Program-made: the position numbers and the translations under genes
From: an uncultured cyanobacterium
Lineage (GTDB): Bacteria > Cyanobacteriota > Cyanobacteriia > PCC-6307 > Cyanobiaceae
NCBI GenBank assembly: GCA_963697335.1
Contig: CAVONQ010000002.1
Location: forward strand, 224,001-288,000
Direction: 5' to 3'
Length of the DNA: 64,000 bases
The notes under the pieces: generated by a model
Told to the model about the DNA's origin: nothing
Database searches by the model: none
Seen by the model: only the letters and a program-made list of their open reading frames with translations
Shown: positions 1 to 64,000 of the stretch, one piece after another
How positions within the stretch are numbered: the first letter of the stretch is position 1
How the letters are laid out: the number at the start of each line of letters is the position of its first letter

Positions 1-394
1 CCCGCTCCAGCAGATCGGTGCCCCCGAGTGAGTAAAGGGCATTGATCTTGGTGGGGCGGTAGCCCTCCGCCTCGATGTAGGTGTCGCGGGGCACCTGGGT
101 GATGCTGGTGATGCCGCCATTGATGCGCAGCGTGGCGATCACATCGGTGTTGCCACCACCCACATCGGTGCCAAGCACGAGGATGTTCTGGTCGCCGATG
201 CCACTCCAGGCGGCAAAGGGATTGGTGATGCGTGGGTTTTCCGGCAACGACGCGCCGCCCAACCAGTCAGCCAGCGGCATGGACACCAGCAGCCCGCCCC
301 CCAGCCCGATCAGCATGGCCAGCAGCACCGGCCCACGCCGTCGCCGCTTGGGGGGCTGCTGATGGGGGGCCCGCCGGGCCTCGCTGGTCTTCAT
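1..394 (-). CDS. LCP (LytR-CpsA-Psr) family protein, runs off the window's left edge
   Basis: Manual translation from ATG 394: N-terminal TM helix, then NILVLGTD...NTDVI...QVPRDTY...KINALY, typical LCP motifs; not in the ORF track. Confidence 0.85.
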   Translation of the reverse strand, partial: MKTSEARRAPHQQPPKRRRRGPVLLAMLIGLGGGLLVSMPLADWLGGASLPENPRITNPFAAWSGIGDQNILVLGTDVGGGNTDVIATLRINGGITSITQVPRDTYIEAEGYRPTKINALYSLGGTDLLER

Positions 395-467
395 GCAGAA
401 ACGCTATTGCACAGGGGCGTGGTGCAAGGCTGCCTCTGAGCCGGTTGGCCGGGCAGTCGCCTTGGGG

Positions 468-2306
468 CTAGGTCCTCAGCAACTCGTCGAGCTGTTCATC
501 GCGGCGCAGGCCGGCCTGCACCCGCCAGAGGTTGGCGTAGACGCCGCCGGCGCGGATCAGCTGGTCATGGCGCCCGCTCTCGACGATCTGGCCGTGGTCC
601 ATCACCACGATCCGATCGGCATGGCGCACGGTGGAGAGGCGGTGGGCGATCACCAGGGTGGTGCGCTCGGCGGTGAGGTGCTCCAGGGAGCGCTGGATGG
701 CGGCTTCGGTCTCGTTGTCCACGGCGGCGGTGGCCTCATCGAGCACCAGCACCGGCGGGTCCTTGAGGATGGCGCGGGCCAGGGCGATCCGCTGGCGCTG
801 GCCGCCCGAGAGGCGTTGGCCGCGCTCGCCCACCACCGTGGCGTAGCCCTCGGGCAGGGCACGGATGAACGCGTCGGCTTCGGCGCCGCGGGCGGCGGCC
901 TCGATGGCCGCGGGGCTGGCCTCGAAGCTGCCGTAGGCGATGTTCTCCGCCACCGTGCCATGGAAGAGGAACACCTCCTGGCTCACCAGGCCGATGGCCT
1001 GGCGCAGGTCATCGAGCCGCAAGGTGCGAATCGGAATGCCGTCGAGGCGGATCTCGCCGGCCTGGATCGCGTAGAGCCTCAGCAGCAGCTTCACGATCGT
1101 GCTCTTGCCCGATCCGGTGGCCCCCACGATGCCGAGGGTGCTGCCCGCGGGGATCGCCAGATCGAACCCCTGCAGCAGCGGCTCTCGGCCCCCGTAGCCG
1201 AACTGCACCGCCTCGAAGCGGATCTCGCCGCGCACCTGCTCCACAGGCAGGGGGCGTTCACCGCCGGGGATGGCCACCGGCGTGTCGAGCAGGTCGAGCA
1301 CCCGGTTGGTGGAGGCCATCGCCCGCTGGTAGTCGTCCAGGGTGCGGCCCAGGCTGGTGAGCGGCCAGAGCAGGCGCTGGGTGATGAACACCAGAAACGC
1401 GTAGGTGCCCGTGGCGATGGCGCCGCTCTCGGCCTGGAGGCCACCGATCACGAGGATGGCGATGAAGGCGAACAGGATCGCGTAGCGGATCAACGGCACG
1501 AAGGCCGCCGAGAGCCCGATCGCCCGGCGGTTGGCCTGGCGGTAGGCCTGACTCTGACGGCGCAGCCGCTCCAGCTCCCAGCCCTCGGCCGTGTAGCTCT
1601 TGATCGTGAGCATGCCGCCCAGGTTGGTGCTGAGCTGGCTGGCCAGGTCGCCGGCCTGCTGCCGCACGGCGGCGTAGCGCGGCGCCAGCCGCTTCTGGAA
1701 CCGCAGCGATCCCCACAGGATCACCGGGATCGGCAGGAACGACACCCCCGCCACCGCGGGGGAGAGCACGGCCATGGCGCCACCCACGGCCAGCACCGTG
1801 GTGAGCAACTGCAGGATCTCGTTGGCGCCGTGGTCGAGGAAGCGCTCCAGCTGGTTGATGTCGTCGTTGAGCACCGCCATCAGCCGGCCGCTGCTGCTGG
1901 TTTCGAAGTAGGCCATCTCCAGCTGCTGGAGATGGTCGTAGGCCTCGAGACGCAGCTCGTGCTGCACGGTCTGGGCCAGGTTGCGCCAGAGCACGCCGTA
2001 GAGGTATTCGAACAGCGACTCAGCGCTCCAGATCAGGAAGGAGAGCAGCGCCAGCACGCCCAGCTGGCCGGCCACGCTGCTCACCCCGAAGCTGCTCAGC
2101 CAGGCCGTGTCCTGCCGCACCACCACATCCACCGCCAGGCCGATCAGCACCGGCGGCGCCAGATCGAACAGCTTGTTGAGCACCGAACAGGCCGCGGCCA
2201 GCCTCACCAGGCGGCGATGGGGGCCCAGGGCCGCCAGCAGGCGCCGCAGGGCCGAGGGCTGGGCAGGGTGATCGGCCGTTGGGAGGGCGGCGGGGGGTGG
2301 CGCCAT
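468..2306 (-). CDS. ABC transporter, fused permease/ATP-binding (MsbA/MdlB-like exporter)
   Basis: TM domain plus GATGSGKS Walker A, LSGGQRQR signature, LDEAT, IAHRLST; start trimmed to ATG 2306. Confidence 0.92.
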   Translation of the reverse strand: MAPPPAALPTADHPAQPSALRRLLAALGPHRRLVRLAAACSVLNKLFDLAPPVLIGLAVDVVVRQDTAWLSSFGVSSVAGQLGVLALLSFLIWSAESLFEYLYGVLWRNLAQTVQHELRLEAYDHLQQLEMAYFETSSSGRLMAVLNDDINQLERFLDHGANEILQLLTTVLAVGGAMAVLSPAVAGVSFLPIPVILWGSLRFQKRLAPRYAAVRQQAGDLASQLSTNLGGMLTIKSYTAEGWELERLRRQSQAYRQANRRAIGLSAAFVPLIRYAILFAFIAILVIGGLQAESGAIATGTYAFLVFITQRLLWPLTSLGRTLDDYQRAMASTNRVLDLLDTPVAIPGGERPLPVEQVRGEIRFEAVQFGYGGREPLLQGFDLAIPAGSTLGIVGATGSGKSTIVKLLLRLYAIQAGEIRLDGIPIRTLRLDDLRQAIGLVSQEVFLFHGTVAENIAYGSFEASPAAIEAAARGAEADAFIRALPEGYATVVGERGQRLSGGQRQRIALARAILKDPPVLVLDEATAAVDNETEAAIQRSLEHLTAERTTLVIAHRLSTVRHADRIVVMDHGQIVESGRHDQLIRAGGVYANLWRVQAGLRRDEQLDELLRT

Positions 2307-2355
2307 GGCAGGGGGAGGGGCTGGGGCGTGCAGGCCCCACTCTCCCCTTCCGGGA

Positions 2356-2670
2356 TCACCAGCGGTTGCCGCCGCCCCCATAGCCGCCGCCATCGCGGTT
2401 GCCGCCACTGCGGCCACCGCCACCACCTTCGCGGGGGGTGGCCTTGTTGACCCGGATCATGCGCCCCATCCACTCCACGTTCTGGAGATCGTCGATGGCC
2501 TTCTGTTCCTCAGCATCGCTGGCGAGTTCCACAAAGGCGAAGCCCCGCTTGCGACCGGTTTCGCGATCGAGCGGCAGGCTGCACTGACGCACCTCCCCGT
2601 ACTGGCCGAAGAGATCAAGCAGATCCTCGCGTTCAGCCTGGAAGGAGAGGTTGCCGACGTAGATGGTCAT
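2356..2670 (-). CDS. rbp: RRM RNA-binding protein with Gly-rich tail (cyanobacterial Rbp)
   Basis: IYVGNL (RNP2), RGFAFVEL (RNP1), Gly-rich C-terminus. Confidence 0.95.
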   Translation of the reverse strand: MTIYVGNLSFQAEREDLLDLFGQYGEVRQCSLPLDRETGRKRGFAFVELASDAEEQKAIDDLQNVEWMGRMIRVNKATPREGGGGGRSGGNRDGGGYGGGGNRW

Positions 2671-2962
2671 GAATGAAGCAAATCCTGGAACGAATTCCTA
2701 TGAACGGAACGGTGTGGTGCTGGCCAGCAGGAGCTGGGGCAGCGCGACCCTCTGGCGCCAACTGGAATCCCTGCCAATTTAGGCGACAAACCAGGGGGCG
2801 AGGCTCGGGGCTGCCCTGGGGAAAGTCGTCCTGACCACCCGGCGCCGACACGGGCTGAGTGTAAAAAACCTTGAAGCAGTTCCTGAAGAGACTCTGAAGA
2901 AGCCGGAGCGATCCCGGCTGCTCGGGCATTGTCAGCAAACCCTGATCTGGTTGAGTGTTGCC

Positions 2963-3163
2963 ATGACGGCCCCTGTCCCCTGGAGCCTGGCCTGGAGCGA
3001 AGACGGCGAGCTGGCTCCCCAGGATCGCTTTGATCTCTTCCAGAGCCTGGTGCAGACCGAGAGCCAGGATGTTCAGGCTTCGCTGATCGCGGCCGTGGAG
3101 GTCATGGCGCTGACCGAGGTCAGCGCCAGCCACTGCACCAGTGTCACCAGGCTCTGGGCCTGA
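2963..3163 (+). CDS. Small hypothetical protein
   Basis: Clean 66-aa ORF in an intergenic gap with host-like codon usage. Confidence 0.6.
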   Translation: MTAPVPWSLAWSEDGELAPQDRFDLFQSLVQTESQDVQASLIAAVEVMALTEVSASHCTSVTRLWA

Positions 3164-3175
3164 GCGGGGCTGGAT

Positions 3176-5170
<1,995 letters not shown>

Positions 5171-5431
5171 TCGAGCCTGTCAGGCCAGGGCCTGGTGGAA
5201 TCCTTCTTCGCAGGACGGCAGATGCCCAGATGGAGGGAACCGCTGGACCGTCAAGGGGGTGTCGTCGCTGTGGGCTCCCGCCGGTCGATGACATGCACGA
5301 CGCTGAGGCGATGGGCTGAGGAGCCGTTGCCCTTGCTGCCGTTGAGATCACGCCAATGGGCGTGAATCTCCTTGAAATCCTTGAGTTCTTGAAAATCCTT
5401 AGAACTGCCTAGCCCTTGAGAAAGGGTGAAA

Positions 5432-7045
5432 TCAAACCTTATCACCCTGGGGTGTGATCAGCTCCGCTCGATGTCTGGCGCGGGTCAGGGCGGTGTACAG
5501 CAGGCGGTCACTGGGGCGGCCCGTGTCCGGCATCAGGATCCACACCTCCTCGGCTTCGCTGCCCTGGGCCTTGTGCACCGTGAGGGCCAGGGCAGGCTGC
5601 AGCGCCGGCAGCTGGGCCGGGTGGAGCCAGAGGTGCTCGCCGCCGCCCACGCCGAACAGCAGGCGAGGCTCCTGCCCCTCCGCCGGGGCCGCCATGATAC
5701 CCACATCGCCGTTGGCCAGGCCCAGCTCGATCAGGTTGTGCTGGCAGAGCACCGGCGTTCCCAGCGGCCACTGCTGCACCGGTTGCTCCAGGCGCTCGCC
5801 CAGCAGGGCCCGATGGATCGCCTCCACCCCCCAACGTCCGCGGCGCACGGGGGTGAGCACCAGCAGGGCATCGAGCTGGGCCAGCAGCAGGGCCTCGGCC
5901 TGCTGCTCCCCTGGCCTGGTCCCGTCGCAGAGCCGGCGCAGCTCCTGCTGCTGCCGCTGCAGCCGCTCCAGCAGTTCCCGCGGCAGCCGCCGGGGAGAGG
6001 CCTGCCGCCAGGCCAGGTTGTCATTGGGCTGCAGCTGGCGCAGTTGGGGGATCAGATGGCGCCAGTCGCCTGATCCCTGCGGCGCTGCGTCCACCGGCTT
6101 GGGGCCAGGGCTGGGCCGCAGGCTTGCCGCCACCTCCGCGATGGCGCCGCCGTTGCGGTAGGTGGTGCGCAGCTCCACCGCGGCGGGGCCCAGGGCCCGC
6201 CGCCTGTCGGCACGCTGCAGCTCCAGCAGCACCGGCCCGGGGCCCACCGGCGGTAGCTGGGCGCCATCGCCCACCAGCACCAGGCTGGCCTGGGTTGGCA
6301 GCGCCTCCAGCACCGCCTGCATCAGGGCCAGGTCCACCATCGACACCTCATCGATCACGAGCAGATCCAGCTCCAGAGGGTGCTGGCGGTTGCGCCCGAA
6401 GCGCTCTCCCTGGCTCTCCAGCAGGCGATGCAGGGTGGTGCAGGGCACCACCTCGGTGCGGGCCAGGCTGGCCCGCAGTCGGGCCGCGGCCTTGCCGGTG
6501 GGTGCCGCCAGGTGGATGCGGGCGCCGGGGCTCCGCAGGCGCACCGCCTCCAGCATCCCCGCCACGGTGCTGGTTTTGCCGGTGCCCGGCCCCCCTTCCA
6601 GCAGCACGAGCTGGTGGTTCAGCACCGCTGCCACCGCCCGCTGCTGGTCGGCATCGAGCCTGCCCGCGGCCGGGATGGCCCCAACCTCTTCCGGTACGGG
6701 TACGGCCCGGGCCCGCTGGATCAGGGCCTCCAGCACCTGCTGGCGCTGCGCGTGCCAGCGCCGCCACACCAGCCGCTCACCCTCCAGAACCAGGGGCCCC
6801 CAGGGGTCGCTGGCCAGGGGCGAGGCCGCCACGGCCCGGAGCTGCTCGGGATCGGCCAGCACCAGCTCCAGCTGGCCCTCCGCCAGGGCAATGGTCAGGG
6901 CCGCCATCACGGCGTCCAGGGCCGGATCGCTCGGGCAGCCATGCAGCCGCGGCAGGGCCTCCTGGAGCGAGGCAGCCAGGGCGACAAGCCAGGCCGGCCG
7001 CAGGTCGCCGGCGGGGTCGGGCAGGGCAGCGGGGGAGCGGGTCAT
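5432..7045 (-). CDS. recD: Exodeoxyribonuclease V alpha subunit
   Basis: GGPGTGKT, APTGKAA, DEVSMVD, TVHKAQGSE, YTALTRAR; overlaps recB stop. Confidence 0.93.
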   Translation of the reverse strand: MTRSPAALPDPAGDLRPAWLVALAASLQEALPRLHGCPSDPALDAVMAALTIALAEGQLELVLADPEQLRAVAASPLASDPWGPLVLEGERLVWRRWHAQRQQVLEALIQRARAVPVPEEVGAIPAAGRLDADQQRAVAAVLNHQLVLLEGGPGTGKTSTVAGMLEAVRLRSPGARIHLAAPTGKAAARLRASLARTEVVPCTTLHRLLESQGERFGRNRQHPLELDLLVIDEVSMVDLALMQAVLEALPTQASLVLVGDGAQLPPVGPGPVLLELQRADRRRALGPAAVELRTTYRNGGAIAEVAASLRPSPGPKPVDAAPQGSGDWRHLIPQLRQLQPNDNLAWRQASPRRLPRELLERLQRQQQELRRLCDGTRPGEQQAEALLLAQLDALLVLTPVRRGRWGVEAIHRALLGERLEQPVQQWPLGTPVLCQHNLIELGLANGDVGIMAAPAEGQEPRLLFGVGGGEHLWLHPAQLPALQPALALTVHKAQGSEAEEVWILMPDTGRPSDRLLYTALTRARHRAELITPQGDKV

Positions 7046-10000
7046 GCCTCCCCCTCCAGCACCTGATTCAGGGCCAGCAGGCGCTCCAGAGGCGGGGTCT
7101 CCACCGCCAGCCCGGGTAGCAGCACGGCCTTGGCGGCTTGGCGCTGCGCCCGCTGCGTCGGCCCCGGCACGCCCCGCAGGAAAACGTAGGCGTAGCCGCC
7201 CAGGTGGCAGGCAGGGTCGTAGCCGGGCAGGCGCCAGCGCAGGTAGCGGTGCAGGGCCACCAGATAGAGGTGGGCCTGCAGCGGGTAGTGGTTCGCGGCC
7301 ATCAGGGCGGCCAGGGCGTCAGGCCCGTAGTGGCGGGGGCCGCAGCCCAGGGGCTGGCCCTCGGCATCCCGCTCGCCCAGCCAGTTGCTCTTCCAGTCGA
7401 GCACCCACCAGCGCTCGCCCTGGCGGAACACCAGGTCGATCGAGCCTGTCAGGAAGCCGCGGCTGTGCACATCCAGCAGGGTCAGCCGCTCGGCGTAGTC
7501 GCCACCGAAAGGACCGCCGGGGTGGTCGCGGAATGGCCGGGCCAAGGCCTGGGCCCGCACCAGGCCGAGGGGCAGATCGAAGCCCATCTCGTTCAGCCGC
7601 TCCGCCTGGGGCAGTTGGGCCAGCTGGAAGGTCCCCAGGGGACCACCCAGGGGGCTCAACCGCAGCTGGTCCAGCCCGCAGAGCAGGCCCTCCAGGTGGC
7701 TGGCGGCGATGCCGCTGCGCTGCAGTTCGCGCCCCACCAGCTCGGCCTGGGCGGCGGCGGGTTGCTGGTAGTCGAGCTGCTCCAGGATGCGGTGCAGGCA
7801 ATCGCCTGCCTGGGAGCCGCGGGGGAAATCCGCCAGGGGGCTCTCAGCCGGCCACGACTCTTCGGAGGGTTCCCCAGGGGGCTCGCCGGCCCCGGAGGCG
7901 CTCAGGGGCTCGGGCAGCTCGGGCTCCAGGGCGAGGCCATCGGTTTCGCGGCCCTCCTCCAGGGTCTGGGGGGCGGCGGCGTGGCTGCCCCGGGTCCAGC
8001 TGGTGTAGCTGCTGCGGCCCCAGGTGCGATCGAGAGGATGGGTAGGCACCGGCCCCACGGCCAGCTCCGGGCCCACCGCAGCCGCTGGCGCCACCAGCAC
8101 GGGTGCGCCCGGATCGGGAAGGTCGCGCAGCCGCAGCGGCAGAGTCCGCCTGGCAATCTCCTGGTCGAGGCGCTGGCGCAGCTCCTGGTCGGAGGGGCCG
8201 GTGTAGGGATCGTCGCCCAGCCCGGGCGGGGGCTCCTGGCCGAACAGCCAGCCGTGCAGGGGGTTGCCCTGCTGCTCCTTGACCGGACCCCAGGCGAGCA
8301 GCAGGCGTCGCCGGGCCCTGGTGCAGGCCACGTAGGCCCGCCGCTCCGCCTCCTGCAGTTCGGCCTCGCCGTGCTGCAGCCGGGCCTGGCAGCCCCGGCC
8401 CCAGTGGGCGTTCAGGTGCAGGTCGAGCACCGGTGCGGGGTGGTCCGGCGGCTGCCAGCGCAGGCCCGGGTCCGGGGGCCGGCGGCTAGGGGCCTTCCAC
8501 AGGTAGGGACAGAGCACCACGGGGTATTCGAGGCCCTTGCTGCGGTGGATCGTCACCACCCACACAGCCCCATCCTCCACGTCGCTGTGGGGCTGGTGGG
8601 TCTCGGGGGGATCGGGGTCCGGCTCCAGGCGCCGCTGCCGCAGCCAGTCGGCGGCGGCGGCCGGCCCCAGCTGGTGGCTGTGCAGCTGCTCCTGCACCAG
8701 GGCAGCGCACTGCTGCAGATCGGCCAGCAGCCTGCCGCCCGGGGCGAGCCGGGCCAGACCAGGGGCGTCGAGCAAGGCGGCCAGCACCCCCATCAGCCCG
8801 CGGCGTTGCAGCTGCTCGGTGCCGCTGGCCAGCTCGGCGGCCAGGGCGCTCCACCGCTCCGGGCTGGCCGCGGCCAGCTCCGCCGCACTCCAGCCCAGCA
8901 GCGGCGAGGCCGCCAGCAGCCGCAGCCGGCGGGGATGGCCTGGGTGGGCGAGGGCATCCAGCAGGTGCTGCAGGGCGGTGGCCCCCGGGCTGGTGAACAC
9001 ATCGCCGTCCATCACCAGCCGGCTGGCGATCCGGCAGCGCTCCAGGGCCGCCCGCAGCTGCTCGGCCTGGCGGTGGGTGTTCACCAGCAGGCAGATGTCC
9101 TGGGGGACCTCGCCGCCAGCGATCAGCTCCGCCACCACCCGGGCCACCTGGCTGGGCAGCCGTTTCTCCAGCTCCGTGCTGCTCTGGGGGGCCTCGCCGT
9201 CGCCCCCGCCACTGCCCACCCACAGCAGCTCCAGGCTGCTGGCCGGCTCCAGGAGTCCTGGGGCCGCCTGGCCTGGCCTGGGCTCCACCTCGGGCACCTT
9301 CAGGCCGGAGCGGCGCAGGCCCGGCGCCATCAGGCCGTTGAGGGCCTCGATCAGGGTGCCGGTGGCGCGGTAGTTGGTGCTGAGGGCGCTGACGCCCCCG
9401 CTCGCTTCTGCCGCAGCGGCCGCAAGCCTGTAAGTGGCCAGCTCGCCGCCGCGGAAGCGGTAGATCGCCTGCTTGGGATCGCCCACCAGCACCAGCCGGT
9501 GCCGCTCCGGACTGAAAGCCCGCGACAGGATCCGCCACTGGATCGGATCGGTGTCCTGGAACTCGTCGATCAGGGCGGCGGCGTAGCGCTGCGCCACGGC
9601 CTCCAGCAGGGGGGAGGGGGTGTGGGGGTCCTCGCCCGGATCCAGGCTCTCCAGCAGCTGGCCGTAGCCCATGCGGCCGCTGCGCTCTCGCCGCCGGGCC
9701 AGCTCGCGGCGGCCCCAGTGGCAGGCATGCAGCAGCAGCGCCTCGGCCGGACCCTCCAGCAGGGCTGCCACGGCCTCCATCAGGGGCCGCTCCGGCAGGC
9801 TCGGGTCCCGGCCGCCGGGGGCTGACGGGTCGGCCTCGATCGGCCTGGCCCGCTTCAGGAAGGCGCCAGGGTGGAAGTACTCGTTGAGTTCCTTCTGGGC
9901 CAGGCAGGCGGCGTGGTCACCGCCGTCCGGCTGGCCCGCGATCCAGGCGCTCAGGATGGCGCAGCGGTCCTTTCTGGGGCGAGGGGAGTAGGGAGTGATC

Positions 10001-10803
10001 GTGCTGATCCCCCTGGAGCGCCAGTCGGCCGCCGTGCTGCACAGGCTGCTCTCCAGGGTCTGGCCGTGCTGGGCCCAGAGGTCGCAGAAGTTGGTCCAGC
10101 TGCTCCCCCAGAGGCCCACCAGCTGGTCGGTCAGGGGCTTGTGGGCCTCCATCCCCTCGGGAAGGGGGTCGAGGGAGAGGGCGGGATCGCCATCCAGCCG
10201 CGCCAGCAGCTGCACCAGGGTCTGCGGGCCCTTGAGCCGCTTCTGCAGCCCCGCCAGCAGGTGGGCCGGCAGGGCCAGCACCTGCTGACGCCAGTAGTCG
10301 TGGCACACCTGCCGCAGCAGGGGGGCGGAATCGGTGTCGAGCTGCAGCTCGGGCGGATGGCCCGACTCCAGGGCATGGCGCTGCAGGGTGCGCAGGCAGA
10401 AGCCGTGGATGGTGGTGATGTCGGCCCCATCGAGGTCTTCGAGGGCCAGCAGTAGGGGCGCCCGCAGGGCCTGGGCCCGGGGCCGGGCCCAGGCGAGCCA
10501 GTCCGCCAGGGCGGGATCCACGCCCGCCCCATGGCCCGCTCCATCACCCTGCCCAGCTCCCGCCCTCTCCTCCAGGCCGCTGAGGGCCTGCTGCAGGCGG
10601 CGGCCGATCCGTTCGCGCAGTTCGGCGGCCGCGGCGTTGGTGAAGGTCACCACCAGCAGCTGATTCAGGGGCAGCTCGGCCTCGCTCACGAAGCGCAGCA
10701 CCAGATGGGCCAGGGAGAAGGTTTTGCCGGTGCCGGCGCTCGCCTCCAGCAGCCTCAGCCCCGGCGTCAGCGGAAAGCGGTTGGCCTCGAAGACGGCCCT
10801 CAT
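7042..10803 (-). CDS. recB: Exodeoxyribonuclease V beta subunit
   Basis: EASAGTGKT, DEFQDT, GDPKQAIYRFRG, TIHRSKGLE, C-terminal nuclease IDLVF...DWKS. Confidence 0.95.
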   Translation of the reverse strand: MRAVFEANRFPLTPGLRLLEASAGTGKTFSLAHLVLRFVSEAELPLNQLLVVTFTNAAAAELRERIGRRLQQALSGLEERAGAGQGDGAGHGAGVDPALADWLAWARPRAQALRAPLLLALEDLDGADITTIHGFCLRTLQRHALESGHPPELQLDTDSAPLLRQVCHDYWRQQVLALPAHLLAGLQKRLKGPQTLVQLLARLDGDPALSLDPLPEGMEAHKPLTDQLVGLWGSSWTNFCDLWAQHGQTLESSLCSTAADWRSRGISTITPYSPRPRKDRCAILSAWIAGQPDGGDHAACLAQKELNEYFHPGAFLKRARPIEADPSAPGGRDPSLPERPLMEAVAALLEGPAEALLLHACHWGRRELARRRERSGRMGYGQLLESLDPGEDPHTPSPLLEAVAQRYAAALIDEFQDTDPIQWRILSRAFSPERHRLVLVGDPKQAIYRFRGGELATYRLAAAAAEASGGVSALSTNYRATGTLIEALNGLMAPGLRRSGLKVPEVEPRPGQAAPGLLEPASSLELLWVGSGGGDGEAPQSSTELEKRLPSQVARVVAELIAGGEVPQDICLLVNTHRQAEQLRAALERCRIASRLVMDGDVFTSPGATALQHLLDALAHPGHPRRLRLLAASPLLGWSAAELAAASPERWSALAAELASGTEQLQRRGLMGVLAALLDAPGLARLAPGGRLLADLQQCAALVQEQLHSHQLGPAAAADWLRQRRLEPDPDPPETHQPHSDVEDGAVWVVTIHRSKGLEYPVVLCPYLWKAPSRRPPDPGLRWQPPDHPAPVLDLHLNAHWGRGCQARLQHGEAELQEAERRAYVACTRARRRLLLAWGPVKEQQGNPLHGWLFGQEPPPGLGDDPYTGPSDQELRQRLDQEIARRTLPLRLRDLPDPGAPVLVAPAAAVGPELAVGPVPTHPLDRTWGRSSYTSWTRGSHAAAPQTLEEGRETDGLALEPELPEPLSASGAGEPPGEPSEESWPAESPLADFPRGSQAGDCLHRILEQLDYQQPAAAQAELVGRELQRSGIAASHLEGLLCGLDQLRLSPLGGPLGTFQLAQLPQAERLNEMGFDLPLGLVRAQALARPFRDHPGGPFGGDYAERLTLLDVHSRGFLTGSIDLVFRQGERWWVLDWKSNWLGERDAEGQPLGCGPRHYGPDALAALMAANHYPLQAHLYLVALHRYLRWRLPGYDPACHLGGYAYVFLRGVPGPTQRAQRQAAKAVLLPGLAVETPPLERLLALNQVLEGEA

Positions 10804-13800
10804 GCCAGCCGCTCCAGCATGGGATCGAGCAGCTCGGCGGCCAGCTCCCGCACCGGGTTCTGCTCCAGCAGGACCACCCCCGGCAGCTCAGCCCCGAAAC
10901 AGAGGGCCTGCTCGGGCTCCAGCCGCTCACCAGGCACCTGGAAGCTCCCCTCCCAGCGGTTGATCGCGGCGCCCTCGTCCTTCAGCAGCAACGCCCAGCC
11001 CGTCTCCGGCGGCACCGGCCAGCAGCGCTGCCGCCACTGCTGCCGCAGGGCCGCCAGGCGCTCCAGTTCGGCCCGGGCGCCTTCCGCATCGGGGGCCTGG
11101 AGCTCCAGCTCCTTCCCGAATCCCTTGCTGCCGCGGGCCAGCAGCACGGCCCCGCTGGGCTGCTGATCGGCCGCGGCGGCCAGCAGTAGCCGCAGCCACA
11201 GCTCCAGCCGCTGGCGGCTGTGGGCCCGGGCGGTGTGCACGAGCACCACGCTGCTGCCGCGCCAGGGCAGCTCCTGCTGCCAGGACTGCCAACTGGCCAG
11301 CCGCTGCTGCGCCGGTCCCAGGGTCTCCAGGGCCTCGGTGAGGTCGCGCCAGCGTTGCGCCAGCCCCTCGGCCTCCAGTTCTCCTCCCGCCAGGGGCGGC
11401 AGCAGGCCGCGCCCCCGCTGGGCCTCAAGCCAGCTGCCGGCCTCAGCCAGGCGATCGTCCGCCGGATCGGCCGGGCAGGTCTCGCCCCGGCCCAGGGCCT
11501 GGCGCAGCAGGGAGGAGCGCTGGCGCTCGTCCAGGGCGGCGGCGTCCAGATCCTCGATGGCCTCGCTCCACTCCTTCGGCTGCAGCCCGAGCGACTCCAG
11601 CCAGCTCCCCTGGGGTTGCGCCAACCAGTGGCGCAGGTCTTCGTAGAGGCTGGGGGAGGGGGGGGTGCTTGACGCGATGCTCTCCGGGGCGGCCGTGGCT
11701 GCCAGGGCCCGCAGCAGCGGGGGGGGCTGCGGCCGATCCAGCAGCTGCCGGGCCGCCAGCCGGCGGCGGTCGCAGCTGGCCGGCGGCCCCTCCGCCGTCG
11801 GCAGGAAGTTGGCGCGCTCGAGGGGGTTGGCGGGATGCTCCTGCACCAGCCCCGAGGGGCCTGAGGCCGGGCTGAGGGCGCTCTCCAGCCAGGCGATCCA
11901 CTGGCTCACCGGGGTAGCGGGCTGCAGCGGCTCCCCCTTGCGCTCGTCGCGGCAGTTCCAGGTGATCAGCAGGTGGTCGCGCGCCGAGAGCAGGGCCTCC
12001 AGCAGGGCGTAGCGATCCTGATCCGCCGGGCTGGGATCGCCCAGCTGCCGCTGCCGCTCCAGGTGGTGAAACCCAGGCCGCCGGCTCTGGCGCGGAAAGC
12101 TGCCCCCATCGAGGCCCATCAGCACGATCACCCGGTGGGGAATCGCCCGCATCGGCTCCAGGGCACTGATCGTGAGCGCCCCACTGCGGTGGCCGAACCG
12201 GCCGGCCTCCTCGGCCAGCCGCTCCTCCAGCACTGCCGCCACCACGGGAGCCGCGAGTTGCAGCTCACAGCCGGCAGCGGCCCGCTGCCAGTCGTCGATG
12301 GCGGCCAGCAGCGGTGGCAGCTCCCAGGCCGCATCGCCTGCGTCGCCGAACAGATCCTCCAGGCCGGCCTGCAGGCTCCTGGCCCAGGCGCCACTGCTGC
12401 GGGGCCGCCGCCACCGCTCCAGCCAGTGGCGCAGCCGGCCGAGCAGATGCAGCCAGCGCCCCAGCAGCTCCAGGCTGGTGCCAGCGGCAAACGGCGCCGT
12501 CTCGGCCGGGGCCAGGCCGGGCGTCTCGGGCAGCACCAGCCCCAGCAGCAGCCGGTCGATCGCCCAGCTGAGGCTGCCGCAGGCCTCGCCGCCCCGCTCG
12601 AGGCCATCCAGTCCCCAGCGGAACCCCAGCCGCTGCAGGTTGCGGTGCAGGTCGGCCATCTCCTCGGCGCTGAGCTGGAAGCGCTGCCGCAGGGCTGGGC
12701 TCTCCAGCAGGGCCTGCAGCGAGGAGGCGGTGAGCCGCTCCCCCGCCTGGCGTACCAGGGCCAGCAGGCTGGGGCCCAGACCGGCCTGGCCCTGCTGGCT
12801 GCGATCGGTGAGACGCCAGTCGAGCGCCACCCCGGTGGCCTCGCGGTCGCCGAACACCGAGGCCACCAGCGGCGCGAAGGCATCCACCTGGGGCGTCATC
12901 ACCAGCACGTCCCGGGGCTGCAGGCTGGGGTCGTCATGCAGCAGCTGCAGGATGCGGTCCCGCACCAGCTCCAGCTGGCGCAGCCGCCCCGGACAGGCGT
13001 GGAATTCCAGTGAGCGATCGCCCCTGGTGGCGCGCTCCAGTTCGGGGGTGCTGGCGGGATCGACCAGCTGGCGCTGCAGCTGGCGCAGCAGCGGTGCCGG
13101 CTGCCCCGGGTCGGCGGGGCCGGTAGGGGAGGTCAGGCTGGTGGGATCCAGGAAGAGGTCCCCCTGCTGGCTCGCCCCCAGCTGGCCCTGGCCCGTGCCC
13201 TCCAGGAGCTGCTGAAACTCTGCCCCCAGGCGCCCGAAGCGGGCCTCCAATCCCCCCGCCTGGGCCAGCCAGTCCGCCCCGAGGGGCTGGCGCAGGGCCA
13301 CGGCGTCGCTGAGCAGGGAGCGGCGGCTGCGGCAGTGCTGCCAGAGGTCGGGGCAGGGGGTGAGCAGGTACACCTCCACCGCCATGCGGCCACTGAGGGC
13401 GTGCAGCAGCTCCACCTGCACCGGGGCCATGCTGCTGAGGCCGAACAGGCGCAGGCGGGCGGGCAGCTCGGGGCAGGTGTCCGGGTGTTGCTGCAGCCGT
13501 GCCACGGCCTCCCGCACCCGCAGGCCGAAGGGCTTCACCCCGAGCTTCTGGCGCAGCAGCCGTACCAGCAGGGCCTGCCAGTCGCTGCCATCCTCCAACC
13601 CCTCCCACCACAGGCCCAGCAGGTCGGGGCGGTAGAGGGCGTAGTCGTCGAGGGCATCGGCGATGCAGCGGCCCAGCTGCCACTGGGCCAGCCCCAGCTC
13701 CTGGCCGGAATCGCCCCGTTGCTGCAGCCAGCGGCGCAGGGGGGCGGCGGCGGGCTCGTCCACCAGGGCGGGCAGCAGCTCCAGCACCGGCCACACCAGG

Positions 13801-14072
13801 TCGTTGGCTCGCCAGGGATCCCGCTCGCCGCCTTCCCCGCCCAGCACGGCCTCGAGCATCCGACGCAGCAGGCTGCCCGGGAAGGGGTAGCGGATGTTGG
13901 CGGCGATGCCCCCCAGCTCCACGGCCAGCTGCTCGCCCAGCCAGCGGCTGGTGGGCCAGGTGTTCACCACCACCTGCACCGTCTCCAGTGGCGGCGGCGG
14001 ATTCTCGCGAAGTTGCACGGCCAGCAGGCTGGCCAGGGTTTCGGCCCTGTTGCTTCGGAAGACGGTGAGCAC
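10800..14072 (-). CDS. recC: Exodeoxyribonuclease V gamma subunit
   Basis: VFRSNRAE N-terminus, PRDVLVMTP, PMRAIPHRVI, DRYALLEALLSAR; first gene of the recC-B-D operon; GTG start at 14072. Confidence 0.93.
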   Translation of the reverse strand: MLTVFRSNRAETLASLLAVQLRENPPPPLETVQVVVNTWPTSRWLGEQLAVELGGIAANIRYPFPGSLLRRMLEAVLGGEGGERDPWRANDLVWPVLELLPALVDEPAAAPLRRWLQQRGDSGQELGLAQWQLGRCIADALDDYALYRPDLLGLWWEGLEDGSDWQALLVRLLRQKLGVKPFGLRVREAVARLQQHPDTCPELPARLRLFGLSSMAPVQVELLHALSGRMAVEVYLLTPCPDLWQHCRSRRSLLSDAVALRQPLGADWLAQAGGLEARFGRLGAEFQQLLEGTGQGQLGASQQGDLFLDPTSLTSPTGPADPGQPAPLLRQLQRQLVDPASTPELERATRGDRSLEFHACPGRLRQLELVRDRILQLLHDDPSLQPRDVLVMTPQVDAFAPLVASVFGDREATGVALDWRLTDRSQQGQAGLGPSLLALVRQAGERLTASSLQALLESPALRQRFQLSAEEMADLHRNLQRLGFRWGLDGLERGGEACGSLSWAIDRLLLGLVLPETPGLAPAETAPFAAGTSLELLGRWLHLLGRLRHWLERWRRPRSSGAWARSLQAGLEDLFGDAGDAAWELPPLLAAIDDWQRAAAGCELQLAAPVVAAVLEERLAEEAGRFGHRSGALTISALEPMRAIPHRVIVLMGLDGGSFPRQSRRPGFHHLERQRQLGDPSPADQDRYALLEALLSARDHLLITWNCRDERKGEPLQPATPVSQWIAWLESALSPASGPSGLVQEHPANPLERANFLPTAEGPPASCDRRRLAARQLLDRPQPPPLLRALAATAAPESIASSTPPSPSLYEDLRHWLAQPQGSWLESLGLQPKEWSEAIEDLDAAALDERQRSSLLRQALGRGETCPADPADDRLAEAGSWLEAQRGRGLLPPLAGGELEAEGLAQRWRDLTEALETLGPAQQRLASWQSWQQELPWRGSSVVLVHTARAHSRQRLELWLRLLLAAAADQQPSGAVLLARGSKGFGKELELQAPDAEGARAELERLAALRQQWRQRCWPVPPETGWALLLKDEGAAINRWEGSFQVPGERLEPEQALCFGAELPGVVLLEQNPVRELAAELLDPMLERLA

Positions 14073-14086
14073 GGCCGGCGCCCGGC

Positions 14087-14785
14087 TCAGGCCGGAGCGA
14101 CCAGGCGGGAGGGGGAAACCGGCGGGGGGGCTTGCCCTATGAACTGCGGGGCTCGGCCCATGAACCAGGGGCGGTCGCCGGCAACGCTGCGGGTGGCGCC
14201 GGTTTCGGGGCAATAGGCGGAGAGGCGGCCGCCATAGCAGGCGCCGGTGTCAATCAGCACGATCTGGCCCCGGTTCTTGCGCCGCACGGCCTTGCCGGGG
14301 GTGTGGGCCACGATCACGTCGCCGAAGCGACCGTCATAGGTGTCCCAGAAGGAGCTCCGCACCGTGAGCGAGGGCTCCCAGCTGTCGGGATCAAAGCCGG
14401 CGTGGGTGGCTACCCAACCGCTGCCCCAATACACCAGGGGCAGGGCATCCAGCCGCTCAAGCCAGAGGCGGCAGCCGCGATCCCCCAGCTGGCGGTAGGT
14501 GTCGCAGGCGGCCAGGACCTCGCGGGCGCTCGGGCCCCGCAGCTTCAGGGCGCGCACCAGGCTGGCCTCATGGTTGCCCTGGAGCCACACGGCGCGACCG
14601 CAGCAGACCAGCCCCCAGGCCAGTTCCATGCTGCGCTCGATCTGGGGCCCCCGATTGATCACATCGCCGCAGAGCACCAGCCGATCGCGCTCGGGCAGGA
14701 GACCGGCCAGCCGTTCCAGGGCGTCGGCGCAGCCATGAACGTCCCCGATCACCCAGTGGCGGGAGGGAACGGCGGGGGGCGTCAT
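14087..14785 (-). CDS. Metallophosphoesterase (PPP/ApaH-like phosphatase)
   Basis: GDVHG, GDVINRG, GNHE, HAG, IDTGA motifs. Confidence 0.9.
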   Translation of the reverse strand: MTPPAVPSRHWVIGDVHGCADALERLAGLLPERDRLVLCGDVINRGPQIERSMELAWGLVCCGRAVWLQGNHEASLVRALKLRGPSAREVLAACDTYRQLGDRGCRLWLERLDALPLVYWGSGWVATHAGFDPDSWEPSLTVRSSFWDTYDGRFGDVIVAHTPGKAVRRKNRGQIVLIDTGACYGGRLSAYCPETGATRSVAGDRPWFMGRAPQFIGQAPPPVSPSRLVAPA

Positions 14786-14924
14786 CAGGAGTCTGCGTTG
14801 GTACCAGTCTGGCCCCTGGCCGCCCGACCTGTCAGTAGTCGGTGCGAAACCACATGGCCCCAGGCCCTGGCCCGCAAGGCCAGGACAGCACTGGTACGGT
14901 TCGCCACACCTGCCACCGGGAGCC

Positions 14925-15290
14925 ATGGAGTTGCAGTCATTGACGGTGTTGCAGAGGGTGCAGGCCCTGGTGAAGGCCCTCAACGGCGCCCGCCGCACCA
15001 ACGAGGCCCTGGCCCGCTGCAGCAATGGCGAGGAGATGCTCGATGTGCTGCTCAACGCCTCCGCCAAGCTCGGTCTGGGCCTCAGCCGCGAGCAGCTGCG
15101 CGACACGCCGCCGATTCGTGACTGGGTGTGGTGGAAGAACAAGGAGGCCCTGCTCACCATCGGCGACAACAAGCCCCGCTATCAGCAGGATGGGGGCCAG
15201 GGACGGGCCAGGCCCGAGCCGGCCTCGAGCCCGGCAGACCCAGACCCAGCCGCGCCGCCCGAGCGCAAGCGCTTTTTCGGGCTGTTCTGA
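14925..15290 (+). CDS. Hypothetical protein with weakly Nif11-like N-terminal helical region
   Basis: Coding-like ORF divergent from the phosphatase gene. Confidence 0.7.
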   Translation: MELQSLTVLQRVQALVKALNGARRTNEALARCSNGEEMLDVLLNASAKLGLGLSREQLRDTPPIRDWVWWKNKEALLTIGDNKPRYQQDGGQGRARPEPASSPADPDPAAPPERKRFFGLF

Positions 15291-15296
15291 ACCGGC

Positions 15297-15617
15297 TCAG
15301 GCCAGGCTGGCCAGGGGATCGGCGATGGCGCTGCTGGGGGCCTCGAACTGGCCCACCAGTACGAACTCCAGCCGCAGCTTCAGGAAGGTGATGAACTTCT
15401 CGTCGGTGGAGAGCACCGCTGCAGCCGGCCTGGGCACGGTGCTGGTGCTGGCGGCGAGCTCAGGGGCCTCCAGAAAGGCCGGCCGGCGCACCAGCCAGAA
15501 ATCGATCGCCTTGCCCTGTTCGCCGTAGTGGCGTACCCGCTCGCGCAGCACCTCCTCCAGGGGCTCTTCCACCGTGAGGAACGACTCGCTGGCGGCAACG
15601 AAGTGGTAAGTGCTCAT
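15297..15617 (-). CDS. ycf54: Ycf54, Mg-protoporphyrin monomethyl ester cyclase accessory protein
   Basis: [37 protein letters not shown]. Confidence 0.92.
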
Positions 15618-16363
15618 GGCTGCAGGCTGCCGAACAGGGGGTCGCGGCGCGGATTCTGAACCAGCGCCTTCATCTCGCGCACGGCCTGCGTCAGCCCCAC
15701 GGCCAGGGCCCTGGCCACGATGCTGTGGCCGATGTTCAGTTCCTCCATCGCCTCGATCCCCGCCACCGGCTCCACGTTCTGGTAGGTGAGGCCATGGCCG
15801 GCGTTCAGCCTCAAGCCCAGGCTGCGGGCGATGAAGCTGGCCTCGCAGAGCCGGGCCAGCTCCCGGGGTTGCTCACTCCAGGCGGCGTCGGCGTAGGCCC
15901 CGGTGTGCAGTTCCACCCAGCGGGCGCCGCAGGCCCGGCTGGCCTCCAGCTGCTGCGCCACGGGATCCACAAACAGGCTCACGCCGATGCCCTCCTGCTG
16001 CAGCCGGCCCACGAGATCCGTCAGCGCCGCGCCCTGGCCGGCCACGTCGAGGCCGCCCTCGGTGGTCACCTCCTGCCGCTTCTCGGGCACCAGGGTCACC
16101 ATGTCGGGGCGCAGGCGCAGCGCCACGGCGGCCATCTCGGCGGTGGCCGCCATCTCCAGATTGAGGCGGCTGCGCACGGTCTGGCGCAGCAGCTCCACGT
16201 CACGGTCCTGGATGTGGCGGCGGTCTTCGCGCAGGTGCACGGTGATGCCATCGGCCCCACCCAGCTCGGCCAGCAGGGCGTAGGTGACCGGGTCGGGCTC
16301 CACGGTGCGCCGGGCCTGGCGCACCGTGGCGATGTGGTCGATGTTGACGCCGAGGCTGGCCAT
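15614..16363 (-). CDS. pdxJ: Pyridoxine 5'-phosphate synthase
   Basis: [39 protein letters not shown]. Confidence 0.97.
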
Positions 16364-16491
16364 GGCAGCGGATAGGGGCCCTTTGGATCCTATGGAGCAG
16401 CCCTGGGGCGATCGCGCTGCCCCCGATGGGCCGCAGGCTCAACTGCCCGCCCGGGCGGCGACAAGCGGGAGTGGGTCCGTAGCTTGCCTGA

Positions 16492-17346
16492 ATGATCTCG
16501 ACCCGGGAGCGAGCAGCAACAATGGCCCGACCGGAGGCTGAATCCGAGGGCCCGGGCCGTCTCAGTCGCGCCGATGCCGGCTCTGCCCAGCTCCCCGCGC
16601 GCTCAAGGGAGCGCAGCGTCTGCCATGGCATCAGCCCCTGGCTGGCTCCTGTGGCGATGGTGGCCACCCAGGATCTGGCCCTGCCCCTCTGGTTCCGCTC
16701 CCTGGAGGTGCAGGGCCAGGAGTTCCTGCCCGCCAGCGGCCCGGTGTTGCTGGCCCCCACCCACAAGGCCCGCTGGGACGCCCTGCTGCTGCCCTACGCG
16801 GCGGGTCGCCGCGTCAGCGGCCGTGACTGTCGCTTCATGGTGACCATTGATGAGATGCGGGGGCTGCAGGGCTGGTTTCTGCGGCGGCTCGGCTGCTTTG
16901 CGGTGAACCAGCTGCGGCCTTCCCTGGCCAGCCTGCGCTATGCCGTGGAGCTGCTGGAGGCCGGCGAACAGCTGGTGGTGTTTCCGGAGGGGCGCATCCG
17001 ACGGGAGCCCGCCGTGCCCCGGCTGCAGCAGGGGTTGGCGCGCCTGGCTCTGCTGGCGGCCAGCAAAGGGGTGCAGGTTCCGGTGGTGCCCGTGGGCATT
17101 GCCTACAGCCACAGCCTGGCCCTCCCCTGTGCCAGCGGCGCGCTGCATCTCGGTGCGCCGATGCGCATTCAGGGCGAGGGCCGAGAGGCGGCGAAGGCCT
17201 TCACGGCCCAGCTCGCCGCTGCCATGACGCTGCTGGAGAGCCAGGCGGCCGAGAGCCTCGGCCTGCCATCGAGGCCGAGATCCTGTCCGGGGATGGCCCA
17301 GGACGGCGGCCCAGAGCCATCCGGTGCTCCAGACCAGTCCCCTTAG
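16492..17346 (+). CDS. Lysophospholipid acyltransferase (PlsC family)
   Basis: HxxxxD (THKARWD) and FPEG motifs; start uncertain. Confidence 0.85.
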   Translation: MISTRERAATMARPEAESEGPGRLSRADAGSAQLPARSRERSVCHGISPWLAPVAMVATQDLALPLWFRSLEVQGQEFLPASGPVLLAPTHKARWDALLLPYAAGRRVSGRDCRFMVTIDEMRGLQGWFLRRLGCFAVNQLRPSLASLRYAVELLEAGEQLVVFPEGRIRREPAVPRLQQGLARLALLAASKGVQVPVVPVGIAYSHSLALPCASGALHLGAPMRIQGEGREAAKAFTAQLAAAMTLLESQAAESLGLPSRPRSCPGMAQDGGPEPSGAPDQSP

Positions 17347-17358
17347 AGTTTCGCCACC

Positions 17359-17913
17359 ATGACATCCTCTGCCGTGCATAGGCTCCACCGCCGTCTGTGC
17401 GGAACTGCTCTGGCCCTGACGGCCGTGCTCGCGCCCCTCGCGGCGACTCCGGTCCTGGCCCAGCAGGAGCCTGAACGCACCCTCGCAGGGACCCAGAGCC
17501 CGATCAGCCTCAATGCCGTCAGGAAACTGCTGGCCCAGGGCGATGCTGCTGCCGCCAGCGGCAATCTCACCGAGGCGCGCCGCAACTTCGATCTCGCCCG
17601 CGACTACTGCCGCCGCCTGCTGGGCTTCTACCGCGATCTGAGCGGCTCGTTCCGGGGCCTCGACGCCCGCATCCCGCGCGAGATGGATCAGAAGGGGCGA
17701 GAGGCCCTGGAGCTGATGGCCCAGACCAACCTGCGGCTGGCGGCCCTGTTCCGCCGGCAGAACGAGCCGGAGGTGGCCGTGCCCCTGCTGGTGGAGGTGG
17801 TCAAGGTGATGACTCCCACCACCGAGGAAGGCCGCAAGGCCTACCAGATGCTGCTGGAGATCGGTTTTGCTACCACGCCCTACACGGCCGGCCAGGCGGC
17901 AGCGGCCAGCTGA
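17359..17913 (+). CDS. Exported helical (TPR-like) hypothetical protein
   Basis: Signal peptide ending VLA-Q, helical repeats. Confidence 0.75.
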
Positions 17914-17956
17914 GCCGGACAACCCCCTAGATTCCCGCCGTTGCGACGACCGCCCC

Positions 17957-18190
17957 ATGGTGCAACCTGACGAGGTCAAGGCCGCCATCCAGCGCGCCAT
18001 GCCCGATGCCCAGATCGCGGTGGAGGATCTCACCGGCGGCGGTGACCATCTCCAGGTGACGGTGGTCTCCACGGCCTTCACCGGCCTCACCAGAATCCGC
18101 CAGCATCAACTGGTGTATGGCGCCCTGCGCCAGGAACTGGCCAGCGAGGCGATCCATGCCCTGGCCCTGCAAACCTCAATCCCTAGCTGA
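17957..18190 (+). CDS. bolA: BolA family protein
   Basis: GGGDH, F.GL.RI.QHQLVY, IHAL; directly upstream of grxD. Confidence 0.93.
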
Positions 18191-18195
18191 ATTTC

Positions 18196-18519
18196 ATGGA
18201 CGCTTCTGTCAAGCAGCGCATTCAAACCCTGGTCACCAGCAGCCCGGTGGTGGTGTTCATGAAGGGCACCAAGCTGATGCCCCAGTGTGGCTTCTCCAAC
18301 AACGTGGTGCAGATCCTCAACGCCCTGGGCGTGCCCTTCGAGAGCTTCGATGTGCTCTCCGATGCTGAGATCCGCCAGGGCATCAAGGAGTTCTCCGAGT
18401 GGCCCACCATTCCCCAGGTGTATGTGAACGGGGAATTCATCGGCGGTTCAGACATCCTGATCGAGATGTACAACTCCGGGGAGCTCAAGGAGCAGCTGGC
18501 CGTGGCCCTCGCCAGCTGA
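18196..18519 (+). CDS. grxD: Monothiol glutaredoxin Grx4
   Basis: PQCGFS, WPTIPQ, GGSDI. Confidence 0.96.
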   Translation: MDASVKQRIQTLVTSSPVVVFMKGTKLMPQCGFSNNVVQILNALGVPFESFDVLSDAEIRQGIKEFSEWPTIPQVYVNGEFIGGSDILIEMYNSGELKEQLAVALAS

Positions 18520-18557
18520 CCGTCCCAACGAACGGCCAGCGGCCCGCCGTGATCGGC

Positions 18558-18836
18558 TCAACGGCGGCCGGTTTCGTAGCCGCTCTCGTAGAGCGCCCTC
18601 AGGTCGCCGTCCGGGCCGATGAAGCTGGAGGGGTCGAGAATCCAGCGCTCCACCAGCTCCTCCAAGCGCCGCAGCGCCAGGGGATCGAGTACTGACGTGC
18701 GGCGCAGCGCGTGCAGGTAGCCATCGGCATAGAGCCGCAGGTCCCCTGGGCCGTGGTGCCGGTGCGAAAGCTCCTGGCAGGCGTCACACAGCGACTGGAA
18801 GTGGCGGATGGCGTCGGGGTGCTGAAGCGCGTTCAT
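18558..18836 (-). CDS. Conserved cyanobacterial hypothetical protein
   Basis: IRHFQSLCDACQ...LRLYADGYLHAL...DPSSF resembles a recalled cyanobacterial family. Confidence 0.75.
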   Translation of the reverse strand: MNALQHPDAIRHFQSLCDACQELSHRHHGPGDLRLYADGYLHALRRTSVLDPLALRRLEELVERWILDPSSFIGPDGDLRALYESGYETGRR

Positions 18837-18998
18837 GGTGAGGGCTGACCCTGGTTGCCATTCTGGCCATGATCGTGGATGGGCGCGCAGCGGACCACCG
18901 AACCAGCCGGCTCGCCTGTTGACAGCAGTGGCTGATACGTGTCGGGTCTCGACAGGGCAGTTAGGTTGGAGCGACTCAGGGTCTTGACCCCCACAGCG

Positions 18999-19787
18999 GT
19001 GCCCACCGAACCACCCCCTTTGCTGCAGCCTGCCTCCGATCTGGCCAAGCGTGTGCTGGTGGTTGATCCCCACGCCACCCTCCGCACCGTTCTGGCCCAG
19101 CGCCTGCGGCAGGACTCCCATCTGGCTGCCGCCGTCGCCACGGCAAAGGAGGCCCTGGAGGTGTGCCGCGACCAGTCGCCCGATCTGCTGATCAGTGCCG
19201 AACTGCTGGATGAGAGCAGTGCGCTACGCCTGGCCAGCCAGTTGCGCTGCCCGGTGATGGTGCTCACCGCCCGCTCCGGCTCCGAGCCCGTCGTCACCCT
19301 GCTCGATGCCGGCGCTGACGACGTGCTGCGCAAGCCGTTCGGGCTTGAGGAGCTCGCCGCCCGCTGCCGCACCCTGCTGCGGCGCAGTTCCACCGGCCTG
19401 CAGGAGCAGGTCTGCGTGGGTCCCCTGGAGGTGCACCTGCTGCTGCGCCAGGTCACCCTGCGCGACCAGCCCGTGGAGCTGAGTCCGCGCGAGTTTGCCC
19501 TTCTCTGTGCGCTGTTGATGCCGCCTGGGGTGGTGCGCAGCCGCCAGGAACTGCTGCGCATGGCCTGGCCCCCGTTCAGCGGCGGCCCCCGTTCCGTGGA
19601 TACCCAGGTGCTCACCCTGCGCCGCAAGCTGGAGCAGGCCGGCCTTGGAGAGGGCGGCGGCATCGACACCGTGCGTCAGCAGGGCTACCGCTTCAGCCTT
19701 GACACCCTGCCCGAGCATCCGGCGGCAGGGCCTGACCTGCTGCCGGTCGGTTCACCCCTGGCCAACCCGGTCAACTCCCTGGCTTGA
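18999..19787 (+). CDS. OmpR-family response regulator with atypical (pseudo)receiver domain
   Basis: LTAR, GADD..KPF..EL.AR, winged helix LSPREF.LL, VDTQV..LRRKL, TVR.QGY; start uncertain. Confidence 0.88.
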   Translation: MPTEPPPLLQPASDLAKRVLVVDPHATLRTVLAQRLRQDSHLAAAVATAKEALEVCRDQSPDLLISAELLDESSALRLASQLRCPVMVLTARSGSEPVVTLLDAGADDVLRKPFGLEELAARCRTLLRRSSTGLQEQVCVGPLEVHLLLRQVTLRDQPVELSPREFALLCALLMPPGVVRSRQELLRMAWPPFSGGPRSVDTQVLTLRRKLEQAGLGEGGGIDTVRQQGYRFSLDTLPEHPAAGPDLLPVGSPLANPVNSLA

Positions 19788-20303
19788 CACCAGCGCCCAG
19801 ATCAGTTCGCCGGCCAGCATCACACCACTGAGTGCTGCCAGCAGTTGGTAGGTCCAGGGTGGGCTGATTCGACCGATGCCGGCGATGGTCAGGCCGCTGC
19901 TCGCTGCGAAGCGATTGAGGAAGTCTGGAAAGCGAGCCACGCGCTGGGGCAGCAGCCAGGCCGAGCCATCGCTGGAGCGCACGTAGTACACGCGGCCCCC
20001 CTGGCTGGTGGTGACCGGCGTGAGGGCGGTGATGCTGCTCCAGTTGAGGCTCCAGCCTCTGCGCAGCAGCCAGCTGCACCAGCGGGGATGGCCCACCCGG
20101 ATCCCCTCCCCATCGAGCTCCACCCGTTCGCTCGTGAGAGCCATGACCAGGACCAGGCCAGCTGCCAGAGCCAGAAGCAGCAGTGCGGTGGCAGCGCCAC
20201 CGGGGGCCAGGGCCGGCAAGGGCACCACCAGGGCCAGGTAGAGGGCCAGCAGGGTGAAGCGGATCAGCGGCGCCATCGGGTAGCGGTGCGTCGCTGGGGT
20301 CAT
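19752..20303 (-). CDS. Membrane hypothetical protein
   Basis: Two N-terminal TM helices, soluble middle domain, C-terminal TM helix. Confidence 0.7.
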   Translation of the reverse strand: MTPATHRYPMAPLIRFTLLALYLALVVPLPALAPGGAATALLLLALAAGLVLVMALTSERVELDGEGIRVGHPRWCSWLLRRGWSLNWSSITALTPVTTSQGGRVYYVRSSDGSAWLLPQRVARFPDFLNRFAASSGLTIAGIGRISPPWTYQLLAALSGVMLAGELIWALVSSQGVDRVGQG

Positions 20304-20596
20304 CGGTCCTCAGGCGATCCGGGCAGAGGTTCCAACAGCGCTGACGGGCTGTAGGCGCCGCTGAACACCTCCTGTTCGCGCCCCTTCCAGAACGCGCCCA
20401 AACGCATCAGATCGGCGTGGGCCTCCTGGAGACGCTCGAGATACTCCTCCGGGGCCAGCTCCTGCTTCGTCTCCTTCAGCTTGGCGAGACGCAGCATCTG
20501 CAGCAGCCAGGGTTTGCTGAGGTCGCCCCGTTGCTCCAGGTAGCGGGCCAGCTGGGCGGCGCTTGGTTGCTCAGGCGGGGGCGAGCTGCTGGGCAT
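20300..20596 (-). CDS. Hypothetical protein
   Basis: 98-aa ORF overlapping the downstream gene start (ATGA). Confidence 0.7.
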   Translation of the reverse strand: MPSSSPPPEQPSAAQLARYLEQRGDLSKPWLLQMLRLAKLKETKQELAPEEYLERLQEAHADLMRLGAFWKGREQEVFSGAYSPSALLEPLPGSPEDR

Positions 20597-20661
20597 CTCA
20601 GGGAGCGGCTGTGGCCACTCACGTTATGAAGACTGCCGGCGGCGACGTGGCTGCCGGGGGC

Positions 20662-22203
20662 TCAGGCCGGCAGCGCCCAGGGATTGAGGCCGAGGTCGGC
20701 ACCGATGCGGTGGGCGCAGGCGAAGCCGCTGAAGGCCACGGCGTTGAGGCCCTGGCCGGGGAAGCAGGAATCACCCACGCAGTAGAGCCCGTCCACGCCG
20801 GTGCGGTTGAAGGGCATCGGCAGCAGCCCCGGCAGCCGCAGGGCCGGCACGGGCCCGTAGCTGCCGCCGCTGCGGCCCAGAAAGCGCCGGTGGGTGCGGG
20901 GGGTGCCGATCTCCCGGTGCCGGATGGCGCCGCTGAGGCCGGGCAGGATTGACTCCAGCCGCTGGATCAGGCGGGCCGCATCGGCCTCTTTCTTGGCGGC
21001 GTAGGCGCCGGGGCTGAGCTGGCTCCAGGCCCCGACGGCGCTGGGGGTGAACGTGTGCAGGATGTGGCGGCCCTCAGGAGCCAGGGAGGGATCGAGCAGC
21101 GTCGGCATCGACACGAACACCACGCCCTGCTCGGCCTCCATCTCCTCCCAGGCCTCCAGCAGCAGGTGGTGGCAGTGGAAGCCCTCGGGCACCGCGGCCG
21201 CATCGATGCCCAGGTGCAGGGAGAGGAAGGAACTGGAGGGCTTGTAGCGGCGCCGCCAGGTGGCCTCGGCGGCGGGGGTGTCGGCCAGCTCCACCAAGGT
21301 GCTGCGGGGCGAATCCTCCCCCGCGAAGGTGTCCCAGCGGGTGGCATTGCTCACCACCCGGCGGCCGCGGATCTGGTCGCCATCGGCCAGCTCCACCCCC
21401 ACCGCATGGCCATTCTCGAGCAGCACCCGGGTGACGCGGGAGCGGTAGCGGATCGTGCCGCCGTGGCGCTCCAGGCCCGCCACCAGCTTCTCGGCGATGG
21501 TGCCGACGCCGCCGCGGGGGTAGTTGATGCCGCCGGCGTGGCGGTCGGAGAACACCATGCCGGCGTTGATCATCGGCGTGAGATCCGCCGGCATCACCGA
21601 CCAGCAGAAGCACTCCATGTCGATGAACTTCAGCAGCGCCGGATCGCGGATGTGGCGCCGCGCCACTGCCCCGGCGTTCTCCGGCAGCCAGCGGGCCAGC
21701 CCCAGGCAGGCCAGGGGCGCCTTGAAGAACACCTTGGCCAGGTAGGCGGGATCCTCCAGCGACAGCAGCGGCATCGCATCGAGGCAGCGGAACACCTGCC
21801 AGCAGGTGTCGTAGAAGGCGCGGATGCCCTTGGCCTCGTGGGGGAACAGGGCGGTGAGATCGGCGATGAAGGTGTCGTAGTCACGGGCGACCGCCACCTC
21901 CAGGCCGCCGGGCAGGTGGTAGGCCAGCTGGGCTGGATCGGGCACCGTGTCGCAGTGCTCGCCCACATCAGCCAGGGCGCGGGTGAGCAGGTTGGTGTGG
22001 CCCTTCTCGCCGAAGCCGAAGATCATCGAGGCGCCCACATCGAAGGTGTAACCCTCGCGCCTGAAGCTGCCGCCGCTGCCGCCGGGGATCAGGTAGCGCT
22101 CCAGCACCAGCACCTTGGCGCCCTTGGCGGCCAGCTGGGTGGCGGTGACCAGCCCGCCGATGCCGGAGCCGATCACAATCGCATCCCACTCTGGCCGGTC
22201 CAC
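20662..22203 (-). CDS. crtH: Carotenoid isomerase
   Basis: GSGIGG FAD motif, FDVGASMIFGFG, GDSCFPGQGLNAVAFSG. Confidence 0.93.
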   Translation of the reverse strand: MDRPEWDAIVIGSGIGGLVTATQLAAKGAKVLVLERYLIPGGSGGSFRREGYTFDVGASMIFGFGEKGHTNLLTRALADVGEHCDTVPDPAQLAYHLPGGLEVAVARDYDTFIADLTALFPHEAKGIRAFYDTCWQVFRCLDAMPLLSLEDPAYLAKVFFKAPLACLGLARWLPENAGAVARRHIRDPALLKFIDMECFCWSVMPADLTPMINAGMVFSDRHAGGINYPRGGVGTIAEKLVAGLERHGGTIRYRSRVTRVLLENGHAVGVELADGDQIRGRRVVSNATRWDTFAGEDSPRSTLVELADTPAAEATWRRRYKPSSSFLSLHLGIDAAAVPEGFHCHHLLLEAWEEMEAEQGVVFVSMPTLLDPSLAPEGRHILHTFTPSAVGAWSQLSPGAYAAKKEADAARLIQRLESILPGLSGAIRHREIGTPRTHRRFLGRSGGSYGPVPALRLPGLLPMPFNRTGVDGLYCVGDSCFPGQGLNAVAFSGFACAHRIGADLGLNPWALPA

Positions 22204-22249
22204 CGTGGTGTCGCTCGCAACAGGGCGCGACCCTAGGACCGAGCGCCGC

Positions 22250-22479
22250 TCAGTTGAGCCGCACCTCCAGGGTGGGGCTCACCGCATCGGGCTGCTGGGG
22301 CCCCATCGGCAGCAGCTTCAACTGGCCGCCTGTGGCACTGAGGGCCTGGCGCAGATCGAGGGTCCGCACCCGCTGATCGCCGAAGGTCTTCCAGTTGAAG
22401 GTGACGAGGTTGGAGACGCTGGTCGGTGGTGTAGTCGGGGGTCACCTCGGCTTGGCCGGTGGCAGGCCACCCCGACCGG
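22250..22479 (-). pseudogene. Frameshifted C-terminal remnant of a choloylglycine hydrolase / penicillin V acylase (Ntn hydrolase) family gene
   Basis: Across frameshifts reads PVGVA...[32 protein letters not shown]...stop, resembling the family's C-terminal pattern as recalled. Confidence 0.5.
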
Positions 22480-23854
22480 ACTGGGAGTGCCGGGGCGTCC
22501 CGGCTGTGCCGCAGAAGGGCTCCAGATCCGCCAGGGACCGATCGCGGTAGGCGCCGTAGCGGCGGCGCTTGTCGCGGATGCGCTGGGGCAAGTCCGGCAT
22601 CAGGGCGAAGTTGGGCGGCATCGGCTGGAACTTGCCGCTGGGCGCCGTGGCGATGAAGTGGAGCATCGCCCCAGCCATGGTGGTGGGCGGCAGCCGCAGA
22701 GGCTCCAGCCCCCGGGCCAGCCGGGCCGCATTGGTGCCGGCCAGCCAGCCACCGGCCACGGCCGCCGCGTAGCCCTCGGTGCCGGTGATCTGACCGGCGG
22801 CGAGCAGGGTGGGGCGCTGCCGGAACTGGAGGGTGCTCTCCAGCAGCTGGGGGGCCTCCAGGAAGGTGTTGCGGTGCATCACGCCGAAGCGCACGAAGCT
22901 CGCGTTCTCCAGCCCCGGGATCAGCTGGAACACCCGCTTCTGCTCACCCCATTTCAGGTTGGTCTGGAAGCCCACCAGGTTCCAGAGCCGGCCGTCGCGG
23001 TCCTCCTGGCGCAGCTGCACCACCGCATGGGCCCGCCGGGTGCGGCGCACCTCCCTGTCGTGCAGGTCGCCCCAGCGGGGATCCCAGAGCCCGATCGGCT
23101 TGAGCGGCCCGTAGCGCATCGTGTCTTCGCCGCGGCGGGCCAGCTCCTCGATCGGCAGGCAGCCCTCGAAGAAGGTGGCGCTCTGGGTCTCGAAGTCCTT
23201 GAGCTCGGCCTGCTCGGCCTCCAGCAGGGCCTGGCGGAAGACCCGATACTGCTCCTCGCTCATCGGGCAGTTGATGTAATCGGCGTCGCCCTTGTCGTAG
23301 CGCGAGCCGCGGAAGGCCACGGAGAGATCGAGGCCCTCGCCCTCCACGATCGGGCTGGCGGCATCGAAGAAGTGGCAGTCGGCCCGGCCGGTGAAGGCGC
23401 GCAGGTCGTCGGCCAGGGCATCGCTGGTGAGCGGGCCCGTGGCCAGCACGCCGATCTCGTCGGGCCCGGGGAGGCAGCGCTGCTCGCCCCGCTCCACCGT
23501 GATCAGGGGGTGGCGTTCCAGGGCGGCGGTGAGGGCGGCACTGAAGCGGCCCCGATCCACGGCCAGGGCACCGCCGGCGGGCACCGCGTGCCGATCGGCG
23601 GTGCCGATCACGGTGGATCCGAGCCGGCGCAGCTCCTCCTGGAGCAGGCCGGCGGCCCGGTCACTGGAGAGGGCCCCGAAGCTGTTGCTGCACACCAGCT
23701 CGGCGAACTCGGCGCTGTGGTGGGCTGGCGAGCGTCGCAGGGGACGCATCTCCACCAGTCGAACGGGCAGACCTGCGCTGGCGATCTGCCAGGCGGCTTC
23801 AGTGCCCGCCAATCCGGCCCCCACCACGGTGATCACAGGTTGCTCTGGGGGCAC
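22442..23854 (-). CDS. trmFO: tRNA (uracil-5)-methyltransferase TrmFO/Gid
   Basis: [46 protein letters not shown]. Confidence 0.96.
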
Positions 23855-23882
23855 GGAGAAACCGGTTGCGTCTGCCGTGAAC

Positions 23883-24005
23883 TCAGGCGCGGGCGCGCCT
23901 GATCATCAGTTGCAGCTGACCCACGGCAGCGCGGCCGATGTGAAACACGGCCCAGCCGGCAGCGAGCAGGATCGGAGCGGCAACCAGCACCAGCCGAGCG
24001 TCCAT
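23883..24005 (-). CDS. psbY: Photosystem II protein PsbY
   Basis: [32 protein letters not shown]. Confidence 0.92.
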
Positions 24006-24085
24006 GGAGGGCAGAGGGAAGTGTGGCGATCTTAAGGACAGGCCGCCACCGTGGTGTCTGCGGGCTGTCGCTCTGATTGGTTTTG

Positions 24086-24592
24086 TTAGGTGCCTCCACG
24101 CCCGGCATGGACCATGGCCAGCGCCCTGTAGCGATCGGCATGCTCCAGCTGCTCGGCCATCGCCTCCTCGCTGAGGGGGCGTTTCACCTGGGCCGGGGCC
24201 CCCATCACCAGGGTGCCCGGTGGCACGTCGCGGGTCACCACCGCCCCGGCGGCCACCAGGGCCCCCGCCCCCACCCGCACGCCGTTGAGCACCACGGCGC
24301 CGATGCCGATCAGGCAGCCGTCCTCCAGGGTGGCCCCATGCACCACGGCCCGGTGCCCCACGGTCACCCCTGCGCCGATCAGCACGGGCTGGCCAGGATC
24401 GCCGTGCAGCACGGCGCCGTCCTGCACATTGCTGCCGACACCGATGCGGATCTCGCAGAGATCGCCGCGGGCCACGGCGGTGGGCCACAGGCTGGCCCCC
24501 TCAGCCAGCTCCACCGCGCCGATCACCACGGCACTGGGGGCGACCCAGGCGTCGGGGTGGATGAGGGGGTCGGGCCAGGGGAAGGGAACCAT
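24086..24592 (-). CDS. Gamma carbonic anhydrase / YrdA-like hexapeptide-repeat protein
   Basis: [23 protein letters not shown]. Confidence 0.92.
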
Positions 24593-24699
24593 GGTCGAAA
24601 GCCTGGGTCGGCGCCATTTTCGGCCTCCAGAACGTGGCCCCTGCGTGGCTTGGAGGAGGTCGCCATGGGGTGATACGTTCCATGGGTGCCCACGGGCGC

Positions 24700-24771
24700 G
24701 GGTCGCTAGCTCAGCGGTAGAGCACTCGGCTTTTAACCGATTGGTCCTGAGTTCGAATCTCAGGCGACCCA
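24700..24771 (+). tRNA. trnK: tRNA-Lys(UUU)
   Basis: GGGTCGC/GCGACCC acceptor stem, CTTTTAA anticodon loop, GTTCGAATC T-loop; CCA not encoded. Confidence 0.97.
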
Positions 24772-25159
24772 TTCAGCTGTCACCTTGTTTCTTGGCTCAG
24801 ATCCCCTGTGAGTCAAAGGGTTTGAGCTAAACCAGTGGTCACGGAAGTTGAGGCAGGTTGCAGGCCGTAGGGGCCTGTTGATGGGATTGTCTGTCAGTAC
24901 TCACAAACGCTGACAGCCCGGCCCGGGCAGGGTGAAGGGGTCCAGTTCGGTCATCTGTCCACCCCGATGCGACCGCGCAGCGTCCTGGTCCAATCGCTCG
25001 AGCGGCTGTGTCTCGCGGGATGCCCCTACAGGTTCCGGGTGCGCAGCGAGAGCCTCCACCTCACTATTGATGAGACCCAGCGCGGGGGGAAGACCCAGAC
25101 GGCGAGGGGTTTCAGCGCTGACCACGACCACACCGGGGGGCACCCCATGGGGTGGTGCC

Positions 25160-25365
25160 CCACCAGGCGTTCCAGCTGCTCGGGAGTGAGGCGGCGTGCC
25201 TCCGCCGCCGGGGGAATCTGCTGCCGTGCCGCCCTGGGCAAGCTGGTGATTGTCGCCCTCGCCGGTGGCCTACTCGTGACCGGTCTGCAGGTGCATCCGC
25301 TGCGGCAGCAGATGGCCTTGAGACCCGCACCGTCCGGCACGCTGCCGGCGGAGCGCACCCTGTGA
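25160..25365 (+). pseudogene. Remnant of RskA-type anti-sigma factor
   Basis: ALAGGLLVTGLQVHPLRQQMALRPAPSGTLPAERTL aligns with AMAGALVLMGVQVQQLRQQLAERPATSG...LPVSRTM of the gene at 33395-34126. Confidence 0.65.
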
Positions 25366-25540
25366 CCGCCCCCTTCAACGGCTCCTCCGCACACCCGGCC
25401 GCAGCACAGGCGGCGGCCAGCCGCTTCCCGCCCCTTCGGCGCTTGGCGCTCACCTGCCTGCAGGTGAACCTGGGCTACCGCTGCAGCCATAGCGGCAGCC
25501 ACTGCCATGTGAATGCCGGGGGCACCTGCTCCGAGTCGTC
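25362..25540 (+). pseudogene. arsS: N-terminal remnant of arsS radical SAM gene
   Basis: FPPLRRLALTCLQVNLGYRCSHSGSHCHVNAG versus intact FPALRRQALSCLQVNLGYRCNQSCSHCHVGAG; middle Cys of CxxxCxxC lost. Confidence 0.8.
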
Positions 25541-25762
25541 GAGCAGCACCGACATGAAACGGGACAGATGTTTCCCAGGTGCGGCGACACCAACCGCATG
25601 CTGGCCGAAACCCGCTTCGCTCCCCATTTCGACTTCATCGGGGATTTCGGCCGCCGTTTCGGACCCATCCTGGGCTGCGGTTGAACCCTGCCCTTCAGAT
25701 CGAGCCCACCGGCGGACGGGGGGCAGTCGGCGCTGGAGGAGAGTGGCCGTGGCTGCTGCTGA
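25541..25762 (+). pseudogene. arsM: C-terminal remnant of arsM-like methyltransferase
   Basis: ETGQMFPRCGDTNRMLAETRFAPHFDFIGDF...GCG*TLPF...GCC* versus intact ETGRVFPVCGNTYRMLAESRFAEHFSFIGDF...GCC*. Confidence 0.8.
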
Positions 25763-26441
25763 AGCCGCCGGCAGGCCGAAGCCGGCGGAACACCCGGTAG
25801 CCCCGCCGCACCAAGGCCAGGAGGGGCCCAGGCGCCCGCAGCCCCGTGGGCGCGATCAGGGGCCGATACAGCACGTGGTAGGCCCAGCGCAGATCCCGCC
25901 AGGCCCGGCAAGGGGTGGGGTCGAGGAAGTCGGAGATGTCCACGATGTGGCCCCGGCCACGGTGCTGCACGACATTGCGGCCATGCACGTCGTGCCCGTG
26001 CAGGCCCCGGCTCTCGGCATGGGCGATGGCGGCGTCCACGTCGTCCAGCACCTGGGGCGGAATCGGGATTCCCAGTCGGACGCAGTCGTAGAGGGTGTGG
26101 CCGAGCAGACGCTGGAGCACGAGGTAGCCGGCGCCGACGTGATGGCAGCGGGAAAAGGCCGGATGGTTGCCGATGCGGCGGTACACCTCGGCTTCCTCGG
26201 CCAGGCCCGGGCGACCTGGGGCGTAGACCTTCACGACCAGCTGACAGTGGCGCGGATGCAGCAGCACCGCAGCGAAGTTTCCGGTACCGAGGATGCACCA
26301 AGGCCGGGGCAGCCGCTTCACCACCACCGGGTCGCGCGGGTCGGGGCTGTGGAGCAGCAGCTCCGGCAGCAGCACGGACTCCACCTCCGCCAGGAAGGGC
26401 TGGAGAGCCGGCAGGTCGAACCCGGCGTCGGCAGCGGACAT
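25695..26441 (-). CDS. Ser/Thr protein kinase-like protein (YrzF/RIO-like)
   Basis: LGTGNFAAV Gly loop, VVKVY, HDVHGRNV catalytic loop, VDISDF. Confidence 0.8.
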   Translation of the reverse strand: MSAADAGFDLPALQPFLAEVESVLLPELLLHSPDPRDPVVVKRLPRPWCILGTGNFAAVLLHPRHCQLVVKVYAPGRPGLAEEAEVYRRIGNHPAFSRCHHVGAGYLVLQRLLGHTLYDCVRLGIPIPPQVLDDVDAAIAHAESRGLHGHDVHGRNVVQHRGRGHIVDISDFLDPTPCRAWRDLRWAYHVLYRPLIAPTGLRAPGPLLALVRRGYRVFRRLRPAGGFSSSHGHSPPAPTAPRPPVGSI

Positions 26442-26555
26442 GGCGGGCACGGCAGAGGGGACGGGCCTTCGCGAGCGCAAGCTAAGCACCACGTCGCGCT
26501 AACGGCGCACCGATGAAGCCATCAAGCAGAATCGAAAACCCGCTGTTGCGACCCC

Positions 26556-27647
26556 GTGTCGTCTTCCCTGGTGAGCGGTGTCCAGATCGTTCTGGGCATC
26601 GCTCTGCTCTTCGGTGGTGGAGAGCTGTTCGTGGCCGGGTCCGTGGCCCTCTCGCTGCTGCTGGGCATCCCACAGATCGTGATCGGCCTCACGGTGGTGT
26701 CGCTGGGCACCAGCGCCCCGGAGCTGTTCGTGAGCCTGATTTCCACCATCCAGGGGAATCTCGGCATGGCCGGTGCCGACAACCTGGCAGTCAGCAACAT
26801 CGTGGGCAGCAACATCTTCAACGTGCTGGTGGTGCTCGGCCTCAGCGCCATGATCATGCCCCTGCGCGTTCAGAGCCGCCTGGTGCGGCGTGATGTGCCC
26901 CTGCTGCTGGGGGTGTCGATGGCGGTGTGGGGGATGGCCTCGGGCGGACGCGTCACCTGGCAGGCGGGTACGGCCCTGCTCGTGGCGACCGTGATGAACA
27001 TCGTGTGGGAGATGCGCACCGCCCGGGAGAATCCGGAGGAAGGCAACGAGATCGACGCCTCCGAGCGCAGCACCCCCCAGGTGGCCGCGGTGAAGCTGGC
27101 GGCAGGCCTGGCGTTGCTGGTGGGTGGATCCCAGCTGCTGGTGCAGGGCGCCACGGCGGCGGCTCTGGCCCTGGGGGTGAGCACCACCGTGATCGGCCTC
27201 ACGATCGTGGCCGCCGGCACCTCGATGCCGGAGCTGATCACCTCTCTGGTGGCGGCCTACCGGGGCAAGGCCGACCTGGCTATCGGCAACGTAGTGGGCA
27301 GCAATCTGCTCAACCAGCTGGTGATCCTGGGCCTCTGCGCCACCGTGTCCGGCACCCGGGGCCTGGGGGTGGATCCGGTGATGATCCAGCGCGACCTGCC
27401 GATCATGGTGCTCACCACCATCGCTTGCCTGCCGATCTTCTGGACCCAGGGGGTGATCACGCGCCTGGAAGGGGGAGTGCTGGTGGCGCTGTACGGCGCC
27501 TATCTGGTGGAGCAGCTGCTGCTGAGCATCGCGCCGGGCTATTCCGACGAATTCCGCCTGCTCGTGCTGGTGGTGATCGTGCCTGCGTTGATGGTGTTCC
27601 TCAGCTGGCAGGTACTGGCATGGCGGGAGGCGCGCCGTTCTCCCTAA
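26556..27647 (+). CDS. Calcium/sodium antiporter (YrbG family)
   Basis: Two alpha repeats GTSAPE / GTSMPE, each followed by N.VGSN. Confidence 0.93.
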   Translation: MSSSLVSGVQIVLGIALLFGGGELFVAGSVALSLLLGIPQIVIGLTVVSLGTSAPELFVSLISTIQGNLGMAGADNLAVSNIVGSNIFNVLVVLGLSAMIMPLRVQSRLVRRDVPLLLGVSMAVWGMASGGRVTWQAGTALLVATVMNIVWEMRTARENPEEGNEIDASERSTPQVAAVKLAAGLALLVGGSQLLVQGATAAALALGVSTTVIGLTIVAAGTSMPELITSLVAAYRGKADLAIGNVVGSNLLNQLVILGLCATVSGTRGLGVDPVMIQRDLPIMVLTTIACLPIFWTQGVITRLEGGVLVALYGAYLVEQLLLSIAPGYSDEFRLLVLVVIVPALMVFLSWQVLAWREARRSP

Positions 27648-27679
27648 CTTCAACCGTGCGCCACTCCCAACCAGACTCC

Positions 27680-27976
27680 ATGCCGGCTTTCCAGCTCCTG
27701 ATCCGGGCCGTGGCGTTCGCGGCAGCATCGCTTGTTCTGGCCTCCTGCGGCCCTCCGGATACCCAGGCTCTGCAGCGCCTGGCCTGTCAGCAGGCTGGCG
27801 CCAACCTCGACATGCAGTCGCTCACCCAGATGGAGGCCCTGCGCAAGGCTCTGGGCCTGGCACCGGATGTGGATCCAATCGCGGCCTGCCGCGCGGTCGG
27901 GGTGGAGCTGAATCCGTCGCCCACCACCCCTCAGTCTGCGGATCAACCCGAGGCCGGCTCCAACCGAGAGGAGTGA
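27680..27976 (+). CDS. Small lipoprotein
   Basis: Signal peptide with lipobox LASC; two further Cys. Confidence 0.7.
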   Translation: MPAFQLLIRAVAFAAASLVLASCGPPDTQALQRLACQQAGANLDMQSLTQMEALRKALGLAPDVDPIAACRAVGVELNPSPTTPQSADQPEAGSNREE

Positions 27977-28099
27977 GGCATCCAGCCGCGACCGGCGTGG
28001 TGAGTGGCTGGCAGATCCGCCGCCGCTGGACGCTCCTCACCAACATGCCCCCTGGATTCGGATCCGTTGCACCCCACGTGCACCGCTCTGTTGCTGCTT

Positions 28100-28538
28100 G
28101 CCCCCTGGCCCTCGAGCCCGTTGAGGCCGGCCTGACGGACCGGCAGCCGGCCCGCCCCGGCGAATCGATCTTCGCCCGCGGCATCGGCCGGGACATCCTC
28201 AGGGTCGGTGTGATCTTCGCCCTGATCGTGATCGCCCTGATGGTGTGGAGCTACCGCACCCAGGGGCCCGACGGGCCCTGGAAGACGATGGTGTTCACCA
28301 CCCTCTGCCTGGCCCACATGGGCCAGGCCCTCTCGGCCCGCAGCGACCGCCCCCTGATCCAGGTCAATCCTTTCAGCAACCCCTGGCCAGTTTCTTCGGC
28401 ACGGTGCCCCTGGCGGCCGAGGATCTGCTGGTCTGCGTGGGGGTGAGCCTGGTGTTCTTCGTGGTTCTGGAAACGGACAGGATCGTGCGGCTGTGGTGGC
28501 GCAGTGCCACCTCCGATTCCCCTGCCGTTCAGGGTTGA
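28100..28538 (+). pseudogene. C-terminal remnant of a cation (Ca2+-type) P-type ATPase
   Basis: LALEP.E...P..PGESIF, TMVFTTLCLAHMG.ALSARS, NPFSNPW, then frameshifted FFGTVPL...DLLVC. Confidence 0.8.
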
Positions 28539-28546
28539 TTCCCTCC

Positions 28547-29206
28547 ATGCTGTCCGTGATCGAACAGGTGCCGCAGCTGATCCTGGCGGCGGTCGAGACC
28601 ACCCCCCTGCTGGGCTACGGCGCCATCGCCCTGGTGATGCTGCTGGAGAACGTGGTGCCGCCGATCCCCTCGGAGGTGGTGATGCCCCTGGCGGGGTTCC
28701 TGATTCAGCAGGGGAAGCTGGAGGTGGTGCCCACCGTCCTCGCCGGACTGCTGGGCACGGTGCTGGGGGCCTGGTTCTGGTATGGCGTCGGCAGGATGGT
28801 CAACGAGAAGCGCCTCGAGCGCTGGCTGGAGCGACACGGCCGCTGGTTCGGCCTGAGGCCGGAGGATCTGGCCCGCAGCCGCCGCTGGTTCAACCGCCAT
28901 GGCGTGGCGGTGGTGTTCTGGGGCCGCATCATTCCGGGCGTACGCACCTTGGTGTCGCTCCCGGCCGGCATCGAGCTGATGCCGCAGCCCCTGTTCCTGG
29001 CCTGGACCACCGCGGGCAGCCTGATCTGGATCCTGGCGCTCACCCTGGCGGGGCAGGCGCTTGGAGCCAGCTACGGCCGGGTGATGACCTGGCTGAAGCC
29101 GTTGGGGTCCATCGTGGCGATCACGCTGGTGGCCGCCGGGCTGCTGCTTCTGGTCGGGTACCTGCGCCGAAGGCGGCAGCGCCAATCCCTACCACCGATG
29201 CGGTGA
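28547..29206 (+). CDS. DedA family membrane protein
   Basis: LENVVPPIPSEVVMPLAGF, GRIIPGVRTLVSLPAG. Confidence 0.93.
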   Translation: MLSVIEQVPQLILAAVETTPLLGYGAIALVMLLENVVPPIPSEVVMPLAGFLIQQGKLEVVPTVLAGLLGTVLGAWFWYGVGRMVNEKRLERWLERHGRWFGLRPEDLARSRRWFNRHGVAVVFWGRIIPGVRTLVSLPAGIELMPQPLFLAWTTAGSLIWILALTLAGQALGASYGRVMTWLKPLGSIVAITLVAAGLLLLVGYLRRRRQRQSLPPMR

Positions 29207-29217
29207 GCAGCGCCGGC

Positions 29218-29460
29218 TCACTCGTCCTGCTTGCTGGCGGCCATCGGCGGATCCGAGATCAGGTGCAGATCCACTTGAAGCCCCTTCAGGCAGTGCTGCA
29301 GACGCTCGGAGAGGGTGCGCCGCAGCACCGCCTGGCGCCTTGAGCGCAGGGTCTGTCCCATCACGATCTGGGTGATCCGCCGCTCGGCGACGATGCGGGC
29401 AATGCTGCCGAGCACATCAGCGCTCTCCACCCGCAGCAACCTCATGGCCGCTTCCTGGAT
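29218..29460 (-). pseudogene. Remnant of KdpD-type USP-like domain
   Basis: LRVESADVLGSIARIV...ITQIVMGQTLRSR...SERL...VDLHLI, with no upstream domain. Confidence 0.6.
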
Positions 29461-29620
29461 CCTTCCCAAGAAGGGTGGTTGCGCTCCGCCATGACCAGCC
29501 TGAGATAGATGCTCCAGAGCGGGAGGAGTCCGACCTCCGCGGGGCCGAGAAGGCACCTGCGGTGTCGGTACTGCTTTTTGCCATAGCATTAATGTCGGGT
29601 ACCTGTGGCCTATTTCCGCT

Positions 29621-29761
29621 ACCGATCGCCCCGATCTCAAGCTGTCCAGCAGCGACAAACAGCTGTTCGTGATGGCTGACGCTCTCGAGGGCATCTCTGT
29701 GGCTGCGTTCGTGCGACCTGCCGCCAAGCAGAAGGCAGCAGAGGCCATCCAGCGTGATTGA
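29621..29761 (+). pseudogene. Truncated DUF1778 (TacA-like RHH) antitoxin
   Basis: TDRPDLKLSSSDKQLF..ADALEGISVAAFVRPAAKQKAAEAIQRD*, directly upstream of the GNAT remnant. Confidence 0.7.
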
Positions 29762-30074
29762 GCGGTGTCCCTATCCCAGGCGCCACAACCGCTCCAACTT
29801 CGACAGCGGCGAGCCGATCCCCTGCTTTCGCATGGGTCGTCTGGCCAGGGATCTGCGCTGGCGTGGGGAGGGGATCGGCTCGCTGCTGGTCGGCCTTGCC
29901 GTTGAGCGCCGTCTGCAGGTTCGACAATCTGTGGGCGGCTATGCCCTGATCGTCGATGCCATAGGCGATGCCTCGAAGAGCTTCTACCTCCATTACAGCT
30001 TTCAGCCCTACCTCGACCCCCCCCCTCAGCCTCTCCCTCCCGCTTGGAGGACAGCCAGGCCAGGCCAGGCCTGA
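29754..30074 (+). pseudogene. GNAT toxin (TacT/AtaT-like) with internal deletion
   Basis: HNRSNFDSGEP joined directly to IPCFRMGRLARDLRWRGEGIG..LIVDA..SFYLHY. Confidence 0.75.
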
Positions 30075-30230
30075 GCCCTGATGACGCTGACGCATGGGGA
30101 TGTTGAAGGGTTCCTTGAGTCCGAATCGGAAAGCTTGCCCGTCCTTCGTGACCATCAGCGCTGACTCTCCGCCATGACCGGATCTCAACAAGTGACCTGA
30201 GCGGGACGGCTGAGGTCTGTCAGTGATCTG

Positions 30231-31235
30231 TCAGTCGGTCAGCACTTGCTTGAGCGCAACGCGGTCGACCTTGCCACTGGGGTTCAGGGGAATCTCCCTG
30301 AGCACCACAATCTCCTCGGGAGCCTTGTAGCCAATGCGTTCGCGGGCAAAGCGGATCAAGTCACACCTTGATGGCACTGGGGCAACCTGCTGGAGCGTGA
30401 TGGAAGAGAGCACGTTCTCGCCATGCATCTCGTCATGGATGCCGATTGCACCGGCCAGTTCCACGGCAGGGTGTTCGCACAACGCCTTCTCCACATCCTG
30501 GGGGCAGATCTTGGAGCCGTCGTGCACGATGCTCTGCTTGCGCCGACCACAGAACCAGAGATAGCCGTCTGCATCGGCCCGTGTCTCGTCGCCGGTGTCC
30601 AGCCAGCCCCCAAGGAGTGTCTCGGCTATGGCGGAGGGGTTGTCCCAGTAGCCCGTCATCGCAGAAGCTGAACGCAGCCAGACCCGGCCCACTGAACCGA
30701 TCCGGTTCTCCCCGGAGGGGGGCGACACCGTGGCGACCCCGCACTCGCTCATGCGAGGCACTCGTCGATGGCAAAGGCCACGGAGGCCTCGAAATCCCGC
30801 CGCAGCTGCACCGGGACCTTGTCACCACCTGAGAGGCAGAGGCGCACAGGGGAGAAGTCCCGGGGATTGAGGTTCCGGTCATGCATCAGCCCCAGGGGAA
30901 GTGATCCCGCCAGATCTGTGGCGTCCAGCTCGGCGCGGTGCTCATGGTGGTACAGCAACAACACCGCCCCGCTGACCTTCAGGGCATGGTCCATCTCCGG
31001 CACCCATAGCGGTAGTTGAGTGGGGTGATCACCAGGCCCAGCCGGTTGGGCATGAGAGATGCCACCCGTTCTCCCTGCTGGAGCGGCAGGCCTGCATAGA
31101 CCCCCACCAAGCGCTCCACCTGTTGCTCCAGCTCCTGCCAGCGGAGGCTGGTCCGCGGCTCCTGGAGGGCTGGTCCGGTGGGATCGCGGTCCAACCCCAC
31201 GTCCAGCAGCCGATCGAGACGGTCGGGAAGTGTGA
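30231..31235 (-). pseudogene. Fragmented AMP-dependent acyl-CoA ligase
   Basis: Three frames: N-terminal (GERVASLMPNR..ITPLNYRY), middle (CLSGGDKV), C-terminal (GYW, WLDTGD, GRRK, PSGKVDR); large deletions. Confidence 0.8.
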
Positions 31236-31243
31236 GGGGCCGC

Positions 31244-32356
31244 TCAGCAGCAGCCGCCCGGCTCCGTGATCGGGGTGGAGGAGGGGGCCGAGCCCTGGGA
31301 GCTGAACGGCAGAGCCCCTCCGCAGCCGGGGAACAGGCCGTAGTGCTGGCTGAAGTCGCCGATGAAGCTGAAGTGCTCAGCGAAGCGGCTCTCCGCCAGC
31401 ATGCGGTAGGTGTTGCCGCACACCGGGAACACACGGCCCGTCTCGATGCTGTGGTGCTTGTCGAACTCCAGCCGATGGGGCTGGCCCGGCACGCTGCCGC
31501 GATAGATCACCGCCTGGCCGTGGTCCTCGCAGGCGTCCTCGAGGCTGTCGCTGTGGAACAGGCGGTAGGTGGCTGAGAAGAACTGCAGCTCGCCGGTGCG
31601 GGCCGCCAGCTGCGGATCGGTGATCGCCAGGGGGCGGTCCTCCACCAGGCGCGGGTCGGCAAAGCCGGCCTGGCGGGCCAGGCGCAGGAAGTCGTTCCAG
31701 TACAGGGCGCCGCCGAGGCATTCGCCGTAGAGCACCGGATCGAGGCGCAGCGCCTCAGGCACCCGCCGGTCGGCATAGACATCGGCGAAATAGAACTCGC
31801 CCCCCGGCCGCAGCAAGCGGCGCACGCCGCTCAGCACCGCCAGCTTGTCGGTGCTCAGGTTCACCACGCAGTTGGACACCACCACATCGAAGCTGCCAGG
31901 CTCCAGGCCCAGGGCGTCGAGCTGCTCGATCCGCCCCTCCAGCAACTGCACGTTGGCAAAGCCGAACTGCTCGGCATGGAAGCCCTGGTGCTCCCGGGCC
32001 ACCGCCAGCTGCTCGGCGGTCATGTCCACCCCCACCACGCTGCCCGTGGGGCCCACCAGCTGGGAGAGCAGGTAGACGTCGCGGCCGCTGCCGCAGCCCA
32101 GATCCAGCACCCGGGCGCCCTCCAGCAGGGGGGGCATCACCAGGCCGCAGCCGTAGTAGCGGGCCAGCACTTCGGGATGGAGGCGGGCCAGGAGTGGTTT
32201 CAGGTCCGCCGGCAGGGCGGTGGCGTCGCAGCAGGCGCTGGTGCGCAGGTCAGCCGTGCTGCTCAGCACCGTGCCGTAGTAATGCTGCACCTGGCGGCTG
32301 AGGTCCTGGTCGGGCTGCGCAGCATCGCAGGCGGCCCGGTCACTGGTGGTGGTCAT
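31244..32356 (-). CDS. arsM: Arsenite methyltransferase-like (AS3MT/ArsM type) SAM methyltransferase
   Basis: TSACC, YYGCG, LDLGCGSGRD, SNCVVNL, GECLGGALY, VCGNT, C-terminal GCC. Confidence 0.85.
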   Translation of the reverse strand: MTTTSDRAACDAAQPDQDLSRQVQHYYGTVLSSTADLRTSACCDATALPADLKPLLARLHPEVLARYYGCGLVMPPLLEGARVLDLGCGSGRDVYLLSQLVGPTGSVVGVDMTAEQLAVAREHQGFHAEQFGFANVQLLEGRIEQLDALGLEPGSFDVVVSNCVVNLSTDKLAVLSGVRRLLRPGGEFYFADVYADRRVPEALRLDPVLYGECLGGALYWNDFLRLARQAGFADPRLVEDRPLAITDPQLAARTGELQFFSATYRLFHSDSLEDACEDHGQAVIYRGSVPGQPHRLEFDKHHSIETGRVFPVCGNTYRMLAESRFAEHFSFIGDFSQHYGLFPGCGGALPFSSQGSAPSSTPITEPGGCC

Positions 32357-32381
32357 GGGGAGAGGAGGGAGTCCGGGTGGG

Positions 32382-33395
32382 TCAGGCCAGGGAGCCGCTG
32401 CAGCTGGAGCCACTGCCGGCCGTGCAGCCGAAGCAATGCTCGCCCACGGCGATCGGCTGGTGCCTGGGATCCAGCCGCAGCAGATCCCTGAGATGGGGCC
32501 TGGGCTTGTCGCTGCCGCCGGCGGGCAGGTCGAGCATCTGATTGAAGTCACAGTCGAACAACTGCCCCTGCCAGTCGACGCTGATCAACGAGCGGCACAT
32601 CACCCCGTCCAGGTTGGCGTCGCGATGGCTGGAGCGCAGCAGCTCGAGGTAGCTCTCCAGCTGGCCGCTGACCCGCAGCACCGCCGCGAAGCGCTGGATC
32701 GGCATGTTGGCCAGGGCGAACAGCTGGTTGAAGCGGATGCCGAAATCGCGCTCCAGCACCTGCTTGTATTGCGCCTCCAGCTGCTGCTGGGGCGGCGGCA
32801 GCGCGGCGCCCTGGGGGTTGTAGACGAGGTTCAGCACCAGGCCCGAGTCCGGCTGGCCGTAGCCGAGGCCCTGCAGCTGCTGCAGGCCGGCAATGCTGCG
32901 CTCGAACACGCCATCGCCGCGCTGACGGTCCACGTTGTCGGCGGAGTAACAGGGCAGGGAGGCCACCACCACCACCCCCTGGTCGGCCAGGAAGGCCGCC
33001 AGATCCTCCTGGCCGGGTTCGCTGAGGATGGTGAGGTTGCAGCGGTCGATCACCGTCACCCCCAGCTGTCGCGCCTCCTGCACCAGCTGACGGAACAGCG
33101 GATGCAGTTCCGGTGCGCCGCCGGTGAGATCGAGGCTGCCCAGACCCCTGGCCTTCAGCACCTGGGGGATCAGGGCCGCGGTGGCGGCGTCCATGCTCTC
33201 GGTGCGGGTCGGGCCTGCGCCCACGTGGCAGTGGCTGCAACTCTGGTTGCAGCGGTAACCCAGGTTCACCTGCAGGCAGCTGAGGGCCTGGCGCCGCAGG
33301 GCTGGAAAGCCCTGCGGGCCTGCCGAGACCCCGTTGCTGCCGCTGCTGGTGCCGGTGCTTGGACTGGTGCTGGTGCCGAGGGATGCGCTGGACAT
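32382..33395 (-). CDS. arsS: Arsenosugar biosynthesis radical SAM protein ArsS (DUF3641 C-terminus)
   Basis: CNQSCSHC, DLTGGAPEL, MCRSLISV, DCDFNQM, HCFGCTAG.GSSC; adjacent to arsM. Confidence 0.88.
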   Translation of the reverse strand: MSSASLGTSTSPSTGTSSGSNGVSAGPQGFPALRRQALSCLQVNLGYRCNQSCSHCHVGAGPTRTESMDAATAALIPQVLKARGLGSLDLTGGAPELHPLFRQLVQEARQLGVTVIDRCNLTILSEPGQEDLAAFLADQGVVVVASLPCYSADNVDRQRGDGVFERSIAGLQQLQGLGYGQPDSGLVLNLVYNPQGAALPPPQQQLEAQYKQVLERDFGIRFNQLFALANMPIQRFAAVLRVSGQLESYLELLRSSHRDANLDGVMCRSLISVDWQGQLFDCDFNQMLDLPAGGSDKPRPHLRDLLRLDPRHQPIAVGEHCFGCTAGSGSSCSGSLA

Positions 33396-34126
33396 CAGAC
33401 GCTGGTGAGGACGCGCGGACCCCGGGGCTGATCCCCCCCCGGGCGCAGGGGTTCGAGGCTGATGCTCAGCTTGGTGGCGCTGCTGGAGGGTTCGGTCGGG
33501 ATCGGCATCGACACGCTGCCGGCCAGGTCGGGCACGAACTGCACACACCCCACCTGGCGGCCGTCCACCTCGGCCCAGAGGCGGTAGGCGTGCTGGGGTG
33601 GGGGAGCCGGCAGGCCCTTCAGCTGCAACAGGTTGTAGCCCTGGTCGGCCTGCACCACCACCTGGCCGCTCACGGCACCGCTGGGGGTCATGCCCTTGAG
33701 GGCCATGGTGCGGCTCACGGGCAGGGGATCGCCCGGCGCGCCGCTGGTCGCCGGCCGCTCGGCCAGCTGCTGGCGCAGCTGCTGCACCTGCACGCCCATC
33801 AGCACCAGAGCGCCAGCCATCGCGGCCATGGCCAGTCCAGCCCAGCGGGGGCGCGGTGTCGCCGCCGGCCGGACCGGTGCGGGGGTTGCCGGTTTGAGCA
33901 GGCGCCGCCGCAGGCGCGCCGGTGGAAGCTCCTGGTTGGGCAGGGCCAGGGGCAGCAGCTGCAGGGTGGTGGTGAGCTCGTCGAGACGCACCTGCAGGCT
34001 CGGGTTGGCAGCCAGGTGACGCTGCAGTTCCGCCTGCTCGGCCTCATCGAGGTCGCCCAGGGCGTGGCCGGCCAGCAGTTCATCGAGGGCGCTGTCGGTC
34101 GGTGGTGTCAGATCGGGTGCAGACAT
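33395..34126 (-). CDS. Anti-sigma factor, RskA family
   Basis: ELLAGHALG.LD N-terminus, PPARLRRRLL, TM helix, Y.LW, ISLEP..G..P.GP. Confidence 0.85.
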   Translation of the reverse strand: MSAPDLTPPTDSALDELLAGHALGDLDEAEQAELQRHLAANPSLQVRLDELTTTLQLLPLALPNQELPPARLRRRLLKPATPAPVRPAATPRPRWAGLAMAAMAGALVLMGVQVQQLRQQLAERPATSGAPGDPLPVSRTMALKGMTPSGAVSGQVVVQADQGYNLLQLKGLPAPPPQHAYRLWAEVDGRQVGCVQFVPDLAGSVSMPIPTEPSSSATKLSISLEPLRPGGDQPRGPRVLTSV

Positions 34127-34782
34127 CAGCGGCGCCGGGAGGGAGAGGGGGTGCTGGGCTGGTCCACGGGGCCAGGACCGGCCTGAAAGTCGACCATGTG
34201 GCGCCGCAGGGCCAGCAGGCCCTGGCGGGAGCGGGTCTTCACCGTGCCCAGGGGGATCTGCAGCCGCTCCGCCACCGCAGACTGGCTCAGGCCCTGGTAG
34301 TAGGCGAGTTCCAGCACCTGCCGCTGCTTGGGATCGATCTGCGCCAGGGCCAGGGCCATGCGCTCGCCCAGGTCGGTGAGTTCGGCCCAGCGCTGGGTGC
34401 TGGGGGGCTCGTGGCCCAGCAGCTGGTGGGACCACTGCTGCACGATCTGCCAGCGGTTGCGCTGCTGGGCCAGCCGGTTCAGGGCCATCGAGCGGGTGAG
34501 CAGCAGCAGATAGGCCAGCACGGGTCCACGGCTGGGGTCATAGCTGCCCTGCCGCCAGAAGCGCAGAAACACGTCGTGCACCAGGTCTTCGGCGGCGTGG
34601 CTGCTGCGGCAGAGCCGCAGGGCCAGGCGATAGACCGCCGGGCTGTAGGCGTCGTAGAGGGAGGCCAGATCGCCGTGGTCGATCTCCAGCTCCGGTGCGT
34701 CAGCTGAGCCGGCGTGCAGCGCCGCCGACTTCCGGAAGGCACCGGTTGTTCCCCGGGCGGATGGGGGGTGCGGGGGCGCCAT
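34126..34782 (-). CDS. ECF sigma-70 factor (SigK-like)
   Basis: LYDAY..VYRLA..AEDLVHDVF, YDPSRG, LAYYQGLSQS.VAERL.IPLGTVKTR. Confidence 0.92.
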   Translation of the reverse strand: MAPPHPPSARGTTGAFRKSAALHAGSADAPELEIDHGDLASLYDAYSPAVYRLALRLCRSSHAAEDLVHDVFLRFWRQGSYDPSRGPVLAYLLLLTRSMALNRLAQQRNRWQIVQQWSHQLLGHEPPSTQRWAELTDLGERMALALAQIDPKQRQVLELAYYQGLSQSAVAERLQIPLGTVKTRSRQGLLALRRHMVDFQAGPGPVDQPSTPSPSRRR

Positions 34783-34814
34783 GGCCGTCGGGGCAAGGAG
34801 CGGATCTGGAACCA

Positions 34815-35198
34815 CTACCGACGAACGGGCCGATCGGATGGCGCCTCCCGATCAATCACCAGCAGCAGGCCCCCCATGATGGCCAGATTCTTGAACAGCT
34901 GGATCCGTTCCTGGGGATCCTCCAGGGCGGTGTGGAACACCAGGGTGGCGGGCACGAGGAACACCAGCAGCAGGGTGGCTCCCAGGCGCTGACGCCAGCC
35001 ACTGATCACCAGCACGGAGCCCACGGCCATCAGGGCCATCGACACCGCCAGCACCAACCCCGGGACGGGCAGCCCCCGCTGCTGCATCTGGGCCGCCACC
35101 GCCGCGAAGCCCCCCAGCTTGCCCAGCAGGGATTGCAGGAACACCAGGCAGAGCAGGGTGCGCCCGAGGACGGCCCACCAGGAAAAGGAACGGGTCAT
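34815..35198 (-). CDS. DoxX family membrane protein
   Basis: GRTLL..VFL, TLVFH, FKNLAIMGGLL. Confidence 0.88.
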   Translation of the reverse strand: MTRSFSWWAVLGRTLLCLVFLQSLLGKLGGFAAVAAQMQQRGLPVPGLVLAVSMALMAVGSVLVISGWRQRLGATLLLVFLVPATLVFHTALEDPQERIQLFKNLAIMGGLLLVIDREAPSDRPVRR

Positions 35199-35218
35199 GG
35201 CCGCGGCAGGCAGGTGGA

Positions 35219-35470
35219 TCAGGCTGGGGCCGTGCCCGGCTTGCCGGAGGCCCCCTCCCGCTGGAACAGTCCGTCGAGATAGTGACGGGCCACGGCCCGA
35301 TCCTGGCAGCCCTGCTGGAACAGGAACCCCGCCAGGGCGGCCTGCATCAGGCGGTACTGGTCCCATTGGGGATGGGTGCGCACAAACTCTCCCATCGCCT
35401 CGAACAGGTCTTCGGGGAACTGGTTCTCGATCGACACGGTGGCCGGTGCGTGGTCGGGGACGGGGCTCAT
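35219..35470 (-). CDS. DUF2811 family protein
   Basis: PEDLFEAM..F...HPQWDQYR..QAALAGFLFQQG...YLDGLF. Confidence 0.85.
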   Translation of the reverse strand: MSPVPDHAPATVSIENQFPEDLFEAMGEFVRTHPQWDQYRLMQAALAGFLFQQGCQDRAVARHYLDGLFQREGASGKPGTAPA

Positions 35471-35742
35471 CGGGCTGCGGCTCAACGGGGTGTCGTTCAA
35501 GGGGCTCGGTCGCGCTTCGACCCCATCAGGCCATGGCGAGTGGCCGCCGTCAAAGCGGTGCCCGGGGCCCCATCCCGCCTGGACGCACGCTGAGAAGTGA
35601 GTGGGGATGGGGTGTTCCGGGAGAACCGTTGCGGCCAGGCCCGGTCCCGTCAGGTCAGGCTCCGGGCCGTCAACGGGAGAACCGCTTTTCCCCGCCGATT
35701 GGTCCCAGGGGGGGCGCTGGGCCGGATGGCCGCCGTGAAGCC

Positions 35743-35793
35743 TGGGGAAAACCCCCCAGGCCAGTGGGGAAAAACGAGGGGAGTGGCGGAAAA
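35743..35793 (-). promoter_or_regulatory. Triple direct repeat TTTTCC(C/G)C(A/C), spacing 20/22 bp, upstream of DUF2811 copy 1
   Basis: Plus strand TGGGGAAAA 35743-51 and 35765-73, GGCGGAAAA 35785-93; same layout at 52571-52621. Confidence 0.6.
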
Positions 35794-35951
35794 GTTGATT
35801 GCTCAGCATTGGTGATCGGTCGCAGCGGTGCCGAGCCCCTCAGGTCATGGCCCGGCCCGGTGAGCCAGAAGCACTTCGACGAGTTGTATCAATCGCGCCA
35901 TTAGGGGGGGTGGTCGACGGGCTTGGCTAGCCGTCAGCCCATTTCCGGACT

Positions 35952-38120
35952 ATGCCTTCCAACCCGCGGCTTCACGCCATCGACACGATCCTGGCGCGGC
36001 CCCTGGTGCCCACCATGCCTGCCACATCGCTCGAAGAGCTGTGGGCCAGCGATGTGTTCACGCTCGAGAAGATGAAGTCGGCGTTGCCGAAGAACGTCTT
36101 CAAGTCGATCCAGCGCTGCATCCGTGAAGGCAGCAAGCTCGATACCTCCGTGGCCGATGTGGTCGCCCAGGCGATGAAGGACTGGGCCACCGGCCGCGGT
36201 GCCCTGTACTACGCCCACGTCTTCTACCCGCTCACCAACCTCACCGCCGAGAAGCATGACGGCTTCATCTCGGCCCAGGGTGATGGTTCGGCCTTCACCG
36301 AATTCAGTGGCAAGGTGCTGGTTCAGGGGGAGCCTGACGGCTCGTCCTTCCCCAACGGCGGCATTCGCTCCACCTTTGAAGCCCGCGGCTACACCGCCTG
36401 GGACGTGACCAGCCCGGCCTATCTGATGGAGACCCCCAACGGGGTCACCCTCTGCATCCCCACCGTGTTCGTGTCCTGGACCGGTGAGGCCCTCGACAAG
36501 AAGACCCCGCTGCTGCGCTCCAACAAGGCCATGAACAAGCAGGCCCAGCGCCTGCTGACCCTGCTGGGTGAAACCGAAATCGCCACGGTCAACTCCAGCT
36601 GCGGTGCTGAGCAGGAATACTTCCTGGTGGATTCGGCCTTCACCGCCCTGCGCCCCGACTTGCAGCTCGCCGGCCGCACCCTGGTGGGAGCCCCTCCGGC
36701 CAAGGGCCAGCAGTTCGACGACCACTACTTCGGCGCCATCCCCGAACGGGTGCAGGTGTTCATGCAGGACGTCGAGCGGCAGATGTATCGCCTCGGCATT
36801 CCCGCCAAGACCCGCCACAACGAGGTGGCTCCTGGGCAGTTCGAGCTGGCGCCCTTTTTCGAGGCCGCCAACGTGGCCACCGACCACCAGCAGCTCACGA
36901 TGACCTTGCTCAAGAGCACGGCCAAGAAGCACGGCTTCAGCTGCCTGCTGCACGAGAAGCCCTTCGCCGGGGTCAACGGCAGCGGCAAGCACGTCAACTG
37001 GTCGATCGGCAATCCCACCCAGGGCAACCTGCTCGATCCCGGCTCCACGCCCCACGAGAACATGCAGTTCCTGCTGTTCTGTTCGGCCGTGATCCGCGGC
37101 GTGCACCTGTTCGGTCCGCTGATGCGGGCGGCCATCGCCACCGCCAGCAACGACCATCGCCTCGGTGCCAATGAGGCGCCGCCGGCAATCATCTCGGTGT
37201 ATCTGGGCAGCCAGCTGGAGGATGTGTTCCAGCAGATCCGCGCGGGCAACCTGCAGGGTTCGGCCCAGGCGGCGTTGATGTCCCTGGGGATCGACACCCT
37301 GCCCGAGCTCAACAAGGATCCCGGCGACCGCAACCGCACCTCACCCTTCGCCTTCACCGGCAATCGCTTCGAGTTCAGGGCCGTCGGCTCGGGCCAGTCG
37401 GTGGCCGGTCCGCTGGTGGTGCTGAACACGATCCTGGCCGATTCCCTGGAGTGGGTGAACGACCAGCTGGAGGCCGCCATGGCCGCCGGCAGCAGCCTCG
37501 ATGAGGCGGCCCTGGCGGTGATGAAGGACGTCATGAATCAGCACGGTGATGTGGTGTTCGGGGGGGATGGCTATTCCGACGAGTGGCACCGCATGGCGGT
37601 GGAGGAGCGGGGACTCGAGAACCTGCCCACATCCGCCGATGCCCTGCCGGTGCTGGAGCGGCCTGACGTGAGGGCCCTGTTCGAGCGCCAGGGCGTGCTC
37701 TCGCCGCTGGAGCTCGAGAGCCGTTTCGAGGTGTATGCCGAGCAGTACGTGCAGGCCATCGAGGTGGAGGCCCGCCTGCTGCTGCGCATGGCCCGCACCC
37801 AGATCTATCCGGCGGTGTCGGACACCCTGGGCAAGATGGCGTTCTCGATCAAGAGCCAGGAGAAGGTGGGTCTGTCCCCCGACACCTCCATGCTCAAGAC
37901 GATGGAGTCCCTGGGCAGCGATCTGCTCGCGGGCTGCACGGCCCTGGAGGAGGCCATGGCTGTCCATCCCGACGGCATTCATGCCCACCTGCGCCACTGC
38001 GCCGATGGGGTGCTGCCGGTGATGCTCAAGATCCGGGCCGCCGCCGATGGTCTCGAGCAGCTCATCGACGATGACGCCTGGCCGCTGCCCACCTACCAGG
38101 AGATGCTGTTCATGCGCTGA
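35952..38120 (+). CDS. glnN: Glutamine synthetase type III
   Basis: [56 protein letters not shown]. Confidence 0.97.
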
Positions 38121-38188
38121 GGCCGGCTGGCTCGCACCTTCAGTTCCCTCTGGGCAGGATGGCAAAAGTCCCCTGCCCGGAATGTCCC

Positions 38189-38305
38189 ATGGATCCAGAC
38201 GTGGCCCTTCCGATCGGCGCGGGCCTGGTGATGATTCTGTTGATCGTGGTGGGCGCGGTGGTGATCGTGCTGCGCCCCAGCGATCTCCCCGACCGCAAGC
38301 CCTGA
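38189..38305 (+). CDS. Unannotated 38-aa single-TM small protein
   Basis: MDPDVALPIGAGLVMILLIVVGAVVIVLRPSDLPDRKP*, GC3-rich codons. Confidence 0.6.
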   Translation: MDPDVALPIGAGLVMILLIVVGAVVIVLRPSDLPDRKP

Positions 38306-38357
38306 TTCGATTCGTTGCAGCAGGCATCGATCTGTTCCACTCCAGCCCGCCCCTCTG

Positions 38358-38861
38358 GTGGCCCTGGCGAGCCCCGTCTATGACGAGGTCATCCCTTCAG
38401 GATCAGGAGGCCTGCCGTTGATCCGCGCCATCCCCAAGGATTGCCCAGCGGCGAGTCCAGCCCTCAGCCGCCTGGTGGTGGGCCAGGCCCTGGACTATTT
38501 CGCCCTCCATTTCCGGCGTCCGATCGCCATGGCGGCGGTGGCCGACGCCCTGGGCATTTCCGAGGCCTGCCTCGACTTCTGCTTTGACCAGTCGCGGGGC
38601 ATGACCCCCTACGAAGCCCTGCAGCACCATCGGCTCAATCGACTGTTCGCGGCCATCACCCTGCAGCCGCGTCGCTCGCTGACACGGGCCATCCTGGCCT
38701 GCGGCCTGCAGCGCAGTGCGGAGACGGTGAGCCGCTTCGAAGACACCTTCGGCATCGCCATGCCCCTGTTCCTGCTCACCTGCCGCCGGGCCGAGCAAGA
38801 CCGCCACTTTCGCCGCCACCACCCGCAGCGGGAGGCCCTGGTGCAGGCCTCAACCGCCTAG
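38358..38861 (+). CDS. AraC-type HTH protein without a recognisable sensor domain
   Basis: ALDY...HF.RPI...VADALGIS...L..CF....GMTP...L...RL; F..TFG. Confidence 0.7.
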   Translation: MALASPVYDEVIPSGSGGLPLIRAIPKDCPAASPALSRLVVGQALDYFALHFRRPIAMAAVADALGISEACLDFCFDQSRGMTPYEALQHHRLNRLFAAITLQPRRSLTRAILACGLQRSAETVSRFEDTFGIAMPLFLLTCRRAEQDRHFRRHHPQREALVQASTA

Positions 38862-38975
38862 GGACGCTTCCCTAGGATTGATCTTCGACGTGAGACTTTT
38901 CTGTCAACCCTTGTTGCGGGCGGCCAACGCCCCTTCCTGCTGAGGCGGCTGCTGCACGGCCTGGGCCCCAAGCTG

Positions 38976-39776
38976 ATGCTTCTCATCCATCTGGGCTGCG
39001 CCCTGCTCCTCTGGACTGGACTCGGTGTAGGAGCGGTCCTGTGGGGGGTGGCCCTCTATCTGCTGAGGATGCTCGGCACCACCGCCATCTATCACCGGCT
39101 GCTCACCCATGGCAGCTACCGAGCTCCCCGGATGCTGTGGTGGATCGGCTCCCTGGTGGCCTGCTCCTCTGGCCAGATGGGCCCCAGCTGGTGGAAAGCG
39201 CACCACCTGCAGCACCATCGCCACGTGGATACGGCCGCCGATCCCCACACACCGCTCCAATCCGCCAACGGCTGGCGCGGCTTCTGGCACTCCCAGGTGG
39301 GCTGGCTGTTCACGCCCCAGTTCCACCCTGCCGAGCTGCCGCCAGACATCGAAGCCGACCCAGTGTTGCGCACGATGGATCGGCTGCACGTGGTGCCCGT
39401 GCTGGCCCTGGGGGCTCTCTCCTGGGGCCTGGGGGGGCTGGAATGGTTGGGTGCCTTCTGTCTCAGCACCGTGGTGCTGTATCACGCTGTGGCCAGTGTG
39501 AATTCCCTGGCCCACCTCTTTGGTGAGCAGCCCTTCAACACGGGTGATGACAGCCGCAACAATGGCTTCGTGGCCCTGATCACCCTGGGCGAGGGGTGGC
39601 ACAACCTGCACCATGGCTTCCAGGCGTCGGTGCGGCAGGGGTTCACGGTGCGCCACGGCAAGGTGCGCCGCCTGCCTGATCCCACTTACAGCTTCGTGCG
39701 CCTGCTGGAGAGGCTCGGCTGGGCCAGCCAGTTGCGGTTACCGAGTGATCACGCGCTCCTGGCCAGGGCGCGCTGA
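38976..39776 (+). CDS. desC: Acyl-lipid/acyl-CoA delta-9-type desaturase
   Basis: His boxes HRLLTH, HLQHH, GEGWHNLHH; NSLAH. Confidence 0.85.
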   Translation: MLLIHLGCALLLWTGLGVGAVLWGVALYLLRMLGTTAIYHRLLTHGSYRAPRMLWWIGSLVACSSGQMGPSWWKAHHLQHHRHVDTAADPHTPLQSANGWRGFWHSQVGWLFTPQFHPAELPPDIEADPVLRTMDRLHVVPVLALGALSWGLGGLEWLGAFCLSTVVLYHAVASVNSLAHLFGEQPFNTGDDSRNNGFVALITLGEGWHNLHHGFQASVRQGFTVRHGKVRRLPDPTYSFVRLLERLGWASQLRLPSDHALLARAR

Positions 39777-39846
39777 AGCTCCTGCTAGCGGCCCCATCCC
39801 TGCGCCACCTACCCCCGCAGTGGCCATCCCCACATCACGCCACACC

Positions 39847-39874
39847 AAAAAGCCGCCCCCGTAAAGGGACGGCC
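39847..39874 (-). terminator. Rho-independent terminator of the second rbp
   Basis: Minus strand GCCGTCCC...GGGGCGGC stem followed by TTTTT. Confidence 0.8.
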
Positions 39875-39942
39875 AGGTTGAGCTGAATCGGGGATTGGTT
39901 GGGTGGATCAGCTGGTGAGACCAGCCGATTCACCCGGCCAGA

Positions 39943-40260
39943 TCACCAGCGGTTGCCACCGCCACCGCCGTTGCCGCCACCGGCGCCGGCGAACTGGCGT
40001 CCGCCACCACCACCACCGGTGCGGGGCTCAGCCTTGTTGACACGGATGTTGCGGCCCATCCATTCGACGTTCTGAAGATCGTCGATGGCCTTGGTCTCGT
40101 CGGCCTCGTTGGCCATCTCGACAAAGGCGAACCCGCGCTTGCGACCGGTGTCACGGTCGAGGGGCAGGGTGCACTTGCGCACAGCGCCGTATTCGGAGAA
40201 CAGGTGCTGAACGTCTTCAACCTCGGCGTCGAACGAGAGGTTGCCTACGTAAATGGTCAT
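39943..40260 (-). CDS. rbp: RRM RNA-binding protein, Gly-rich (second Rbp paralog)
   Basis: MTIYVGNLSF, RGFAFVEM, Gly-rich tail. Confidence 0.95.
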   Translation of the reverse strand: MTIYVGNLSFDAEVEDVQHLFSEYGAVRKCTLPLDRDTGRKRGFAFVEMANEADETKAIDDLQNVEWMGRNIRVNKAEPRTGGGGGGRQFAGAGGGNGGGGGNRW

Positions 40261-40436
40261 GAAATCTGGTCTTTGAGTCAATGAATCGATTCTTCGAGCC
40301 CTGAGAAGAGTCGCTGGCCTAGTGGAGAAATCCTGTTGGAGCCGCCGTTTCGGAGAGAAACCTGCTGAAGACTGCTGTTGAACCTCAATCACCTTACACG
40401 ACTGAAGCAGGACACTCCGGCAGCTGGCCTGGAGGC

Positions 40437-42881
40437 TCAGGCCTTCTGGAAGGCGCTTGTGGTGGCCTCCACGGCGATCGGCCGCACGTTCCAGATCCGC
40501 TCGGCGTACTCCTGAATCGACCGATCGCTGGAGAAGAAGCCGCAGCCCATGGTGTTCGCCACCGACATGCGGGCCCAGCGGCTGGGGTCCTGCCAGCAGG
40601 CATCCACCTGCTCCTGGGCCAGGCGGTAGCTGCCGATGTCGGCCATCACCTTGAAGGGATCGTGGCTGGTGAGGTTGGCCAGCAGGGGGTAGAAGAGGTC
40701 GCGGTCGCCCTCACTGAAGTGGCCGGCGCCGATCAGCTCGATCGCGGCGCGCACCACCGGGTCTTTCTCGATCCAGGGCATGGGGTGGTAGCCCATCTGA
40801 TCAAACTCCTGCACCTGTTCAGCGGTGTGGCCGAAGAGGAAGAAATTGTCGGCCCCAACCCGGTCGCGGATTTCCACATTGGCGCCATCGAGGGTGCCGA
40901 TCGTGAGGGCGCCGTTGAGGGCCATCTTCATGTTGCCAGTGCCCGAGGCCTCCTTGCCGGCGGTGGAGATCTGCTCGGAGAGATCCACGGCGGGATAGAT
41001 CTTCTGGCCGAGGCTCACGCTGAAATTCGGCACGAACACCACCCGCAGCCGCCCCTCCATGGCGGGATCCATGTTGACGATTTCGGCGATGCCGATGATC
41101 AGGCGGATGATCAGCTTGGCCATGGCATAGCCCGGAGCCGCCTTGCCGCCGAAGATCACCGTGCGTGGCGGCAGGTCCTCGCCATTGCGTAGCCGCAGGT
41201 AGCGCTCCACCACGTGCAGGGCCGCCAGGTGCTGGCGCTTGTACTCGTGGATGCGCTTCACCTGCACATCGAAAATCGAGGCCGGATCGAGCAGCAGTCC
41301 CTGGCTCTGGTGGATGTGGCGCACCAGCCTCTGCTTGGAGGCGTCCCGCACCTGCATCCAGCGGGCCAGGAAGCCCGGATCGTCCATGTGGCCGGCGAGT
41401 TCCTGCAGATGGGTGAGATCGCGGCGCCACTGGCTGCCGATCACCTCATCCAGCAGGCTGGCCAGACCGGGGTTGGACACCAGCATCCAGCGCCTTGGGG
41501 TGACACCGTTGGTGACGTTGGTGAAGCGATCGGGCCAGAGCTCGGCAAAGTCGGAGAGCACGTGGCGACGCAGCAGCTCGCTGTGCAGTTCGGCTACACC
41601 GTTGGTCCTGTGGCAGCCCACCACGGCCAGGTTGGCCATGCGCACCTTGCGGTGGGGTCCCTCCTCGATCAACGAGAGGCGCGCCAGCTTCTCAGGCTGA
41701 CCCGGATACTTGATGCGGGCCATGCGCAGGAAGCGTGCGTTGATCTCGTAGATGATCTGCAGGTGGCGGGGCAGCAACTGCTGGAACAGCTCCACCCCCC
41801 AGGTTTCGAGCGCTTCCGGCAGCAGGGTGTGGTTGGTGTAACTGAGGCTGGCGGTGGTGACCCCCCAGGCGGTCTCCCAGTCGAGCTGGTGCTCATCGAG
41901 CAGCAGCCGCATCAGCTCCGCCACGGCAATGGCCGGGTGGGTGTCGTTGAGCTGCACGGCGAACTTGGTGTGGAACGCGCTGGCGGGCAGGCCCTGACCC
42001 TTGAGGATCCTGAACATGTCCTGCAGGGAGCAGCTCACGAAGAAGATCTGCTGGGAGAGGCGCAGGCGTTTGCCCTGCTCCATCTCATCGTTCGGATAAA
42101 GCACCTTGGAGAGGGTTTCCGACTGCATCTTGTGCAGCACGGCCTTGGTGTAGTCGCCGGCGTTGAAGGAGGCGAAGTCGAGGGCCTCAGGCGCCGCGGC
42201 GGCCCAGAGCCGCAGGGTGTTGGCGGTGCGCACGCCGTAGCCCAGGATCGGTGTGTCGTAGGCCACGCCGATCACCGTGTGCTGGCCGATCGTCACCGGG
42301 TAGCTCCACTCCGGCCGGATCACCTCCCAGGGGTTGCCCTGGGCCAGCCAGGAGTCGGTGACCTCCTGCTGGCCCCGGGAGGTGATCTGCTGACGGAAAA
42401 TGCCGAACTCGTAGCGGATGCCGTAGCCGATGGCCGGAATCTCCAGGGTGGCCATCGACTCCTGGAAACAGGCGGCCAGCCTGCCAAGACCGCCGTTGCC
42501 CAGCCCCGGTTCCGGCTCCTCGCTGATCAGTTCCTCCAGATCGAGCCCCAGCTGCTCACAGGCCGCCTCGGCCTCCTGGCGCAGGCCCAGGTTCACCAGG
42601 TTGTTGTCGAGGTGGGGGCCCAGCAGATACTCCGCCGACAGGTACACCGCCGTGCGCACCTGGGCACGGGTGTAGGTCTCGGCGGTGTCGACCCAGTTGT
42701 GCAGCAGGCGATCGCGCACCGCCAGGGCCAGGCTGCGGTAGTGGTCGTGGCGGGTCGCCAGCGAGGGGGCCTTGGCCTGGCTGAAGAACAGATGCCGCTG
42801 CATGTCTTCAGCCAGGGGCTGGTGGATGAAGCAGCTTCGGCTCGTGGAGCTGGGTTCGGCCATGGGAGCCGCGATGGGCAA
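40437..42881 (-). CDS. glgP: Glycogen/starch phosphorylase
   Basis: LGNGGLGRLAAC, QLNDTHP, KRIHEYKRQ, EASGTGNMK PLP motif. Confidence 0.96.
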   Translation of the reverse strand: MPIAAPMAEPSSTSRSCFIHQPLAEDMQRHLFFSQAKAPSLATRHDHYRSLALAVRDRLLHNWVDTAETYTRAQVRTAVYLSAEYLLGPHLDNNLVNLGLRQEAEAACEQLGLDLEELISEEPEPGLGNGGLGRLAACFQESMATLEIPAIGYGIRYEFGIFRQQITSRGQQEVTDSWLAQGNPWEVIRPEWSYPVTIGQHTVIGVAYDTPILGYGVRTANTLRLWAAAAPEALDFASFNAGDYTKAVLHKMQSETLSKVLYPNDEMEQGKRLRLSQQIFFVSCSLQDMFRILKGQGLPASAFHTKFAVQLNDTHPAIAVAELMRLLLDEHQLDWETAWGVTTASLSYTNHTLLPEALETWGVELFQQLLPRHLQIIYEINARFLRMARIKYPGQPEKLARLSLIEEGPHRKVRMANLAVVGCHRTNGVAELHSELLRRHVLSDFAELWPDRFTNVTNGVTPRRWMLVSNPGLASLLDEVIGSQWRRDLTHLQELAGHMDDPGFLARWMQVRDASKQRLVRHIHQSQGLLLDPASIFDVQVKRIHEYKRQHLAALHVVERYLRLRNGEDLPPRTVIFGGKAAPGYAMAKLIIRLIIGIAEIVNMDPAMEGRLRVVFVPNFSVSLGQKIYPAVDLSEQISTAGKEASGTGNMKMALNGALTIGTLDGANVEIRDRVGADNFFLFGHTAEQVQEFDQMGYHPMPWIEKDPVVRAAIELIGAGHFSEGDRDLFYPLLANLTSHDPFKVMADIGSYRLAQEQVDACWQDPSRWARMSVANTMGCGFFSSDRSIQEYAERIWNVRPIAVEATTSAFQKA

Positions 42882-42984
42882 GGAACGTCGGTCTGTTCTC
42901 CTGCCGGCTCAGCGGCGATGCTGTCGGGATGACTACAGAAGCCCCGACCTGTGAGGGAAGCGGGTCAGAGCTCGTCGGAGCAGC

Positions 42985-43266
42985 TCAGAGCTCGCTCTCC
43001 ATGTCGGGCTTGATCGAGCAGTCGCTCTGGGGGTAGCTCACGCACAGCAGCGCGAAGCCGGCCTCGATCTGTTCGTCGTCCAGGAAGCTCTGGTCCGACT
43101 GGTCGACGCTGCCGCTCAGCACCTTGCCGGCGCAGGTGCTGCAGGCGCCGGCCCGGCAGGAATAGGGCAGATCGATGCCGGCTTCTTCAGCCGCATCGAG
43201 GATGTACGTGTCGTCGCTGCAGCTGAAGCTGCGGCCGTCGTCGAGGCTGATGGTGAAGCTGGCCAT
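42985..43266 (-). CDS. petF: Plant-type [2Fe-2S] ferredoxin
   Basis: CRAGACSTC...LLC. Confidence 0.95.
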
Positions 43267-43407
43267 GGCTAGGGAGCCCAGGGCTCACGATGGGCAAATT
43301 CCATTGCATCCCCGGCGCCGTTTCGTTCATGTGATCGGGAACACCGCTGTGATGATTCGATCACCTGGGCTCTCCTGCCCATCCCCGCCGCCGCAGGCCC
43401 GTAAGCG

Positions 43408-44019
43408 ATGACCACCCCGGCTCCGCCACCCCATGACCTGCTGCTGGTGCGCCACGGCGAGACGGCCTGGAGCCTCTCGGGCCAGCACACCGGCCGCACC
43501 GATCTGCCGCTCACCGCGCGCGGGGAAGCCCAGGCGCGCCAGCTGCAGCCTGTCCTGGTGGGGCGATCCTTCGCCCTGGTGCTCTGCAGCCCGCTGCAAC
43601 GCGCCCGCCAGACCTGTGCCCTGGCGGGACTGGCGGAGCGGGCGGTGCTCGACGCCGACCTGGAGGAGTGGGACTACGGGCGCTATGAGGGGCTCACCAC
43701 CGACCAGATCCATGCTGAGCAACCGGACTGGCTGGTGTTCAGGCACGGCTGCCCGCAGGGCGAATCCCCCGAGGCGGTGGCCCGCCGGGCGGATCGGCTG
43801 ATCACCAGGGCGCGGACGGCCGAGGGGCCGGTGGCGCTGTTCGCCCACGGCCACCTGCTGCGGGTGCTCGCCGCCCGCTGGCTGGGGCTGCCGGCGGCGG
43901 CCGGCGCCCAGCTGCTGCTCGACACGTCCTCCATCTCGGTGCTCTCGTGGTATCGGGGCATCCCGGCTCTCGGCTGCTGGAACGCCCCAGTAGCGGGTCC
44001 GGCTTGGCCTCAGAGCTGA
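43408..44019 (+). CDS. Histidine phosphatase (phosphoglycerate mutase family)
   Basis: LVRHGET, SPLQRA, EWDYG, AHG. Confidence 0.92.
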   Translation: MTTPAPPPHDLLLVRHGETAWSLSGQHTGRTDLPLTARGEAQARQLQPVLVGRSFALVLCSPLQRARQTCALAGLAERAVLDADLEEWDYGRYEGLTTDQIHAEQPDWLVFRHGCPQGESPEAVARRADRLITRARTAEGPVALFAHGHLLRVLAARWLGLPAAAGAQLLLDTSSISVLSWYRGIPALGCWNAPVAGPAWPQS

Positions 44020-45392
44020 TCGAGGGCTGAGCCCAGGGCGCTGTAGCAGTGCTCGAGCTGGGCCTCGTCGAGGCAGAGCGGCGGCAACAGGTACACCACG
44101 TTGCCGAGGGGACGCACGTACACCCCCTCGGCCAGGCAGTGGCGCTGAATCTGGCGCCCCACCGCGCTGAGGTAGCCCGGCCGGTCCACGGCCACGTCGA
44201 AGGCCGCCACGGTGCCGAGGCAGCGGGGGCGCCGCACCAGCGGCTGGCGGCTGAGGGCCTCCAGCCGCGGCCGGTGGCGAGCCTCGAAGCTGCGGTAGCG
44301 CTCCGGGCAGGCCTCCAGCAGATCGAGGCTGGCGAGGGCCGCCGCGCAGCCCAGGGGATTGGCGGTGAAGCTGTGGCCGTGGAAAAACGTGGCCAGCGGG
44401 TCGCTGCTGATGAAGCCCTGGTACAGCCGCTCGCTGGCCAGGGTCACCCCCATGGGCAGGAAGCCGCCGGTGAGCCCCTTGGAGAGGGCCATCAGGTCGG
44501 GCTGGAGTCCGGCCCGCTGGCAGGCGAACAGCGCACCGCTGCGGCCGAAGCCGGTCATCACCTCATCGGCGATCAGCAGGGCGCCGCTGGCCCGCACCCG
44601 CTCCTGAACCGCCTGCAGGAACGCCGGGCGCACCATGGCCATGCCGGAGGCTCCCTGGATCAGGGGCTCAAGGATCACCGCCGCCGTGGGCACGGCCAGG
44701 GCCCGCTCCAGGGCCTCGAGGGCCGCCTGCTCCCTCCCCTCCACGGTGGCGTCGTCCCAGCAGGTGTGGGGCCAGTCGACCCTGGCCACGGAGAACAGCC
44801 AGGGATCGAAGGGAGTGGTGAACAGGGAGCGGGCCCCCACGGCCATGGCCCCCACGGTGTCGCCGTGGTAGGCACCCTCGAAGGCGATCAGCTGGCGGCG
44901 CTCGGCCCCCTGGTTGTGCCACCACTGCCAGGCGATCTTGAGGGCCACCTCCACCGCCGTGGAGCCGTTGTCGGAGAAGAAGAGCCGCTCCAGCCCCGCC
45001 AGGGCGCTGAGCCGCTCCGCCAGGCGCTCGGCCGGGGCGTGGCTGAAGTCGGCGAAGATCACCTGCTCCAGGGCCTGACACTGGGCGCTGACGGCCGCGG
45101 CGATGCTGGCTTCGGCGTGGCCGTGCAGGGTCACCCACCAGCTGCTGATGGCATCGATCAGGGTGCGGCCGTCATCGAGCAGCAGCAGGGCGCCGCGGCC
45201 GGCCACGGCCCGCAGCGGCACCGGCGCCGTGGCCACCTGGGTGGTGGGATGCCACAGGTGCGGATGCCAGCGGGGCTGGGGATCGGAGTTCTGCGGCACG
45301 TTCTGGGGGGTGTTCTGCTGCAAGTCCTGCTGCGTGGTGGGCGGGCTGATCCGGGCTGTGGGCGGGCCAGGGGGGGAAGTCTGCTCGGCCAC
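44010..45392 (-). CDS. bioA: Adenosylmethionine-8-amino-7-oxononanoate aminotransferase
   Basis: LWHPTTQ, SWWVTLHGH, YHGDT.GAM, DEVMTGFGR, SKGLTGG, HGHSFTANP; start uncertain. Confidence 0.93.
   Translation of the reverse strand: MAEQTSPPGPPTARISPPTTQQDLQQNTPQNVPQNSDPQPRWHPHLWHPTTQVATAPVPLRAVAGRGALLLLDDGRTLIDAISSWWVTLHGHAEASIAAAVSAQCQALEQVIFADFSHAPAERLAERLSALAGLERLFFSDNGSTAVEVALKIAWQWWHNQGAERRQLIAFEGAYHGDTVGAMAVGARSLFTTPFDPWLFSVARVDWPHTCWDDATVEGREQAALEALERALAVPTAAVILEPLIQGASGMAMVRPAFLQAVQERVRASGALLIADEVMTGFGRSGALFACQRAGLQPDLMALSKGLTGGFLPMGVTLASERLYQGFISSDPLATFFHGHSFTANPLGCAAALASLDLLEACPERYRSFEARHRPRLEALSRQPLVRRPRCLGTVAAFDVAVDRPGYLSAVGRQIQRHCLAEGVYVRPLGNVVYLLPPLCLDEAQLEHCYSALGSALDQL
45288..45335. 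repeat. Four imperfect 12-bp tandem units in the bioA 5' region
   Basis: GTTCTGCGGCAC GTTCTGGGGGGT GTTCTGCTGCAA GTCCTGCTGCGT. Confidence 0.6.
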
Positions 45393-45501
45393 GGCAACAA
45401 AGGTCCATGAACGGAGGTCACGCTCTGTGAGTTTTTACCCAGGGTCCGTCAGATTTTGGACAGAGCTGGATACCTTCCCTCCACGCCCTTTTCTCCCTTC
45501 C

Positions 45502-46254
45502 ATGGCTCTGCCCCTCCTGGATGTCAAGCCCACGGCTGTGAACGCCCGGGTCGCCAATTTCATGCCGGCCACCGAGGAGTCGCCGCTGAAGGCCCCCTTC
45601 GCCCTGACACCGCTCCAGGATGCCGCCAGCGTGGATCTGCAGATCGACCAGGCCTACCGCCAGATCTTCTTCCATGCCTTCCGCAGCGACCGCGATCCGG
45701 TGCTGGAGTCGCAACTGCGCTCCGGCCAGATCCGCATGCGCGACTTCATCCGGGGCCTGCTGCTCTCCGAGAAGTTCCGCCGGGATTTCTACCGCTGCAA
45801 CAGCAACTACCAGATCGTGGAGCAGGTGGTGGGCCGGGTGCTGGGCCGGCCGGTGTACGGCGATCAGGAGCGGATTGCCTGGTCAATCCTGATCGCCGAG
45901 CAGGGTCTGCCCACGTTTGTGGATGCCCTGCTCGACTCCGAGGAGTACCTGTGCCAGTTCGGTGACGATCAGGTGCCGTTCCAGCGCTCCCGCACCCTGG
46001 CCGGCAAGGCGGTGGGCCAGGTCCCCTTCAACCAGCAGGCCCCCCGTTACGGGGCCTACTGGCGCGACACCAATGCCCGCCGCCTGCCCTCCGCTGGCTC
46101 CAGCCCCTGGCAGCCCGGTGTGCCCAGGCCCGCCTGGCTGCGCGACCAGCCCAGCCCCCTGGCCCGCAAGATCTGGAGCGGCACGATCCTCTTTGGTGCC
46201 GGCTTCCTCAGTGTGGTCGGGCTGATCACCGTGGTCGCCATGCTGAGCACCTGA
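45502..46254 (+). CDS. cpcL: Phycobilisome rod-membrane linker CpcL (CpcG2)
   Basis: MALPLL, AYRQIFFHAF..DR...LESQLR, FNQQAPRYGAYWR, hydrophobic C-terminal helix. Confidence 0.88.
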   Translation: MALPLLDVKPTAVNARVANFMPATEESPLKAPFALTPLQDAASVDLQIDQAYRQIFFHAFRSDRDPVLESQLRSGQIRMRDFIRGLLLSEKFRRDFYRCNSNYQIVEQVVGRVLGRPVYGDQERIAWSILIAEQGLPTFVDALLDSEEYLCQFGDDQVPFQRSRTLAGKAVGQVPFNQQAPRYGAYWRDTNARRLPSAGSSPWQPGVPRPAWLRDQPSPLARKIWSGTILFGAGFLSVVGLITVVAMLST

Positions 46255-46258
46255 GCCC

Positions 46259-46942
46259 TCAGGGGCTGGGTGGGGCTGGCTTCTCGCTGTCCTGAAGGGA
46301 GGGAAAACTCTCACGGATGGCAGTGGCCAGCTCCTGGCGGATGCTGGAGCGGAAGCCTGGGGCGGCCTCGGCCGTCAGCACCGGATAGGTCTGGTCGCTG
46401 TTCGCCTCGCCCCGCAGGGGCTTCCAGCTGGTGCTCTCCCGTTGCTTCAGTTCCGCCACAGGGGCCTGGAAGTCAAAGGTGAGGCTGCGGACGCCCTGGC
46501 CCAGGGCTGCGATCCAGGCCTCCCGCCGCTCCTGCAGGCCTCGGGCCTTGAGGGTGTCGGGCAGGCCCAGCACGGGCTGGTAGTGATCCAGCACGGCCAG
46601 CTCCTCCTCCAGCAGCACGCGCCAGGCGCCGATCTCCCCTTCCGCCAGCTGCTGCCCGGCTTCGCTGGCCGCCATGGCATCGCGGTGCAGGGCCAGCCAG
46701 CGGTAGTGGGACTTCTCCTGAAGCGTCTTCTTCTGGGCCGACTTCCCTTTCTGGCGTTTGGGCAGCAAGGCCTCGGCCTTGCGCAGGAAGGCCCGATCCT
46801 CCGGCTCGAGGTTGATCGCTCCCCAGCGCTGGCGGTACTCCCAGAGTTCCTCATAGCGGCGCAGGTCCTCAGCGGGCCAGCCCAGGGCCTGCAGTTCCTC
46901 GGTCCTGCTGCTCTCGTCCTTCACCACCACCAGCTCACGCAA
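46259..46942 (-). CDS. Hypothetical protein
   Basis: Long coding-like ORF (ELWEYRQRWGAINLE). Confidence 0.75.
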   Translation of the reverse strand: MRELVVVKDESSRTEELQALGWPAEDLRRYEELWEYRQRWGAINLEPEDRAFLRKAEALLPKRQKGKSAQKKTLQEKSHYRWLALHRDAMAASEAGQQLAEGEIGAWRVLLEEELAVLDHYQPVLGLPDTLKARGLQERREAWIAALGQGVRSLTFDFQAPVAELKQRESTSWKPLRGEANSDQTYPVLTAEAAPGFRSSIRQELATAIRESFPSLQDSEKPAPPSP

Positions 46943-46963
46943 GGTTGCTGGGCAGCGTAAGGG

Positions 46964-47599
46964 TCAGCCCAGGGCCTGGCGCAGGGCCACCACGGCGAAC
47001 AGCAGGAACAGGCCGCCCCCCAGGCGGTAGAGCAGGCGCTCATCCACCCTGTCGCCGATCCAGCGGCCGGACCCCACCGCCAGGGCCGTGACCAGGGCGT
47101 GGCCCAGCAGGGTGCCGGCCAGCAGCCCGATGAAGGTGAAGCCCGGGGCGGTGGCCAGCACGATCGTGGCCAGCTGGGTGCGATCGCCCAGCTCGGCGAT
47201 GAACACCAGGGCGAAGGCCTCCCAGATCACGGCCAGGGGTCGGCTGCTGAGCAGTTGTCGATCGGCGGCGATCACGGCCTGCTCCGCTTCCTGGGCCTCG
47301 CCCCGGGCCGCATCGGCCGGCAGCGTCTGGGCCTCCAGCAACAGCCGGATGCCGAACACCAGGAAGAGGCCGCCCGCCAGCCAGGGCAGCAGACGCACCG
47401 GCAGCAGCTCCCGCAGGCCGTAACCCACCCCCAGGGAGAGCAGGGTGACCACCGCCAGGGCCGCGAAACTGCCCAGGAACACCCAGCGACGCGGGTGCCG
47501 CACCGCCAGGATCAGGGCCATGAAGAAGGTCTTGTCGCCGAGCTCCGCCACGGTGATGGCGCTCAGGCCGGAGCCGAAGGCAGCCAGGCCCGGATCCAT
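46964..47599 (-). CDS. TMEM165/GDT1 (UPF0016) Mn2+/Ca2+ transporter
   Basis: Two ELGDKT / ELGDRT motifs. Confidence 0.92.
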   Translation of the reverse strand: MDPGLAAFGSGLSAITVAELGDKTFFMALILAVRHPRRWVFLGSFAALAVVTLLSLGVGYGLRELLPVRLLPWLAGGLFLVFGIRLLLEAQTLPADAARGEAQEAEQAVIAADRQLLSSRPLAVIWEAFALVFIAELGDRTQLATIVLATAPGFTFIGLLAGTLLGHALVTALAVGSGRWIGDRVDERLLYRLGGGLFLLFAVVALRQALG

Positions 47600-47681
47600 G
47601 CTCACCGCCCCAACCCCCAGTGTGCCCCTTTAATACCACCAAAGCGGCGGCTGCCACCGCTCGACGGCCCCGGTCCGCCGG

Positions 47682-48128
47682 TCAGCGCACCACCAGCACC
47701 GGACAGGGGCTCTGGGTCAGCACCCGCTGGGTCTCGCTGCCGAGCAGCAGCCCCTGGAGCCCGCGCCGGCCGTGGGAGGCCATCACGATCAGGTCGCAGG
47801 CCTCGCTGCGGGCCTCCTCCAGGATCGCCATCGCGGGCTGGGCACTGATCCGCTTCACCACCTCAGCGGCCACGCCGGCCTGCTGCGCCGTGGCGGCGGC
47901 GGCGGCCAGGATCTGCTCGGATTGCTGCTGGGCCGCCTGCATCAGCGCCTCGATGGCGCTGGTGTCCACCAGTTGCCCCGCCCCCACCAGGGATACCGGC
48001 AAGGTGCCCTGCACGGTGAGGATGCGCAGGCGAGCCCCGAGGGCGCCGGCCAGGGCGAGGGCCTGCTCCAGGGCCCGCTGCGACAGGGCCGAACCATCGG
48101 TGGCGACAAGCAGGTGCTGAAAGGTCAT
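47682..48128 (-). CDS. Universal stress protein
   Basis: LVATDGS, DLIVMASHGRRG..LLGSET..VL. Confidence 0.93.
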   Translation of the reverse strand: MTFQHLLVATDGSALSQRALEQALALAGALGARLRILTVQGTLPVSLVGAGQLVDTSAIEALMQAAQQQSEQILAAAAATAQQAGVAAEVVKRISAQPAMAILEEARSEACDLIVMASHGRRGLQGLLLGSETQRVLTQSPCPVLVVR

Positions 48129-48195
48129 GGCGGAGCCCGGGGCCTCTTCCAGGTTTAGCCCCGCCGCCACCGTGGCGCCCGGGCTGGGCGCCGCC

Positions 48196-50283
48196 TCAGT
48201 GCAGCGGATCGCTGATCACCAGCACGGAGATGGGCAGGCGGCGCATCAGCCGCCCCATGCGGTCGCCGGCGGGAATCGGCAGTCCGGCCACCAGGCGCCG
48301 TTGGGAGCGCAGGATCACCAGGTCGTGGCGGCGGGCCGCCGCCACGATGCAGGCGTCGATGCTCTGGTCGGACCGGATCTCCACCGTGATCGGCACGGCG
48401 GCGGCCTGCGCCTCGGTGCCGGGCTGCCAGCGGGCCAGTTGGGCCTCCACCGCAGCCCGCTGCTGGCTGCTCTGTCCGAGGTCGGGCACGTGCAGCAGGG
48501 TGATGCTGCCGTCCAGGGCGGCGGCCAGCCGCTCGGCCAGCTGAAACTGCTCCAGGGCACCGGCGGTCACGTCCTTGATGGGCACCAGGAGCCGCTTCAG
48601 GCTGGCGGGATCCCGGCGCAGGCCGGCCACCACCACAGGGCAGCTCACCTGGCGGCAGGTGGCCTCCACCAGATCGCCGAACAGCCACTGGCCGAGCCTC
48701 CCCGGGCGAGCCAGGCCCATCAGGACCAGGTCACTGGCCTGCTCCATCGCCACCCGGGCAATGCCGGCCGCCACATCACTGTCCACCCGCAGCAGGGGCT
48801 GGCAGGGCACCTGATCGGCTCTGGCGATGCCGCTGGCGGTGTGGAGCAGCTCGCGGGCCCGGCCCAGACTCGCCGCCATCGCCGAGGGGCTGGAGTGCCC
48901 GGCTTCCGCCTGCCGCGGCGACACCACCGCCAGGGGCAGCACCAGGCCCGGATCCTGTGAGGAGCCACCGATCAGCAGCCCGGCCAGGGCGAACAGCCGG
49001 GCCTCACTGTTCGGATTCGACACCGGCAGGAGCACCCGCAGGGAACGCCTCACCAGGGCCAGGCGGCCGGTCGCCTCGGCCGTGAGGGAGGCGGCCGCCG
49101 CCTGGGCCAGCCTGGGGATCGCCTGGGCGGTGAGGGCGGGGCCGAGGGTGGCGGTCACCACCATCATCGCCAGCACGCTGTTGAGCACTGCGGCATCAAA
49201 CAGGCCGGCCCGAAATCCCACGAAGGTGGCCGCCAGGGTGGCCGCCACCTGGGGCAGGGACAGCGACCACAGGGTGAGCACCTGGGTGCGGTTGTAGCGG
49301 TAGATCCAGCCGGCCCAGAGGGCGGCCAGCCCCTTGGTGGTGATCAGCGTGGCGATCAGGGCGATGGCGAAGGGGCTGCCCAGGATCGTTCTGAAGAAGG
49401 TGGGCAGGTCGAGCAGCAGCCCCAGGTCGATGAAGAAGATCGGGATGAACAGGGCCGCCCCCACGAACACCACCTGCTCCTTCACCCTCCCTTCCGGCAG
49501 CACGCGGTTGACCGCCAGGCCCGCCAGGAAGGCGCCCACGATCTTCTCCACCCCTGCCAGTTCGGCCCCCAGACCCGCCACAAACAGGGTCAGCAGCACG
49601 GCCACAAACAGCTGGCTGTCGTTGTTGACGCTGCGGCGCACCAGGCCCGTGCCCAGCCGGGTGATCGTGCCCACCAGCAGCAGGGCGAACAGGGCCACCT
49701 TGCCCAGCAGCAGGGCCACTGCCGGCGCTGAGAGTTCGCCGCGGCTCAACCCCATGCAGAGGGCGAGCAGCAGCAGGGCGGCCAGGTCGGTGAAGATCGT
49801 GCCGCCGATGGCCACCACCACCGATTCCTCCCCCACGGCGCCGTAGCTGCGCACGATCGGATAGCCCAGGGGGGTGTGGGAGGCCAGCACCGAGCCCAGC
49901 AGCACGGCGCTCAGAGGCGTGTAGCCGTAGGCCAGGGCCAGGGCGGCCCCCCCCAGCAGCGGCAGGCTGAAGGTGAGCAGGCCGAACTGGAAGGAGCGCT
50001 GGCGGATGCGGGCGAATTCGGCCAGGTCGATCTCCAGCCCTGCGATGAACAGCAGGTAGATCACGCCGATGTCGGAGAGCAGGCCCACGGTGGGGCCCTC
50101 GGTCTGCAGCCACCCCAGGCCATAGGGGCCGATCAGCACCCCGGCAGCCAACAGGCCCACCAGATCGGGCAGCCGCAGCCAGCGGGCCAGGGGGGGCACC
50201 AGCACGCTCAGGCTGAGCAGCAGGGCGAACACGGCCAGGGGTGATCCCTGCAGGAAGGCGGCCATGCCGCTGCTGGGGGCCAT
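48196..50283 (-). CDS. Cation:proton antiporter with C-terminal USP-like domains
   Basis: Multi-TM Na+/H+ exchanger domain (LLFIAGLEID, TIFTD, GAFLAG) plus USP-like tail. Confidence 0.9.
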   Translation of the reverse strand: MAPSSGMAAFLQGSPLAVFALLLSLSVLVPPLARWLRLPDLVGLLAAGVLIGPYGLGWLQTEGPTVGLLSDIGVIYLLFIAGLEIDLAEFARIRQRSFQFGLLTFSLPLLGGAALALAYGYTPLSAVLLGSVLASHTPLGYPIVRSYGAVGEESVVVAIGGTIFTDLAALLLLALCMGLSRGELSAPAVALLLGKVALFALLLVGTITRLGTGLVRRSVNNDSQLFVAVLLTLFVAGLGAELAGVEKIVGAFLAGLAVNRVLPEGRVKEQVVFVGAALFIPIFFIDLGLLLDLPTFFRTILGSPFAIALIATLITTKGLAALWAGWIYRYNRTQVLTLWSLSLPQVAATLAATFVGFRAGLFDAAVLNSVLAMMVVTATLGPALTAQAIPRLAQAAAASLTAEATGRLALVRRSLRVLLPVSNPNSEARLFALAGLLIGGSSQDPGLVLPLAVVSPRQAEAGHSSPSAMAASLGRARELLHTASGIARADQVPCQPLLRVDSDVAAGIARVAMEQASDLVLMGLARPGRLGQWLFGDLVEATCRQVSCPVVVAGLRRDPASLKRLLVPIKDVTAGALEQFQLAERLAAALDGSITLLHVPDLGQSSQQRAAVEAQLARWQPGTEAQAAAVPITVEIRSDQSIDACIVAAARRHDLVILRSQRRLVAGLPIPAGDRMGRLMRRLPISVLVISDPLH

Positions 50284-50286
50284 GGC

Positions 50287-50958
50287 TCAGGAGCTCCGGC
50301 GTCGCAGGGCGCCCTTCCAGCCGGCCAGGTGGCTGGCGGCGGCGGAACGGGCCAGGGTGCGGGCGGCGGGCAGGGCCGGCTGCAGCTGCCCGGAGCTGAA
50401 GGGGGGCAGGGAGCGGCTGCGCAGCCAGGCGCCCCAGCGGAACTCGTGGAAGGGGATCAGGGGCGCCGGCTCGATCACCCCCTCCTTCTTCAGGCGCCAC
50501 ACCAGGCTGCGGAAGGGGTCGTCCTGCAGGCCCAGCAGCTGGTCCGGCAGCACCGAGGCGGGCAGCGGACCGTGGCCGCGGCCGTCATAGAGGTACAACC
50601 AGCCGAGGCCAAGCAGGTGCTGGAGCACCGCGGCGCGGTCGCCCGTGGGCAGATCCAGCACCACATAGCCGAAGGCGGTGGCGGCTGGATCCAGTTCCAG
50701 CAGGGCCCGCAGACGGTGGTGGCGATCCACCATCCACACCTCCCCGGCGCTGCTGCGGGCCAGGGGCACCGGTTTGGTGCCGAGGTAGCGCTGGCGCTCG
50801 CCCCGGTCTTCGGCCTGGAAGTCGTTCTGACGGCTGCGCACTTCTGCCATGCCCACGCAGAGCTGGGTGGGCCGCAGGCTGGCCACGGGCAGCTCGATCA
50901 GGGGAGTGTCCGGCCGGGGTGGGGGCAGCTGCTGGTAGGGGGGGAGGCGCAGCGCCAT
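50287..50958 (-). CDS. ParB-like (ParBc_2) protein
   Basis: LRPTQ..VG..EV, DRHH, DDPFRSL, PFHEFRWG. Confidence 0.8.
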   Translation of the reverse strand: MALRLPPYQQLPPPRPDTPLIELPVASLRPTQLCVGMAEVRSRQNDFQAEDRGERQRYLGTKPVPLARSSAGEVWMVDRHHRLRALLELDPAATAFGYVVLDLPTGDRAAVLQHLLGLGWLYLYDGRGHGPLPASVLPDQLLGLQDDPFRSLVWRLKKEGVIEPAPLIPFHEFRWGAWLRSRSLPPFSSGQLQPALPAARTLARSAAASHLAGWKGALRRRSS

Positions 50959-51021
50959 CGGCGAGGACGGACCGGATCGGTGCCATCCTCGCCCGGAACG
51001 CCCTGGAGCGCCCAAAAGGGC

Positions 51022-51225
51022 TCAGCCCTGGCTCAGCAGGGTGCCGAGGCCGATCTGGTGCAGGATGCCCTGGCCGGTGATGGCCTCGGTGAGCACGCCG
51101 ATCACAAAGCCGAGCATGGCGGCGCGGCCGTTGAAGCGCTCGGCCCGCTGGAGCTGCTCGGAGTGGATCTGGGCGGCGGCGGCGTTCTGGAACCAGCGAT
51201 CGTCGGCCTGGGAGGAGGAGGTCAT
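51022..51225 (-). CDS. hli: High-light-inducible protein (HLIP/Scp)
   Basis: AERFNGRAAMLGF...E.ITGQG. Confidence 0.93.
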   Translation of the reverse strand: MTSSSQADDRWFQNAAAAQIHSEQLQRAERFNGRAAMLGFVIGVLTEAITGQGILHQIGLGTLLSQG

Positions 51226-51381
51226 GGCGGCGGAAGTAACGATGTCATCATGTTACGAAAGACTGCGAAATCTTGACGGTTGGGATGTTTTGGTTCCCTG
51301 ATCTTTGATCTAAGGGTTTCTGATCGGAGTGGCTGGGGCTCGGCGGGGGCGGCGATAGGGTCGTCGCAGGCTTCCGCTGCC

Positions 51382-52488
51382 ATGAGTTCACCGGCTTCCG
51401 CTTCGTTTCTGGCCGATGCCGCCCTGACGGCCGGCGCCGGTTCCCTCGGGGTGCTGGTGTGTGGCCACGGCAGCCGCAACCGCCTGGCGGTGGCCGAGTT
51501 TGCCGCCCTGGCTGAGCAGCTGCAGCAGCGGCTGAGGCCGGTGCCCCTGGAGTACGGCTACCTGGAGTTCGCCAGGCCGATCCTGCGCGACGGTCTGGAG
51601 GCCTTGCGCCGTCGCGGTGCGGAGCACATCCTGGCGGTGCCGGCGATGCTGTTTGCGGCGGGCCATGCCAAGAACGACATCCCTTCGGTGCTCAACACCT
51701 ACGCCGCCGAGACTGGACTGCGCATTGATTACGGCCGGGAGCTCGGGGTGGATCGCCGCATGATCCAGGCCGCCGGGGCCCGGATCCGGGAGGCCCTCGC
51801 CAGCGCCCCCAGCCCCGTGCCCCTGCAGGACACCCTGCTGGTGGTGGTGGGGCGCGGGTCGTCCGACCCCGACGCCAACTCCAACGTGGCCAAGGTCACC
51901 CGCATGCTGGTGGAGGGCTTTGGCTTCGGCTGGGGCGAAACGGTGTACTCAGGCGTCACCTTTCCCTTGGTGGAGCCAGGCCTGCGCCAGGCGGTGCGTC
52001 TGGGCTACCGCCGGGTGGTGGTGTTTCCCTACTTCCTGTTTTCGGGCGTGTTGGTGAGCCGGATCGTGCAGCACACCGAGCGCGTGGCGGCCGATCATCC
52101 CGATGTGGAGTTCATTCAGGCCGCCTATTTAGGCGACCATCCCCATGTGCTCGACACCTTCGAAGAGCGGGTGATGGATGTGGTGCGGGGCGACACCGCC
52201 ATGAACTGCTCCCTCTGCAAATACCGGGCCCAGGTGCTCGGCTTTGAAACAGATGTGGGGGCGCCGCAGCACAGCCACCACCACCACGTGGAAGGGCTCA
52301 CGGATGGCTGTGACCTGTGCGAGCGCGAATGCACGGGAGCCTGCCAGCCCGATGGGGTTCCCATCCCGTTGGGGGCCGCGGCCACAGACCACGGCCATGC
52401 CCATGGGCACCACCACCACCCCGCCTACCCCCACGCCGACCACCCCCTGGGCCCCCGCACCCTGCGCTCCGGTGGCGCGACGGGGTAG
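51382..52488 (+). CDS. cbiX: Sirohydrochlorin cobaltochelatase CbiX
   Basis: GHGSR, GHAKNDIP, GRGSSD, MNCSLC, His-rich tail. Confidence 0.92.
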   Translation: MSSPASASFLADAALTAGAGSLGVLVCGHGSRNRLAVAEFAALAEQLQQRLRPVPLEYGYLEFARPILRDGLEALRRRGAEHILAVPAMLFAAGHAKNDIPSVLNTYAAETGLRIDYGRELGVDRRMIQAAGARIREALASAPSPVPLQDTLLVVVGRGSSDPDANSNVAKVTRMLVEGFGFGWGETVYSGVTFPLVEPGLRQAVRLGYRRVVVFPYFLFSGVLVSRIVQHTERVAADHPDVEFIQAAYLGDHPHVLDTFEERVMDVVRGDTAMNCSLCKYRAQVLGFETDVGAPQHSHHHHVEGLTDGCDLCERECTGACQPDGVPIPLGAAATDHGHAHGHHHHPAYPHADHPLGPRTLRSGGATG

Positions 52489-52570
52489 TCGGCCGCACCT
52501 GGCGCAGTTGTCTCGCGTGGGGGGGTCGGTGCTCCCGGCCCCCCAGATCAGCAAGGCTGATCATCGAAGG

Positions 52571-52621
52571 CTTTCCCCATGTTTCGGGGCTTTTCCCCAG
52601 ATCCGGAGGGGGTTTTCCCCA
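52571..52621 (+). promoter_or_regulatory. Triple direct repeat (C/T)TTTCCCCA, spacing 20/22 bp, upstream of DUF2811 copy 2
   Basis: CTTTCCCCA 52571-79, TTTTCCCCA 52591-99, TTTTCCCCA 52613-21. Confidence 0.6.
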
Positions 52622-52859
52622 GAACGGTGCCGCCGATGACCGTTGCGGCGTGGGGGCTGGGGATTTCTGCGATCTGTTCAGCTTCGTCTTGACAGCGTGG
52701 CGCTGGGTCGGTCCCGGCTCGGCAGCCGCTGGTTCAGCTCACCAGGATCTGCTGCGCGGCAGGAAGTCTCAGCCTGCAATGCCCTGCCGAGGCCAGGGCG
52801 CTCCGGCTTTGACGGCGGCTCGCGGATGTGGCGTACTGGGCCCCACTGCCGCAGCGCCG

Positions 52860-53114
52860 ATGCCGATGGACTGCACCCCTTCCCCTGCCGGAGAGCCTGA
52901 GGCTGGTGATGGCGCCAGGGGAGAGTCCGCGGCGGTTCTGGAGAGCGAGGTGGCAGATGTGGTGTTCAGCGCGCTGCAGCGCTTTCTTGCTACTCACCCA
53001 GGCTGGAATCAGCATGGCTTCACGACTTCGGCCCTGGCCACCTTTCTGTTCCAGAACGGTTGCACCGATGCCTGCGTGCAACAGCACTACCTGAATAGTC
53101 TTTTCATGCTCTGA
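52860..53114 (+). CDS. DUF2811 family protein (second paralog)
   Basis: LESEV...VF.ALQRFL..HPGWNQ....SALATFLFQNG......YLNSLF. Confidence 0.8.
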   Translation: MPMDCTPSPAGEPEAGDGARGESAAVLESEVADVVFSALQRFLATHPGWNQHGFTTSALATFLFQNGCTDACVQQHYLNSLFML

Positions 53115-53186
53115 GGCGCAACGACGAAGCGGACTCTGAACGTCCACTGCCAGCCAGCCGCGCCGGCCGCTGCTGCAATCGCCCAT

Positions 53187-53218
53187 AAAAAAAGAGCGAA
53201 GGCGCCAACCTTCGCTCT
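53187..53218 (-). terminator. Rho-independent terminator
   Basis: GAGCGAAGG-TTGGCG-CCTTCGCTC-TTTTTTT. Confidence 0.9.
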
Positions 53219-53252
53219 CGTTCTCCCTTGCCCGACCCTGTTAAAGGTCGCT
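53187..53252 (-). ncRNA. Candidate ~66-nt small RNA
   Basis: 5' hairpin CGACC/GGTCG, purine-rich linker GGCAAGGGAGAAC, terminator hairpin plus T7, upstream class II promoter layout. Confidence 0.5.
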
Positions 53253-53257
53253 CAGTC

Positions 53258-53300
53258 ATTGTGCGGAGTGGCGCCCTGAACGGTTGTGCCAACAGACACA
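53258..53300 (-). promoter_or_regulatory. CRP/NtcA-family palindrome + 22 nt + -10-like hexamer
   Basis: T-GTG-TCTGTTGG-CAC (53300-53286), 22-nt spacer, CACAAT (53263-53258). Confidence 0.5.
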
Positions 53301-53364
53301 GGAATCGCCCGGCTGTGCCTGTCTCCTGACGCAGCGGCCCCGGATGGTCCCCCCGGCACTGGGC

Positions 53365-54999
53365 TCAGTCCCCCCGGACCAGCCGCTGGCAGGCGGCCTC
53401 GCAGGCCCGCCAGGTGATCGCCATCGCCGTGAGCGTGGGGCTCTGCCAGCCGGCGCCAGGCCAGCAGGCCCCGTCCACCACCAGCACATTGGGAGCCCGC
53501 CAGCACTGGTTGAAGGGATTCACCACGCCCTCTTCCTCCCTGGCGGCCATGCGGGCGCCGCCCAGCTCATGGATGTAGTAGCCGGGCGGGGCAGCACCCT
53601 GGCCCGCGGCATGGCTGCGGAGGATCCAGGGCTCCAGCAGGGGCAGCACGAACAGGTCTTCGAGCGGGCGGATCGTGCCCCCAGCCGCGGCCACCACCGC
53701 CGCCATCCGCCCCTGCATGTGGGCCACCATGGCGGTTTCATTGGGTCCCCAGCCCATGGAGATGTGCGGTGTGGGCAGCCCCCAGGCATCGCTCTGGTCG
53801 CTGTTCAGGGTGACCCGGTTGTCGGCCCGGGGCAGCACCTCGCCATGGCCGATCAGGAAGCCCACGGCCTCGCCGCGGCGGCGCTGCAGCAGGCTGGGCG
53901 GATCGAAGCGCTGCACCGCCGCCCAGATGCCGTAGCCGCGCTGGAAGCCCTCCTGGCTTGCCCCGTCAAGGTTCACGGTGTTGGGGATGAAGCAGCTGCC
54001 GGCGCCGGAGAGCTCGGCCGGTTCCGCAGGTTGCTCCAGGTCGGGAATCGAGAAGAAGCGGCTGCTGGACACGTGGTCCATCAGATAGTGCCCCAGGCTG
54101 CCGGAGGGATCGATCAACCCGCCGCTCCTGCAGGCCTCGCCGGAGTGCAGCAGGATCCGCAGGGTCTCGATCGTGGAGGCGCACAGCACCAGCAGCGGAG
54201 CCTGCAGCTCCTGCCGTTCGCCGCTGTGGCTGTCGATCACCACCACGCCCCGGGCCCGCCCCTGGCCCGGCTCCATCACCAGATGGCTCACCAGGGCGCC
54301 GCTGCGCACCGCGGTGCGGCCAGTGGCCAGGGCCCGGGCCAGGGTGCTGCCGGGGCTCGACGAGCGGCTCCAGCCCGGGCCGCGGTGCAGGTTGAAGCCC
54401 CGCGAGTGGATCAGGGGCAGGTCCAGGTCGCGGCCGATCGCCTGGCGCAGGTGCTGTTCGCCCGGGGTGAGGGGCAGGGGATCGAGGAACTGGCCATCGG
54501 GGAGCTGGGGCAGGCCGTCGGCCTGGCCGTGCACCCCGAGCAACCGCTCCAGGCGGTCGTAGTAGGGGGCCAGATCCGGCTCGTCGATCGGCCAGCTCGG
54601 ACCACAGCCATCGCGTTCGCCGGCCTTGAATTCGTGGTGGCTCAGCCGCAGGGTGATGCCACCCCAGGTGAGGCTCTTGCCGCCGAGCTGGCGGCCGCGG
54701 GTCCAGAGGAAGGGGCGCTCAGGCGGGGTGGAATAGGGATTGAGCCGCTCGTCGGCGAACAGTTCGGGGTTGTTCTTCCAGTAACCGGGGTGGTGGGCCT
54801 GCAGGCGCTGACGGCCACTGGCGAGATGGGCAACCCGCCTCAGGCTGTTGAGCGGCTCGGCGCCGCGGGCGCGGGCGGCGCCGAGCTCCGCCCCGGCCTC
54901 GAGCACCAGCACCCGCAGGCCAGCCTCCGCCAGCACCATGGCCGCCACCCCACCGGTGGCGCCGGAACCCACCACGATGGCGTCAGGGCGCTCTGTCAT
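53365..54999 (-). CDS. GMC family FAD oxidoreductase
   Basis: VVGSGATGG, GGKSLTWGG, YLMDH, HELGGARM, NVLVVDGA, PTLT.MA. Confidence 0.9.
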   Translation of the reverse strand: MTERPDAIVVGSGATGGVAAMVLAEAGLRVLVLEAGAELGAARARGAEPLNSLRRVAHLASGRQRLQAHHPGYWKNNPELFADERLNPYSTPPERPFLWTRGRQLGGKSLTWGGITLRLSHHEFKAGERDGCGPSWPIDEPDLAPYYDRLERLLGVHGQADGLPQLPDGQFLDPLPLTPGEQHLRQAIGRDLDLPLIHSRGFNLHRGPGWSRSSSPGSTLARALATGRTAVRSGALVSHLVMEPGQGRARGVVVIDSHSGERQELQAPLLVLCASTIETLRILLHSGEACRSGGLIDPSGSLGHYLMDHVSSSRFFSIPDLEQPAEPAELSGAGSCFIPNTVNLDGASQEGFQRGYGIWAAVQRFDPPSLLQRRRGEAVGFLIGHGEVLPRADNRVTLNSDQSDAWGLPTPHISMGWGPNETAMVAHMQGRMAAVVAAAGGTIRPLEDLFVLPLLEPWILRSHAAGQGAAPPGYYIHELGGARMAAREEEGVVNPFNQCWRAPNVLVVDGACWPGAGWQSPTLTAMAITWRACEAACQRLVRGD

Positions 55000-55009
55000 C
55001 GGCGCGAGC

Positions 55010-56341
55010 TCAGCTGCCCGAGAGGCTGGCATCCAGCCGGATCAGGCTCTGCAGCAGCACATTCACGCCCTGTTCGCACTGCTCCGGCGTGGTGAACTCC
55101 GCGGCGGAGTGGGACACGCCATCGCGGCTGGGCACGAAGATCATGCCCATGGCGGTGAGCCTGCCCAGCTCCTGGGAGTCGTGGCTGGCGCGGCTGGGCA
55201 GGTGGGTGTGGCTCAGCCCCAGCTGCTGGCAGCTCTCGGTGATCAACTCCTGCACCATCGGATCGGCGGGGCTGGGATCCACCACGAACTGGGGTGTCAT
55301 CGCGATGCGGGTGCGGCTGGCCACAGCGATGTTCTCGATCTTCCGCTCCAGGTGGGCGCGCATGTGGTCGATCACGCTGTGGGAGAGGTCGCGCATGTCG
55401 AGGGTGAACTCCACCCGTCCCGGCACGATGTTGGCGGCATTGGGCCATACCTGCAGCTTGCCCACCGTGGCCACCGGATCGCCGGGGAAGTGGAGGGCCA
55501 TGTCCTCCACTGCCAGGATGATCTGGGCCGCGGTGGTGAGGGCATCGCGCCGCATGCCCATCGGCGTGGTGCCGGCGTGATTGGCCTGGCCGGTCACGCT
55601 GATCGTGTAGCGCTGCTGGCCCACAACGCCCTCCACCACGCCGATGTCCTTGCCCACGGCCTCCAGCACGCCCCCCTGCTCCACATGCAGCTCCACGAAG
55701 GCGGCGATCTCCCCGGGCGCCCGGCGGGCGCTGGCGCGGTGCTCCCAGGAGCCGCCGATGCTGGCCAGGCCCTCCTGAATGGGCACCCCCAGGGCCGTGG
55801 TGTAGCTGCTGGGGTCGTCGGAAGCGCGGCCCACCAGGCTCTTGCAGCCCACCATGGTGCTCTCCTCATCGGCGAACACGATCAGCTCGAGCGGGTGCTG
55901 CAGGCGCTGGTTGTGCTCCGAGAGCACCCGCACCACCTCCAGCCCGGCCAGCACGCCCAGGGCGCCGTCGTAGTGGCCCCCCTCCGGCACCGTATCGATG
56001 TGGGAGCCGGTGGCCAGCACGGGGGCTCCCGGCTCGAGGCCCTCGTAGCGGCCGATCATGTTGCCGGCGGCGTCGATGCGCACCGCCATGCCCGCCTGCT
56101 CCATCCAGCCCTGCACCAGGGCGCGGGCGGCGCGGTCTTCATCGCTGAAGGCCAGCCGCCGCACGGCCCCGGAGGGCACCCGGCCGATGCTGGCCAGGGC
56201 TTCGAGGTTGAGGGCCAGGCGTTCACCGTCGGCCCGCAGCGCCAGCAACGAGCTGACCGCGGCCAGGGAGGCGGTGTCGCTGCCGAGATGGCCGTTGCTG
56301 AGGGGGCCTGGGCCCAGGGGAGCGGCGCTAAGCTGAGTCAT
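55010..56341 (-). CDS. Zn-dependent N-carbamoyl-L-amino acid amidohydrolase (M20; hydantoinase/carbamoylase family)
   Basis: GSHIDTVPEGG.YDG.LGV, DEE, ELHVEQG, HAGTTPM..RRDA, S.ASHD, G.SH. Confidence 0.92.
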   Translation of the reverse strand: MTQLSAAPLGPGPLSNGHLGSDTASLAAVSSLLALRADGERLALNLEALASIGRVPSGAVRRLAFSDEDRAARALVQGWMEQAGMAVRIDAAGNMIGRYEGLEPGAPVLATGSHIDTVPEGGHYDGALGVLAGLEVVRVLSEHNQRLQHPLELIVFADEESTMVGCKSLVGRASDDPSSYTTALGVPIQEGLASIGGSWEHRASARRAPGEIAAFVELHVEQGGVLEAVGKDIGVVEGVVGQQRYTISVTGQANHAGTTPMGMRRDALTTAAQIILAVEDMALHFPGDPVATVGKLQVWPNAANIVPGRVEFTLDMRDLSHSVIDHMRAHLERKIENIAVASRTRIAMTPQFVVDPSPADPMVQELITESCQQLGLSHTHLPSRASHDSQELGRLTAMGMIFVPSRDGVSHSAAEFTTPEQCEQGVNVLLQSLIRLDASLSGS

Positions 56342-56547
56342 GGAAAGGACCGTATCGGCTGAGGAGAATCGGCTGATCAGGGTGCGGGCGATTCCCCTTG
56401 ATCCATCCGGCCGGAGGCGGGTCTGATCAAAGGTGCCCTTAGGCACAAACTCACGGACCAGGATCGTCAATCATCTCCAGAACCTAATTCTCCGCATCAC
56501 GCGTGGTGGACCCCATGGGCCCATCACGTCCAACCCACCCACCTGCG

Positions 56548-57294
56548 ATGACCTACTCGATCGTTGCCTGGGACAGCCCCACCGGGATGACCGGTGTGGG
56601 CGTAGCCACCCGCCACCTGGCCGTGGGATCCCTCGTACCCCACGCCAGACCTGGTGTGGGGGCCGTGGCCACCCAGGCCGGCACCAACCCCTATTTCGGT
56701 CCGTGGGGCCTGGATCGGTTGGAGCAGGTTCAGCAGCAGAGCGGCGGGGAGCTGGGGGCTGAGGCGGTGCTGGAGTCGTTGCTGCAGGACGATCCGGGGC
56801 GGGATGGCCGCCAGGTGCACCTGGTGGACAGCCAGGGCCGCACCGCCGCCTGGACAGGCCCCGACTGCGCCGGCCTCGCGGCCCATCGCTGCTATCCCGG
56901 CTTTTCGGTCGCGGGCAATTACCTCGCCTCCGAGCTGGTGCTGCTGGCCATGGCCGAGGCCTACATGGCCGCCGAGCGCCATGGTCTGGCCCTGGAGGAA
57001 CGCCTGATGGCGGCTCTGGAGGCGGCTGAAGCCCACGGCGGCGACTATCGAGGCCGTCAGTCGGCCGCCCTGCTGGTGATGCACCAGGAGAGCTATCCCC
57101 ACATCGACTTCCGGGTGGACCATCACCCTGAGCCGCTGGTGGCGCTGCGCGAGATCCTGGCCGAAACCAGCCAGCCCTACTACACCGGTTTCCGCGCCAC
57201 CCTGCCCACCACCCTCGGGGTGGCCCAGACCGCAGAGCTTCCAGCGGCAGGGGTGGAGTCGCCTCAGCCGCCCGACATGCCGATCAGCGCGTAG
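56548..57294 (+). CDS. DUF1028 Ntn-hydrolase-like protein
   Basis: MTYSIVA, GAVATQA, AAWTG, AGN, GGDYRGRQSAAL, RVDHH. Confidence 0.88.
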   Translation: MTYSIVAWDSPTGMTGVGVATRHLAVGSLVPHARPGVGAVATQAGTNPYFGPWGLDRLEQVQQQSGGELGAEAVLESLLQDDPGRDGRQVHLVDSQGRTAAWTGPDCAGLAAHRCYPGFSVAGNYLASELVLLAMAEAYMAAERHGLALEERLMAALEAAEAHGGDYRGRQSAALLVMHQESYPHIDFRVDHHPEPLVALREILAETSQPYYTGFRATLPTTLGVAQTAELPAAGVESPQPPDMPISA

Positions 57295-59330
57295 GCCGGC
57301 TCTGCCTGATCGGCAGCCCCGGGCCTCCAGCCCAGCCGGTCGGCCAGTTCCCTGGCCTGGGCGGGCACATCGGCGGCCACGAACAGCTCGTGCATGATCT
57401 GCACGCCGATCAGGTGATTGATCACGGCGTCGAGCTGCACCCGCGTTGCCGGGCTGGTGGCGGGATCGTCGTGGCGGGCGAACAGCGCCGCCACCCCCGC
57501 CCGATCCAGCAGCCCGGCCCGCTCGATGGCCTCGGCGCTGAGGTGGCGGTCGGCCAGCACCTGCATGGCGGCGCGCTTCTCGGGGTCGGCGTGGGCCGGT
57601 GGGGCCATGAAGGCAAACTTCTCGCGGCGGTAGAGCTGCTCGGGCAGCAGGCCGCGCATGGCCTCGCGCAGCACGTATTTCTCCGTTTTGCCCTTGATGC
57701 GCAGCTCCGGCGGCACCTGCACGGCAACGGCGGCCAGATGGTGGTCGAGGAAGGCGGGGCGCGCCTCCATGGCGTGGGCCATGTCCACCCGGTCGCCGCC
57801 CCAGGTGAGGATCTGGCCCTCCAGCATCGTTTTGATCCACACATACTGGGCCCTGTCGAGGGCATGGCGGCCCTCGAGTTGGGAGGGATCGAGGCTGGCG
57901 GCGATGGCGGCGCCGGGCTCATAGCCGGCGCAGGCCTGGCGGTGCAGCGGAGCCAGCAGGGCCGGCACCAGGGGAGCGCAGGCCAGCCAGGGCTGGAGGC
58001 AGCTGGGCGTGAAGCCCACCACGGCCTCCAGGGCCGGATCGTGCACCTGCTCCTCGGCCAGCATCGCCCCCTGCACCAGCTGGTTGGCCTCCTGCAGCAG
58101 CTGCTCCCACTCCTGGCGATCGGCCTCCGGCAGGTCCTGCAGCCCGTGCAGGAACATGTCGCGACGGAAGGCGGGATACCCCCCGAACAGCTCATCGGAG
58201 CCCTCGCCGGTCATCACCACCTTGTAGTGGGAGCGGTTGACCTCGCGGCTCATCAGGAATTTGGCCACCGCCAGGGTGTTGTAGATCGTGCGCTCGGTGT
58301 GCCAGATCGTGGCCTCCAGGTGGCCGTAGAGCTCATGGCCGGAGAGCCGCATCACCAGTTGGTCGGCGCCGGTGGCCTCGGCCATCGAGGTGGCGATCGG
58401 GGTTTCGTCGTAGCGGCTGTCGTCGAAGCCGATCGTGAACGCCTTCACCGGGTTCTGGCTCACCGCGGCGGCCAGGCCCAGGATCGAGCAGGAGTCGATG
58501 CCGCCGGAGAGGTAACAGCCCACGGGCACATCGGCCACCATGCGCACTTCCACGGCTTCCAGCAGGGCCTGGCGCACGGCGGCGATGTGGTCGGCCTCCG
58601 TGCGGTCGGGATCGCGCTCGCCGCTGCGGGGGAAGTCCACGTCCCAGTAGGGCTGGTCGTCGATGCTGAAGCGCCCGTCGTGGCGGCGCACGGTGAGCAC
58701 GTGGCCGGGTTTGAGCTGGTGCACCCCCTCAAAGGCCGTGGTGCCCGGCACCATGGTCTGCATCAGCTGGTGGAACAGGCCTTCGGAGCTGAAGCGCCGT
58801 TGCACGCCGGGGTGGGCGAACAGCACCTTGAGCTCGGAGCCGAACACCAGGCCCTCCTCGGTGAGGGTCCAGTACTGGGGCTTGACGCCGAAGCGGTCGC
58901 GCACCAGGTAGAGGCTGTCGAGGCGGCTGTCGAACAGGGCGAAGGCGAACTCCCCGCGCAGCAGCGGCAAGCTGGCTTCCAGGCCCCGCTGCTGGTAGAG
59001 CCGCAGCAGGATCTCGGAATCGCTCTTGCTGCTGAAGTGATGGCCCTGGGCCGTGAGCGAGGCGCGGATCGCCTGGAAGTCGTAGAACTCACCGTTGTGG
59101 GCCATCAACAGCTGGCCGTCCTCAGACACAAACGGCTGGCGGCCGCGGTTGGCATCGAGGTCGATGATCGAGAGGCGGGCATGGCAGAAGCCCACGCCCT
59201 GATCCGGCAGGCCCCTCACGCCGAAGCCATCGGGGCCCCGGTGAACCTGGATCGCCGCCATGTTGACGAGCACCTGCTCGTCGATCGGCTGCTGGGGCTG
59301 GAGCTGAAATACTCCCCCGATGCCACACAT
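57264..59330 (-). CDS. asnB: Asparagine synthase-like glutamine-dependent amidotransferase
   Basis: MCGI Ntn Cys, HRGPD, RLSIID, NGEFY, SDSE, LSGGIDS, TGEGSDELFGGY. Confidence 0.93.
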   Translation of the reverse strand: MCGIGGVFQLQPQQPIDEQVLVNMAAIQVHRGPDGFGVRGLPDQGVGFCHARLSIIDLDANRGRQPFVSEDGQLLMAHNGEFYDFQAIRASLTAQGHHFSSKSDSEILLRLYQQRGLEASLPLLRGEFAFALFDSRLDSLYLVRDRFGVKPQYWTLTEEGLVFGSELKVLFAHPGVQRRFSSEGLFHQLMQTMVPGTTAFEGVHQLKPGHVLTVRRHDGRFSIDDQPYWDVDFPRSGERDPDRTEADHIAAVRQALLEAVEVRMVADVPVGCYLSGGIDSCSILGLAAAVSQNPVKAFTIGFDDSRYDETPIATSMAEATGADQLVMRLSGHELYGHLEATIWHTERTIYNTLAVAKFLMSREVNRSHYKVVMTGEGSDELFGGYPAFRRDMFLHGLQDLPEADRQEWEQLLQEANQLVQGAMLAEEQVHDPALEAVVGFTPSCLQPWLACAPLVPALLAPLHRQACAGYEPGAAIAASLDPSQLEGRHALDRAQYVWIKTMLEGQILTWGGDRVDMAHAMEARPAFLDHHLAAVAVQVPPELRIKGKTEKYVLREAMRGLLPEQLYRREKFAFMAPPAHADPEKRAAMQVLADRHLSAEAIERAGLLDRAGVAALFARHDDPATSPATRVQLDAVINHLIGVQIMHELFVAADVPAQARELADRLGWRPGAADQAEPAYALIGMSGG

Positions 59331-59376
59331 AGATCGTCTCCTGGATGAAAGCTTGTACGGCTGAACGTGGCGGACT

Positions 59377-60462
59377 TCAGATGATGTCCATCACCTGGTC
59401 TGTGCGCTCCACCATGCAGGTGAGCAGGGCCATGCGGATGAACACGGCGCCGCGGGCCTGGGAGAAGTACCAGTTGTGGGGGCTGCCATCGAGGCAGGTG
59501 CCCAGCTCGGCCCCGCGGGCCAGGGGGTGGAGGATGATCGCTTCAGGCCGGTAGGGCAGATCGGCGGTGAGGTGGAAGCTGCGGCCATGCACCTCGTAGT
59601 TGTCCCCCACCCAGGCGATCGCGTTGATGTAGATCACATCGAGATCGGGCACGGCGGCGCTGAGGTCATCGCTGGTGAGCACCTTGATGCCGGCCTGCTC
59701 CAGCTCCTCCCGCTGGCCTGGATCAAAGTAGCTCTCGGCTTCCCCAGGGTCGATGCCAGGCTCGTGGAACAGCACCAGTTCATCGATCATCTGCGGGAAT
59801 TTGGTGAGGATGCGCAGCAGGGAACGCACCGTGCGCATGCGCTTCGGGATGCCCACGATGCCGATGCGGATGCGTTGATCGGTGGGCACATCCTGCTCCA
59901 CCAGCTGGGGCCGCCACTTGAAGATGGTGTAGAGGTCGGCCATGGCCTGGGTGGGATGTTCATCGATGCCATTGCCGGCATTGATGATCGGAATCCGCAG
60001 AGATTCCGTCATCTCGTAGATGGCCTGGGCATTGGTATCCCGCAACACCACGCAGTCGCCGTAGTTGTTGAACATCTCGGCCACATCCCGGAGCGTTTCC
60101 CCCTTGGCGATACCAGTGGTGCTGCGATCCGTGATCGTGATCGTGTCGCCGCCGAGCCGGTGCCAGGCGCTGTCGAAGGAGAGTCGGGTGCGGGTGCTGG
60201 GCTCGTAGAAGGCGTTGATCAGGATCTTGCGCTGCAGCGGGCTGTTGAAGCGGATGTAGCGCTGGGGATTGCTCTCGAACTTCGCCGCCAGCCGAAACAC
60301 CTGCAGCAGGGAAGTGGCGCTGTATTGCAGCGTGGAGATCACATGCTGATTCATCAGATCACTCAGGGCCCCGCCGTGCTCGCGGATCTGCTCGAGCAGG
60401 GCCTGTGGGTGAGCGTTCCCATAGACATCAGGGCCGAGCCGATTGAAGTGGGGAGAGTGCAT
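59377..60462 (-). CDS. Aspartate carbamoyltransferase-like protein (divergent PyrB paralog)
   Basis: EPSTRT, KGET, NAG...EHPTQ, RTVRSL, HPLAR; the RxQ aspartate motif is missing; start could be 60573. Confidence 0.88.
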   Translation of the reverse strand: MHSPHFNRLGPDVYGNAHPQALLEQIREHGGALSDLMNQHVISTLQYSATSLLQVFRLAAKFESNPQRYIRFNSPLQRKILINAFYEPSTRTRLSFDSAWHRLGGDTITITDRSTTGIAKGETLRDVAEMFNNYGDCVVLRDTNAQAIYEMTESLRIPIINAGNGIDEHPTQAMADLYTIFKWRPQLVEQDVPTDQRIRIGIVGIPKRMRTVRSLLRILTKFPQMIDELVLFHEPGIDPGEAESYFDPGQREELEQAGIKVLTSDDLSAAVPDLDVIYINAIAWVGDNYEVHGRSFHLTADLPYRPEAIILHPLARGAELGTCLDGSPHNWYFSQARGAVFIRMALLTCMVERTDQVMDII

Positions 60463-60628
60463 CGTCAAAGGTGATCCCGGGGGCTGGGGATGTTGTGGTC
60501 GAACGGGGTGGAAGGCTCCATCTTCCGCCTCAACCGGGTTGTTGTCTGGAATCTCTTGTGTTTTCTGCAACATCGGAACCGCAAAAAAGTAGCGGTATTG
60601 ACCGTTTTGTGATCAGTCGGCCCTGGCG

Positions 60629-60820
60629 CTACCAGACCCGGCCGTTGCGCCACTCCACGAACCAGATGCCCAGGATCACCAACACGGCCAGCACGAGGCC
60701 GGCGATGCTGCCGTACACCACCAGGCCGAACCACCAGCCGGAGATCAGCCAGGAGCCGGCGGGGGCGCTGGTGCTCAGCAGCAGGGAAGGGAACAGGGCC
60801 ATGGCTTGGGGGATGGGCAC
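60629..60820 (-). CDS. Small membrane protein, possible symporter accessory subunit
   Basis: Hydrophobic helix ending EWRNGRVW; starts 3 bp after the symporter stop. Confidence 0.65.
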   Translation of the reverse strand: MPIPQAMALFPSLLLSTSAPAGSWLISGWWFGLVVYGSIAGLVLAVLVILGIWFVEWRNGRVW

Positions 60821-60823
60821 GAC

Positions 60824-62257
60824 TCAGGGGCTCTCGGGATCGCCGGCCAGCTGGCGCCAGTCGTACTGCTCGGGCCAGTAGTGGCTGCCCAGGCCCATCA
60901 CCAGGGCCGAGACGGCGGCGGAGACCAGGGCGGCGCAGTAGGGGGCGATCAGCCCGTAGGCCAGCAGGCCGCTGACCGAGCCCAGCAGCATGGCGGCGGT
61001 GGCCGCCTGGCGGTTGGCCTGGCGCCAGTAGAGCCCCATGGCAATCGGCCAGATCGTGGAGGCCACCAGGGCGCCGGTGAACAACAGCAGCTGGTACATC
61101 GACGTCACGTATTGCCAGGAGAGCAGCATGGTCAGCAGGCCCAGGGCCACCACCACCCGGCGGGCGGCCTGGCGGATCTGCTGGTCGGTGGAGTCGGGGC
61201 GTAACCAGTGGGCGATCACGTCCTCGGCGATCAGATCGGCCGTGGCGGCGAGCAGGGAGTCGAGGGTGGAGGTGAGCGAGGCGAAGATGATCACGAACAC
61301 CACCGCGGCGCCGCTGCTGCCCAGCAGCTGGGCGGTGACGATGGGGAACACCATGTTCACCTGGGGAATCTCGAGGTTCTGGGCCAGGGCCATCAGGGCG
61401 ATGGCGCCCGTCACGATCGGCACGGTGACCCAGGCCAGGCCGCCGAGCACGAAGGAGCGGAACACCACCGAGGGGCGGCTGGCGAACACCCGCGACCACC
61501 AGATGTTGTTGTGGAACACCTCGCCCATGCTGAACAGCCCGGTGTTCCAGGCGAAGAGCAGACCTGCCGGCAGCAGCAGATTCAGTCGCTCGGGATGCTC
61601 GCTGGCCAGGGCCGTGTACACCTGATCGGTGCCGAAGCGGCTGAAGCCGAGCACGGCCACCAGCACCAGCAACGCCATGATCAGCAGCGACTGGATGAAG
61701 TCGGTGCCCACCACCGCTCGCATGCCGCCGAACAGGGTGTAGGTGGTGGACACGCCGATCACACACACCATGCCAAGGCGGTAGTCGAAGCCCGAGAGCG
61801 ACTGCAGCAGCAGGCCGGCCCCCATGCCCTGGGTGATCAGAAAGCCCAGGGTGTAGGCCATGGTGATCAGCAGGAACAGGGCCCAGCAGAGCCGCCCGTA
61901 GCGCAGCCGCACGAAGTCGCCGCTGGTGCGGGCCCGGGGCATCAGCCGCTTGATCCGCACCGCCAGGGGAGCGAACAGGAACAGCCCCAGGCCGGCGAGG
62001 GCGTAGCCGAACATGCCCCAGAGGCCGAGGGTGTAACCCACCTCCGGCGCCGCCAGGGTGGTGTTGCCGGTGACCCAGCTGGCCATCAGGGTGGCCGTGC
62101 TCAGGGCCAGGCCGATGTTGCGGCCGGCGAGCAGGTAGTCGTCGGCGTCGCCGCTGCCGCGCCGGCCCCACCAGATGCCCAGGGCGATCCAGAGCACGGA
62201 GAAGCCCACCAGGAGCAGCCAGGCGGCGCCCGGCGCCAGCATCGCGTCAGTCGTCAT
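60824..62257 (-). CDS. Sodium:solute symporter, DUR3/urea-transporter-like
   Basis: YLLAGR, ASWVTGNT, TLFGGMRAV..TDFIQ, WWSRVFA, STLDSLL; about 13 TM segments. Confidence 0.9.
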   Translation of the reverse strand: MTTDAMLAPGAAWLLLVGFSVLWIALGIWWGRRGSGDADDYLLAGRNIGLALSTATLMASWVTGNTTLAAPEVGYTLGLWGMFGYALAGLGLFLFAPLAVRIKRLMPRARTSGDFVRLRYGRLCWALFLLITMAYTLGFLITQGMGAGLLLQSLSGFDYRLGMVCVIGVSTTYTLFGGMRAVVGTDFIQSLLIMALLVLVAVLGFSRFGTDQVYTALASEHPERLNLLLPAGLLFAWNTGLFSMGEVFHNNIWWSRVFASRPSVVFRSFVLGGLAWVTVPIVTGAIALMALAQNLEIPQVNMVFPIVTAQLLGSSGAAVVFVIIFASLTSTLDSLLAATADLIAEDVIAHWLRPDSTDQQIRQAARRVVVALGLLTMLLSWQYVTSMYQLLLFTGALVASTIWPIAMGLYWRQANRQAATAAMLLGSVSGLLAYGLIAPYCAALVSAAVSALVMGLGSHYWPEQYDWRQLAGDPESP

Positions 62258-62269
62258 CGGGGCAGGGCA

Positions 62270-62398
62270 TCAACCGGGGTCATCGAAGGGATCGCGCTGG
62301 TGCCAGCGCCGGTGGCCGCGCAGCACCATCACCACGGTGGTCAGGGTCACCAGGCCGCCGAGCACGAAGATCAGCAGGGCCCGTTGCAGCTCGGTCAT
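62270..62398 (-). CDS. 42-aa single-TM small protein
   Basis: MTELQRALLIFVLGGLVTLTTVVMVLRGHRRW..., preceded by GGAGG. Confidence 0.7.
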   Translation of the reverse strand: MTELQRALLIFVLGGLVTLTTVVMVLRGHRRWHQRDPFDDPG

Positions 62399-62432
62399 GG
62401 CACCAGCCTCCAACGCAGCACAGCCTGAACAC

Positions 62433-62456
62433 AAAAAAGCCCCGGAAACCGGGGCC
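62433..62456 (-). terminator. Terminator downstream of tRNA-fMet
   Basis: GCCCCGG-TTT-CCGGGGC-TTTTTT. Confidence 0.88.
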
Positions 62457-62474
62457 TGTTGAAGAGCAAACAAG

Positions 62475-62551
<77 letters not shown>

Positions 62552-62597
62552 GCACCAGAGGAGTGTACCAGCCGGTGTCCTGCGCTACAGGTGGATC

Positions 62598-63569
62598 TCA
62601 GTCGAAGCGCAGCTCGCCGCGCACGTCCAGCTTCAGGTGCGGTGCCGGCTCCAGGAACGAGCGGCGCAGCTCCTCGAGGGTCATCGGCGTCAGCCAGTCG
62701 AGCTGCTCCAGCAGGTGCAGGGCCACGGCGTGCTTGGCCCGCCCGGCGCCGTCCTCCACCTTGATCGCCACCCCCAGCCCCTCGCCCACCCGGCTGAGGC
62801 ACTGAATCCCCTCGGCACCTCCCTTGCTGAGCACCTGGCCATGGCCCAGGCGCATCAGCTCGGTGTCGAAGCGGCCCTCGCCGGCCACCAGCTCCGGATG
62901 GCTGAGCATCGCCCGGCTGAGCCGCTCCAGGTCGGGTTGGGCGCCAGCTCCGAGGTGGGCGTAGAGCAGGGCCATCTGGGCCAGCTGCAGCTGCAGGGTG
63001 GGTGCGCCGCAGTCGTCGCGGGCCGTGACCAGTTCAGCGGCGGGCAGGCCGAGCAGTTCGGCCACCCGCTTGAGCACCTCCTGCTGCAGGGGATGCTCCG
63101 GCTGCAGGTAGCTCTCCAGGGCCCAGCCCATGCGCCGGCAGGTGGCCAGGAAGGCGGCGTGCTTGCCGGAGCAGTTGTGCTCCAGGGGGCTGCTGCCGTG
63201 CTCGGGCACGGGGCTCTGCAGCTGCTCGGCCTCCACCTCGGCGCCCCACAGCAGCCGGAAGGCCTCGCGGGCATGGCCGGAGGTGCCGGCATGGGAGGCG
63301 CAGGCAATGGCCAGGCCCCGGTCGCCGCAGTTGATCTGGTCGGCGGTGCCGCTGGCCACGAACACGGAGGCCTGAAAGGGCTTGAGGGCCGAGCGCACGA
63401 AGCTCAGCTGCTGGGGATCGCCGGCCCGCATCAGCACGCGGCCGCGGCCATCGCACACCACCGCATGCACCCGATGGCGGGATTCGGTGATGCCGTTGCG
63501 CAGCAGTCGCACCTCCAGGGGAGGAATGGAGGTGCGGGCCGATCCGCCGAAGCTGGGGGGCAGGGACAT
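62598..63569 (-). CDS. L-asparaginase II family protein
   Basis: ES.H, RSALKPFQA, ACASH, HNCSGKH, DDCGAP, SKGGAEG, KVEDG. Confidence 0.9.
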   Translation of the reverse strand: MSLPPSFGGSARTSIPPLEVRLLRNGITESRHRVHAVVCDGRGRVLMRAGDPQQLSFVRSALKPFQASVFVASGTADQINCGDRGLAIACASHAGTSGHAREAFRLLWGAEVEAEQLQSPVPEHGSSPLEHNCSGKHAAFLATCRRMGWALESYLQPEHPLQQEVLKRVAELLGLPAAELVTARDDCGAPTLQLQLAQMALLYAHLGAGAQPDLERLSRAMLSHPELVAGEGRFDTELMRLGHGQVLSKGGAEGIQCLSRVGEGLGVAIKVEDGAGRAKHAVALHLLEQLDWLTPMTLEELRRSFLEPAPHLKLDVRGELRFD

Positions 63570-63597
63570 ACAGGGGAGTCGGTCGATCTGGCCGTGC

Positions 63598-64000
63598 TCA
63601 GAGAGCCTGACAGAGGCTCGCCCCCAGCAACATCAAGGTGACGGCCAGGCCGATGGCCTGCTGGAGCCGGGCCAGGATCGGCCTCACCTGGTGCTGGGCC
63701 ACCAGTAGATCCTGCTGGCGCCAGGCCAGCGGCTTTTCCCACACCTGGCCGTCGTACCAGCCGGACTCCTCGTAGTCGACCCGCTCGCTGATCAGGCGCC
63801 GGTGGATGGTGCTCCAGCCCAGCCACTGGCGCACCAGCAGCAGGGTGGGCAGGGCGATGGCGGCGGCCACCCCTGCCGCCACCATGCGGGCCGGATCGTG
63901 GCGCAATACCCAGCTGCCGCTGGCCACGATCACGCTGAGGGGCGCCACCAGCAGCCAGCTGATCAGCAGCGGACGCATCAGGCCATCGAGACTCTCGGCA
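63598..64000 (-). CDS. CGLD27/Ycf36 (DUF1230) family protein, 5' end outside the window
   Basis: WLGW..I.RRL....YEESGWYDGQVWEKP. Confidence 0.88.
   Translation of the reverse strand, partial: AESLDGLMRPLLISWLLVAPLSVIVASGSWVLRHDPARMVAAGVAAAIALPTLLLVRQWLGWSTIHRRLISERVDYEESGWYDGQVWEKPLAWRQQDLLVAQHQVRPILARLQQAIGLAVTLMLLGASLCQAL

Follow-up and report, generated by a model that had tools for sequence, protein, structure and literature searches.

A conserved symporter, pseudo-transcarbamoylase and AsnB-like gene module in an uncultured cyanobacterium, with a possible role in N-carbamoyl amino-acid amide metabolism

The NAGGN osmolyte system consists of Ngg and the AsnO amidotransferase (models TIGR03103 and TIGR03104), with a peptidase in the operon. 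In ATCase, whose catalytic chain is PyrB, R167 and K84 are the ligands of the alpha-carboxylate. For a related pseudo-ATCase, the ureidoglycine carbamoyltransferase Rxyl_2847 of Rubrobacter xylanophilus, phosphorolysis of allantoate has been demonstrated (Barba 2013). The gene block treated here has itself been published before (Barba 2013; Doré 2023, ISME J, PMC10119275), and hosts named for it include Synechococcus WH 8102 and Kangiella. In the relevant sections of Barba 2013 the AsnB-type gene is termed "asparaginase", and the motif row is numbered "1" in Table 1 and the marine group "3" in the text. The corresponding passage of Doré 2023 (PMC10119275) gives the cluster as asnB-pyrB2-pydC, in keeping with the pyrimidine labels that the initial annotation mentioned for other picocyanobacteria.

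The present locus lies in a 64,000-nucleotide stretch (the window) from an uncultured member of the Cyanobiaceae (GenBank GCA_963697335.1, contig CAVONQ010000002.1, positions 224,001–288,000). Searches with Pfam, NCBIfam and ARAGORN place the named genes on the strands given in the initial annotation. The core of the module is a single-TM protein, a DUR3-like symporter (SSF), a Trp-ended microprotein, a PyrB-like protein and an AsnB-like protein. It is found again in cyanobacteria, gammaproteobacteria and metagenome contigs. All 80 genome loci show SSF and ATCase-like matches and 79 of 80 an AsnB-like match, the single miss being a locus that ends at a contig edge. Where 6 kb are present on both sides (93 full-flank loci), the SSF gene is upstream of the ATCase-like gene in 92/93 and the AsnB-like gene downstream in 90/93. 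This confirms by co-occurrence across genomes that the module is real and conserved. A wider set of 160 loci has 145 with a full ATCase-like open reading frame; here the SSF gene is upstream in 133/145 and the AsnB-like gene downstream in 133/145, at a median gap of 20 bp. Such an arrangement goes far beyond what chance would give, and the window carries a single, self-contained copy of this small-molecule module.

Two neighbours stand apart from it. A tRNA-Met (CAT) at 62475–62551 on the minus strand (ARAGORN, Rfam) lies outside the module and is followed by a terminator-like hairpin at 62437–62457 (terminator scan). By eye, the anticodon stem has a GGG/CCC run at its base and pair 1:72 is mismatched, as would be consistent with an initiator tRNA. 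At the other end, a GMC-family FAD oxidoreductase (53365–55032, minus strand; Pfam GMC_oxred_N and GMC_oxred_C) overlaps with its start the stop of the M20 gene by 23 nt, a tight coupling. No NCBIfam model comes near its cut-off for this protein. Apart from the window, just L008, L009, L011 and L013, the closest relatives, have it beside the module, and it is a lineage-specific neighbour.

The PyrB-like open reading frame (PyrB2, termed pseudo-ATCase here) is at positions 59377–60462 of the minus strand and displays Pfam OTCace_N and OTCace domains. An alternative start at 60573 would add an unconserved N-terminal extension; homologues have chain lengths of 354–375 aa. The TIGR00670 score is 184.4 bits, below the 236.95 cut-off. 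When aligned with ATCases, the sequence keeps STRTR, HPTQ, R167 and K84, and displays Ala at both the E. coli R229 and Q231 positions and HPLA for HPLP. STRTR, HPTQ and HPLA are each present in 145/145 homologues and N[AS]I[AS] in 142/145; TRxQxER is present in 0/145. As judged by alignment, the carbamoyl-phosphate site is intact and the ligands of the aspartate beta-carboxylate (side chain) are absent. These replacements bear out the description of the enzyme as an altered carbamoyltransferase. It is a paralogue: contig C18 of the same genome carries a true pyrB (295 bits), and C11 a third member of the family.

The AsnB-like open reading frame (57264–59330, minus strand, 688 aa; Pfam Asn_synthase, 307 bits, with GATase_6/7) scores 421.7 with TIGR01536, over the cut-off of 267.1, and 267.7 with the AsnB model NF006949, under the cut-off of 499. 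Its N-terminus is MCGIGG. MCG is found in the first 80 residues of 141/141 AsnB-like members of the cluster and SGGxDS in 135/141. Since the glutaminase Cys and the PP-loop are kept, the assignment as an amidotransferase stands; the enzyme would be glutamine-dependent and amidating, which favours synthesis over breakdown.

The symporter gene (60824–62257, minus strand; Pfam SSF, 95 bits) has the DUR3 urea-proton symporters as best solved relatives (124 bits, where no other SSF member exceeds 42), and its initial designation as DUR3-like holds. Between it and the ATCase-like gene is a TM microprotein with a Trp-stop end, on the minus strand at 60629–60802 (57 aa, ATG at 60802) or extending to 60820 (63 aa, GTG). 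A TM-like frame ending in W-stop occupies this position in 129/133 loci (aligned, A3). Three runs predicting the complex of SSF and microprotein gave an ipSAE of 0.85, the highest value among 3 controls being 0.00, with a partner pLDDT of at least 74 and at least 80% of contacts shared between runs; the mark for such models is reached by 116/157 solved complexes and 2/215 mismatched pairs. This supports the microprotein as a predicted small subunit binding the symporter. The first gene of the transporter unit is a 42-aa single-TM open reading frame, read from the sequence at 62270–62398 (minus strand). In most cyanobacterial loci tblastn gives a match to it in the corresponding place, upstream of SSF. 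The slot in proteobacterial loci is taken by a protein of ~160 aa that has a signal peptide and is anchored by a TM segment at its C-terminus, and such a TM-anchored protein is present in 78/93 full-flank loci. The 42-aa protein is probably an accessory subunit of the symporter.

Two hydrolase genes adjoin the core. The DUF1028 protein (56548–57294, plus strand; Ntn-hydrolase fold, Pfam DUF1028, 223 bits) is convergent with the AsnB-like gene and divergent from an M20 hydantoinase/carbamoylase-family amidase (55010–56341, minus strand, ATG read at 56341), with ~207 bp between the probable ATGs. Both are transcribed apart from the core, unlike in marine Synechococcus, where all module genes are co-oriented. 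The M20 protein was claimed to be a carbamoylase, and it does belong to that family: it scores 410 with TIGR01879 (cut-off 204) and 424.5 with NF006771 (cut-off 399), and among solved structures it comes closest to the N-carbamoyl-L-amino acid hydrolase 3n5f (317 bits). With ErtE, the N-carbamyl-L-glutamate amidohydrolase model, it scores 415.2, under the cut-off of 520; the window and marine Synechococcus M20s both score near this model (~415 bits), which is the top model for the M20 of the marine Synechococcus locus L028 (NF006771, 398.7).

M20 carbamoylase genes are found within 6 kb in 46/93 full-flank loci and none is adjacent in 47/93; Idiomarinaceae loci have the core without a neighbouring hydrolase. 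Cyanobacterial and gammaproteobacterial M20s display an identity of only 33–35%, and NF006771 gives ~484–505 bits in three gammaproteobacterial copies scanned against 424.5 in the window. In 23 loci a DUF1028 gene adjoins the module; apart from one MAG, these loci carry cyanobacterial labels. The N-terminus of the window protein, MTYSIVA, aligns with LTFSILA of 2imh, a structural-genomics entry and its only solved relative, and the protein is a candidate amidase. Isochorismatase-family hydrolases adjoin the module in 7 loci; the nearest named models, biuret hydrolase BiuH and ureidoacrylate amidohydrolase RutB, are both far below cut-off. Unrelated ureido/amide hydrolase families (two M20 subfamilies, DUF1028 and isochorismatase-like) have thus been recruited repeatedly, in differing lineages.

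A pathway can be proposed in which the pseudo-ATCase, with carbamoyl phosphate as donor, would carbamoylate a free L-amino acid with a non-carboxylate side chain at its alpha-amino group. The AsnB-like enzyme would then adenylate a carboxylate of the N-carbamoyl amino acid and form the amide, drawing the ammonia from glutamine. The symporter, with the microprotein and single-TM partner, would take up the ureido-amide, either to recapture leaked product or to use that of others. In cyanobacteria, DUF1028 would hydrolyse the amide and the M20 carbamoylase the ureido group, giving amino acid, ammonia and CO2. That the module makes, imports and degrades such an N-rich N-carbamoyl amino-acid amide, as the initial annotation suggested, is the reading that fits best, though a tentative one with somewhat less than an even chance. 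Gene content, active-site motifs, gene-order conservation and recurring hydrolase partners are observed, and the conserved module, altered transcarbamoylase, amidotransferase and hydrolases of that suggestion stand; from these we infer the reactions, step order, substrate, product and role. The best single candidate for the product, doubtful in itself, is N-carbamoyl-L-glutamine 1-amide; a literature search yielded no paper assigning genes to N-carbamoyl-glutamine amide. The carriage of urea by the transporter's nearest solved relatives counts for the pathway, and so do the M20 scores near ErtE. The 47/93 full-flank loci that have no adjacent M20 gene count against it. A search for RNA runs containing this stretch gave none. 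A fused ATCase-like/AsnB-like protein was sought and none was found, which is weak evidence against it. In marine Synechococcus the synthetic and hydrolytic genes share one orientation with tight spacing, and in L028 the M20 and DUF1028 genes overlap; without regulation of activity their co-expression would create a futile cycle, and this also counts against the pathway.

The module may instead scavenge nitrogen, which we consider unlikely. The symporter would import a ureide or urea-like compound, the pseudo-ATCase would run in reverse (ureide and phosphate to amine and carbamoyl phosphate), carbamoyl phosphate would enter arginine and pyrimidine synthesis, and M20 and DUF1028 would free the remaining nitrogen. 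This agrees with the DUR3-like transporter, with urease and MoaA genes near the module in several marine Synechococcus loci, with the allantoate phosphorolysis demonstrated for Rxyl_2847, a member of a related subgroup (Barba 2013), and with the passage in which the cluster is associated with N-poor waters and with "recycling complex nitrogen forms" (Doré 2023, PMC10119275). However, the AsnB-like enzyme is conserved as much as the transcarbamoylase; with its glutaminase Cys kept (141/141) it consumes glutamine and ATP, which does not fit a catabolic route. Pfam scans of representatives, covering most neighbour clusters seen in at least 3 loci (nine unscanned), gave no carbamate kinase, no NtcA consensus is present in the window or within 650 bp upstream of SSF in 23 cyanobacterial loci (0/23), and the Idiomarinaceae core has no adjacent hydrolase.

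Still less probable is transient protection, in which N-carbamoylation and carboxylate amidation would be followed by M20 decarbamoylation to a free amino-acid amide. This would give three co-transcribed enzymes a linear role and avoid a futile cycle in marine Synechococcus, and N-acyl protection followed by M20 deprotection has a precedent in arginine biosynthesis (ArgE). Against it, 47/93 full-flank loci lack an M20 gene within 6 kb, the window M20 and DUF1028 genes are not transcribed with the core, the amide would be lost again to a second hydrolase (DUF1028 or isochorismatase-like), and no gene for downstream use of the amide is nearby. A further alternative, very improbable in our view, is guanidino synthesis: the AsnB-like PP-loop enzyme would adenylate and aminate the ureido oxygen, converting an amine to a guanidino group in two steps. 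Argininosuccinate and GMP synthetases, of the PP-loop superfamily, use such oxygen adenylation, the glutaminase domain is intact, and the ATCase-like and AsnB-like genes are adjacent (133/145 loci). However, the recurring hydrolases are of the ureido/amide type, with none of the arginase, amidinohydrolase or deiminase families, and we know of no AsnB-family enzyme with guanidino-forming activity. Alternative pyrimidine biosynthesis or salvage, with pyrB2 as an ATCase isozyme and pydC as a beta-ureidopropionase, has similarity-based annotation and the passage in Doré 2023 (PMC10119275) in its favour, but is hardly tenable given the Ala residues in place of both beta-carboxylate ligands (absent family-wide), the score under the ATCase cut-off, the true pyrB in the genome, and no dihydroorotase-like or dihydropyrimidinase-like gene among scanned recurrent neighbours.

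For the N-carbamoyl amino-acid amide, a likely role, inferred from context, would be that of a neutral compatible solute doubling as a mobilisable nitrogen store. The osmolyte role put forward initially is in part upheld by genes for betaine, glucosylglycerate and sucrose that adjoin some loci. L034 has proVWX-like genes with glycine/sarcosine and sarcosine/dimethylglycine methyltransferases on one flank and, on the opposite flank, genes for glucosyl-3-phosphoglycerate synthase and phosphatase; L015 has the same layout, with genes in the same clusters. Betaine methyltransferases adjoin the module in L139 and L147 (non-cyanobacterial types) and sucrose synthase in L152, L153 and L158. In 5/5 gammaproteobacterial carrier genomes no Ngg or GT20 match over cut-off and no ectoine synthase match was obtained (the ectoine search was run without a positive control), which counts for the role. 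Against the role, the host genome has its own GT20 (GgpS/OtsA-type) gene; it gave no match to Ngg. The asnB-pyrB2-pydC cluster is described from marine Synechococcus of warm, N- and P-depleted waters (Doré 2023, PMC10119275), where a four-nitrogen solute is an odd fit. R. baltica is named as a carrier (Barba 2013), and in up to 260% artificial sea water its reported solutes are limited to sucrose, glutamate, trehalose and mannosylglucosylglycerate (PMC3694870).

Compared with the published block, the window displays the same motifs (STRT, HPTQ, HPLA and AIA for RxQ; Barba 2013, Table 1) and the same neighbours (Na+ symporter, AsnB-type gene, HyuC-like amidohydrolase). It differs in that M20 is divergent from DUF1028 and coupled to the GMC oxidoreductase; the microprotein, single-TM partner, DUF1028 and a product are absent from the passages on the block in Barba 2013 and Doré 2023. 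The pseudo-ATCase has fold and family in common with PyrB, as well as the carbamoyl-phosphate site and the residues equivalent to R167 and K84, and its best solved relatives are ATCases (~140 bits). Unlike PyrB, it has Ala at R229 and Q231, HPLA, a score under the curated cut-off, and a family-wide conserved N-terminal extension of ~35 aa before the Pfam domain, in a host that encodes a true pyrB besides. Rxyl_2847 is another pseudo-ATCase, and the side chain of its alpha-amino acid substrate is a neutral ureido group; this shows that the pseudo-ATCase group has left aspartate. By its published description, however, Rxyl_2847 belongs to another subgroup with another motif set, is catabolic, and has carbamate kinase and allantoinase genes as context (Barba 2013). 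Among the hydantoinase/carbamoylase-family M20 amidases (HyuC type, ErtE, allantoate amidohydrolase), the window M20 passes TIGR01879 at family level and NF006771 at subfamily level, but remains under the cut-offs of all substrate-specific equivalogs (ErtE, AllC and others). Finally, the AsnB-like protein differs from AsnO (311.9 with TIGR03104 against a cut-off of 570.1), and a transcarbamoylase, in place of an acetyltransferase/ligase, would supply the cap. The logic would nevertheless be that of the NAGGN system: an AsnB-family enzyme amidates an N-capped glutamine derivative, and a hydrolase is encoded alongside.

The region has a G+C content of about 70%, and many spurious open reading frames therefore overlap the real genes. 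A consistent set of genes emerged from Pfam and NCBIfam scans. Every gene that the initial annotation had joined into a pathway for an N-carbamoyl amino-acid amide is found in its place by Pfam, NCBIfam and open reading frame analysis. A tRNA-Met (CAT) gene (62475–62551, minus strand) is followed by a terminator-like hairpin at 62437–62457, detected in a terminator scan. Then come, all on the minus strand, a 42-aa open reading frame with a single transmembrane segment (62270–62398), an SSF symporter (60824–62257), a transmembrane microprotein (60629–60802), an ATCase-like gene (59377–60462, its upstream frame open to 60573) and an AsnB-like gene (57264–59330). A DUF1028 gene (56548–57294, plus strand) is convergent with the AsnB-like gene and divergent from an M20 amidase gene (55010–56341, minus strand); the probable ATG codons of this divergent pair are ~207 bp apart.

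A GMC-family FAD oxidoreductase gene (53365–55032, minus strand) overlaps the end of the M20 gene by 23 nt. As its start lies 23 nt ahead of the M20 stop codon, the two are probably co-translated. Among the related loci, just those of the closest relatives (L008, L009, L011 and L013) have the GMC gene beside the module, and no NCBIfam model comes near its cut-off with this protein. Beyond the tRNA-Met gene lies an asparaginase-II-family (PF06089) gene (62598–63569, minus strand), which is present in the equivalent position in L008, L009 and L011–L013; this gene may encode an additional amidase of the system, or the shared position may be mere synteny among close relatives. A gene whose product joins a Na+/H+ exchanger to two universal-stress-protein domains (48196–50283, minus strand) is located 3 kb from the module; genes for a ParB-like nuclease and for CbiX are its neighbours.

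An Rfam search of the whole window at gathering thresholds gave two tRNAs as the sole matches and no riboswitch. The NtcA consensus GTAN8TAC has no match in the window and none within 650 bp upstream of the symporter gene in 23 cyanobacterial loci (the background is 3.1% of windows). A sigma-70 promoter scan gave no sites. Conservation of the intergenic region 5′ of the ATCase-like gene ends at the nearest relatives, and the extra residues of the frame open to 60573 are conserved at most in the nearest relative; homologues of the ATCase-like protein are 354–375 aa in length. The sequence GATGTTGCA(G/A)AAAACACAAGA is found ahead of the ATCase-like gene (window 60574–60628) and is common to the nearest relative, L008 (~9960–10000). 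The next 37 codons show no conservation at the protein level. This sequence may be a promoter or leader element rather than a coding start.

A scan of species-representative genomes yielded 546 stretches that encode a relative; the 80 best were analysed, and 80 of 303 stretches from a metagenome scan were added. Using tblastn with the window proteins on 80 loci, the symporter is found in 80/80 and the AsnB-like protein in 79/80, the single miss being at a contig edge. Open reading frames were called and clustered across the 160 loci, and 145 have a full ATCase-like open reading frame. In 133 of these 145 the AsnB-like gene is directly downstream (median gap 20 bp); the symporter gene is upstream, also in 133/145 (median gap 118 bp). 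Neighbours were counted in the 93 loci whose flanks extend 6 kb or more in both directions. These show the symporter in 92, the AsnB-like gene in 90, an exported, C-terminally anchored protein of ~160 aa in 78, the M20 carbamoylase in 46, a MarR regulator in 33 and DUF1028 in 11. The symporter and AsnB-like genes do occur together across genomes, as the pathway proposed in the initial annotation called for. The set as a whole is a real functional module.

A quick maximum-likelihood tree was made with 68 rows from 147 sequences (rows at least 86% identical to a kept one were left out). All cyanobacterial sequences fall in one clade (SH-aLRT 95), the window sequence stands beside a Cyanobium sequence (support 98), and the host's own PyrB has a very long branch. 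Distribution in the host's family is patchy: the gene is present in 20/151 sampled genomes and 8/64 genera. One contig labelled as a gammaproteobacterial MAG (L035) carries the cyanobacterial form of the module, DUF1028 included, with an ATCase-like protein 71% identical to that of the window; this contig is probably mis-binned.

The ATCase-like protein retains the carbamoyl-phosphate motifs, EPSTRTR and HPTQ in the window sequence. STRTR, HPTQ and HPLA are each present in 145/145 homologues. In ATCase, R167 and K84 hold the alpha-carboxylate of aspartate, and R229 and Q231 hold the beta-carboxylate. Alignment to solved ATCases shows that the equivalents of R167 and K84 are kept in the window protein, that A-I-A stands at the R229/Q231 (RxQ) positions, and that HPLA replaces HPLP. 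Among the 145 homologues TRxQxER and HPLP are not found at all, and 142 display N[AS]I[AS] (AIA 90, AIS 42, SIA 10). Since the ligands of the alpha-carboxylate are kept and those of the beta-carboxylate are Ala, we read the probable substrate from these residues as an alpha-amino acid with a non-carboxylate side chain.

The protein gives 184.4 bits with the ATCase equivalog TIGR00670, under the cut-off of 236.95; a separate host gene on contig C18 gives 295 bits with the same model. A third member of the transcarbamoylase family, probably argF, is also present in the host genome, whose completeness is 98.8%. With its carbamoyl-phosphate motifs kept, both beta-carboxylate ligands changed to Ala and the true pyrB located elsewhere, the protein is what the initial annotation had termed an altered carbamoyltransferase. 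The suggestion in a part of Doré et al. 2023 (PMC10119275) that the cluster provides an alternative pathway of pyrimidine synthesis is therefore unlikely, as both aspartate ligands are lost and the host has a true pyrB elsewhere. No fused forms of the ATCase-like protein were found at E ≤ 1e-60, which is weak evidence. The G+C content is 0.625–0.64 over the ATCase-like gene (window 59000–61000) vs. ~0.70 on either side. Such a drop fits an acquired origin, as well as the 60%–65% identity shared with copies from gammaproteobacteria.

The AsnB-like protein displays an N-terminal MCGIGG and the PP-loop SGGIDS. The glutaminase MCG is present in 141/141 members and SGGxDS in 135/141. The protein passes the broad AsnB-family model TIGR01536 (421.7 bits vs. 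267.1), and its best solved relative is a hydroxyamidotransferase.

The closest solved relatives of the symporter are DUR3 urea symporters (124 bits in two stretches; others give 42 bits or less). Its score with TIGR00813 is 148.1 bits, below the cut-off of 184. In 129/133 loci a microprotein that ends in Trp and has one transmembrane helix is encoded between the symporter and ATCase-like genes. A model of the microprotein–symporter complex gives an ipSAE of 0.85 in three runs (best of three controls, 0.00), with a partner pLDDT of at least 74 and at least 80% of contacts agreeing between runs. This mark was reached by 116/157 solved complexes and 2/215 mismatched pairs, rough counts for which own alignments were used. 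The model supports a putative binding of the microprotein to the symporter.

The M20 enzyme passes TIGR01879, the hydantoinase/carbamoylase family (410 bits vs. 204), and the subfamily model NF006771 (424.5 vs. 399). With the model of ErtE, N-carbamyl-L-glutamate amidohydrolase (NF058540), it gives 415.2 bits, under the 520 cut-off; by these scores it is a near relative of ErtE that stands outside ErtE membership. Its best solved relative is 3n5f, an N-carbamoyl-L-amino acid hydrolase (317 bits). The gammaproteobacterial M20 proteins beside the core have only 33%–35% identity to the cyanobacterial ones, and three that were scanned give ~484–505 bits with NF006771, vs. 424.5 for the window protein and 398.7 for that of L028, whose top match is the ErtE model. 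We take this divergence in identity and in NCBIfam scores to mean that a carbamoylase was recruited independently at least twice.

The DUF1028 protein has a Pfam score of 223 bits (gathering threshold 26.2) and a Thr right after the initiator Met; its MTYSIVA aligns to LTFSILA of 2imh. The latter, an uncharacterised structural-genomics entry, is the only solved DUF1028 relative. The Thr is a putative nucleophile. A literature search on DUF1028 found nothing relevant. The gene is beside the module in 23 loci, all labelled cyanobacterial except one MAG. The second hydrolase differs by lineage: it is DUF1028 in cyanobacteria and an isochorismatase-family protein in seven loci. The nearest named models of the latter are BiuH (biuret) and RutB (ureidoacrylate), with scores far under both cut-offs. 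One such locus (L153) has the co-oriented order MarR, anchored protein, M20, isochorismatase-like, symporter, ATCase-like and AsnB-like.

All parts, including the urea-type transporter, point to a small molecule that undergoes ureido and amide chemistry. No carbamate kinase or dihydroorotase-like genes were found among the Pfam-scanned representatives, which cover most neighbour clusters present in at least three loci (nine such clusters have no scanned representative, and 4/9 are covered through individual loci). In three metagenome loci (L136, L145 and L146, ~3200–5000), genes for Amidoligase_2 (PF12224), a Peptidase_C26/gamma-glutamyl hydrolase-like protein and MarR adjoin the module just upstream, another make-and-break amide pair.

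Two contexts recur around the module in marine Synechococcus. In L034 it is located between betaine genes on one flank (proVWX-like genes, a sarcosine/dimethylglycine methyltransferase-like gene, and a glycine/sarcosine methyltransferase with 428 bits vs. a cut-off of 350) and glucosylglycerate genes on the other (mannosyl/glucosyl-3-phosphoglycerate phosphatase, 400 bits vs. 373, beside a glucosyl-3-phosphoglycerate synthase-like gene). The layout of open reading frames is shared by L015, whose genes belong to the same clusters. Betaine methyltransferases also adjoin the module in two loci of the non-cyanobacterial type (L139 and L147), and sucrose synthase does so in three related loci. Elsewhere in Synechococcus, urease and MoaA genes adjoin the module. 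Five gammaproteobacterial carrier genomes were searched for Ngg and GT20, and neither gave a match above cut-off; a search for ectoine synthase was negative in all five as well, but carries little weight, as its control matched in 0/14 genomes. The host itself has a GT20 gene, and its genome gave no match for glycine methyltransferase.

A ProV-like ABC ATPase cluster was rejected as an osmolyte marker; the cluster is too loosely defined, and NCBIfam confirmed L034 only. Seven marine Synechococcus loci (L019, L020, L023, L026, L029, L037 and L038) have a circularly permuted ATP-grasp gene on the opposite strand, ~2–3.5 kb upstream of the ATCase-like gene, with Alpha-E and transglutaminase-like genes in this neighbourhood in about six loci.

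Several points count against an osmolyte. Genes for synthesis and for hydrolysis look co-transcribed in marine Synechococcus. R. baltica is a named carrier in an extract of Barba 2013 (PMC4016543), and its solutes are given in part of PMC3694870 as only sucrose, glutamate, trehalose and mannosylglucosylglycerate. A passage in Doré et al. 2023, which places the cluster in warm waters depleted in N and P, also speaks against this role. A pool serving both as solute and as nitrogen store would reconcile the two Synechococcus contexts.

The likeliest mechanism, which we propose with a confidence a little short of even, is that an L-amino acid is carbamoylated and then amidated in a glutamine-dependent step; a dedicated transporter would take the product up, and hydrolases would return it to the starting compound. 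Among single candidate products, N-carbamoyl-glutamine amide is the likeliest guess. In the parts of the full-text literature that name this compound no gene assignment was found, and no Ectothiorhodospira, the producer, is named among the best 120 matches of a Thiothrix query. The wider proposal is that the pseudo-ATCase and the AsnB-like protein are the missing route by which N-carbamoyl-L-glutamine 1-amide, or a ureido-amide closely akin to it, is made, and that the module runs this pool as osmolyte and nitrogen store; as a whole it is rather unlikely. The full module would then comprise a DUR3-like three-part importer, a carbamoylase and a DUF1028 amidase. Abundant marine picocyanobacteria and heterotrophs would use it to run a soluble pool, at once osmolyte and nitrogen store, that could be filled at times of ample nitrogen and drawn on when nitrogen runs short. 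If true, this would be a small-molecule counterpart of cyanophycin.

The module would spend carbamoyl phosphate, ATP and glutamine, yet is annotated as pyrimidine and asparagine genes. Once the product is identified, a misannotation that is widespread could be put right, DUF1028 and a published "pseudo-ATCase" would gain functions, and a solute that has been known since 1991 could perhaps be tied to its genes. It also bears on nitrogen budgeting in oligotrophic picocyanobacteria.

Compared with known systems, the ATCase-like protein has the carbamoyl-phosphate motifs in common with PyrB (EC 2.1.3.2), but lacks RxQ, HPLP and an equivalog-level score. The AsnB-like protein shares the nucleophile Cys and the PP-loop with asparagine synthetase B; however, it falls below the AsnB equivalog cut-off (NF006949, 267.7 bits vs. 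499). With the AsnO model of the NAGGN system (TIGR03104) it gives 311.9 bits, under the 570.1 cut-off, and Ngg (TIGR03103), the partner of AsnO, has no match in the 98.8% complete host genome.

The name "pseudo-ATCases" was given by Barba 2013 (PMC4016543), which in the portions available tabulates the motifs HPLA and AIA/AIS/SIA, shows a member of another subgroup to be ureidoglycine carbamoyltransferase, and describes, for a marine subgroup, a syntenic Na+ symporter, "asparaginase" and HyuC-like gene. (It should be noted that the row with HPLA/AIA/AIS/SIA is pseudo-ATCase 1 in Table 1 there, and the marine group is subgroup 3 in the text and the Figure 5 legend.) Most warm-water Synechococcus populations have the cluster, according to a section of Doré et al. 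2023 (PMC10119275). The window copy belongs to a block already in print and still uncharacterised. As far as these portions describe the marine subgroup, the window protein has all its motifs, STRT, HPTQ, HPLA and AIA, and the synteny of symporter, AsnB-type and HyuC-like genes is present in the window and in related loci.

What the first reader, a model, noticed from the sequence alone, without database searches (positions are those of the whole stretch)
59377..60462. ATCase paralog keeps the carbamoyl-phosphate site but has lost the aspartate beta-carboxylate residues
Seen: STRT, the K84-equivalent (AKGET), R105-equivalent (VLRD), HPTQ, R167-equivalent (RTVRSL) and HPL are present. The segment matching E. 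coli PyrB DILYMTRVQKER reads DVIYINAIAWVG, placing Ala at R229 and Q231 (manual alignment). Established: R229/Q231 bind the Asp beta-carboxylate and R167 the alpha-carboxylate. Inference: the enzyme carbamoylates a different amino acid, possibly one with a neutral side chain such as Gln or Asn.
Basis: partly seen in the sequence, partly recalled or inferred. Interest (0 to 1): 0.75.

Follow-up and report, generated by a model that had tools for sequence, protein, structure and literature searches.

The report
Non-aspartate ATCase paralog in ureido-amide operon
This gene looks like the pyrimidine enzyme aspartate transcarbamoylase but has lost the residues that hold aspartate's side chain; it belongs to a published but never tested "pseudo-ATCase" family that always sits between a sodium symporter and an asparagine-synthetase-like enzyme, and probably helps make a carbamoylated amino-acid amide, possibly a salt-protection solute.

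Summary
The gene (59377-60462, minus strand, 361 aa) keeps every carbamoyl-phosphate and catalytic residue of ATCase. It has Ala at R229 and Q231, Gly at R234 and Ala at the universal P268, and these changes hold across its family.

It is not the housekeeping PyrB; a canonical one lies elsewhere in the genome. It is a member of the marine 'pseudo-ATCase' subgroup published by Barba et al. 2013 (motifs HPLA and AIA). Dore et al. 2023 call it pyrB2 within an asnB-pyrB2-pydC cluster. No function has been tested in the papers I could search.

In the 80 related loci I fetched, the order symporter, ATC-like, AsnB-like is kept, apart from one locus cut by a contig end. Among 121 genomes of the same family, 14 carry the ATC-like gene. 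The same 14 carry the adjacent AsnB-like ortholog.

No carbamate kinase was found in 6 of 6 carrier genomes, which argues against a catabolic role.

My best reading (about 0.45) is that the enzyme carbamoylates a neutral alpha-amino acid and the AsnB-like enzyme then amidates its carboxylate. The product would be an N-carbamoyl amino-acid amide. [quoted passage not shown]

This scan has reached the same reading on other genomes. Nothing here measures a product.

The parts
59377..60462 (-). ATCase-like transcarbamoylase ('pseudo-ATCase', pyrB2), 361 aa. The carbamoyl-phosphate site is intact; the 240s loop reads NAIAWVG and HxLP reads HPLA. A conserved N-terminal extension of about 35 aa precedes the ATCase fold.
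   Evidence: residues; AlphaFold model pLDDT 83.9, pTM 0.88; Foldseek matches ATCase chains, e.g. 1d09_A TMt 0.85, rmsd 2.6; start codon by GC3.
57264..59330 (-). Long AsnB-type glutamine-dependent amidotransferase, 688 aa, starting 46 nt after the ATC-like stop. It keeps Cys2 (MCGI), the SGGIDS PP-loop and GEGSDELFGGY.
   Evidence: TIGR01536 422 bits over its cut-off; NAGGN amidotransferase TIGR03104 312 bits, below the 570 cut-off; best solved relative is 7ylz 'hydroxyamidotransferase', then AsnB 1ct9. (fixed partner).
60824..62257 (-). Sodium:solute symporter family (SSF) transporter, 477 aa, the first large gene of the unit; substrate unknown.
   Evidence: PF00474; no NCBIfam equivalog reached; present upstream on the same strand in 80/80 loci.
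62270..62398 (-). 42-aa single-helix micro-ORF just upstream of the symporter (MTELQ...RGHRRW...).
   Evidence: sequence; tblastn E<0.01 in 33 of the 80 loci, at the same place. In gammaproteobacteria, a 170-aa exported protein ending in a similar helix takes this place in 35 of 40 full-length gammaproteobacterial loci.
60629..60820 (-). Second micro-ORF between symporter and ATC-like gene: 63 aa from GTG 60820, or 57 aa from ATG 60802. One helix plus a C-terminal IWxxEWRxGxVW motif.
   Evidence: tblastn E<0.01 in 36 of 80 loci, all 36 cyanobacterial or cyanobacterium-like.
60463..60628 (-). 166-nt A-rich leader with low GC3 between micro-ORF 2 and the ATC-like start.
   Evidence: no Rfam match. 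Its role is unknown.
55010..56470 (-). [quoted passage not shown] 2023). Homology starts near residue 78 of the ORF, so the true start is probably downstream of 56470.
   Evidence: TIGR01879 410 bits over cut-off; ErtE N-carbamyl-L-glutamate amidohydrolase 415 bits, below 520; best solved relative is the L-carbamoylase 3n5f, E 2e-93, ahead of allantoate amidohydrolase 1z2l at 2e-61; a relative lies within the locus in 45 of 80.
56503..57294 (+). DUF1028 protein, 263 aa (Ntn-hydrolase fold by recall), on the opposite strand here; candidate amidase.
   Evidence: only solved relative is 2imh, a hypothetical protein; in 28 of 80 loci, all cyanobacterial or cyanobacterium-like.
53365..55032 (-). 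GMC-family FAD oxidoreductase, 555 aa, overlapping the M20 gene's end. A neighbour only in the closest relatives; membership in the system is doubtful.
   Evidence: (4 of 80 loci).
62598..63569 (-). Asparaginase_II-family amidohydrolase, 323 aa, upstream of the unit. It is separated from the unit by tRNA-Met and a terminator-like hairpin. A neighbour only in the closest relatives.
   Evidence: (5 of 80 loci).
62475..62551 (-). tRNA-Met (CAT), followed by a G+C-rich hairpin and a T run; this marks the upstream border of the unit.

Best explanation
The gene encodes an active, anabolic transcarbamoylase that transfers the carbamoyl group of carbamoyl phosphate to the alpha-amino group of a neutral L-alpha-amino acid, not to aspartate. 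It works as one unit with the AsnB-type amidotransferase encoded 46 nt downstream. That enzyme would adenylate the free alpha-carboxylate of the N-carbamoyl amino acid and replace it with an amide, using glutamine-derived ammonia. The product would be an uncharged N-carbamoyl amino-acid amide.

[quoted passage not shown] It is an osmolyte described from Ectothiorhodospira marismortui, and the papers I read name no genes for it.

The other genes would serve the same compound. The symporter with its two micro-proteins would take up or recapture it. The DUF1028 hydrolase would remove the amide and the M20 L-carbamoylase-like enzyme would remove the carbamoyl group, returning the amino acid.

Shown: the residue pattern, the fixed gene partnership, the lack of carbamate kinase, and the family placement. 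Inferred: the direction of the reaction, the order of the steps, the identity of the amino acid, and the osmolyte role.
For: 1. Catalytic and carbamoyl-phosphate residues are all kept; the beta-carboxylate residues are replaced family-wide. The fold is that of ATCase.
2. Retention of R167, R105 and K84 suggests the acceptor still has an alpha-carboxylate, so carbamoylation would precede amidation (inference and Shi et al. 2015, section read).
3. The order symporter, ATC-like, AsnB-like on one strand is found in 80, 80 and 79 of 80 loci; the 80th is cut by a contig end. These loci span cyanobacteria and gammaproteobacteria. Names listed add alphaproteobacteria.
4. In 121 genomes of the window's family, 14 have the ATC-like gene. 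Exactly those 14 have an adjacent AsnB-like ortholog of at least 71% identity. The other 107 have only paralogs of 41% identity or less, or none.
5. The AsnB-like enzyme keeps the glutaminase Cys and the PP-loop. Its nearest solved relative amidates a non-aspartate carboxylate. NCBIfam's third-best match is the NAGGN amidotransferase family. By recall, that family makes the alpha-carboxamide of an N-capped glutamine.
6. No carbamate kinase scored over the cut-off in 6 of 6 carrier genomes, so an ATP-yielding phosphorolysis is unsupported.
7. The M20 neighbour is closest to a solved L-carbamoylase. Together with one amidase it would exactly reverse the two synthetic steps.
8. The own genome encodes glucosylglycerol-phosphate synthase. 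In the family sample, 12 of 14 module carriers have it against 38 of 107 non-carriers. Related genomes are not independent, so this is weak support.
9. Dore et al. [quoted passage not shown]
10. CGA exists and the two reviews that mention it name no genes (passages).
Against: - No product, activity or expression was measured. No RNA run was available.
- The acceptor cannot be read from the sequence; Asn, Ala, Gly, Ser or citrulline-like acids are not excluded.
- Dore et al. 2023 find the cluster in warm, N- and P-depleted waters. That is an odd place for a solute with four nitrogens, and it fits nitrogen scavenging better.
- In marine Synechococcus the M20 and DUF1028 genes follow on the same strand, tightly packed. 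Making and breaking would be co-expressed unless controlled otherwise.
- An operon led by a transporter is more typical of uptake and catabolism.
- My search for the compound's name found 3 papers, none reporting it in cyanobacteria, Idiomarina or Kangiella.
- I could not confirm that E. marismortui carries the pair. None of my three homolog listings named it. Only an earlier scan note says so.
Confidence: 0.45

Rival explanations
1. Nitrogen scavenging. The symporter imports a dissolved ureido or amide compound, and the ATC-like enzyme runs backwards, as ureidoglycine, putrescine and catabolic ornithine transcarbamoylases do. It would release carbamoyl phosphate for arginine and pyrimidine synthesis, while the M20 and DUF1028 hydrolases free ammonia.
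For: - The nearest characterised relative in the ATCase branch, UGTCase, is proposed to be catabolic (Barba et al. 2013; Shi et al. 2015).
- The operon is led by a transporter, and hydrolases lie next to it.
- Marine Synechococcus loci place the unit near urease (8 loci).
- The cluster is enriched in N-depleted waters and is read as recycling of complex nitrogen forms by Dore et al. 2023.
Against: - No carbamate kinase in 6 of 6 carrier genomes. Transcarbamoylase equilibria strongly favour carbamoylation (established knowledge, recalled).
- The invariant partner is an ATP- and glutamine-consuming amidotransferase with an intact glutaminase site. It has no role in a breakdown route.
- Idiomarina-type loci carry the three core genes with no M20 or DUF1028 relative within 10 kb.
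- No canonical NtcA box was found in the window (the motif is recalled).
Confidence: 0.2
2. The pair makes some other metabolite. One possibility is that the AsnB-like enzyme activates the ureido carbonyl rather than a carboxylate and converts ureido to guanidino, as argininosuccinate synthetase and GMP synthetase do chemically. Another is that the pair amidates a side-chain carboxylate, or builds a precursor of an unknown secondary metabolite.
For: - The chemistry is feasible for N-type ATP pyrophosphatases (established knowledge, recalled).
- Long AsnB-like enzymes act on varied acids, for example the hydroxyamidotransferase 7ylz.
- The acceptor is unknown.
Against: - I know of no AsnB-family enzyme that does ureido-to-guanidino conversion (recall only, not searched).
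- The accessory genes are an L-carbamoylase-like enzyme and amidase-type hydrolases. These suit a ureido group plus an amide, not a guanidino group.
- The very wide distribution, 556 of 575 candidate stretches in species genomes, suits primary physiology more than a secondary metabolite.
Confidence: 0.15
3. It is a second true ATCase giving an alternative pyrimidine pathway, as the name pyrB2 and the comment in Dore et al. 2023 suggest. Alternatively it is an inactive pseudoenzyme.
For: - Public sources name it aspartate carbamoyltransferase.
- Dore et al. [quoted passage not shown]
- P268 of the universal HxLP motif is lost.
Against: - R229, Q231, E233 and R234 of the motif found in all known ATCases are replaced.
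- It scores below every ATCase equivalog cut-off.
- A canonical pyrB is present.
- All carbamoyl-phosphate residues are invariant at 61-98% identity across phyla, which argues against a dead enzyme. A truly degenerate sister clade exists and looks quite different.
Confidence: 0.04

Closest known systems
Marine 'pseudo-ATCase' subgroup of Barba, Dutoit, Legrain & Labedan 2013 (BMC Syst Biol 7:99, PMC4016543)
   Same: The motifs are identical: STRT, HPTQ, HPLA, and AIA/AIS/SIA in place of RxQ (their Table 1). The synteny is also the same: a Na+ symporter on one side, an 'asparaginase' on the other, and a HyuC-like carbamoylase nearby. Their examples include Synechococcus WH 8102 and Kangiella koreensis (sections read).
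   Different: Nothing that would exclude membership. Here the partner is clearly an asparagine-synthetase-type amidotransferase, not an asparaginase. Added here: two conserved micro-ORFs, the strict co-occurrence count, the carbamate kinase check, and a Cyanobium-like host lineage. The paper assigns no function.
[quoted passage not shown] 2023 (ISME J, PMC10119275)
   Same: The same three enzyme genes, in relatives of this organism. The accessory, patchy distribution (passage) agrees with 14 of 121 genomes.
   Different: Their suggested role is an alternative pyrimidine pathway or nitrogen recycling. This is not supported by the active-site residues. I did not see their Fig. S8 or Dataset 6.
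Aspartate transcarbamoylase catalytic chain (PyrB; E. coli, P. abyssi, M. jannaschii type)
   Same: Same two-domain fold (TMt about 0.85). Same carbamoyl-phosphate site, same K84/S80-type loop from the neighbouring chain, and same R167.
   Different: It has no RxQxER motif, reads HPLA instead of HPLP, and has a shorter 240s loop. It has a conserved N-terminal extension of about 35 aa. There is no pyrI or pyrC context, and it scores below the equivalog cut-offs.
Ureidoglycine carbamoyltransferase (UGTCase, Rxyl_2847 of Rubrobacter xylanophilus)
   Same: An ATCase-branch paralog that has lost RxQ. It handles an alpha-amino acid with a neutral ureido side chain.
   Different: UGTCase has H(T/S)LP, sits beside carbamate kinase and allantoinase, and is proposed to be catabolic. 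Here the motif is HPLA, no carbamate kinase is present, and the partner is an amidotransferase.
NAGGN osmolyte system (asnO-ngg plus an M42 hydrolase); recalled from Sagot et al. 2010 PNAS, not read here
   Same: The logic is the same. The alpha-amino group of glutamine is capped, an AsnB-type enzyme then turns the alpha-carboxylate into an amide, and a hydrolase is encoded alongside. The result is an uncharged solute.
   Different: The cap there is acetyl on a dipeptide, made by a GNAT/ATP-grasp enzyme; here it would be carbamoyl, from a transcarbamoylase. The AsnB-like protein scores 312 bits against the 570 cut-off of TIGR03104, so it is not a member of that family.

Membership tests
Aspartate carbamoyltransferase (PyrB, EC 2.1.3.2) | Two-domain OTCace_N plus OTCace fold with SxRT and HPxQ carbamoyl-phosphate motifs | tested here: met
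Aspartate carbamoyltransferase (PyrB, EC 2.1.3.2) | RxQxER motif of the 240s loop (R229 and Q231 bind the aspartate beta-carboxylate) | tested here: not met
   The loop reads NAIAWVG. Ala at R229 in 0.95 and Ala at Q231 in 0.92 of 39 family rows, against R and Q in 60/60 canonical rows. Motif definition from Shi et al. 2015.
Aspartate carbamoyltransferase (PyrB, EC 2.1.3.2) | HxLP motif with its cis-proline | tested here: not met
   HPLA in 39/39 family rows and in all 6 wider relatives
Aspartate carbamoyltransferase (PyrB, EC 2.1.3.2) | Score over a curated equivalog cut-off | tested here: not met
   TIGR00670 184 bits against 237; NF002032 183 bits against 263
Marine pseudo-ATCase subgroup (Barba et al. 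2013) | Motif set STRT, HPTQ, HPLA, and AIA/AIS/SIA in place of RxQ | tested here: met
Marine pseudo-ATCase subgroup (Barba et al. 2013) | Synteny with a Na+ symporter, an Asn-related enzyme and a HyuC-like carbamoylase | tested here: met
Marine pseudo-ATCase subgroup (Barba et al. 2013) | Forms a clade apart from canonical ATCases | tested here: met
   Quick maximum-likelihood tree of 58 rows. The family forms a clade (SH-aLRT 99). Together with the wider HPLA relatives and a degenerate sister group it is separated from 27 canonical rows by a branch with support 100. The careful search did not finish.
Ureidoglycine carbamoyltransferase (UGTCase) | H(T/S)LP motif and a carbamate kinase neighbour | tested here: not met
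   HPLA; no carbamate kinase over cut-off in 6 of 6 carrier genomes
NAGGN-type osmolyte system | AsnO-type amidotransferase over the TIGR03104 cut-off, with an ngg partner | tested here: not met
   312 bits against 570. I did not search for ngg. No gene beside the pair in the window has a GNAT or ATP-grasp Pfam match.
[quoted passage not shown] | The product is formed by the two enzymes, and the genes are present in the known producer | not testable with these tools
   No assay was possible. The producer's genome could not be reached: it was not named. Only an earlier scan note (e1-3607570) claims presence.

The most novel reading that the evidence does not exclude
[quoted passage not shown] The unit is found in several hundred mostly marine species, including abundant Synechococcus and some Prochlorococcus. 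If the reading holds, such a four-nitrogen solute would be a widespread, overlooked osmolyte or nitrogen reserve, and a component of marine dissolved organic nitrogen, with its own uptake and recycling genes.
Probability: 0.3. Interest if true: 0.8.

Novelty: new member of a known kind. Interest (0 to 1): 0.6.

Why it matters
The gene is routinely annotated as aspartate carbamoyltransferase, and that is almost certainly wrong. Its family is large: 556 confirmed stretches in a collection with one genome per species. It is ecologically patterned in the ocean (Dore et al. 2023) and has had no tested function since it was first described in 2013.

The residue pattern and the fixed partnership turn it into a simple bench question: two enzymes, carbamoyl phosphate, glutamine, ATP. 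A positive answer would assign genes to an osmolyte that, in the papers I read, has none. It would add a new acceptor class to the transcarbamoylases. It would also change how this cluster is read in marine nitrogen budgets.

Tried and rejected
- Confirming the pair in Ectothiorhodospira marismortui. Three homolog searches with different family members list only the best 120 hits each. They named Synechococcus, Thiothrix, Idiomarina, Kangiella, Pseudoalteromonas, Kordiimonas, Rhodomicrobium and others, but not Ectothiorhodospira.
- Pocket geometry.
- Riboswitch or other known RNA in the unit: none beyond tRNA-Met.
- NtcA box GTA-N8-TAC (motif recalled): 0 matches in the window, 0.31 expected by chance. 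This is uninformative.
- Expression: no RNA holder listed. I did not lay reads.
- Literature. Searches combining Synechococcus, salt, asparagine synthetase and carbamoyltransferase found nothing relevant. 'pseudo-ATCase' gives only Barba 2013 and Shi 2015. 'pyrB2/pydC/asnB' gives only Dore 2023, its preprint and an unrelated paper.
- A degenerate paralog encoded beside the family gene: not found in the 80 loci.
- Rest of the window. It holds glnN, a Na+/H+ exchanger and other genes, but no further osmolyte gene.
- Protein-protein complex prediction was not run, because I make no binding claim.
Full report
**What is there.**
The finding's coordinates hold an ORF on the minus strand that ends at 59377. 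The longest reading starts at 60573 (398 aa). Its first 37 codons have GC3 of 0.54 against 0.85 for the rest, and relatives start near residue 38. The ATG at 60462 is therefore the likely start, giving 361 aa.

Pfam finds both transcarbamoylase domains. Every NCBIfam ATCase equivalog is missed; the best scores 184 bits against a cut-off of 237.

An AlphaFold model built from 39 family sequences has pLDDT 83.9 and pTM 0.88. It matches ATCase catalytic chains; for example, PALA-bound 1d09_A has TMt 0.85 and rmsd 2.6 Å.

**The observation.**
HMMER aligns the segment DVIYINAIAWVG with E. coli DILYMTRVQKER. I took E. coli PyrB from the K-12 record. I aligned it with 39 family members, 6 wider relatives and 59 further canonical ATCases. 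The result:

| Position (E. coli numbering) | Family (39 rows) | Canonical (60 rows) |
|---|---|---|
| S52, T53, R54, T55, K84, R105, H134, Q137, L267 | kept, 39/39 | conserved |
| R167 | kept, 0.97 | R, 60/60 |
| R229 | Ala, 0.95 | R, 60/60 |
| Q231 | Ala, 0.92 | Q, 60/60 |
| E233 | Val, 0.64 | E, 60/60 |
| R234 | Gly, 0.92 | R, 0.97 |
| P268 | Ala, 39/39 | P, 60/60 |
| T228 | Asn, 39/39 | T, 0.95 |
| A283 | Asn, 39/39 | A, 0.83 |
| G166 | Met, 39/39 | G, 0.75 |

**It is a paralog.**
The genome has three genes with the carbamoyl-phosphate domain. One is an ornithine transcarbamoylase with HCLP. One is a canonical PyrB with RLQKER and HPGP. The third is this gene.

**It is already in print.**
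Barba et al. [quoted passage not shown] I read passages and their sections on the tree and on the pseudo-ATCases.

One subgroup, found in marine bacteria, has STRT, HPTQ, HPLA, and AIA/AIS/SIA in place of RxQ. It lies between a Na+ symporter and an 'asparaginase', next to a HyuC-like carbamoylase. Their examples are Synechococcus WH 8102, Kangiella koreensis, Nitrosococcus oceani and Rhodopirellula baltica. They assign no function.

Shi et al. [quoted passage not shown] I read the abstract and two sections.

Dore et al. 2023 (PMC10119275) name the cluster asnB-pyrB2-pydC. They suggest an alternative pyrimidine pathway or recycling of complex nitrogen. [quoted passage not shown] I saw passages only; I did not see their Fig. 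S8 or Dataset 6.

Searches for 'pseudo-ATCase' and for 'pyrB2/pydC/asnB' found no later functional work in the held library.

**The gene's company.**
The scan of one genome per species matched 575 stretches, of which 556 encode a relative; 80 loci were kept. They come from Cyanobium and Synechococcus, Kangiella, Idiomarina, Pseudidiomarina, Aliidiomarina, Pseudoalteromonas and others, at 59-82% identity. Names add Thiothrix, Sedimenticola, Kordiimonas, Emcibacter and Rhodomicrobium.

tblastn with the window's proteins finds, out of 80 loci:
- the symporter upstream on the same strand in 80;
- the AsnB-like gene directly downstream in 79 (the remaining locus ends at a contig end);
- an M20 relative in 45;
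- DUF1028 in 28;
- asparaginase II in 5;
- the GMC oxidoreductase in 4.

ORF clustering of the 57 loci of at least 20 kb gives the same core. It shows no other gene shared by both phyla.

Two micro-ORFs are conserved. A 42-aa helix lies before the symporter (33 loci). A 57-63-aa helix with an IWxxEWRxGxVW tail lies between the symporter and the ATC-like gene (36 loci). In 35 of 40 gammaproteobacterial loci, a 170-aa exported protein ending in a similar helix takes the first place.

In Synechococcus RCC307, symporter, ATC-like, AsnB-like, M20 and DUF1028 follow one another on one strand. In this window the layout differs. DUF1028 is on the other strand. The M20 gene, with a GMC oxidoreductase, forms its own unit. 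A tRNA-Met with a terminator-like hairpin closes the upstream side.

**Co-occurrence.**
In 121 genomes of the window's family, 14 hold the ATC-like gene. The same 14 hold an adjacent AsnB-like ortholog at 71-100% identity. One of these carries an in-frame TAA and one is split in two. The other 107 genomes have only paralogs of 41% identity or less, or none. The own genome has two such paralogs elsewhere.

**Direction of the reaction.**
Known catabolic transcarbamoylases sit with carbamate kinase. None scored over the cut-off in the own genome or in five other carriers: Synechococcus RCC307 and WH 8017, Kangiella aquimarina, Idiomarina seosinensis and a Pseudidiomarina.

The partner enzyme keeps Cys2, the PP-loop and the GEGSDE motif. 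Its best solved relative is a hydroxyamidotransferase that acts on a non-aspartate acid. An ATP- and glutamine-consuming partner fits synthesis, not breakdown.

**What it most likely makes.**
Retention of R167, R105 and K84 points to an alpha-amino acid with a free alpha-carboxylate. Loss of the charged side-chain site, and the gain of two invariant Asn, points to a neutral side chain.

A carbamoyl cap on the amine, followed by amidation of the carboxylate, gives an uncharged N-carbamoyl amino-acid amide. A compound of exactly this kind is known. [quoted passage not shown]

The M20 neighbour is closest to a solved L-carbamoylase: 3n5f at E 2e-93, against allantoate amidohydrolase at 2e-61. It also nearly reaches NCBIfam's N-carbamyl-L-glutamate amidohydrolase model. 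With one amidase it would reverse the two synthetic steps.

The logic parallels the NAGGN system, which I recall but did not read here.

The host is salt-adapted. It encodes glucosylglycerol-phosphate synthase (723 bits against a cut-off of 569). In the family sample, 12 of 14 carriers have that gene against 38 of 107 non-carriers. These genomes are related to each other, so this is only a hint.

I wrote this idea down before consulting earlier scan notes. Those notes show that the same reading was reached on at least seven other genomes. One note says the E. marismortui type strain carries the pair. I could not check that here.

**What speaks against it.**
- Nothing was measured.
- The amino acid is not identified.
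- A four-nitrogen solute is odd in nitrogen-poor water, where Dore et al. find the cluster.
- Marine Synechococcus packs the synthetic and hydrolytic genes on one strand.
- A transporter at the head of an operon suggests uptake.
- My literature search found no report of the compound outside Ectothiorhodospira.

The scavenging reading therefore stays alive at about 0.2, and 'some other product' at about 0.15.

**Phylogeny.**
A quick maximum-likelihood tree of 58 rows places the family as one clade (SH-aLRT 99); the careful search did not finish. Cyanobacterial members form a subclade (98) inside proteobacterial ones. The family groups with wider HPLA relatives at about 42% identity and with a sister clade that has lost the catalytic motifs. 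This larger group is separated from 27 canonical ATCases by a branch with support 100 (motifs).

**Verdict.**
The gene is a new member of a published but untested family. The functional hypothesis is attractive, cheap to test and unproven.

Noticed in passing
not in the window; proteins P0129, P0131, P0133, P0134, P0138, P0139, P0141, P0142, P0148, P0151: A sister clade of about 355-aa proteins keeps the family's N-terminal extension, the RTIRS segment and the HNGYFAQ segment. It has lost STRT, HPTQ and HPLA, so these look like catalytically dead relatives of the pseudo-ATCases. Their origin and gene context are unknown. None is encoded in the 80 loci.
   Followed up: partly
window 62270-62398 (-) and 60629-60820 (-): Two conserved single-helix micro-ORFs flank the symporter gene. 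They may be accessory subunits of this SSF transporter.
   Followed up: partly
window 60463-60628 (-): A 166-nt A-rich leader with low GC3 lies in front of the ATC-like gene. It has no Rfam match. I did not test whether it is conserved.
   Followed up: no
genomes G014 and G055: In G014 the AsnB-like ortholog has an in-frame TAA, and its ggpS has an in-frame TAG. In G055 the AsnB-like gene is in two pieces. These could be decay or assembly errors.
   Followed up: no
window 35952-38120 (+): Type III glutamine synthetase (glnN): GSIII_N, Gln-synt_C and Gln-synt_C-ter domains.
   Followed up: no
window 48196-50283 (-) and 47682-48170 (-): A Na+/H+ exchanger fused to universal stress protein domains, followed by a separate Usp gene.
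   Followed up: no
window 5432-14213 (-): Three consecutive genes with RecD-like, UvrD/RecB-like and RecC (Exonuc_V_gamma) domains: a RecBCD-type set in a picocyanobacterium.
   Followed up: no
window 51280-52488 (+): A long CbiX-type chelatase with a histidine-rich C-terminal tail.
   Followed up: no
loci L035:17882-19591 (-) and L012:6421-7920 (-): In marine Synechococcus the unit lies near the urease alpha subunit (8 loci) and near a circularly permuted ATP-grasp gene (8 loci).
   Followed up: no
window 31244-32551 (-): A 435-aa methyltransferase that resembles arsenite methyltransferases but scores below every cut-off.
   Followed up: no
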